DNA from: Dimorphilus gyrociliatus
Lineage: Eukaryota; Animalia; Annelida
Reading direction: 5' to 3'
Assembly: GCA_904063045.1 (NCBI GenBank)
Contig: CAJFCJ010000088.1
Span: 1 to 45,496 of the forward strand
Length of the DNA: 45,496 bases
The stretch's first letter is position 1; each line of letters starts with the position of its first letter. The translations under genes and the position numbers were made by a program. Below the pieces are notes generated by a model. The model was given only the letters and a program-made list of their open reading frames with translations. It was not told the origin of the DNA and made no database searches. Shown one piece after another: positions 1 through 45,496 of the stretch.

Positions 1-1496
1 AATAGAGCAGATGCATTAACAAGATTAGAAGAATATACACCCCCAAGGAAAGTAACATTTGAAGAGCTAATTCATGGAAAGATCAAAAAGGAGAATTCTC
101 CCTCTATTTCAGTTAAAATGGAACAGTATGAACATACACCAGAGTTAACTTTTGTAGCTACCAGTGATAACAGTGAAGAGAAAATTGATTTGTCTTCTGT
201 TGACTTACAGTCAGAGCAAGAAAAAGATGTGAATTTAAAATCAATTAAAGAATATTTAACATGGATGGTCAGCTACCTATTCCTTATTTTGGAACTTTTA
301 CACCTTTCATAATGGAGATGTTTGTTCACAAGGAAATGATCTGGATTATCCTTGAAGAAAGAAACATTCTGGTTTTACCTGACCATTTGATGCTAACTCT
401 GCTCCCTAAATTCCATAAAAATAAAATTCACAATCACCATGGACCCAGAATGACATTACAAATAATTACAAAGACCTTTTGGCACCCAAAATTAAAGATT
501 ATGATTGAGAATTCAATAAAGGATTGCACTTTGTGTGAACAAATGAATGGTAGGAGTAGAGTATACCCTTTGGTAGAAACCTTTCACCCTGCATCACCAA
601 TGGAGTTGGTAGCCATGGATATAATGGGACCCTTACCCATGGTTAAGTCATACAGATTCATACTTGTGATAGTGGATCATTTCAGTAGATACACAGTTTT
701 ATATGCACTCAAACAGCAAACCAGTAAAGAAATTGCAAACCTTCTTTTCAACAGATTTTTTCCCATTTTTGGAATTCCAAAACAAATGTTGACAGATCAA
801 GGAAGAAACTTTGTTGGTAAAGCTTTTAAAGAGTTTATGAAGGTATTAGGTATTGAGAAAATCCAAACAACAGCTTATAGAAGCCAGAGCAATGGACTAG
901 TTGAACGAAGAAATAGAGAAGTGAGGAAGGAAATCAATAAATTAGTGGTGGAAGAAAATCAGCATAACTGGGTTGCAAACCTACCCTTGATTCAAGCATT
1001 TTTGAATCAATCACCTGTAGGAAGTACAAGACTACCACCCCAGGAACTTCTTTTTGGCACCAGCACAAGAACACTGATTGATGTAACAATGCATACTACC
1101 TCTCCTGAAACAAATGTACTATTTGTATTCAATCACCAGCAGCAATTAGTACAGTTAAGAGCTACAGCCTTCTGTAAATCCATCATGGCAAAAGAACAAT
1201 ATAGGGAAAGAAAGAATAGAAATCTCAATCTTCCAAAATATTTTGAGGTTGATGATGAAGTATTCTTAAGAAATGATGCTGCAAGAATTGCAATAACAAA
1301 AATCCCTTCTTTAAAATGGTTAGGCCCATACCGAATAACAAAAGTCAATCATCAAAAGTGGATATATGAAATACAAATGGATGATAATACATGCAAGTTG
1401 GTACATGGTAGCAGATTAAGACTAGCCAATGAATCTAATAAGTTGGAAACAGGGAAGAAGCAACAACAATCTTTCACCTTGTGGAGAAGGAAATAA
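1..1496 (+). CDS. pol: pol 3' part: RNase H end, linker and integrase (1-nt indel near 260)
   Basis: HHCC finger (HNHHG...CTLCEQ), DDE motifs (VAMDIMGP, TDQGRNF, SNGLVERRN) and GPY motif (KWLGPYRI). Confidence 0.95.
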
Positions 1497-1890
1497 CACA
1501 CCTCCAATATCTTTCTCAGGTAGAAGGAAGAAATGACTTCCAATTCCGTTTGAAGAATCAAAAAGGCAAGAAGTCATTGCCTTGTGTGACACAGGAGCAT
1601 TGAGATCCTTTATTACTGAAAAAGAAATCAAGTTAATGGATGTTACAATTATGGATAAAGAAACAATTGGCTTACCAATTATAACTTCAGCTGATGGGAA
1701 AGCTTTAAAGCAAAAAGGAAGCGTAAAGCTGAATATCCAATTTGCTGGAGAAAGTATGGAACAAGAATTTATAGTTATGGAAAATCTAGACATAGCAATA
1801 ATACTTGGTTGTGATTTCCTACAAACTGTGGGAGCAAACCTCAATTTTGAAGCTAAACAGTGTTCTCTCAAATTTGATAGAAGGAAAGGG
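1450..1890 (+). CDS. Second retroviral-type aspartic protease domain (PR2) directly after integrase
   Basis: ALCDTGALRSFI (DTG at 1588-1596) and IILGCDFL (about 1801-1821). The upstream extension EITHLQYLSQVEGRNDFQFRLKNQKGQEVI is in frame in copies 2 and 3; copy 1 lacks one C near 1567. Confidence 0.92.
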
Positions 1891-2184
1891 AACCTGGCTG
1901 AAAGAATAAGGCAACCTCAACTAAACAAAGTCACTATAGCCATGATGGGACAGCATGACTCTTCATCAGAAAGTTCAGATAGTGATGACTCAGAGATGGA
2001 AGTTACTAATTCTGATACTGGTTATGACACAAGCAATACTTTCAAAACAGACAGTAATTACAGTCTCAATGAACCTTCAAGCTCATCTGAAAGTGATGAC
2101 ACAGAAACAAATAATGAACTGGATCAAAATACAGATTCAGAGGCAAACATTATCTCTGATAGAGAAGATGAAATACCTAGTTCA

Positions 2185-2310
2185 GACGATGAGTCAATAA
2201 TTATTGAAAGCGAAATTATTGATATAACCCATTCGGATAATGAGTCAATAATTATTGAAGGTGAAATTATTGACATAACCCATTCGGATAATGAGTCCCT
2301 CATAGTGGTA
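2185..2310 (+). repeat. 51-nt (17-aa) coding tandem repeat DNESIIIEGEIIDITHS, about 2.4 units, within an acidic spacer
   Basis: Units start at 2185, 2236 and 2287. The same repeat is present in copies 2 and 3. Confidence 0.95.
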
Positions 2311-2523
2311 GATTCATCCCAAGATGAGAAAGAAAATACAAGTGACACAGACAATGAGTCAGTCATATTTTTAGATGAGACTAAAATCATCTCTGAACAA
2401 TTAGATTCCCAACAAGAAGTGGAACCACAATATATAGAGTTAGAAGATGGAATAACTATCAGAGTGGAACAACAACACAAAATTTTCAACCATTCAACTA
2501 TAGCCAACACAGGAAGAGCTAAC

Positions 2524-4944
2524 ATGAAACAGATGTTGTGGCTTCCACTAGTGATGACTGTAATGGTGATCTGTGGCTGCATCCACTCAATAACAGTCCC
2601 AAAACCATCCTACCAAGGTGCCCATGTTACAAGTGCAAACATTACCTTAACATTTAAACCACCATTATACTTTTGTTCTAACCAACTACCAAGCCAGGCA
2701 TTTGATCTAGCAGATGAGCCAACTTGTAATATAGAATCACAAGAAACCAAGACAATTACAGCTGATATCTATGAATTGAACTTGGAAGAAATTGAAACAA
2801 GAGCAGTAAAATGTCAAGTGTATCTAAGAACTAATTTTTACACTTACTATTTCTTTGGAGCAAAGAAGAGGAGGATTGTTAACTCAGTTATCAAAGTAAC
2901 TCATGATCAATGCAGACAGATGATAAAAGACAAACGATCTTTTCAAGGAAAACCTTTAATGGTGAAAAGAAACACTTGGATCCACCAAGATCAGTTTCCT
3001 GCTGCCTACACATGGCCAACAACGACCAAGGTGCTGGAATACACCACAATTATCCAGTTTGGCAAAGCATATTGGCAACCTCCTAATATGAAAATTACAA
3101 CTAATCTGGACTACCTGGAAGATTGTTTACCAGGGCAGTCCTATTGTGAAACAGAAGAGGCAATTATTGTCTTTAGGAACCTCAAGAATAATTACACACT
3201 TGGGCAACAATCACCATGGATAAAAATTAGCAACAGAATTAGTTGTATCAAATTTGCTGGTCACTATTCTTGTCCAGGGTATTCTATTCTGGACATCCCT
3301 TATCAAGATAAGTTTATTGATGGAATTGGTGGTCCTGGAACAAAAGTACTAGTACCACTGGAGGAACAGAGTTTAATACAGGAAACAAGCAAGGAACACC
3401 TATACAATTTGCTACAATATCAGAAGATTGGCAAAAATGAAGAAAAACGACTATTAAACTATCCCAATAAAGTTAAAGAACAAATTATACTATACAAGCG
3501 AAACAACCCCTTACCAAGTCTTAACCAATGGTACAGAGAAACAAACACAAAGTATAAACTAATGAGAAATAAAGGCACACTCAAGGAAGTTGTGATATAT
3601 CATCTACAACAACCCATTAGTCCATCTTACTGGGAGCTGGATAACTATTATATCCAAGAAATGCTGCAAGCAGTCAATTGGACAAGGGCAACAAGACAAT
3701 CTGTCACGATTTCAAAATATGTATACAGTGAGAAAAGAATCAAAAAGAAGGTATTACCAACATTGGGCATATGGTATAAAGGACCACCAGCCAGAGAATT
3801 TAAGATTACCTATGAAGGAATTTATTTTACTCTACACATGAGAATGGCTAAAAAGCAGATGAAGAAGGAAGCAAAACTGAAACATAAGATAAGTAAAAAC
3901 CCATACCACAAATTCCCATTGGAAATGAGAGAAGCTGCCCAAACATCTACCTTACTACATGGTATTGATTCAAATTTTAAGAATTTAAAAAAGTTTACCC
4001 AACAGCTGTCAAGTCTTCTCTGCAATCAATTTGTTCAAAGAAGCAGAATGATGGCATTACTAGCAAATTTGGATCCTCAATTGACCACAGTGTTAACAAA
4101 TGAGTTGGGAATGCACAGTAGTCAGATGGGAGAATTAGCTATAATTAAACAATGTTCACCAATAGCCTCAACAGAAGTAGTTTGTGACTTAAGCATGATA
4201 AAAAAGAATAACAAATGTTCTCAATTTTTACTTGTCACCATGAACAACCTGCTTTTCCAAGTAGAACCAGTTACTCATGTTTTACAGCAAGTCAATCCTG
4301 AAGAGATTACCTATAATGAGTGTAAGTCTAACAAGTTATTCTACAAAACAACTCACAACCCATTAAATCCTATAAGAAACCAACCAATGAAAGACAAAAC
4401 GTATGTGTATTATTCAGAAAGAGGATGCAGATTTCACACTGTGTCTGCAAAATCCATGCAGTTACATATCCACAATCACCTTTCTGAACCAAAAATTGAA
4501 ATTGCCAGATTAGCTGATCTACTCCACCATGGGGTAAAGAAGGATATTGCATACCAGCACTCAAAAATTAAGCAAGTTATCAGTTCACTGGAACAGAAGC
4601 AGGCAAGGTATGATAACATGGTCACTGTTGCAGAGAAAAATGGCATTGTACCCAATTTATCTGGAATTAAAAAGTTTTTCCATAGTTGGTACTATAAACC
4701 TGGGAAAACACTTTATGTTATCATACGAAATATTTGTTTGAGTATTGTAGTGTCAATGGTATGTATCATCATTTTCAACTATATTATTGGAAGAAGAAAA
4801 CAAAGAGAAGAAATTGCTACCCCAAGTGAGAGCACAGATAACTCTCCTGAAAACCCAAAACTAATGAAACAAAGTTGTAGCTTTAGTCAACATCAAACTA
4901 ATGAAGAAGAACAACCACCTGTAATTCTCATTAAATCAAGATGA
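2524..4944 (+). CDS. env: Env-like type I membrane glycoprotein, class III viral fusogen-like
   Basis: Signal-like MKQMLWLPLVMTVMVICGCIHS, Cys-containing ectodomain, N-glycosylation sequons (NIT, NYT, NWT, NLS), TM segment YVIIRNICLSIVVSMVCIIIFNYII followed by GRRKQR. Position between IN and the PPT is typical of env. Open in frame with PR2 (ORF 1582-4944). Confidence 0.85.
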   Translation: MKQMLWLPLVMTVMVICGCIHSITVPKPSYQGAHVTSANITLTFKPPLYFCSNQLPSQAFDLADEPTCNIESQETKTITADIYELNLEEIETRAVKCQVYLRTNFYTYYFFGAKKRRIVNSVIKVTHDQCRQMIKDKRSFQGKPLMVKRNTWIHQDQFPAAYTWPTTTKVLEYTTIIQFGKAYWQPPNMKITTNLDYLEDCLPGQSYCETEEAIIVFRNLKNNYTLGQQSPWIKISNRISCIKFAGHYSCPGYSILDIPYQDKFIDGIGGPGTKVLVPLEEQSLIQETSKEHLYNLLQYQKIGKNEEKRLLNYPNKVKEQIILYKRNNPLPSLNQWYRETNTKYKLMRNKGTLKEVVIYHLQQPISPSYWELDNYYIQEMLQAVNWTRATRQSVTISKYVYSEKRIKKKVLPTLGIWYKGPPAREFKITYEGIYFTLHMRMAKKQMKKEAKLKHKISKNPYHKFPLEMREAAQTSTLLHGIDSNFKNLKKFTQQLSSLLCNQFVQRSRMMALLANLDPQLTTVLTNELGMHSSQMGELAIIKQCSPIASTEVVCDLSMIKKNNKCSQFLLVTMNNLLFQVEPVTHVLQQVNPEEITYNECKSNKLFYKTTHNPLNPIRNQPMKDKTYVYYSERGCRFHTVSAKSMQLHIHNHLSEPKIEIARLADLLHHGVKKDIAYQHSKIKQVISSLEQKQARYDNMVTVAEKNGIVPNLSGIKKFFHSWYYKPGKTLYVIIRNICLSIVVSMVCIIIFNYIIGRRKQREEIATPSESTDNSPENPKLMKQSCSFSQHQTNEEEQPPVILIKSR

Positions 4945-4960
4945 AGGGACTCATCTTCAC

Positions 4961-4974
4961 AAAGAAGGGGGAAG
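4961..4974 (+). promoter_or_regulatory. Polypurine tract (copy 1)
   Basis: AAAGAAGGGGGAAG, 1 nt before the TG of the 3' LTR. Confidence 0.9.
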
Positions 4975-4975
4975 T

Positions 4976-5610
4976 TGTACAACTTTGGTTATATTTTACA
5001 TGCTTGAACTCTATTATTTTATGCAACATATACATGTACATCTTAAAACCTACGCAAGAAAATGCTATAACATTGGCCAAACATAAGTCTGATTAGTCAG
5101 CTTGAAGGCTCATCTTTAATTACCAATAAAGGTTTGGCCAGGTTATAATTTAATTAACTTGCCTAGGGTGTGGCCAAGTTATAATTCAATTAACCTTCCT
5201 AAATGTTGAACCTTGTAACATCCTGTTACTAAAGATAAATATGAACTACACATTTCGGCAACTGTAAAGTGATGATTGGATGTCAGAGACAAACCTCAAA
5301 GTATATAAATTCTCATTATTCTCATTTGGCATGCAGCTTCCATCTGGACCCAAGGACCTGGGAAAATCATCTGGAAACAACCTCCACTGGAACCATCCAT
5401 CTACTCCTCAACATTAGAAGACAGTTTGGTAATTTGGCAACCTGCTTTTACAAACTATCTACTCTGCTATCGAACTCTGATATTGTTACTTGCTTAAGTA
5501 TTATTATTGCGAATAAACCATTTTAATTTAAACATTTGTTTAAAGGTTCGAGTAGAACCAGTATTGTTATAACTTGCAAACACATAGATTTTGCCAGCAA
5601 GAGCAGTACA
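4976..5610 (+). repeat. 3' LTR of copy 1 (635 bp)
   Basis: TGTAC...GTACA termini, TATATAAA at 5302-5309, AATAAA at 5512-5517. Five copies in the window. Confidence 0.97.
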
Positions 5611-7345
5611 AGATAATATGAAATATTTACTTGAAATGCTTGTAAGTATGCTTTGGTATGCTTTGAAGTCAGAAAAATAAAAACAAGAGGAACTTGCTTC
5701 ATATCACCACTCTTCTTAACAAATGAGTGAATAGTGACAAGTTGATAAAATGGTTCTTTTACAATCTTGAAAGTACCATCAATGTACCAACAGTTGGATT
5801 TTGATAATAAATTCAGCTGATGGTTTGTTGCAAAGATTAAAATTCTTTCTCCATTTTCACAAATATCTTTCTGCAAAAATTCATCAGGCAAAAATGTTTC
5901 ATCTAAATTAAAGTTGTACACTTTAGGTTCCACTGGCCTAAACTTTTGTCTATTTGAGTTTGCCATTCTCTTCAAATAGTTGATATCAGGAAGACAAGTT
6001 GCATTGGGTTCATAGGATAGAAGAACTTTTTCAGCAATGCTTCTTCCAGATGTTTGATTATCACTTCTGCAAACAATTTTCAAATCTGTTTTCACTTTAA
6101 TATCCACTTCTAAATTCTTTTTTCTGTTGTGATTATGTTCCAAATTGCCTTTGAGAAATAAATTTCCATTTTGTCTTATTCTGGCCACACATCTTTTCTT
6201 CTTACTTCTCACACTGCACACCCAAATAGTACTTGATGGTGTTTTATGTTTAACAACAAAAGAATATCCATCATTCAGTAAAATGTCATGTCCCTTTCTA
6301 CTTCCTCCTTTTACAATCTCAAAATCACTTTTTGTGGATGATTCACAATATTCTTCAGCATTCTCTTCAACTTCCTCCAAAGAGTCTAGGTCCATTGATT
6401 GGCATTCTGAAAGAACATGATTTTCATCCTCCAATATTGATTCCTCAACTGCAGCAATCTTATTTCTTTCATCAATAAAGCTTTCTTCAGAATTTACTTT
6501 GAATTGATGAATTTCCAGATTAGTTAACTTCTTGAGCATGACAGTACATTTTCTTTTGTTACAAGGTTTGCAAATTGGTATGTTATGTGTTTCTATAAGA
6601 ATATGTTAAAAAATATAATTACATGAAAGCTGATTAAAGAGTTACATACCTGTGCATTTCCTATGAATAAGATTCTTACAAAGGCTGCATTTCAAATATT
6701 TTTGCCTTCCATAAATTGTTGAATGACAATTGTGACATTTGAAAGCCATTTTTTAATCTTCAATCAAATGTAGATGGTTATCTAAAAATATTTCCAGTTA
6801 TCAATAAATTTCCTTTCCAAATATTCAAAATGGCTGAAATTTTATTTATGAAAAATATTCAGCTTTTTCACAATTGAAGATAGTATATTACATCAAAATA
6901 TCATGAATCAACAATCTCAATGATTAGATATAAATACTCACTTCTGTTGAAGCTTCCAAGAAGAACTTTGTCCAAATTTATTCAGTAAATATAGCTTTAC
7001 TTTTGCAAGGATAAATATTCCAAGTGAAAGTTTATTTAATAAAACTATCACTATTAAAATGGCTGCTATTTCACTTTCAACAACATTTTCTTTTAAAGTA
7101 GTAATTTAATATTGATGGGATATGTATTCTATTTAATATCTGCATTCTATCAAATCAATATATTAACAAATATATAATGAAGGAACAGAAGGAAAAAAGG
7201 GTGTCAATGTACATGTTTATTCAAAAATTCAAAAATAAAATAAATATAAAAATAGGGTGCGAACGTACCTGGGTACGTTCGCACCCGCCCAGGGTACGTT
7301 CGCACCCGGGTACGTTCGCACCCAGGTACGTTCACACCCGACCCC
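5611..7345 (-). mobile_element. FLYWCH-MULE (Mutator-like) DNA transposon, 5' half, truncated at the LTR
   Basis: FLYWCH finger (GYSFVVK...WVCSVRSKKKRCVARI...HNH) and MULE first catalytic motif (WYIDGTFKIVKEPFYQL). Terminal 15-mer array at 7255-7345. The reading frame meets a GTAAAT intron start about 20 bp before the LTR end. Confidence 0.85.
7255..7345. repeat. Terminal array of the 15-mer GGTACGTTCGCACCC (4 direct copies, 1 inverted)
   Basis: Inverted copy at 7255-7269; direct copies at 7272, 7293, 7309 and 7325. Confidence 0.92.
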
Positions 7346-7852
7346 AAATCCTCCAACATATTCTGAATTATTATATAACAATGTAGTTGATTCAGTGGTA
7401 CTCTCATCAATTTCCAATGATTCAAATTATTTTACAAAATTGGCTGAATGGAACTTAAATGTTCTTATGGCTACTATTTCTTTTGCATATTCAAGATGTT
7501 TAGGAAATGATAAAAATAATCCAAACCAATGGGTATCAACCTCAGCAACCCCTGATGCAGAAAATAACTGCCCTCCTGGTATGATCAAAATAATTTCTTT
7601 TCCTTTTATTTATATTTATTTTGACTCTTTCTTTTACGCAATAAACCCAGGTGGAAATGGTGATCCTCACTTTACACAAAATGTTATTGATATAAAGACA
7701 AAACAAATTGTTGATATTTGTTATGATATTATTGGAAAAAGTGGTCAACATATATCTATTCTACATCATAATTCAACCAATACAATTGTTAAAGGTGTTC
7801 TTAAAGATGATTATTACATGCAAAAGATCATTATCCAAAGTAAAGTTGGTAC
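7346..7852 (+). other. Fragment of an unidentified host coding sequence cut by the 5' LTR of copy 2
   Basis: Open frame with a probable short intron (GGTATG near 7578). No recognisable domain. Confidence 0.35.
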
Positions 7853-8487
7853 TGTACAACTTTGGTTATATTTTACATGCTTGAACTCTATTATTTTATG
7901 CAACATATACATGTACATCTTAAAACCTACGCAAGAAAATGCTATAACATTGGCCAAACATAAGTCTGATTAGTCAGCTTGAAGGTTCATCTTTAATTAC
8001 CAATAAAGGTTTGGCCAAGTTATAATTTAATTAACTTGCCTAGGGTGTGGCCAAGTTATAATTCAATTAACCTTCCTAAATGTTGAACCTTGTAACATCC
8101 TGTTACTAAAGATAAATATGAACTACACATTTCGGCAACTGTAAAGTGATGATTGGATGTCAGAGACAAACCTCAAAGTATATAAATCCTCATTATTCTC
8201 ATTTGGCATGCAGCTTCCATCTGGACCCAAGGACCTGGGAAAATCATCTGGAAACAACCTCCACTGGAACCATCCATCTACTCCTCAACATTGGAAGACA
8301 GTTTGGTAATTTGGCAACCTGCTATTACAAACTATCTACTCTGCTATTGAACTCTCATATTGTTACTTGCTTAAGTATTATTATTGCGAATAAACCATTT
8401 TAATTTAAACATTTGTTTAAAGGTTCGAGTAGAACCAGTATTGTTATAACTTGCAAACGCATAGATTTTGCCAGCAAGAGCAGTACA
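7853..8487 (+). repeat. 5' LTR of copy 2 (635 bp)
   Basis: Same sequence and termini as the other LTRs. Confidence 0.97.
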
Positions 8488-8491
8488 AATT

Positions 8492-8509
8492 TGGCGCAGT
8501 CGACAGGAT
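8492..8509 (+). promoter_or_regulatory. Primer binding site complementary to a tRNA-Ser-type 3' end
   Basis: TGGCGCAGTCGACAGGAT, 4 nt after the LTR. Its reverse complement ATCCTGTCGACTGCGCCA resembles eukaryotic tRNA-Ser(AGA/UGA) 3' ends (from recall, not searched). Confidence 0.8.
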
Positions 8510-8547
8510 ATTCTTTTGGTTTATTCAAAAGTTTTGAGAAAGTAAAT

Positions 8548-11500
8548 ATGGCAGAAGGAGGAAATGGAAACGCCACTGGGGCAGTTACAGACTCTAACCC
8601 TTCAACCCCAGCAACTCCAACAATTACAATTCAGCCAGCAGGAATGTCAGAAAGGCAACAAAGACTAATTGAAGACTATGATAGATTGGTGAGTGAAATG
8701 AAAAGAAATCGAATCACAATTCCAACAGATCATGGAGATGGAACACATCACCCAGCACAGAACCCAAATGTTGATATCACAACAGTAATTCAAGCATTAA
8801 GGGCTGCTTGGGACCGCCCTCAAAGAACTATTCTCAAGTTGTATGATGGAAGCAAGGAGTGTTCAAAATTCAAAGAAGACTTTAATCAGGCATGTTATGC
8901 TTATGGTTGGATAGGAGAAGATGTTGTGAAAGCAAATCTTTTAGATTATTTAACTGGTCCTGCAAAGGATTTGGTGTTGGCTCTGGATGGAGAGCCTACT
9001 GTGGAGGAAATATGGAAAGCCCTCCATGACGAATTTGATCTAGATCCTTTGGAGTATCAGGAGAAATTGCTTAACTTAAAGCAAATGAATGGCGAAAGTG
9101 TGGTTCAGTTTGTTAATAGAGCAAAGAAATTGATAAAGAGGTTTTCTCCACCTAGACCAATGGAACCACAATTGCTTGCAACTATGAAAGAAATAAAACT
9201 GATGGAAGTTTTACAAAGAGGATTACAACAGGATATTCTACATTTAGTGTACACCTTACATCCTAAATGTCAAACATTGGCAGAACTATATGAGGCTGCT
9301 AAGCAAGCAGAAACTTCATTAAAACTAACTCAAAGAAAACTGATCACAATGGTGTCAAAATTGGAAACTCAACAAAGAAAAGAGACCAAAAAGACCCAGG
9401 TAATCAGAAAAGATGCTTCTACAGAAACCCCAAATTTCTGGAATAGAAAGCATGTACCTGACAACAAAAATGCTACTAAAGAAAAGTTTTCAAGCCAAAA
9501 AGTCCAAAAGTATGCACCAACTACAACAAATAGGTATTATAAGAAAAATCAACCAGCAAAGACGATACTGAAAGAGGAACCTAAGCTACAAAAATTAGAA
9601 ACATTAGACAATGAAAGCATGTCAGAAAACGACGAAGTTCAAGATATTCTCTGTTTTTCAGATAGTGACGAATCCACTTGTCAGCTGTTACAAAGCAAAC
9701 AATCTGAGCGAAATGCTTCAACATTTATTGGACAATTTGAAACTAATACTGGTTTTAAGTTTGATGCCTTGATAGACTCTGGTAGTGACAGATCTTTCAT
9801 TTCAAAAAAGGTATTAAGACAAGTTCAAGGAAAAGCATCCTTCCCAGAACAAACTGTGAAAAATGCTAGAGATGCTTCAGGAAATAGCATCGAGATATGT
9901 GGAGAAATCATTCTCAGACTTTATTTTAATGAAAAGATTATTAAACAACGCTTTCTGATCAACAAAATCATTACACAACAATGTATTATTGGGTGTGACT
10001 TTCTACAACAAAATGGAGCTACCCTTGACTTTGGCAAGAGACAGATTATACTCCAGCCAGGTACAGAAAAGAATTACCCTGTTGGAACACAACACTTATC
10101 TTTCAAAGGGTTTTACCCAGTTCCTCTTATTATGAAAAAGAATGAGAGTCAAATACATACCCTTCAGACAACAATTGAACAAGAAAATCCCGAGATGAAG
10201 AACAAAGTTACCCAAATTCTGGCAAAATATAAAGAAACTATTGCAGAAGACAGATTTGATATTGGCAATCCAGAGGTACCACCCTTGGAAATAACTCTTG
10301 AACCAGGTTCAACACCATATAGACAAAGGCCATATAGAATGCCTCCTCAAAAACAAGAAGAATGTAAGCAACAGATAGCTGAATTGGTAAAAAGCAAAGT
10401 TATTCAACCAAGCAAGAGCAATTGGGCTTCACCAATTGTTTTCGTAAGAAAGAAGGAAGGTAGTCTACGAATGTGTGTAGATTATAGAAAACTAAACAAA
10501 ATGACAGTTAAAAACAAGTATCCACTGCCAAATCAAGATGATCTTTTTGACCATTTGGGAGGAGGAAATAAATTCTTTTCTACAATGGATTTGACAAGTG
10601 CATACCATCACATTAACATCAAGAAAGAAGATAGGTCTAAAACAGCATTTATTACACCTTTTGGCTTGTTTGAATTTATTAAGATGCCTTTTGGATTAAC
10701 CAATGCCCTCCTCATTTTAGTTATGTAATGAATTCATTTGTGCTAAAGGATGTAAAGCATTTGTGCCTAAACTACCTTGATGACATAATAATATTTACCA
10801 AGTCGCTGGACCAACATTGGGAAGCATTGGAGACCATTCTTCAACAGATTCAAAAGTACAATTTTAAGATTAAACTAAGTAAATGTGTGTTTTTGAAAGA
10901 ACAAGTTCAATTCTTGGGACACATTGTATCAGAAAAGGGGATTGAAACAGATAGTCCAAGACAGATAAATTATATAATTTACAGCCACCAGTGTTTGCAA
11001 ATTCACTACTAAGCTTTGTTGCATTTTGTGGCTATTACAGAAATTTATACAAGATTTTGCAAGAGTAGCTAAACCTCTGTATATGTTAATGAAACTACAT
11101 GGGAAAAAGGATAAATTGCAATGGACTGAGGAAGCCAAGCAATCATTTTTCAAGTTGAGAGATGCAGTAGTTAACCCTCCTGTATTACAACTACCTGATT
11201 TTGCTAAAGATTTTCAACTTAACAACAGATGCATCGAATGTAGCTGTAGGAGGAGTTCTTGAACAAGTTTATGTAGATGAAATGGGAAGAAAACAATGAA
11301 ACCCATTGCCTACGCTTCAAAACAATTCAACAATAATCAAATGAAATATGCAGCCTATCAAAAGGAAGCATTTGGGTTTACTGGGTTGTAAAGAAATTTT
11401 TACATTACCTTCCAAGACAAGCCATTCTTTTTATATACTGACCATCAGAGTCTAGTACAAACATTTAAGCAAAACAAATTGAATGTCAGCACAGCAAAAT

Positions 11501-13060
11501 GGGTCATGGCTTTAATGGATTTAAAATTTACAATTAACTATGTGACAGGACGAAAAAATAGAGCAGATGCATTAACAAGATTAGAAGATATACACCCCCA
11601 AGGAAAGTAACATTTGAAGAGCTAATTCATGGAAAGATCAAAAAGGAGAATTCTCCCTCTATTTCAGTTAAAATGGAAACAGTATGAACATACACCAGAG
11701 TTAACTTTTGTAGCTACCAGTGATAACAGTGAAGAAAATTGATTTGTCTTCTGTTGACTTACAGTCAGAGCAAGAAAAAGATGTGAATTTAAAATCAATT
11801 AAAGAATATTTAACATTGGATGGTCAGCTACCTATTCCTTATTTTGGAACTTTTACACCTTTCATAATGGAGATGTTTGTTCACAAGGAAATGATCTGGA
11901 TTATCCTTGAAGAAAGAAACATTCTGGTTTTACCTGACCATTTGATGCTAACTCTGCTCCCTAAATTCCATAAAAATAAAATTCACAATCACCATGGACC
12001 CAGAATGACATTACAAATAATTACAAAGACCTTTTGGCACCCAAAATTAAAGATTATGATGAGAATTCAATAAAGGATTGCACTTTGTGTGAACAAATGA
12101 ATGGTAGGAGTAGAGTATACCCTTTGGTAGAAACCTTTCACCCTGCATCACCAATGGAGTTGGTAGCCATGGATATAATGGGACCCTTACCCATGGTGTA
12201 AGTCATACAGATTCATACTTGTGATAGTGGATCATTTCAGTAGATACACAGTTTTATATGCACTCAAACAGCAAACCAGTAAAGAAATTGCAAACCTTCT
12301 TTTCAACAGATTTTTCCCATTTTTNATTTATATGCACTCAAACAGCAAACCAGTAAAGAAATTGCAAACCTTCTTTTCAACAGATTTTTCCCATTTTGGA
12401 ATTCCAAAACAAATGTTGACAGATCAAGGAAGAAACTTTGTTGGTAAAGCTTTTAAAGAGTTTATGAAGGTATTAGGTATTGAGAAAATCCAAACAACAG
12501 CTTATAGAAGCCAGAGCAATGGACTAGTTGAACGAAGAAATAAGAAGTGAGGAAGGAAATCAATAAATTAGTGGTGGAAGAAAATCAGCATACTGGGTTG
12601 CAAACCTACCCTTGATTCAAGCATTTTGAATCAATCACCTGTAGGAAGTACAAGACTACACCCAGGACTTCTTTTTGGCACCAGCACAAGAACACTGATG
12701 ATGTAACAATGCATACTACCTCTCCTGAACAAATGTACTATTTGTATTCAATCATCAGCAGCAATTAGTACAGTTAAGAGCTACAGCCTTCTGTAAATCC
12801 ATCATGGCAAAGAACAATATAGGGAAAGAAGAATAGAAATCTCAATTTCCAAAATATTTTGAGGTTGATGATGAAGTATTCTTAAGAAATGATGCTGCAA
12901 GATTGCAATAAAAAAATCCCTTCTTTAAAATGTTAGGCCATACCGAATAACAAAAGTCAATCATCAAAAGTGGATATATGAAATACAATGGATGATAATA
13001 CATGCAAGTTGGTACATGGTAGCAGATTAAGACTAGCCAATGAATTAATAAGTTGGAAAC
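8548..13060 (+). CDS. gag-pol: gag-pol (CA, PR, RT, RNase H, IN), interrupted by indels after about 10700
   Basis: ATG at 8548. CA/MHR-like LKQMNGESVVQF, PR LIDSGS (9775-9783), RT WASPIVFV, VDYRKLN, MPFGL, YLDD, RNase H TDAS and TDH, IN DDE. Gag and PR-RT are in one frame. Confidence 0.93.
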
Positions 13061-16000
13061 AGGGAAAGAAGCAACAACATCTTTCACCTTGTGGAGAAGG
13101 AAATAAACACCTCCAATATCTTTCTCAGGTAGAAGGAAGAAATGACTTCCAATTCCGTTTGAAGAATCAAAAAGGCCAAGAAGTCATTGCCCTGTGTGAC
13201 ACAGGAGCATTGAGATCCTTTATTACTGAAAAGAAATCAAGTTAATGGATGTTACAATTATGGATAAAGAACAATTGGCTTACCAATTATAACTTCAGCT
13301 GATGGGAAAGCTTTAAAGCAAAAAGGAAGCGTAAAGCTGAATATCCAATTTGCTGGAGAAAGTATGGAACAAGAATTTATAGTTATGGAAATCTAGACAT
13401 AGCAATAATACTTGGTTGTGATTTCCTACAAACTGTGGGAGCAAACCTCAATTTTGAAGCTAAACAGTGTTCTCTCAAATTTGATAGAAGGAAAGGGAAC
13501 TGGCTGAAAGAATAAGGCAACCTCAACTAAACAAAGTCACTATAGCCATGATGGGACAGCATGACTCTTCATCAGAAAGTTCAGATAGTGATGACTCAGA
13601 GATGGAAGTTACTAATTCTGATACTGGTTATGACACAAGCAATACTTTCAAAACAGACAGTAATTACAGTCTCAATGAACCTTCAAGCTCATCTGAAAGT
13701 GATGACACAGAAACAAATAATGAACTGGATCAAAATACAGATTCAGAGGCAAACATTATCTCTGATAGAGAAGATGAAATACCTAGTTCAGACGATGAGT
13801 CAATAATTATTGAAAGCGAAATTATTGATATAACCCATTCGGATAATGAGTCAATAATTATTGAAGGTGAAATTATTGACATAACCCATTCAGATAATGA
13901 GTCCTCATAGTGGTAGATTCATCCCAAGATGAGAAAGAAAATACAAGTGACACAGACAATGAGTCAGTCATATTTTTAGATGAGACTAAAATCATCTCTG
14001 AACAATTAGATTCCCAACAAGAAGTGGAACCACAATATATAGAGTTAGAAGATGGAATAACTATCAGAGTGGAACAACAACACAAAATTTTCAACCATTC
14101 AACTATAGCCAACACAGGAAGAGCTAACATGAAACAGATGTTGTGGCTTCCACTAGTGATGACTGTAATGGTGATCTGTGGCTGCATCCACTCAATAACA
14201 GTCCCAAAACCATCCTACCAAGGTGCCCATGTTACAAGTGCAAACATTACCTTAACATTTAAACCACCATTATACTTTTGTTCTAACCAACTACCAAGCC
14301 AGGCATTTGATCTAGCAGATGAGCCAACTTGTAATATAGAATCACAAGAAACCAAGACAATTACAGCTGATATCTATGAATTGAACTTGGAAGAAATTGA
14401 AACAAGAGCAGTAAAATGTCAAGTGTATCTAAGAACTAATTTTTACACTTACTATTTCTTTGGAGCAAAGAAGAGGAGGATTGTTAACTCAGTTATCAAA
14501 GTAACTCATGATCAATGCAGACAGATGATAAAAGACAAACGATCTTTTCAAGGAAAACCTTTAATGGTGAAAAGAAACACTTGGATCCACCAAGATCAGT
14601 TTCCTGCTGCCTACACATGGCCAACAACGACCAAGGTGCTGGAATACACCACAATTATCCAGTTTGGCAAAGCATATTGGCAACCTCCTAATATGAAAAT
14701 TACAACTAATCTGGACTACCTGGAAGATTGTTTACCAGGGCAGTCCTATTGTGAAACAGAAGAGGCAATTATTGTCTTTAGGAACCTCAAGAATAATTAC
14801 ACACTTGGGCAACAATCACCATGGATAAAAATTAGCAACAGAATTAGTTGTATCAAATTTGCTGGTCACTATTCTTGTCCAGGGTATTCTATTCTGGACA
14901 TCCCTTATCAAGATAAGTTTATTGATGGAATTGGTGGTCCTGGAACAAAAGTACTAGTACCACTGGAGGAACAGAGTTTAATACAGGAAACAAGCAAGGA
15001 ACACCTATACAATTTGCTACAATATCAGAAGATTGGCAAAAATGAAGAAAAACGACTATTAAACTATCCCAATAAAGTTAAAGAACAAATTATACTATAC
15101 AAGCGAAACAACCCCTTACCAAGTCTTAACCAATGGTACAGAGAAACAAACACAAAGTATAAACTAATGAGAAATAAAGGCACACTCAAGGAAGTTGTGA
15201 TATATCATCTACAACAACCCATTAGTCCATCTTACTGGGAGCTGGATAACTATTATATCCAAGAAATGCTGCAAGCAGTCAATTGGACAAGGGCAACAAG
15301 ACAATCTGTGACGATTTCAAAATATGTATACAGTGAGAAAAGAATCAAAAAGAAGGTATTACCAACATTGGGCATATGGTATAAAGGACCACCAGCCAGA
15401 GAATTTAAGATTACCTATGAAGGAATTTATTTTACTCTACACATGAGAATGGCTAAAAAGCAGATGAAGAAGGAAGCAAAACTGAAACATAAGATAAGTA
15501 AAAACCCATACCACAAATTCCCATTGGAAATGAGAGAAGCTGCCCAAACATCTACCTTACTACATGGTATTGATTCAAATTTTAAGAATTTAAAAAAGTT
15601 TACCCAACAGCTGTCAAGTCTTCTCTGCAATCAATTTGTTCAAAGAAGCAGAATGATGGCATTACTAGCAAATTTGGATCCTCAATTGACCACAGTGTTA
15701 ACAAATGAGTTGGGAATGCACAGTAGTCAGATGGGAGAATTAGCTATAATTAAACAATGTTCACCAATAGCCTCAACAGAAGTAGTTTGTGACTTAAGCA
15801 TGATAAAAAAGAATAACAAATGTTCTCAATTTTTACTTGTCACCATGAACAACCTGCTTTTCCAAGTAGAACCAGTTACTCATGTTTTACAGCAAGTCAA
15901 TCCTGAAGAGATTACCTATAATGAGTGTAAGTCTAACAAGTTATTCTACAAAACAACTCACAACCCATTAAATCCTATAAGAAACCAACCAATGAAAGAC

Positions 16001-16549
16001 AAAACGTATGTGTATTATTCAGAAAGAGGATGCAGATTTCACACTGTGTCTGCAAAATCCATGCAGTTACATATCCACAATCACCTTTCTGAACCAAAAA
16101 TTGAAATTGCCAGATTAGCTGATCTACTCCACCATGGGGTAAAGAAGGATATTGCATACCAGCACTCAAAAATTAAGCAAGTTATCAGTTCACTGGAACA
16201 GAAGCAGGCAAGGTATGATAACATGGTCACTGTTGCAGAGAAAAATGGCATTGTACCCAATTTATCTGGAATTAAAAAGTTTTTCCATAGTTGGTACTAT
16301 AAACCTGGGAAAACACTTTATGTTATCATACGAAATATTTGTTTGAGTATTGTAGTGTCAATGGTATGTATCATCATTTTCAACTATATTATTGGAAGAA
16401 GAAAACAAAGAGAAGAAATTGCTACCCCAAGTGAGAGCACAGATAACTCTCCTGAAAACCCAAAACTAATGAAACAAAGTTGTAGCTTTAGTCAACATCA
16501 AACTAATGAAGAAGAACAACCACCTGTAATTCTCATTAAATCAAGATGA
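13061..16549 (+). CDS. env: PR2, acidic spacer and env of copy 2 (indels in the PR2/spacer part; env intact)
   Basis: ORF 13910-16549 matches the copy 1 protein over its C-terminal 878 aa. DTG motif near 13198. Confidence 0.88.
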
Positions 16550-16565
16550 AGGGACTCATCTTCAC

Positions 16566-16579
16566 AAAGAAGGGGGAAG
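16566..16579 (+). promoter_or_regulatory. Polypurine tract (copy 2)
   Basis: AAAGAAGGGGGAAG before the 3' LTR. Confidence 0.9.
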
Positions 16580-16580
16580 T

Positions 16581-17215
16581 TGTACAACTTTGGTTATATT
16601 TTACATGCTTGAACTCTATTATTTTATGCAACATATACATGTACATCTTAAAACCTACGCAAGAAAATGCTATAACATTGGCCAAACATAAGTCTGATTA
16701 GTCAGCTTGAAGGTTCATCTTTAATTACCAATAAAGGTTTGGCCAAGTTATAATTTAATTAACTTGCCTAGGGTGTGGCCAAGTTATAATTCAATTAACC
16801 TTCCTAAATGTTGAACCTTGTAACATCCTGTTACTAAAGATAAATATGAACTACACATTTCGGCAACTGTAAAGTGATGATTGGATGTCAGAGACAAACC
16901 TCAAAGTATATAAATCCTCATTATTCTCATTTGGCATGCAGCTTCCATCTGGACCCAAGGACCTGGGAAAATCATCTGGAAACAACCTCCACTGGAACCT
17001 TCCATCTACTCCTCAACATTGGAAGACAGTTTGGTAATTTGGCAACCTGCTATTACAAACTATCTACTCTGCTATTGAACTCTCATATTGTTACTTGCTT
17101 AAGTATTATTATTGCGAATAAACCATTTTAATTTAAACATTTGTTTAAAGGTTCGAGTAGAACCAGTATTGTTATAACTTGCAAACGCATAGATTTTGCC
17201 AGCAAGAGCAGTACA
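16581..17215 (+). repeat. 3' LTR of copy 2 (635 bp)
   Basis: By eye, differs from the 5' LTR at one site (ACCTTCC vs ACCATCC). Confidence 0.97.
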
Positions 17216-17830
17216 AGAGCTTTTTCAAATGTTTATATTACATACATCCATTATTGAATTTTTGAGGTTTTTTTATCCATTTAAATTTACTGTTTTCTGC
17301 AGTACTTCCTGGATTGTTCAATTTCAAATTACACATATTTTCATCCATATTAAAATTACAGTAGAGAAAAGACTTTGATGGTTTTATCATAAATGGAAAA
17401 TATCTTTTATAAAATGAAGAAAATATTGTTTTGCATAGATATTCATTTGTTAAATTTAATTGATTGTTTGAAAGTAGTTCTTCAACATACCAAACATCTT
17501 TTACAGTTAAATCAACAATTTTCATATTTAAATAGTCAAATTTCAAAACTGGATCAGTTAATGATTTATCTATAAATTGTTCCACATCCACAACTTTGAA
17601 ATGTTTTCCTTTATGTGGTTGACTATTGATGCTAATGAAATATTGAACAATGATACTTCCAGGAGTAAATTTGAAATTATCAATAGATTGAATTTCACTA
17701 TTCTTTTCCTCAGTCCATAATCTAAATAGATTGTAGATAAAAAACTGATATCATTCTTGTAAAGATTAAAAGTATCCAAGTGATTATTTGATAATTCGGA
17801 AGAAAATTGTTGATTAATTATCATTTCCAT
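17216..17830 (-). pseudogene. Degenerate coding fragment, possibly leucine-rich-repeat-like
   Basis: Successive ORFs broken by stops, with weak LxxLxLxxN-like spacing (LDTFNLYKNDISFL, VEELLSNNQLNL). Confidence 0.25.
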
Positions 17831-18484
17831 TGCAATGATGATAAATTTACCTAAAAAATTATGGCATTTGTAAGATAAAAAAAAACTAATGGAAAAATGT
17901 TTAGAAAATTTATTACCATTCTTTGTTTTATTCTGTTCATCTAAATTATTGTCTTGATTTTATAGTGAGCAAGGAAAGAATTTTAACCATTAATTAAAAG
18001 TAGGCCTATAAAAATGTACAGTGTCCATTCATTTGTGTAGTTTAAATTTTTGTAAAAAAAGATTAACACTATTTATAGGCCAGTCTTTTCACAGCAAACA
18101 ACTAAATGCTTATGGATAAGATTTCTGTTCAGTACAATACTCTTTTTTTCAATATTTCTTTATTTAAATATAATACATCTATTACAGTTGTATTGAAAAA
18201 TTGAATAAATATTCAATGGTTATTTTATTAGGGGAATTTACCTTTTAACCTGAGCATTATACAATTTTAAACAGATATATTAATAATTTTGTTAGAAAGT
18301 TGCTTTTAATTGGCAATTTGATCGAGTAAACCCTATTTCTTTTTAATTCATAGAAAATTTAACAAAAGCCATAAGTCATACACATTTACATTGGTAGATA
18401 AAAGTTTTCTATATACATATATGCAGTCTATAGGGGGAAAAATTCAGACTGATTAGTCACATTTTACAGACACATTCTGTTTTT

Positions 18485-19190
18485 TTAAAACAAATATTTA
18501 ATTATTGCCATTAAAATAAAAAGCATAGTGATTTCAGTAGATTGTTTAGCTGCTCCACTAGGTTCTTCATTGAATCCTTTATTGTTTCCCCCATTAGACC
18601 CTCCATTGTTTCCTCCATTGGATCCTCCATTGTTTCCGCCATTCGACCCTCCATTGTTTCCTCCATTGGATCCTCCATTGTTTCCCCCATTCGACCCACC
18701 ATTGTTTCCTCCAGTTGATCCTCCATTACTTCCAGTGTCTTTTTTACCTAAAAAAATTGTTTAAAATAAGTTATAAAGTAAGAAAAATAAATTGTTAGGT
18801 AAAATCTTACATTGAATATTCTCCAAAGTTTGTTTCATGCTACCTCTGTAAGCACCACACCTTTGTAATTTATCTTTATATTGTTTCATAAAACTGCATG
18901 ATATTATATCATTTTGTCCATTGAGCTCTGCTAATGTTCTTTGACAATCTTGAAAAAAGGGACAAACCAAAAATAAATATTATAGTTTATCTTCTAAAGA
19001 TAAAAATCAAAACAGAGATTAGAAAGACTATATACCTGTACTACATATGTCATCTTTTATTCCTTTTGCTGTATCAAAGCCAAAAACTATGCATTGACTA
19101 GTAATACTACTTAAACAATCAACAAACATATCATAATCTCGGCAATGTTTTTCAGCACTGTATAATTTATCTAGATCTTCAATATCTGAA
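18485..19190 (-). CDS. Small Cys-rich protein with a (GGNN/GGSN)n linker and GPI-anchor-like C-terminus
   Basis: Last exon 18747-18485 reads GSNGGSTGGNNGGSN...EEPSGAAKQSTEITMLFILMAIIKYLF*. A GT-AG intron joins in phase to recreate a Cys codon. One upstream acceptor looks non-canonical and the 5' end is not resolved. Confidence 0.55.
18580..18740. repeat. 24-nt coding tandem repeat (GGNNGGSN)
   Basis: Repeating CCTCCATTGTTTCC / GATCCTCCATT units. Confidence 0.9.
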
Positions 19191-21237
19191 TTGCAGGTGA
19201 GAATGTGTTAAAACATAAAGCTCATATTATTTTACTACTATAGCTAAAAACAAAACATCTACAATATCACAATCATACCAAGCCAAAATTATCTGCAATG
19301 CTTGTATAAGATATTGTTTACTCTATTTCTGAGCCTTTGGAATATTTTACTTTGAATTACAAAATTTTTCATTAAATTTTATTTTAACTTTTATCATTTC
19401 TCTCATACCATTCTGTCACTTACTTTGGGCTCTGTTTCTGTTGCTTGAGTCTGGACCAGGTGTTCACTATTACTTTACTTGTGATGTGATATCAAGTCAT
19501 GCTGACCAGCTGGCTAATAGAGATTATAAAATGTTTGATGTCAACTGACATCCTTATAAAAATAGGCCTATTATATTTGTTAGTATAATTACTACAAAAC
19601 AAAAATAACAAAATTTTCAGTAAAAGTATATATTTTATATAATAAGACAGCAAAAGTTGTATAATAATCACAAAAACTATCTTATACATGTTCCATAGGA
19701 GAGATGGAAACCATTTGTTTTTTAAAAAAGAAAGCATAAAATAGAATGATTGGAAATGCATTCATGCAAAATACATAGTATAATAAATCTTCATAATTTT
19801 CACATCCACAACTGTAATAATTTTAAAAAATCAACCTTGAATTCAATGGTTAACGATTTATTTTACTAGGGGAATTTACCTTTTAACCAGAGTATTATAC
19901 AATTTCTGACAGATATTGTACACAAATTATATTGATATTCGAAATTATTCAAATATTCAAATTTTTCTTTCATTTTAGAATTGAATATTCTTCTTCTCAT
20001 TATGGCGGGATTTTCTGACTCACCATTAAATTCTATTATACTCTTGTAATCCACATTTGAAATGTTAACCATAGAATAGACATTTCGAAAACAACAGCTT
20101 TTATTAATGTTAAACATTTTAATATAAATGGTTTGAGAATATGGATATCCTGCTAATCAGTAGGTGAATATTTTTAGGACATAAAAAAATAACAACTTAA
20201 AATCTGATGAAAAGTCAGAAATGTGATCTAATCTTCGTTTGATGTGGACGGAAAAAAAAGGGTAGAGGAGAAAATGCCCACTATAGAAATTTAATGTAGG
20301 CAAGAAATTATTTAATATATGGAGTTATTATAATAATTTGAAACAAAAACAAAAAACAAATAAGAAGAATTAGAAATATTTGAATATGAAATGGCTTGAA
20401 CAACAATCATTAAAAATTATTGGATTTAGTTGCTGCTTGTTAAATGGAGAAGAACAAATAAAATTTGGAAATCTTCTAAGATAATGTTCAAAAATAAAAA
20501 ATATTTATATTTTTCATACAATGTTTATACCAGAGATGAACTTTTGAATATTTTTAAAAAATTTGAACAAACATTAGAAAGATCAAGGCTTTGATAACTT
20601 CAATTACAATTTCTTGCCAGAGTAATGGACATCACTTTTCACAAAATAAAATAATACTTTAATTGTTGGTATAAATTGAATTTTCTTGTTTCCAATATCA
20701 CTTATTAGACTACCAGAAGCTGTTGAGACACCTCTATTTGCCCTAGATGTTTATATTGATATATTTGTTATTCAAATCATTTTTGAAAATGTGAGTATTA
20801 AAAGAGTTTTTGTTTTTTTTACATGTTCTCTAGTTGTAAAGAATTCTACTAAAATAGAAAGATTTGAATATTCATTGCCATAGTCATAATTAATTTTTTC
20901 AATTCAAATTCAATTCACACTTTATAGCAACAATGTCTAACAACAAGTGTAAAACTGCTCACAAAAGCACAAAAGTCATTTACTAAATTTACTAAAGTGT
21001 TTTCATCTGCTAGTGTTTGTAAGCTGAGATAATGGAAACAGAAAATTAACTATTGGAATTTTTTTTTTGAAATTGAGCAATATGAAGTTGTAAAGTACTA
21101 ATTTGAATTCAAAATTTGAAATTCTGAACCAAACCAAATGTGTGAGGGGTGAAATAGAAAAATTTGAACATTTTTTAAAATGTTTGGACCCATAGCTCAA
21201 TTCCTCAGCCCACATTTTTTTCAAATGACATAAAAAG

Positions 21238-21421
21238 GGGTCGACAGAAAATGTCCACAAATGAGAAATTTCAAGACTAGATTTTGGATTGAGAAATGGT
21301 TAGGCAGAAGAAACCAGCAACTGATTTGTACTTAAAAGGGTCTCCTCTAAGGGTTAGGGCTAATGGAAAAGGTTAGGGTTAGGGTAAAAGCACCAATTTA
21401 TGGACATAGTCTGTCGCATCC
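21238..21421. mobile_element. Small MITE-like element with imperfect TIRs and internal TTAGGG-like motifs
   Basis: GTCGACAGAAAATGTCCA versus TGGACATAGTCTGTCGC. Internal GGTTAGGGTTAGGG. A related segment lies at about 25690-25813. Confidence 0.45.
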
Positions 21422-21800
21422 GTGTCTAAAATCAGAGTTCAATACTGTATGCTTTTGTGAACATTTTTAACAAAATTCAAAAGAGTTAGAATATATTTTA
21501 TATAAAATTAAAACTTCTGTTGTAGACGCTTCCGTTAAATAATTTTTCAAAGTTTTTAAAATTGCAAAATTACTTAAACTGCACTTTTTTGTAGAAATTG
21601 AATAAATCATATTTTCACAATTTGCATCATTCAAACAATAATTGAAACATTGTAGAATAGTTGAATTGAATTTTGAAGAATAGATATAAATTGATTTTGG
21701 GACAATATTTTCAAATTTCAGAAGTAATTTAACTGTGTAAAATTGAATGAAAAATATTCAAGAGAATTAAGGATTTTTTCCTTCATTCATCAAAATATTT

Positions 21801-22456
21801 TTACTTACCATCAGTTTTCGGTAAAGTTTCTTTCCGTAATACGTAATAACTACACATTGAGTACAATTCATCTTCCGAATAAATTCTTACCTGTTTCGCT
21901 ACTATTTCATTGTTACAGTAGAATGTAAAGTATGTTGATTCTGAAATTTTGAGAACATCTGTAAAATTTGTACATAGCGTTTCAGTTGTTGGTGTGACGC
22001 CATAAATTTTTAAACTGGACGAGGAGGAAACATTTGCAGTTTGTAATAATAAAAAGCCTACTGCAAAAAATCTGAAAAAAACTGGAAATTGAATGTAATA
22101 GTCTTTTGCAGGAGAAAGGAGACAATTTGAATTTGGTTGAACTGTTAATGTACTCAGTGAATAACCGGAAGTTGCAAAAGAAAATTTGCCCAAACTATTT
22201 ATACTGTATGGTTTGCTTTCACCAAGAATAAATACTTCACAAATTTTCATTTGTTTATTGCCGCCAATTTTATAGAATGATACTCTATCGCCAATAAATT
22301 TACATTCATATAATAAATGCTCCATTGAAGATTCATTTGTAAAAGGGCAAACTTGTCTTTGTAATACAGTATTAAAGATTTCAACTACCACTTGAACATT
22401 TCCAAAGTTTTCTATAGTAAAAAGAATTGATAATAGAATGAAAAAGATACAGCAGA

Positions 22457-22497
<41 letters not shown>

Positions 22498-24950
22498 AAC
22501 TGGTAGTACCTATATTATATGGAGAAACAAGTAAAAGAACAATTTGATTAACCAAGTAATAGTTATCCATATAAACAGTAATTCTTGCTTCAATATTATC
22601 ATCAGCTGTCAAAGCTCCAGAACATGATAAACTTGTACCAAAGAGATTTGAATTGCTGCTCAAACCATCAATAATCTTCAATGGATACTGCTCACTCTCT
22701 TTCCTATTTTTGAATGGTTTTCCATTCACATTTCTATCGCTTTTACTCAATGGTAAAATATTTAAATCGTTATCTATCAATTTTGCACCAAATGCCTCAA
22801 ATTCCTTTATATTGAAATGGTGAGCAGTCGAATTTAAATAGAAAATTGCGTAACGTCCAACCGGAAATGGTTGAGTACAATTCCAAATTCTATAATCGCC
22901 ACCAACAAATTTAAAATTATTAATAAAACAAGTTTTTGAGTATAGATGCTCAAGGTTAATGTCAAAATGTTGATAATCTGATACTAATCCAACAATGTAT
23001 CTTGCTCTCTGATCTGGAAAAGAACAAAATTGATAAGAGAGTGGTATATTTGAAATTGGTATTTTCCTCTAATTCTTACTGTTTCCTTCTCTATTTTTTA
23101 TGGCCATCTGAAAAATTTGATAAATTCCAAGCATATCAATCCTTATCCATGGTTTTATCCTGGATTTTGAATGATATAAATCCGAATAATCTCCATTTAC
23201 ACCTCTATAACTTTGAAATTGAATAGTATATGTAGAATCACTCCATGCTGGTTTATTGAGTAGTATATTCGTATTTTTCTGATCAGATACCCTTAAATAT
23301 CGCCCAAACATAGAAATTTCTTCCAATGCAATCACTTTTACATTATTTTGCTTAGAGCGAAAAACAACAAATTGACCTTCAACGCCACCTTTCGGACATA
23401 ACATTGAATATACTGTATCATTTGTTATTGGATCGTTATTCTTTTCAGCACAAAGCTTGTATGTTATTGAACTGATAGCGCCACCTGGATTATCATTTGT
23501 CAAAGAAATGTAGAAATCTTTAAACATATGTAATNGGATTATCATTTGTCAAAGAAATGTAGAAATCTTTAAACATATGTAATTTATTTATATTTGGTTT
23601 GAAATCAAGACCAAAAACGTTGTAATAAGCTAAAAGGTTAATTGAAAGCCAATATTGATTTCCAATTTTCATTTCTGAGAAAGTTTGGTGTAATCCGTCG
23701 TTTAATTGATACGTATATTTATTTGAGGTAGTTGATATAATTGGTTTTTGTAGGGCAATATTATCTATAAAATACATAAATTAGTTAGTTAATTCAAATA
23801 TATATTTAAATAATAGTTATTTTTGTTTTTACTTAAAAAGAATTCAATTTCGCAAAGACGTAACGTATTTTCAAGTTTAGATTGGATAATCAGCTTTTCA
23901 TTTTTTCTAAACATTGAATTTCTACATAAAACATGAGTTGGTGAGTTATTTTTCATAAGAACGTCATCGGAGCATAAATTATCTTCTTTACTTATGAAAA
24001 TCTTTAATAATTGACTATCATGCTGTTCATTAGTTGGCCAGAGGATAATATGATTGACTGTCTGATATCCGATCAGTTTAATCGCTATTTTAGGTTTTAT
24101 TCCATCTTTTTGGTTCAAAATGGTACAAGTTCCTAATGAAATATTACTTTGATGTAGGCCATCTACAATATTAATTGGATCTAGTAATGGCCCATCAAAT
24201 GTACCATAGTACTCAATAGGCCTATTAAGCGCTTCGTTTTTCCCCCAATAACTTTGCTCAAAGCAGATCAGTCTATAATATTCAGAATTGGAAGTCACGC
24301 TATATTCTAATTTGGAAGATTCAAACATTTCTGCTGCATAATTCTCAAAATCTAAAATAGTTAACGATGATTGAAATTCATTAGGCCTAAATCCTTCTGT
24401 AAAACAGCCATTTTCAATCCAAATAAGTGTAAAGCATTCATAAATTGGTGGAGGAACATTAAAATTTGAACCACAAACTCCTAATTTCATATCTTTTTGA
24501 ATAATTACAAAAGAGTCTACCTGTTCAACTAACGGAAATGATATTTGGTGTAAATTTGACATAATTTAGAATTGTTGTTATAAGAAATTCCAACACAATC
24601 GTACGAATGAACGTTCAAACACTGCTTATAACAATTTTCAATTGAAATTGCTTCCATTGAATCATTTCCTTCAGATTTTACTGCAAAATCTCTTTTCAAA
24701 ACTAAATTTTGAACTAAAAAAATATTTTAAATATAAGAAAAAAAAACAATAAAATAAAATTTTATATTTAGACATTTTTTACTAATTTTACAACCTTTTG
24801 AACAAATCTCTTCTCCATATTGAAATTCGCAAACGCATTGTCCTAATTTACATTTTTCAAAAATTGAACACTCTTCTTCAGAGTAACATTTTCTTTCTGT
24901 TTATAAAACATAGTAAATATTTATAGAAAATTCCATTTCCACTGCAGAGT
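21801..24950 (-). CDS. Multi-exon extracellular protein with EGF-like, PAN/apple and repeated fucolectin (FTP / F5/8-type-C-like) domains
   Basis: CKLGQCVCEFQYGEEICSKG (about 24790-24870); CYKQCLNVHSYDCVGISYNNNSKLCQIY (PAN, about 24560-24640); NILLNKPAWSDS...KPWIRIDMLGIYQIFQMAIKNR and NEALNRP...IVDG...LCEIE (FTP-like). Exon structure only partly resolved. Confidence 0.65.
22462..22495. repeat. (GA)n microsatellite in an intron
   Basis: Perfect GA run of about 16 units. Confidence 0.95.
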
Positions 24951-25813
24951 TAAGATTTACTACTCAGCAGAAGAGTTGAAATCAAAACCTAAACACCAAA
25001 ATAAAGAAATATACTAGCCTGATTTTAAAATTCGAAAAATTATAAAAAAAAACAAAATTTTTAAGTTCAAAACTATCATTTTAAAACAAAAGCTCTCTTG
25101 AAAATATAAAACACCTAAAAAATATTTTATTTTCAAGGTTTTGAAAATTTATGATGTAAATATTTTAATAATCTTGTTCTAAAACAATCTAATGATTTAT
25201 GCATAATTAGAAAAAGCTATTCAAAATTCAAATGACAAGATCTGTTTTTTTTTTCTATTGCAGTTATAGATTAAGGGTTTTTTATGTACAGTATATATAT
25301 CAAATATGTATCCTGCACTATGAATAATAGACATAGCACTATACATAAAAGTATTCACTGCAGTAGTGACATCTAGTGTCTCTATATTAATATAAAATAT
25401 AGAAACATTCTATTTTTAAAAGGTGACAAAAATGTTATGGAATGAGTAATCACAAGATAAGGATTATGCTAAGGATATAAAACTGATCAAATTTATTTAC
25501 ACTGAAGCCTGGATTCAAAGTGATCAAATACATATTGTTCCAAAAACTGGAATTTATTTTATATCTCTAAATCTGTCATTCTATAGTAAAATAGATTCGG
25601 AAGAAGCTTACATTGTAATTGAATTGTGTGAGGAAGATGGGACCAGTCGAAAACGGCCATAACTGAAATGTTTGAAGTTTCAATTTCAGGTTGGGAAATG
25701 GTTAGGAGGAATAAGGAATAAGATAGCATTGATATGTACTTGGGTAGGTTCCATCTAAGGGTTAGGGGCATACAGAAAGGGTTAGGCAAACACAAGGGCT
25801 AGGTTAGTGTTAG

Positions 25814-26448
25814 TGTACTGCTCTTGCTGGCAAAATCTATGAGTTTGCAAGTTATAACAATACTGGTTCTACTCGAACCTTTAAACAAATGTCTAAATTA
25901 AAATGGTTTATTCACAATAATAATACTTAAGCAAGTAGCAATATGAGAGACTGATAGCAGAGTAGATAGTTCATAAAAGCAGGTTGCCAAATTACCAAAC
26001 TGTCTTCTAATGTTTAGGAGTAGATGGATGGTTCCAGTGGAGGTTGTTTCCAGATGATTTTCCCAGGTCCTTGGGTCCAGATGGAAGCTGCATGCCAAAT
26101 GAGAGTAGTGAGGATTTATATACTTTGAGGTTTGCCTCTGACATCCAATCATCACTTTACAGTTGCCAAAATGTGTAGTTCATATTTATGTTTAGTAAGA
26201 GGATGTTACAAGGTTGAACATTTAGGAAGGTTAATTGAATTATAACTTGGCCACACCCTAGGCAAGTTAATTAAATTATAACTTGGCTAAACCTTTATTG
26301 ACAATTAAAGACGAGCCTTCAAGCTGACTAATCAGACTTATGTTTGGCCAATGTTATAGCATTTTCTTGCATAGGTTTTAAGATGTACATGTATAAGTTG
26401 CATAAAATAATAGAGTTCAAGCATGTAAAATATAACCAAAGTTGTACA
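25814..26448 (-). repeat. Solo LTR of the same family, inverted (635 bp), more diverged
   Basis: Reverse complement of the LTR. No PBS or PPT adjacent. Flanks GTTAG and ATCTA do not match. Confidence 0.95.
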
Positions 26449-26900
26449 ATCTATATTGGAAATGATAGAACCCAAGGATGGATTTATTCTTTTATGATAA
26501 TGGAATATTTTCAATGATTATTAGTATTATAATTCTTTCCTTGTATATTAAAGTGTATTTAACTGTTAAGAAATCAGTATTAGCAGCAAAAAATAAAATT
26601 ATCTCGAACAAACGCATTTCTACAAGCATTTATGTTCTATCATTTTCAAACATTGCTTGCTGCACACCAATTTTTTTACTAGGTCTATTTTGTCATTAAA
26701 CTGATCAAAAAAAGTCAATTTTTGTTTATTTAAATAGCTCTTTTATCAATATTTTTCAAGTTTAAAGTAAATAATAGCACCTATACTCTAATTGTTGGCT
26801 TTTTAGCTCCAATAAATCCTGTTATCAATCCATACATTTATGCAACAGAAGATATGATTAGAATTTTAAGCTTTGAAAAGGCCAGAAAGAGAATAATGAA
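26449..26900 (+). pseudogene. Class A GPCR fragment (TM5-TM7), LGR/relaxin-receptor-like, frameshifted and cut by the solo LTR
   Basis: GWIYSF...SMIISIIILSLYIKVY (TM5), KRISTSIYVLSFSNIACCTPIFLLG (TM6), FLAPINPVINPYIYA (TM7 with NPxxY). Confidence 0.7.
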
Positions 26901-27783
26901 GTATTTCTATTTTTATCTTGTATTTTATTTAACAATCATAAACTTTTAGACCAAATTTCATAGAAAGAATGATGAGTGAAAAAATTGAGAAAGGTAAAGA
27001 GAGAGTTGTGAAATTAATATAAAATTTACTTTTTTTTCAGTTATGGCCATTATAAAATATCAAAAACATATGCCTTCAATGCAATATGTCAGAAAATTTA
27101 ATATAAAGTACAAGTTTTTCAAAAAGTATGAATGTGTCTATTGCTGTTTGGAAATAAGTCAAAATTTAGTTTTGCTTCATAATGAAAAACTTTGTGGAAA
27201 TATAAAAATCTTGAAAAATCACATTTCAATTGTTGAGGTTGATTAAAACCTGTTACTTGTTAATTAAATGCACTAATACAAATTACTTAAAACATTTTTG
27301 CTTAAAAGGGTAAAAAGAATAGTTATGTTGTGGACAATTTAAAATATGAAAATTTTTCAAGCCAGTTTGAAAAACAGGATATTCTTGCCTTTGGGGAATT
27401 TTTAAAACATATTATGAAAGAAAGAAAACAGCTATAGCCTGATATTTATAACTGAGTAATTTGAACTGAGAATGGATTTCATTCATTTGAAGCTTTAATT
27501 AATAACAACATCTGATAAACATAAGTTAAATATTGTATCAAACTCTGTTTATAAATACTTGAATATATCCAGAAAATTTCAAATAATTGTGTCCAAATTG
27601 TCTTACAGACAATAGAGAGAAACATTTCTGATTGAAGCTAGTCTAATCGCTTTACGAAATTGAATGAATTTAAATATAGAAATAATTTCAAAAACAACAA
27701 ATTTATACTTTGATGTTTTAAAGATGAAATACATGTTGGTGATAGGCTATACCTTGGACTGTGTGTCTGAATTCCAGAATTAT

Positions 27784-29241
27784 GGAGAAAACGTCCACTA
27801 TGTGAAGAAAATATTAAAAAATACTTTTTCAAATTTAAATTATTATTGATTTTGAGATATATCCAATACATTCCCATAATGCAATCACTTTTGGTAGCCA
27901 TTTTGAAATCCAGACAGGAAACAGTTCTGGGATCTTCTGTGTTTTTCATGGAAAGTGAATATTGTGCATATTTCATCTACAATGTTTCAGAATTTTTTGC
28001 AGTTTGAAATATATTTCACTATTGAAAACCATCAGACAAAACACAAACTTTAGAATTGATATCAGTAAGTTATAGAATATTGTGTTGAAATGATTTATTT
28101 ATAAATTAGCTCTATTTTTATAGCAGCCATTTTGTTTATCATTATTGTTAATTGTTTAATTTTTAAATTTAAACAGTTGGTTATTAATAGAGATTCCAAA
28201 TTGAACATGGCACCAATTTGTTACACTTGTGAAGAGAGAATATGTGGAAGACAGAATCATGAGAAATGTCAGCTTTGCTGTCATTTATTTAAAATACACA
28301 AGAAATGTTTGGATTATAAACATTTGTTTTCATTCACTTATCCTGAAGCAAACATTAAAGGGTGTGTTTTTCACTGGACACAGGCAATATACAGAAAGAT
28401 TCAAGTAATACTTTAATTTAGCATGTGAGCTCTAGATAGAACTGACATATTTATTTCCAGGAATTAGGATTATGTAAGATGTACAAGGAGAAAAAAGCTG
28501 AATATAGAATCATGTAGAAATTAATGGCATTACCATTCCTGCCCTCTGATCTGATAGAACCAACATTTAAGACTATTAAAGAAATAAGTGCTATTGAAAT
28601 GAAGTCTCTATTGGAGTACATTGAGACACAATGGATAAATGGATTTTATAAACCAGAGGTATGGTCTGTATATGGTGAGGCTATAAGGACAAATAATGAT
28701 CTTGAAGGCTGGCATCACAGGCTTAACAAGAATCTTTGCTCGAACACTGCATTCTATTTGCTTTTAGATGAACTGAAAAGAGAAGCTGATCTGATAAAGC
28801 TATATAAAAAATTACTGAGTGAAAAGAAAATTTGTAGACAGCAAAGGAAAGCATATCAGAATATTCAAAGCAAAATATTCAGCTTATGGGAACAATTTGA
28901 AATTGCCTCAATTACCTCCCTGGACTTACTTGATAAAGCTTCTGACATTTATTCACCAGTTTAAAATACCTTTATTCTTTAATGTTGTTACACTGTTGTC
29001 AATCATTCTTGTTATAATGCTTCTTTTTACTTAATCAATATATTAATATTTAAATATTTGTAATTCATATTATTCATTTTTTCCTGTCAAATTGCTTTAA
29101 AAACTCCATCTATCAAATATCTTATATCTTACTTTGAAGTTCTATAGTGGATGTTTTCTCCAGTGGACATTTTCTCCAAGCAGTGGATGTTTTCTCCAAA
29201 CAGTGGATGTTTTCTCCAGTGGACGTTTTCTCCTGTACCCC
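27784..29241 (+). mobile_element. Internally deleted MULE-type transposon
   Basis: N-terminal Cys/His finger (CYTC...CQLC...HKKC) joined directly to IKGCVFHWTQA and RTNNDLEGWHHRLN. Five 16-mer repeats AGTGGAYRTTTTCTCC at 29146-29233 ending TGTACCCC, with one inverted copy at 27784-27799. Confidence 0.8.
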
Positions 29242-29740
29242 TTTTTATCAACCAATTAAAAACTAAGAATTGTGAAGGGAAAAGAAAATTACAAAGATTT
29301 TCAAATTTTGAAACAGTTTTTCGAAAACCAATATTGGAAGATGACATTAATTTTCTATCTGTTATTTTTTGTGCAATAATTTGAAGTTTTTCATTGAAAA
29401 TATCATATAAAGTCAATGACAGGTATGTTGGCACACCTCGAATTTTGATAGGCGAAATATTAATAATCCTTTTCATTATAAATAAAGATTATTATTTTTA
29501 TTTTCTTAGTCTTAAATTATAGATTAAACCTGAAATATTATATAAGTTTCTCTCAGAAAGCATTTAGGTAAGTTTTTACATATTTTTTTTTTATAAAAAT
29601 TACTATTATTTTACAATTTTTTTTCTTATTTGGCCAAATGACATGATTATTGGCACATAATCTTTTGAGTTCAAATTTTCTTTATCTTTGTATGTGCCGA
29701 CCCTCCCTTTTGATACATTTACTAATCCTATGGCCCATTC

Positions 29741-31664
29741 GGGGTCAGGACAATTCGGTCTGGGACAATTTGGCCTGTTTTGGGACAATTCGGTTTGTTT
29801 TGGAACAATTCGGTCTGTTTTTGGGACAATTCAGCCTGTATTTAAATTAAGAAAATTACACTTTTTTTAAAACTCAAACAATATATAACACCAGTTTATT
29901 TCATTATGTAATGGAACTGTTACCAGTTTTTTTGTGTATATTTTATTTCTTTAACTCCAGTGAAAGCTTTTTTGATTTTAAAGAACTAAAAATTGATTAT
30001 TAATTGATAATATTAAAGTGTGAAAAAAGAAAATTCAATTGTACATAATGAATTTAAAAACATGCTGGTTGTGTACAAAGAAATTTTATTGGAATCAACA
30101 GAAAGTAAGATGCAAACTTTGCAAGCATTTTTATCATAGAAAGTGTTTGAAAAGTAAGTAAATATTTTTCTTTTCTTTCCTTTTTGTAAAACTTACATAT
30201 CTTTAATCAGAAAATGATTATTGTGTTGATTGCTTCAATGTTAGAAGACAAAAAGTTTTAATTAAGTTAAGAAAAATTGTTGAGAAAAAAAATGAAAGTC
30301 ATTCAAATGAAAGTCAAAATGAACTGGGTGCTATGAATAATGAACAATTTCATGAAGAAAATCAACAAGTAAATAACTTGTAACTTTTCTCAGTTGAAAA
30401 ATTGTTAAAATTTTGTTATTTCAGTTGAGACTATCCTTCAATTTTGAAAATTGTATTGAGGATCTATCTGAAGAAGAAAATAATAATTCAAATAACTGTG
30501 ATCAAGATCAAAGAGTTGACATTCAAGATGAAGTATCATTTGATACAAGCAAGGAAATAAGTGTTTATGAAGCAAATGAAAATGATTTTGAAATTGTCAA
30601 GAATGGAAGTAAAAGAGGAAAAGATATTTTATTGCATAATAATTTTTCCTTCTCACTAAAAACAAAAAGCTCTAACATTTGGAGGTGTTCACAAAGATCT
30701 AAAAATGAGACCTGTAATGCTTATATTATTCAAAAAGGTTCAAAATTTCTAATAAAAATCCTAAAGTTGATTTACAAGGATGTGCTTTCCATTTTAAGCA
30801 ATCAATTTTCAGAAACATTCAGGTATTATTAATTCAAAATTAAAGTATAAATAATTTTTAGCCTTTTTTTTGCAGAAGCTGGGTTATATCAATGACTATA
30901 ATAATAAAAACTATGGAGGAAAAATGCTGAGAAAACTCATGTGTCTCTCATATATCCCACATAAATGCATTGTTTCAACATTTAATGAAATAAAGTATGA
31001 ACTCTTAGAGAAAAATTTATATGGAGATTTAGTAGATTATATGGAAAGGACCTATATCTATAGCAACATTTGGAAACCAAAGTATTGGTCTGTGTACAAC
31101 ATGACCATCAGAACTAACAATAATGTTGAAGGATGGCACTGCAGACTAAATACAGCAGTAAGAGCAAATGAAAATTTCTACAATCTTGTAAATGAATTAG
31201 CCAGAGAAGCTGATTTAATTACAATTTATAAGAAGCTACTTTCTGAAAACAAGTTAAAGGGAATGCAAAGAATAAAACAAGCCTACCTATAATCTAAAAT
31301 ATTTAATTTATGGGACAACTTGGAAACTAATAAAATCACTTTAGATAATCTTTTAGATAGATTAGCGGAGTTAAACATTGCATGATTATTAAGTTTAATA
31401 GTAGTTGTTTGTAATTTTGTGTTTTTTTTGTATGTTTTGCTTGTAGTGTTTTGATATTTAACATTCTATACATCAATAGCAAATATTAATAAAGATAAAC
31501 ATTGTTCAAATTACAGTTTTGAATATAAATTTATAGGTTAAATTGTCCTGAAAAGGCTGGATTGTCTCAAAATTCACTGAATTGCAAATAGGCCGAATTG
31601 TCCCAAAAACAGGCTGAATTGTCTCAAAAACAGGCCAAACTGTCCCAGGCTGAATTGTCCCTAC
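29741..31664 (+). mobile_element. Internally deleted FLYWCH-MULE nested in the Tc1 transposase
   Basis: FLYWCH (WRCSQRSKNETCNAYI) and RTNNNVEGWHCRLN. Inverted terminal arrays of GGGACAATTCGG-like repeats. 11-bp direct repeat ATGGCCCATTC at 29730-29740 and 31665-31675. Confidence 0.85.
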
Positions 31665-32606
31665 ATGGCCCATTCCATCATACAAGTTTGGAAGCAACTC
31701 TGGATTCTTCTTTATGAGCTCATAGGAACACTGTTTAATTTTTTCCCATAATTCATCCTCTGACTCAAACTGTTGCCCATCCTAGACCATTGTTTTTGTT
31801 AGGTGCCACATGTTTTCGATCAGGCTAAGGTCGGGGCTCCTTGCTGGCCAATCAATGGTCTTAATTTCATTTTTTTTAAAGGCCCTTGCTGTTGCTCTTG
31901 CTGTATGGCAGCCAGCATTATCTTGCTGGAAGATGTACTTCCTGCCCATTTTTACCTCAATCTCTTCTATAACAGGAAGAACATCTTCCACAATGAAGGA
32001 GCTATAAATTTCTGCATTTAATCTTTTCTTTATCATCCATAATTCAAATATGCTGTCAGATGTGATCAACCCCCAGACCAATACTCTGCCTCTTCCCATA
32101 TTTTTCGTCACCCTAAAGTCCTCTTGGCTATTGTTGGTCCAGGTCCTAAAGTCATCAGGTCCACTTAGTGAGAATCTAGCCTCATTGGTGAAAATTACTC
32201 TAGACCAGTCTAGATTATCACTAATCATTTTGAGGCAATATTCTTTTCGCCAGTTACAATCTTTAGAGGTGAGATCTGTTCTTTGCCTGATTCTAGTATT
32301 TGAAATTTTGCCTTTTTAGCTCCCTCTAACATGGTTCTAACATTTACATCTACTTCTAATTCTTTCAAAACCTTTGCTGCTGTCACCCTTTGCTTATTAT
32401 CTTTCAGCTTCTTGATGATCCTTTTCATCCTGGCTATCTCTCTGTCTGAAAGCTTCTTCCCTATTGTCTTGCTCTGGCTCTTTATAGTTGATGGTGTTTC
32501 TTACTGATGATGATGCCATTCCTAAAACCCATGCCATGGCCCTTAATTTCCCTATTTCTGCATATTTTCTGACTATGAGCTCTCTAATATCTTTATTCCA
32601 CACCAT
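31665..32606 (-). pseudogene. Tc1 DD34E transposase pseudogene (last 9 codons lie at about 29700-29730 beyond the nested MULE)
   Basis: VIFTNEARF (first D changed to N), FQQDNA and WPARSPDLSLIENMW with 34 residues between D and E. Frameshifts and an in-frame TAG near 31782. Confidence 0.88.
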
Positions 32607-33462
32607 TATTAAAAAAAGTAGTATAACTATAATATACAGTAATTGAAAAAGTCTATAACTAAGAAACTTAACTTAAAAAAACAAATAAGTTGAAAAAAAA
32701 GCTGTTTGAGATGTCTATTTGAATGCCAAACCAGATGTCAAGGAAGTGTGCCAATAATTGTGTCGTTTGGCCAAATAAGGAAAAAACTTATGAAAATTCC
32801 TAGAAATATTTTGCTAATAATATTTACAAAATATGATGATTTTGTCAAATTTTCTGTAATATTATGTAAATATAACTCTTTTTCTATATAAATTTAGACA
32901 AATAAAATACTTTACTGCGAACAAACATTTTTAACTGTTAATTACAAATTGGCCTATCAGAATTTGGGGTGTGCCTATATACATGTCATCTACTCTATAT
33001 TGTTTGGATGATTTTCTAACAAATATAGAGATAACACAAGGAAAACTATCAATTCTAAAAGAGATTGGAGAAGTTACAGGAATTTCTTCCTTGCAACAAC
33101 TGTATTTGTCCTTTTGGATCTTTTATCCATTTGTACTCACACAAATAGAATTAAAGGTTAAATGAATCAATGTATTGAAGGTAACTACAGGGTTTTGCCA
33201 ATAGAATATGTATTCATTAAATGACTTGCAATCTGACACTATAGTCTAAAGTCTTCCAGCTAAAGATTGAAGAGACTGACAAGCTTTGTAAATGTGTGGA
33301 AAAAAACAAACTTGAAGACAAAATGTCACAATTTTTAAATACATATCTTAATGTTCTTTGTTCCTTTGCCAAATCAATAGTGGCTCCATCTACTATAATT
33401 ATATAAACATAATAAAACAAACAGTTTTATAAAAATAAATGTCCATTAATCGGGATTGTCAT

Positions 33463-36400
33463 CTATTGAAATGATTCCACCTTTTGTTCTGCATAGTTTA
33501 CAACTAGACGAGTCTTCTTCTCAATTAAAAGGACAGTTTCTCCAGTTTCTGATTGGTGCCGCATAGTATATCTTAAATTAGATGGATCATATATGTGTTT
33601 GTTTATTGTCTCAATAGCTTCTCTAACATCATCAGACACATCATCAGGCATTAAATATCTTAAATTATGACTGTATGAATTCTCTGAAGACTTTAGGAAG
33701 TTGAGAGATTTAAGAGCCTTTTCACAAGCCTGGAATTATGTGTTTATTACATTTTTGACATTGGCAAAAATTAAGATTTAAAAAAAAGATAATAATACAA
33801 ACTTGATGACATTTATATAATGCCCATCTGCTTTTTGTATAATCACTTGGAACTGCTTGTAAGTCATCCTTTGCTAATTCAATATATTGCTTTGCACAAA
33901 ATGGGCTTGGATATGAGCTGGAATTTCTCGATACAGATTTGAACATTGCTTGTGCCTTTATTCTTTCTCTTACAGTAATTTCCAGTTTTCTTTATAAAAA
34001 AAATAATAGAATAATCAGACAAATAATCAAAAACTACTTAAAGTTGTTACTTACTCTTCGATAAATTGTATTACTTCTGGTGTAAAATTAGTCAGTACAA
34101 TGTCATAAATAGTTGCTTTCATATCAATGCATTTATCTTTGTACTTGTCTTCATGTTTTTCTTCCAACCAGTTGAAGAATATTTCAATTATACACTGATA
34201 TAAAAACAACAACAACATTAACAATTGATTTTAATTTCATTGGCAAGCCAAAACAAAAACACATACCTTTTTTTGTACTTCTACATCAAATTGTTTTAAT
34301 GATAGTAGATCTCTTTCTATTGAAGTCTTATTACAATTCATTACATAATATTCAATTTTTCCTTTATTATTATCAGTGTTGGTGTAAAATAGATCATATC
34401 CTTTTGCTTTTATATACCTTTGTGGTTGATATTCAATAGTGTATTCATTATTCCAGATGTTGTCTTCATCAATTGAAACAATTTCAATTATCTGACAAAC
34501 TCGAAATATAGCTTTGTATTGTTCATTAGTAATATTTGTAGCCAAGAAACTATTTAGACTGGTTGTTTCCTGAAATATGACCAATTCATTTATTTCAAAT
34601 TTTAATTTTAGGAGAAATAGGCCTAAAATCTCTCCTTCAAGCAAAATTTGACCAGGAATAGAATCATTTTCTGCACATTTTTGCATAGTGAAATTCTTGT
34701 TATCTAATATTTTTGGTATATCATTAATATTATGAGTATAAAGACAATTGAAAAGAACTTCAATAACTCTTTCATTATCTTCTAACAAATCAAACAATAG
34801 ACGATCAGCTAACTCTTTGGCCTGTTCTCTCCTATCATTTTCCAATATATCATTTTTAATATCCATATTTAGATAAAATACAATCTGCTCTTTAGTTTTG
34901 TTTTCAATAAAGTAGTTGGAGTTTACAATATGATTTTCACTTTTAAAACTCAATGAAATATTCAGATTTGACACTAATTTCATTTCAATATTTGTTAATC
35001 TTTTTAGATATCTTTCTTTAACATTTTCAAGTCCAATTTGACAAATCATTGAAATCAGAGCTGTTTTTAATGGCATAGATCTCAAACGACTTTTCCAAAA
35101 ACTTCCAACACAGCTGTTTTGTATATTAAATTGAGACTCTTTAAAATTTTCAATCTTTTTTTCAACAACTTCAGACAAAATTTTTGGCCAAAATGTTTTA
35201 ATCCAATTATAAAAGAACAGTTTTGATGAAATCAAGTCGAAGCATTCAATAGAATTATGCTTTATCAGTTTTTCTTCGAATTGTTCCTGTAGTTGTATAT
35301 CAATAAAATAAAGTTGCTGAGAAGGTTTCAGAAAGTAATTGCCATTGTTTCCTTGCGTTATCAGATACAGTTGAGATTCAATTTCATCAATTTTTTTTGT
35401 TTGAATCATGCATTGAAGATGTTTTATTATTAATTTAACTGCACATAATTGTTTTTCATTTAAAGGAGCATTATGCTGATTAGTATCTTTATAAATTTCA
35501 CTCAGAATGTTACATAAGCCTTGAGGGTTAATCTTTTTCATTAATCCTATTTTATGTAAGAATTGTTGATGTTCAAATAAGTATTCAGGTCTCTTATAGA
35601 AATATCCAGGAATATCGTATAATATACTTTGATCTTCGTGCAAACTCTGTATTTTGACCATATCAACTAATTTACTATAATCATCGTTGAAAATTGGTAC
35701 TTGTAGAATATTTATAACATTTTCTATTGGTTCCTTAGTCTTAGCTAAATATTTTAAAATATATTTGTATATTTCAATGCTTGTCTTTACTTTATTACAA
35801 TTGTTTTCTATTTCTATTTCTTTCCTTAAAATTTCATTTAAACTTTGCAGGTTTGATTGAAAATCTGCAATAGAAACTTTATGTTTAACACGAAATTTTT
35901 CAAGAATTGAAAAATTAGTTAAAGGAAGTATGGTGATTTGGGGAAGCATATGAAAAGCTATCCAAAACAATGCATATTTCTCCTCATGACAATTTAAATA
36001 TGAATTTTTGATTGGAATTAAACATTCCGCTGATTTGCTCAAGTCTTTATATTCATTTTTAACTTCACAAGGATAAATAAAGGGATAATTAATAATTTTT
36101 TCCAACTGATCATCAGTCCATTCAGATAAATCATTGTCAAAAAGATATTGAAGTATCTGCACATCATATCCTTCTTTTGGATGTTTTGCAGCTATTTGAC
36201 AGAATTTCAAGCAAATTTCAGCTGTGATAATCTCATTCATTCCTAAAGCAATCAAAAGATTCTCTATATCAAAATAAGGATTCTTATAATAAATATAAAA
36301 CTCTGTTTTTTGTAATATAAAGTTTTTATAAATTGGAATTCTTTTAAAATCAAACATCTTTTCAAAATTACTAAAATTCATACTAAACGTATCCGATGGT

Positions 36401-37119
36401 TTTCTATATTCTCCATCTAAACATTGAACAAATTCAATGGATTCTAGAGTTTTAGTGTCATACTTATGTTTTTTCTTCTTCAGTTCCGGTTTCAGACAGT
36501 CTGATAATTTTTCTAGGTATTGAACTTGCTGTTCTGTTGTAAAATTCTTGAAATGTTTTAAAATATATTTTTCAAAGAAGTAGACTTGTGAAACAAGCTT
36601 GGCTTCATCTTGAAGTAAAAATTTTCCAATATAAGAATCCTTGTATATTTTATAGTCTAGAATTTCAATATTATCATTAGATTTCCACAAATTATCATTT
36701 GTAAAGTCAGAACTCAAACTATTGTCCAAGAAATAAATAATCTTATTATTTAAAGATATAAATTTGTTATCAATTGTTTTAAAAATTGGTAAATGAAGTA
36801 GCTTTTTATTACAATTCTCTTCTTCAAGTTTTAAAAGCCCACAAAATATATTATTTAAATGTTTTTTTTCCAACTTTTCATAATTTAGTTTTGGTAAAAT
36901 ATTTCCATCATATAATGTTAAACACAATATAAAATCAGAAGTGTTATGATAACTGGAAAAAATGAAATTTTGAAAATTTTGTAAAAGTTTCACTAAAATC
37001 TCATTGTTGATTGGTTGAAAAATATTTAAATTTTTAATTATTTCATAATTTTCAACACAAATTGCTCTACCATACTTTATGCCAATAATGTAACTTTTGT
37101 CTGCCGATTCACAAGGTAG
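33463..37119 (-). CDS. Sacsin-like protein, C-terminal part with HEPN domain, interrupted by the copy 3 LTR
   Basis: About 960-aa open exon, then small exons: PSPFCAKQYIELAKDDLQAV...WALYKCHQ | 73-bp GT-AG intron 33730-33802 | ACEKALK...SHNLRYL...LRY. This matches the sacsin HEPN pattern. Orthology to SACS is not established. Confidence 0.7.
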
Positions 37120-37754
37120 TGTACAACTTTGGTTATATTTTACATGCTTGAACTCTATTATTTTATGCAACATATACATGTACATCTTAAAACCTACGCA
37201 AGAAAATGCTATAACATTGGCCAAACATAAGTCTGATTAGTCAGCTTGAAGGTTCATCTTTAATTACCAATAAAGGTTTGGCCAAGTTATAATTTAATTA
37301 ACTTGCCTAGGGTGTGGCCAAGTTATAATTCAATTAACCTTCCTAAATGTTGAACCTTGTAACATCCTGTTACTAAAGATAAATATGAACTACACATTTC
37401 GGCAACTGTAAAGTGATGATTGGATGTCAGAGACAAACCTCAAAGTATATAAATCCTCATTATTCTCATTTGGCATGCAGCTTCCATCTGGACCCAAGGA
37501 CCTGGGAAAATCATCTGGAAACAACCTCCACTGGAACCTTCCATCTACTCCTCAACATTGGAAGACAGTTTGGTAATTTGGCAACCTGCTATTACAAACT
37601 ATCTACTCTGCTATTGAACTCTCATATTGTTACTTGCTTAAGTATTATTATTGCGAATAAACCATTTTAATTTAAACATTTGTTTAAAGGTTCGAGTAGA
37701 ACCAGTATTGTTATAACTTGCAAACGCATAGATTTTGCCAGCAAGAGCAGTACA
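37120..37754 (+). repeat. 5' LTR of copy 3 (635 bp)
   Basis: Appears identical to the 3' LTR of copy 2. Confidence 0.97.
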
Positions 37755-37758
37755 AATT

Positions 37759-37776
37759 TGGCGCAGTCGACAGGAT
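37759..37776 (+). promoter_or_regulatory. Primer binding site (tRNA-Ser type)
   Basis: TGGCGCAGTCGACAGGAT. Confidence 0.8.
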
Positions 37777-37814
37777 ATTCTTTTGGTTTATTCAAAAGTT
37801 TTGAGAAAGTAAAT

Positions 37815-40800
37815 ATGGCAGAAGAAGGAAATGGAAACGCCACTGGGGCAGTTACAGACTCTAACCCTTCAACCCCAGCAACTCCAACAATTACAATTCA
37901 GCCAGCAGGAATGTCAGAAAGGCAACAAAGACTAATTGAAGACTATGATAGATTGGTGAGTGAAATGAAAAGAAATCGAATCACAATTCCAACAGATCAT
38001 GGAGATGGAACACATCACCCAGCACAGAACCCAAATGTTGATATCACAACAGTAATTCAAGCATTAAGGGCTGCTTGGGACCGCCCTCAAAGAACTATTC
38101 TCAAGTTGTATGATGGAAGCAAGGAGTGTTCAAAATTCAAAGAAGACTTTAATCAGGCATGTTATGCTTATGGTTGGATAGGAGAAGATGTTGTGAAAGC
38201 AAATCTTTTAGATTATTTAACTGGTCCTGCAAAGGATTTGGTGTTGGCTCTGGATGGAGAGCCTACTGTGGAGGAAATATGGAAAGCCCTCCATGACGAA
38301 TTTGATCTAGATCCTTTGGAGTATCAGGAGAAATTGCTTAACTTAAAGCAAATGAATGGCGAAAGTGTGGTTCAGTTTGTTAATAGAGCAAAGAAATTGA
38401 TAAAGAGGTTTTCTCCACCTAGACCAATGGAACCACAATTGCTTGCAACTATGAAAGAAATAAAACTGATGGAAGTTTTACAAAGAGGATTACAACAGGA
38501 TATTCTACATTTAGTGTACACCTTACATCCTAAATGTCAAACATTGGCAGAACTATATGAGGCTGCTAAGCAAGCAGAAACTTCATTAAAACTAACTCAA
38601 AGAAAACCGATCACAATGGTGTCAAAATTGGAAACTCAACAAAGAAAAGAGACCAAAAAGACCCAGGTAATCAGAAAAGATGCTTCTACAGAAACCCCAA
38701 ATTTCTGGAATAGAAAGCATGTACCTGACAACAAAAATGCTACTAAAGAAAAGTTTTCAAGCCAAAAAGTCCAAAAGTATGCACCAACTACAACAAATAG
38801 GTATTATAAGAAAAATCAACCAGCAAAGACAATACTGAAAGAGGAACCTAAGCTACAAAAATTAGAAACATTAGACAATGAAAGCATGTCAGAAAACGAC
38901 GAAGTTCAAGATATTCTCTGTTTTTCAGATAGTGATGAATCCACTTGTCAGCTGTTACAAAGCAAACAATCTGAGCGAAATGCTTCAACATTTATTGGAC
39001 AATTTGAAACTAATACAGGTTTTAAGTTTGATGCCTTGATAGACTCTGGTAGTGACAGATCTTTCATTTCAAAAAAGGTATTAAGACAAGTTCAAGGAAA
39101 AGCATCCTTCCCAGAACAAACTGTGAAAAATGCTAGAGATGCTTCAGGAAATAGCATCGAGATATGTGGAGAAATCATTCTCAGACTTTATTTTAATGAA
39201 AAGATTATTAAACAACGCTTTCTGATCAACAAAATCATTACACAACAATGTATTATTGGGTGTGACTTTCTACAACAAAATGGAGCTACCCTTGACTTTG
39301 GCAAGAGACAGATTATACTCCAGCCAGGTACAGAAAAGAATTACCCTGTTGGAACACAACACTTATCTTTCAAAGGGTTTTACCCAGTTCCTCTTATTAT
39401 GAAAAAGAATGAGAGTCAAATACATACCCTTCAGACAACAATTGAACAAGAAAATCCCGAGATGAAGAACAAAGTTACCCAAATTCTGGCAAAATATAAA
39501 GAAACTATTGCAGAAGACAGATTTGATATTGGCAATCCAGAGGTACCACCCTTGGAAATAACTCTTGAACCAGGTTCAACACCATATAGACAAAGGCCAT
39601 ATAGAATGCCTCCTCAAAAACAAGAAGAATGTAAGCAACAGATAGCTGAATTGGTAAAAAGCAAAGTTATTCAACCAAGCAAGAGCAATTGGGCTTCACC
39701 AATTGTTTTCGTAAGAAAGAAGGAAGGTAGTCTACGAATGTGTGTAGATTATAGAAAACTAAACAAAATGACAGTTAAAAACAAGTATCCACTGCCAAAT
39801 CAAGATGATCTTTTTGACCATTTGGGAGGAGGAAATAAATTCTTTTCTACAATGGATTTGACAAGTGCATACCACCACATTAACATCAAGAAAGAAGATA
39901 GGTCTAAAACAGCATTTATTACACCTTTTGGCTTGTTTGAATTTATTAAGATGCCTTTTGGATTAACCAATGCCCCTCCTCATTTTAGTTATGTAATGAA
40001 TTCATTTGTGCTAAAGGATGTAAAGCATTTGTGCCTAAACTACCTTGATGACATAATAATATTTACCAAGTCGCTGGACCAACATTGGGAAGCATTGGAG
40101 ACCATTCTTCAACAGATTCAAAAGTACAATTTTAAGATTAAACTAAGTAAATGTGTGTTTTTGAAAGAACAAGTTCAATTCTTGGGACACATTGTATCAG
40201 AAAAGGGGATTGAAACAGATAAGTCCAAGACAGATAAATTATATAATTTACAGCCACCAGTGTTTGCAAATTCACTACTAAGCTTTGTTGCATTTTGTGG
40301 CTATTACAGAAAATTTATACAAGATTTTGCAAGAGTAGCTAAACCTCTGTATATGTTAATGAAACTACATGGGAAAAAGGATAAATTGCAATGGACTGAG
40401 GAAGCCAAGCAATCATTTTTCAAGTTGAGAGATGCAGTAGTTAACCCTCCTGTATTACAACTACCTGATTTTGCTAAAGATTTTCACTTAACAACAGATG
40501 CATCGAATGTAGCTGTAGGAGGAGTTCTTGAACAAGTTTATGTAGATGAGAATGGGAAGAAAACAATGAAACCCATTGCCTACGCTTCAAAACAATTCAA
40601 CAATAATCAAATGAAATATGCAGCCTATCAAAAGGAAGCATTTGGGTTTACTGGGTTGTAAAGAAATTTTTACATTACCTTCAAGACAAGCCATTCTTTT
40701 TATATACTGACCATCAGAGTCTAGTACAAACATTTAAGCAAAACAAATTGAATGTCAGCACAGCAAAATGGGTCATGGCTTTAATGGATTTAAAATTTAC

Positions 40801-42280
40801 AATTAACTATGTGACAGGACGAAAAAATAGAGCAGATGCATTAACAAGATTAGAAGAATATACACCCCCAAGGAAAGTAACATTTGAAGAAGCTAATTCA
40901 TGGAAAGATCAAAAAGGAGAATTCTCCCTCTATTTCAGTTAAAATGGAACAGTATGAACATACACCAGAGTTAACTTTTGTAGCTACCAGTGATAACAGT
41001 GAAGAGAAAATTGATTTGTCTTCTGTTGACTTACAGTCAGAGCAAGAAAAAGATGTGAATTTAAAATCAATTAAAGAATATTTAACATTGGGATGGTCAG
41101 CTACCTATTCCTTATTTTGGAACTTTTACACCTTTCATAATGGAGATGTTTGTTCACAAGGAAATGATCTGGATTATCCTTGAAGAAAGAAACATTCTGG
41201 TTTTACCTGACCATTTGATGCTAACTCTGCTCCCTAAATTCCATAAAAATAAAATTCACAATCACCATGGACCCAGAATGACATTACAAATAATTACAAA
41301 GACCTTTTGGCACCCAAAATTAAAGATTATGATTGAGAATTCAATAAAGGATTGCACTTTGTGTGAACAAATGAATGGTAGGAGTAGAGTATACCCTTTG
41401 GTAGAAACCTTTCACCCTGCATCACCAATGGAGTTGGTAGCCATGGATATAATGGGACCCTTACCCATGGTTAAGTCATACAGATTCATACTTGTGATAG
41501 TGGATCATTTCAGTAGATACACAGTTTTATATGCACTCAAACAGCAAACCAGTAAAGAAATTGCAAACCTTCTTTTCAACAGATTTTTTCCCATTTTTGG
41601 AATTCCAAAACAAATGTTGACAGATCAAGGAAGAAACTTTGTTGGTAAAGCTTTTAAAGAGTTTATGAAGGTATTAGGTATTGAGAAAATCCAAACAACA
41701 GCTTATAGAAGCCAGAGCAATGGACTAGTTGAACGAAGAAATAGAGAAGTGAGGAAGGAAATCAATAAATTAGTGGTGGAAGAAAATCAGCATAACTGGG
41801 TTGCAAACCTACCCTTGATTCAAGCATTTTTGAATCAATCACCTGTAGGAAGTACAAGACTACCACCCCAGGAACTTCTTTTGGCACCAGCACAAGAACA
41901 CTGATTGATGTAACAATGCATACTACCTCTCCTGAAACAAATGTACTATTTGTATTCAATCACCAGCAGCAATTAGTACAGTTAAGAGCTACAGCCTTCT
42001 GTAAATCCATCATGGCAAAAGAACAATATAGGGAAAGAAAGAATAGAATCTCAATCTTCCAAAATATTTTGAGGTTGATGATGAAGTATTCTTAAGAAAT
42101 GATGCTGCAAGAATTGCAATAACAAAAATCCCTTCTTTAAAATGGTTAGGCCCATACCGAATAACAAAAGTCAATCATCAAAAGTGGATATATGAAATAC
42201 AAATGGATGATAATACATGCAAGTTGGTACATGGTAGCAGATTAAGACTAGCCAATGAATCTAATAAGTTGGAAACAGGA
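37815..42280 (+). CDS. gag-pol: gag-pol of copy 3 (open to 40661, then 1-nt indels)
   Basis: Uninterrupted CA-PR-RT and start of RNase H, followed by IN motifs in shifted frames. Confidence 0.93.
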
Positions 42281-45200
42281 AAGAAGCAACAACAATCTTT
42301 CACCTTGTGGAGAAGGAAATAACACACCTCCAATATCTTTCTCAGGTAGAAGGAAGAAATGACTTCCAATTCCGTTTGAAGAATCAAAAAGGCCAAGAAG
42401 TCATTGCCTTGTGTGACACAGGAGCATTGAGATCCTTTATTACTGAAAAAGAAATCAAGTTAATGGATGTTACAATTATGGATAAAGAAACAATTGGCTT
42501 ACCAATTATAACTTCAGCTGATGGGAAAGCTTTAAAGCAAAAAGGAAGCGTAAAGCTGAATATCCAATTTGCTGGAGAAAGTATGGAACAAGAATTTATA
42601 GTTATGGAAAATCTAGACATAGCAATAATACTTGGTTGTGATTTCCTACAAACTGTGGAGCAAACCTCAATTTTGAAGCTAAACAGTGTTCTCTCAAATT
42701 TGATAGAAGGAAAGGAACCTGGCTGAAAGAATAAGGCAACCTCAACTAAACAAAGTCACTATAGCCATGATGGGACAGCATGACTCTTCATCAGAAATTC
42801 AGATAGTGATGACTCAGAGATGGAAGTTACTAATTCTGATACTGGTTATGACACAAGCAATACTTTCAAAACAGACAGTAATTACAGTCTCAATGAACCT
42901 TCAAGCTCATCTGAAAGTGATGACACAGAAACAAATAATGAACTGGATCAAAATACAGATTCAGAGGCAAACATTATCTCTGATAGAGAAGATGAAATAT
43001 CTAGTTCAGACGAATGAGTCAATAATTATTGAAAGCAAATTATTGATATAACCCATTCGGATAATGAGTCAATAATTATTGAAGGTGAAATTATTGACAT
43101 AACCCATTCAGATAATGAGTCCCTCATAGTGGTAGATTCATCCCAAGATGAGAAAGAAAATACAAGTGACACAGACAATGAGTCAGTCATATTTTTAGAT
43201 GAGACTAAAATCATCTCTGAACAATTAGATTCCCAACAAGAAGTGGAACCACAATATATAGAGTTAGAAGATGGAATAACTATCAGAGTGGAACAACAAC
43301 ACAAAATTTTCAACCATTCAACTATAGCCAACACAGGAAGAGCTAACATGAAACAGATGTTGTGGCTTCCACTAGTGATGACTGTAATGGTGATCTGTGG
43401 CTGCATCCACTCAATAACAGTCCCAAAACCATCCTACCAAGGTGCCCATGTTACAAGTGCAAACATTACCTTAACATTTAAACCACCGTTATACTTTTGT
43501 TCTAACCAACTACCAAGCCAGGCATTTGATCTAGCAGATGAGCCAACTTGTAATATAGAATCACAAGAAACCAAGACAATTACAGCTGATATCTATGAAT
43601 TGAACTTGGAAGAAATTGAAACAAGAGCAGTAAAATGTCAAGTGTATCTAAGAACTAATTTTTACACTTACTATTTCTTTGGAGCAAAGAAGAGGAGGAT
43701 TGTTAACTCAGTTATCAAAGTAACTCATGATCAATGCAGACAGATGATAAAAGACAAACGATCTTTTCAAGGAAAACCTTTAATGGTGAAAAGAAACACT
43801 TGGATCCACCAAGATCAGTTTCCTGCTGCCTACACATGGCCAACAACACCAAGGTGCTGGAATACACCACAATTATCCAGTTTGGCAAAGCATATTGGCA
43901 ACCTCCTAATATGAAAATTACAACTAATCTGGACTACCTGGAAGATTGTTTACCAGGGCAGTCCTATTGTGAACAGAAGAGGCAATTATTGTCTTTAGAA
44001 CCTCAAGAATAATTACACACTTGGGCAACAATCACCATGGATAAAAATTAGCAACAGAATTAGTTGTATCAAATTTGCTGGTCACTATTCTTGTCCAGGG
44101 TATTCTATTCTGGACATCCCTTATCAAGATAAGTTTATTGATGGAATTGGTGGTCCTGGAACAAAAGTACTAGTACCACTGGAGGAACAGAGTTTAATAC
44201 AGGAAACAAGCAAGGAACACCTATACAATTTGCTACAATATCAGAAGATTGGCAAAAATGAAGAAAAACGACTATTAAACTATCCCAATAAAGTTAAAGA
44301 ACAAATTATACTATACAAGCGAAACAACCCCTTACCAAGTCTTAACCAATGGTACAGAGAAACAAACACAAAGTATAAACTAATGAGAAATAAAGGCACA
44401 CTCAAGGAAGTTGTGATATATCATCTACAACAACCCATTAGTCCATCTTACTGGGAGCTGGATAACTATTATATCCAAGAAATGCTGCAAGCAGTCAATT
44501 GGACAAGGGCAACAAGACAATCTGTCACGATTTCAAAATATGTATACAGTGAGAAAAGAATCAAAAAGAAGGTATTACCAACATTGGGCATATGGTATAA
44601 AGGACCACCAGCCAGAGAATTTAAGATTACCTATGAAGGAATTTATTTTACTCTACACATGAGAATGGCTAAAAAGCAGATGAAGAAGGAAGCAAAACTG
44701 AAACATAAGATAAGTAAAAACCCATACCACAAATTCCCATTGGAAATGAGAGAAGCTGCCCAAACATCTACCTTACTACATGGTATTGATTCAAATTTTA
44801 AGAATTTAAAAAAGTTTACCCAACAGCTGTCAAGTCTTCTCTGCAATCAATTTGTTCAAAGAAGCAGAATGATGGCATTACTAGCAAATTTGGATCCTCA
44901 ATTGACCACAGTGTTAACAAATGAGTTGGGAATGCACAGTAGTCAGATGGGAGAATTAGCTATAATTAAACAATGTTCACCAATAGCCTCAACAGAAGTA
45001 GTTTGTGACTTAAGCATGATAAAAAAGAATAACAAATGTTCTCAATTTTTACTTGTCACCATGAACAACCTGCTTTTCCAAGTAGAACCAGTTACTCATG
45101 TTTTACAGCAAGTCAATCCTGAAGAGATTACCTATAATGAGTGTAAGTCTAACAAGTTATTCTACAAAACAACTCACAACCCATTAAATCCTATAAGAAA

Positions 45201-45496
45201 CCAACCAATGAAAGACAAAACGTATGTGTATTATTCAGAAAGAGGATGCAGATTTCACACTGTGTCTGCAAAATCCATGCATTACATATCCACAATCACC
45301 TTTCTGAACCAAAAATTGAAATTGCCAGATTAGCTGATCTACTCCACCATGGGTAAAGAAGGATATTGCATACCAGCACTCAAAAATTAAGCAAGTTATC
45401 AGTTCACTGGAACAGAAGCAGGCAAGTATGATAACATGGTCACTGTTGCAGAGAAAAATGGCATTGTACCCAATTTATCTGGAATTAAAAAGTTTT
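42281..45496 (+). CDS. env: PR2, acidic spacer and env of copy 3 (several indels; truncated by the window)
   Basis: ORFs 42307-42726 (DTG...GCDFL), 43129-43914 and 44230-45333 match copy 1. Confidence 0.85.

Follow-up and report, generated by a model that had tools for sequence, protein, structure and literature searches.

A second predicted protease between integrase and a class III envelope in a Ty3/Gypsy retroelement of Dimorphilus gyrociliatus, very likely Dingle

The stretch of Dimorphilus gyrociliatus DNA analyzed here, 45,496 nucleotides in length (the window), contains an LTR retroelement with the order Gag-PR1-RT-RH-IN-PR2-acidic spacer-signal peptide-class III ectodomain-TM. The element is a recently multiplied Ty3/Gypsy, very likely the same as the published Dingle and Annelida_Polychaeta_Dgyr_errantivirus_1. 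The larger claim, that of a new enveloped Gypsy type using a class III fusogen, has already been published; the second protease, PR2, and the acidic spacer of about 180 residues are undescribed in the available text of both publications. We propose, giving the idea an even chance, that in this element, where PR2, spacer and class III envelope follow pol and likely form one polyprotein with it, PR2 frees the cytosolic Gag-Pol from the membrane-anchored envelope precursor.

Three copies, 99% identical and all on the forward strand, were present in the window. Copy A (positions 1–5610) was cut by the window start and lacked Gag to RT; it retained the integrase, the PR2-acidic-env segment and the 3′ LTR. 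Copy C (37,120–45,496) extended from the 5′ LTR through most of env, the end of which was cut off by the window end. The first-pass annotation had described the full domain order in three near-identical copies; the order and the near identity were real, and the whole order was visible in copy B (7853–17,215) only, the segment IN-PR2-acidic-env being common to all three. Its proposal of a recently active Ty3/Gypsy lineage was borne out as regards recent multiplication. Copy B was bounded by two LTRs of 635 bp starting with TG and ending with CA, the 5′ LTR at 7853–8487, with an internal 36-bp tandem pair, and the 3′ LTR at 16,581–17,215. A single mismatch distinguished the two. The reverse strand carried a further LTR of this family (25,814–26,448), solo and older, with 26–28 differences to any one of the four others.

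The domain coordinates below refer to copy B and the forward strand unless stated otherwise. The primer binding site, of tRNA-Ser type (8492–8503), was a 12-mer identical to that of 26 of the 1,512 listed errantiviruses, 25 of these 26 being labelled Ser. The capsid-like Gag (8548–9690, end approximate) started with an ATG at position 8548 and matched Pfam PNMA below the cut-off (E 2e-4). PR1 (9691–10,130, limits approximate) had its DSG at 9775, a weak Pfam RVP match (E 0.002, below the cut-off) and ASPRV1 structures as matches at E 2e-4. RT and RNase H (10,131–11,600; Pfam RVT_1 and RT_RNaseH; YLDD at 10,773) were frameshifted in copy B; in copy C, Gag-PR1-RT-RH formed a single open frame of 996 codons, followed by IN, PR2 and the acidic spacer. 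The integrase (11,950–13,050) comprised H2C2 (Pfam Integrase_H2C2), the core (Pfam rve) and a C-terminal domain, and included the assembly seam of copy B. Pfam matches above the cut-offs were obtained for RT (1e-33), RNase H (2e-21), the integrase core (2e-13) and H2C2. A polypurine tract was recognized in the sequence at 16,566–16,579. The hallmarks of Ty3/Gypsy (Metaviridae) were thus present: TG..CA LTRs, primer binding site, polypurine tract and the order PR-RT-RH-IN. The RT of copy C gave best PDB matches at E 1e-76 and 1e-75, the second being the Ty3-G Gag-Pol, as compared to 9e-40 for the next distinct polyprotein (a ranking by similarity, not a tree). Membership of BEL/Pao (Belpaoviridae) was ruled out by the YLDD motif and the Ty3-like RT.

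Single-base indels frameshifted every copy, and homopolymers accounted for 11 of 16, 23 of 28 and 11 of 14 of them across the three copies. Copy B in addition contained an N at position 12,325 with a duplicated seam of about 72 bp. No target-site duplication was seen around the solo LTR or around copy B, which carries the seam; for copies A and C a single flank is available. The N, the duplicated seam and the missing duplication together indicate that the two halves of copy B may derive from two different loci. A contig of short reads (run X1, record 4) covered 9933–15,554, and the linkage of pol, PR2 and env is therefore independent of this seam. The codon phase of pol was carried into env in all six contig pieces tested (runs X1–X5), which makes a single polyprotein for pol and env likely, equal phase being also compatible with an in-frame stop or with compensating shifts. 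Run X6 yielded short pieces only (9 of 30 bins). Since the IN frame ends before PR2 in copies A and C, a programmed -1 frameshift at this place was considered but not retained: the point falls in a homopolymer in which the copies differ, and one phase was kept in all three contigs spanning 1100–2700.

Two proteases had been announced by the first-pass annotation, and both aspartic-protease motifs proved to be intact, LIDSGS at 9769 in PR1 and LCDTGA at 13,192 in PR2. PR2 (13,120–13,485, limits approximate) had its DTG at 13,198, unaltered in the three window copies, and exceeded Pfam cut-offs in copy A (RVP_2, E 5e-6, 26.7 bits for a cut-off of 20.3) and in copy C (gag-asp_proteas, E 1e-6, 29.6 for a cut-off of 28.2). 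PR1 and PR2 shared 31% identity with an alignment score of 119, the maximum in 2,000 shuffles being 63; PR2 probably stems from a duplicated PR1 or close relative. In contigs of a sister family (runs X3, X4 and X5), 14 of the 22 differences counted across PR2 fell on third codon positions (p = 0.0035), and no change was seen at the catalytic codons in the sister contigs covering them, among the rows listed (40 of 61). This pattern suggests that PR2 is maintained in the diverged sister family, its catalysis being predicted. Record 10 of run X4 retained PR2 and the spacer's far end, separated by 727 bases instead of 580. The dominant contig of run X5 (depth 678) was missing exactly 60 bases (20 codons) of PR2, in frame and just past the catalytic loop. 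No undeleted PR2 contig of the same family was found among the X5 contigs listed, contigs being prone to drop rare variants. The existence of this variant argues against a strict need for PR2, which is likely helpful and not strictly required.

The D. gyrociliatus gene model P0017 contained a PR2-like piece (60% over 107 aa) in which the hydrophobic motif between PR2 and spacer was kept. Among 70 candidates (proteins of 275–875 aa), the only named relative of PR2 came from the same host species. No related locus was detected in the viral contigs scanned with PR2-env, PR2, P0012, P0004 and RT, or in the metagenome contigs scanned with IN. The spacer (13,545–14,086), defined by its Ser/Thr-rich acidic composition, consisted of 181 amino acids with 29% D/E, 3% K/R and 25% S/T, and included a 51-bp tandem repeat. 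It is likely disordered, and had no Pfam match below E 1. The Atlas score of PR2 plus spacer was 0.89, a lead only.

The envelope began with an in-frame Met, whose ATG has an A at -3 in copy A, and a signal-peptide-like hydrophobic stretch (14,129–14,200). The ectodomain (14,201–16,309) was followed by a transmembrane helix, a cytoplasmic tail and the stop codon (16,310–16,549), the hydrophobic stretches on either side of it being recognized by hydropathy only. On the strength of its homologue and of structure prediction, the envelope is a class III (gB-like) fusion protein with the gB/rhabdovirus G fold, in agreement with the class III fusogen proposed from the first reading. The homologue P0004 was above the cut-off of Pfam Rhabdo_glycop_FD, and the rows listed in a Foldseek search of the envelope model against PDB were all herpesvirus gB (best E 4.5e-9). 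VIA-align gave Z 9.7 with HSV-1 gB (rmsd 4.1 over 138 residues) and Z 8.4 with Chandipura G. The model is a monomer, partly confident (mean pLDDT 52, pTM 0.33), and it is the fusion domain that carries the structural match; a fold from the single sequence reached pLDDT 33. Atlas features of the envelope scored 0.95 to Monjiviricetes fusion clusters. For the envelope, nothing was found at near or longer lengths in a set of 5.8 billion sequences, and phmmer with the envelope alone returned no PDB match at E<=10.

Dingle (Dinophilidae Gypsy-like elements) was described as a Ty3/gypsy LTR element of D. gyrociliatus, with an env downstream of the integrase that resembles gB of CMV and HSV-1 (Martin-Duran et al., Nat Ecol Evol, PMC7854359). 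The window element shares with it the host, the position of env behind the integrase and the gB-like envelope. Dgyr_errantivirus_1 is listed with a gB-type env, the label GAG-POL and 7 copies (Chary and Hayashi, eLife 2026, PMC13524379). The dimensions agreed closely: 635 and 635 bp for the LTR (the other LTR being listed as 630), 4 and 4 for the LTR-to-PBS gap, an identical 12-mer, and 8,681 and 8,684 for the span from LTR end to LTR end. Among the 26 listed errantiviruses sharing the 12-mer, one had a gB-type env. The gene model P0010 contained RT and env pieces of the element; P0010 and P0017 are close relatives of the window element, not identical copies. Matching LTR length, PBS and span, together with these gene-model pieces, make the identity very likely. 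The features of the HSV/gB-type errantiviruses of Chary and Hayashi were also found here, with a class III ectodomain behind pol flanked by a signal peptide and a TM (flanks by hydropathy). A chromodomain at the C-terminus of pol was reported for Dgyr_errantivirus_1 from structure prediction (PMC13524379), whereas Pfam at E<=10 detected only a weak Integrase_p58_C match at the integrase C-terminal part.

The layout had been put forward as a candidate new type, which holds, as far as the available text goes, for PR2 and the acidic spacer and not for the envelope. An already described family of identical domain order had been named there as a refutation, and Dingle / Dgyr_errantivirus_1 very likely provides it in part. 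In the available text of PMC7854359 neither is named, "protease" occurring once (an eggshell digest) and never in 5 supplements; the domain drawing of Extended Data Fig. 3d, like the other figures, is outside this scope and may show PR2. In the available main text of PMC13524379 "protease" occurs once and "acidic" never; PR2 and spacer are not described there, and its figures may show PR2. The first-pass annotation, which took class II/III envelopes to be known mainly from BEL/Pao, erred as to the novelty of the envelope, gB-type class III env being reported to be widespread in Ty3/Gypsy and as abundant as the F-type (PMC13524379).

The publications consulted give no account of how enveloped retroelements with all their proteins in a single frame keep a secretory-pathway fusogen apart from the cytosolic Gag-Pol and adjust the amounts of the two. 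A second protease right at the Gag-Pol/fusogen border is a concrete and testable solution to the separation problem. In our model, Gag-Pol, PR2, spacer and env would be made as one polyprotein, whose internal hydrophobic stretch would be used as a signal sequence; the signal peptidase of the host would then free the ectodomain of Env in the lumen. Gag-Pol would stay tethered to the membrane via the PR2-spacer-signal stub. Tethering would concentrate PR2, favoring early dimerization and cuts at its own flanks, while particle maturation would be left to PR1 at the usual, later stage. The role of the spacer would be that of a flexible linker tolerant of length. The established basis of the model consists of the domain order, both catalytic motifs, the class III fold, the linkage, the phase shared by pol and env in short-read contigs, and the conservation of PR2 in the sister family. 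The family offers natural controls, a sister family keeping PR2 and a variant with part of PR2 deleted. More tentatively, and with doubts outweighing confidence, Dingle might be the first among LTR retroelements to combine two functional proteases in a single polyprotein, the product of a retropepsin duplication, in which an early, membrane-tethered PR2 frees Gag-Pol from the class III envelope precursor and PR1 matures the particle; such a solution would resemble the polyprotein processing of flaviviruses or alphaviruses.

Other explanations were weighed against release by PR2. The env of Drosophila gypsy is expressed from a spliced/subgenomic RNA, and the own in-frame ATG of the present env, placed directly at the signal peptide with an A at -3, makes a separate RNA possible. 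PR2 and spacer would then be a C-terminal extension of Pol, and PR2 an accessory protease of distinct specificity that takes part in maturation, trimming for example the integrase or the Env tail. The Met and hydrophobic stretch at the start of six distant env homologues (P0002, P0004, P0007, P0009, P0011 and P0012; gene-finder starts) point the same way, and the identity of only 31% between PR1 and PR2 would suit an accessory role. However, PR2, acidic spacer and env of copy A form a single open frame of 1,135 codons (1537–4941) with no separating stop; a frame kept open across a low-complexity spacer suggests that read-through matters, and no GT..AG junction was seen among the contig joints listed, in runs not recorded as RNA. 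We consider such a separate env RNA somewhat unlikely.

It is also quite unlikely that PR2 is a redundant or fading duplicate, retained because it is in frame and must fold or be excised by PR1, with dispensable catalysis of its own. The 20-codon deletion in run X5 would be expected in this case, as would the lack of relatives outside the host among the candidate proteins (275–875 aa) and viral contigs. The DTG intact in three of three window copies, the unchanged catalytic codons in the sister rows listed and the third-position bias speak against it, and sister families could supply the function in trans to a copy that has the deletion. The seam in the scaffold of copy B and its lack of a target-site duplication could suggest that PR2-spacer-env is a separate nested element or an assembly chimera. 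This is highly improbable, as the first-pass annotation had argued from three copies with the same arrangement and no internal LTR; single short-read contigs bridging IN to env (runs X1, X3 and X4) and PR1 to env (X1) largely refute it. Release of Gag-Pol by PR2 is the reading that we retain.

Atlas virus (Belpaoviridae) resembles the present element in having env behind pol in a single Gag-Pol-Env polyprotein (described for Atlas virus, PMC9094657; proposed here). It differs by its BEL/Pao lineage, by an RT with YVDN and by a phlebovirus-like env of class II, as opposed to YLDD, a Ty3-like RT and a class III env. No extra protease is described for it in the available text (PMC9094657), so that a second protease is apparently not generally needed. 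In the literature covered, mostly titles and abstract openings, the sole precedent for a second protease was Wendovirus, an endogenous plant pararetrovirus (Caulimoviridae) which likewise combines reverse transcription with a pair of aspartic protease domains (PMC9794742). Wendovirus is listed with a zinc finger, a movement protein, two proteases, RT and RNase H, whereas integrase and env are missing from the list; its two proteases, found in separate ORFs, precede RT, and a duplication is rejected by the authors (PMC9794742). A Wendovirus-type layout, with four ORFs that include a movement protein and with RT preceded by the two proteases, was discarded for the window element, in which integrase, LTRs and env are present and PR2 is located behind IN.

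Self-comparison of the window revealed one repeated element. Copy B (7853–17215) is bounded by two 635-bp LTRs with TG..CA ends, which differ at one position. The first-pass annotation had listed the full domain order in three near-identical copies; the near-identity stands (98.9–99.6%), but copies A (1–5610) and C (37120–45496) are truncated by the window edges. The three pairwise overlaps contained 4, 13 and 7 substitutions and 16, 28 and 14 single-base indels, of which 11, 23 and 11, respectively, lay in homopolymers, a pattern consistent with long-read assembly errors. Because copy B carries a duplicated seam of roughly 72 bp, with an N at position 12325, and no target-site duplication was found in its flanks, its two halves may come from two loci. 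The primer binding site (PBS) starts 4 bases past the 5' LTR and a polypurine tract lies just ahead of the 3' LTR. A solo LTR of the same element (25814–26448, minus strand) showed 26–28 differences from the other LTRs and no target-site duplication; its four upstream bases equal the four downstream of copy A, which may reflect chance or a rearrangement. Each plus-strand LTR contains a 93-codon open stretch (8122–8400 and equivalents), part of which is present in the gene model P0010, with nothing to mark it as a gene.

The envelope is a class III fusion protein, as first proposed. Alone, it gave no Pfam match better than E 0.06 and no sequence match in PDB. A search of 1.84 billion representatives yielded 12 relatives. 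Two of them match the Pfam rhabdovirus fusion domain, one above the cut-off and one below it; one relative weakly matched herpes gB. A profile of the window envelope and 11 of these relatives, without the chimeric gene model P0010, hit four PDB chains that bear the name "Glycoprotein" (E 3–7e-4), which we take to be rabies G. The model built from that alignment had a mean pLDDT of 52, with the fusion domain mostly at 70–90. With this model, Foldseek returned herpesvirus gB in all the PDB matches listed (best E 4.5e-9, with low TM-scores) and, among predicted viral structures, chiefly herpes, nyami-, rhabdo- and chu-like glycoproteins. The top seven VIA-align matches were class III fusogens (HSV-1 gB: Z 9.7, rmsd 4.1 over 138 residues). 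Atlas features gave 0.95 against Monjiviricetes fusion clusters; the recognition value lay under the tool's threshold. The proteins P0012 and P0014–P0016 represent a 631-aa envelope homologue that begins with a signal-like sequence of its own; the four contigs that encode it are 7.4–9.6 kb long. The window envelope has an extra basic segment of some 150 residues (alignment A1, columns about 300–460), which it shares with the homologue P0003 and which more distant homologues lack, with a minimal R-x-x-R motif at residue 717 (copy A frame).

The claimed novelty of a class III envelope in a Ty3/Gypsy element did not survive comparison with the literature. Chary and Hayashi (PMC13524379) report gB-type envelopes as widespread across animal Ty3/gypsy elements, and their Supplementary file 1 lists Annelida_Polychaeta_Dgyr_errantivirus_1 with a gB-type envelope and 7 copies. 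Its second LTR measures 635 bases and its PBS shares all 12 bases with that of the window element; the LTR-to-PBS gap is 4 and the whole spans 8,684 bases, versus 8,681 for the window element when copies C and A are combined by their coordinates. The same PBS occurs in 26 elements of that list, with a gB-type envelope in Dgyr_errantivirus_1 alone. The chromodomain reported there for Dgyr_errantivirus_1 had no Pfam match in the window element. The text of the host genome paper names the family Dingle and likens its envelope to CMV and HSV-1 gB (PMC7854359). Judged by these listed features, the window element is very probably the published Dingle/Dgyr_errantivirus_1. Two Dimorphilus gyrociliatus gene models contain parts of the element, or of elements closely related to it: P0010 (DgyrCDS14789) has RT, envelope and LTR pieces spliced ahead of TSP1/C1q host domains, and P0017 (DgyrCDS14462) a PR2 piece ahead of a domain listed as PF13676. 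These fusions are probably annotation artefacts, possibly exonisation.

RT, RNase H, the integrase core and H2C2 exceeded Pfam cut-offs, and RT–RNase H matched Ty3-G Gag-Pol at E 1e-75. The two proteases announced by the first-pass annotation were confirmed: PR1, upstream of RT, has a DSG motif and a weak Pfam match, and PR2, 3' of the integrase, has a DTG motif intact in all three copies and exceeds a Pfam cut-off in copies A and C. They share 31% identity across 98 residues, with a local score of 119 versus a maximum of 63 among 2,000 shuffles. In their alignment, a hydrophobic stretch and the catalytic Asp are similarly spaced in both, and a hydrophobic motif with a terminal Met lies downstream of each domain; these surrounding stretches are candidate cut sites. 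PR2 is followed by a 181-residue acidic spacer (29% D/E, 25% S/T, 3% K/R). Next in order are a Met with a signal-like hydrophobic segment and the ectodomain, which counts 14 cysteines; another hydrophobic segment lies close to the end of the protein. Copy A has PR2, spacer and envelope together in a single open frame of 1,135 codons.

The stretch was present, wholly or partly, in six runs from three studies (X1–X6), none on record as RNA. A single 5,579-base contig of X1 covers 9933–15554 without the seam duplication, and in X5 another fuses 10497 to 13560, an internal deletion of 3,062 bases between RT and the spacer. Single contigs reach from integrase to envelope in X1, X3 and X4, and the pol codon phase continues into the envelope in six of six pieces tested, judged by contig coordinates, with which an in-frame stop is still compatible. 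It is therefore very unlikely that PR2 and the envelope belong to a nested element, which the first reading had also argued against, or that the arrangement is an assembly chimera. The phase agreement is consistent with a single frame from Gag to Env, roughly 2,650 codons long; a single Gag-Pol-Env polyprotein is known in Atlas virus (PMC9094657). A separate envelope RNA, with PR2 as an accessory protease, is a possible but rather doubtful arrangement. Host signal peptidase cleaves internal signal sequences, and retropepsins function as dimers. We propose that a signal peptidase cut would liberate the ectodomain and leave Gag-Pol tethered to the membrane by PR2, the spacer and the signal stub. 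Since retropepsins work as dimers, PR2 concentrated at the membrane would be placed for early action and release of Gag-Pol, particle maturation being left to PR1. We give this division of labour about an even chance.

That PR2 is instead redundant seems unlikely. In favour of its being maintained, PR2 is covered in X3, X4 and X5 by contigs of a diverged sister family. Among the 40 of 61 table entries listed, 23 sister-family substitutions fell in PR2 and its N-terminal flank; with one at a break dropped, 14 of 22 occupied third codon positions (p=0.0035), and none of the listed changes touched the catalytic codons, covered by two sister contigs. X4 record 10 keeps the PR2 end and the far spacer end, set 727 instead of 580 bases apart, so changes in spacer length are tolerated. 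The gene model P0017 starts with a PR2-like piece (60% identity, 107 residues), in which the hydrophobic motif next to the spacer is also present. Against maintenance, the dominant X5 contig (depth 678) has lost in frame exactly 60 bases directly 3' of the catalytic loop (1616–1675 in copy A, 13226–13283 in copy B), and no undeleted contig of the same family was among those listed for X5. Without these 20 residues the domain would probably not function. The sister family is about 82–86% identical over pieces at 1514–1835 and 2416–2477, and has PR2 and a longer spacer.

PR2 and the acidic spacer seem undescribed. Among 70 candidates of 275–875 aa, one match was found, in the same host, and none outside it; viral contigs yielded no relative, which likewise counts against PR2 being maintained. 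The main text of PMC13524379 has "protease" once, in a standard PRO-RT-RH-IN legend, and "acidic" nowhere; its figures or GitHub files might show PR2. The text of PMC7854359 has "protease" once, unrelated, and its five supplements not at all; its figures might show PR2. Outside most subscription journals and Repbase, the one precedent found for an additional or duplicated protease as sought among LTR elements was Wendovirus (Caulimoviridae; PMC9794742), whose layout is unlike that of the window element.

Between copies A and B, the minus strand encodes a FLYWCH zinc finger and weakly matches a MULE transposase (5523–6605). A 999-codon open frame adjoining copy C (34237–37236, minus strand) had no Pfam counterpart at E<=10 and resembles either an unclassified mobile gene or a large exon of the host. 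A DDE_3 (Tc1/mariner-type) transposase piece (31782–32315, minus strand) lies beside a 75-base inverted repeat pair built of 20–21-base units (29748–31660).
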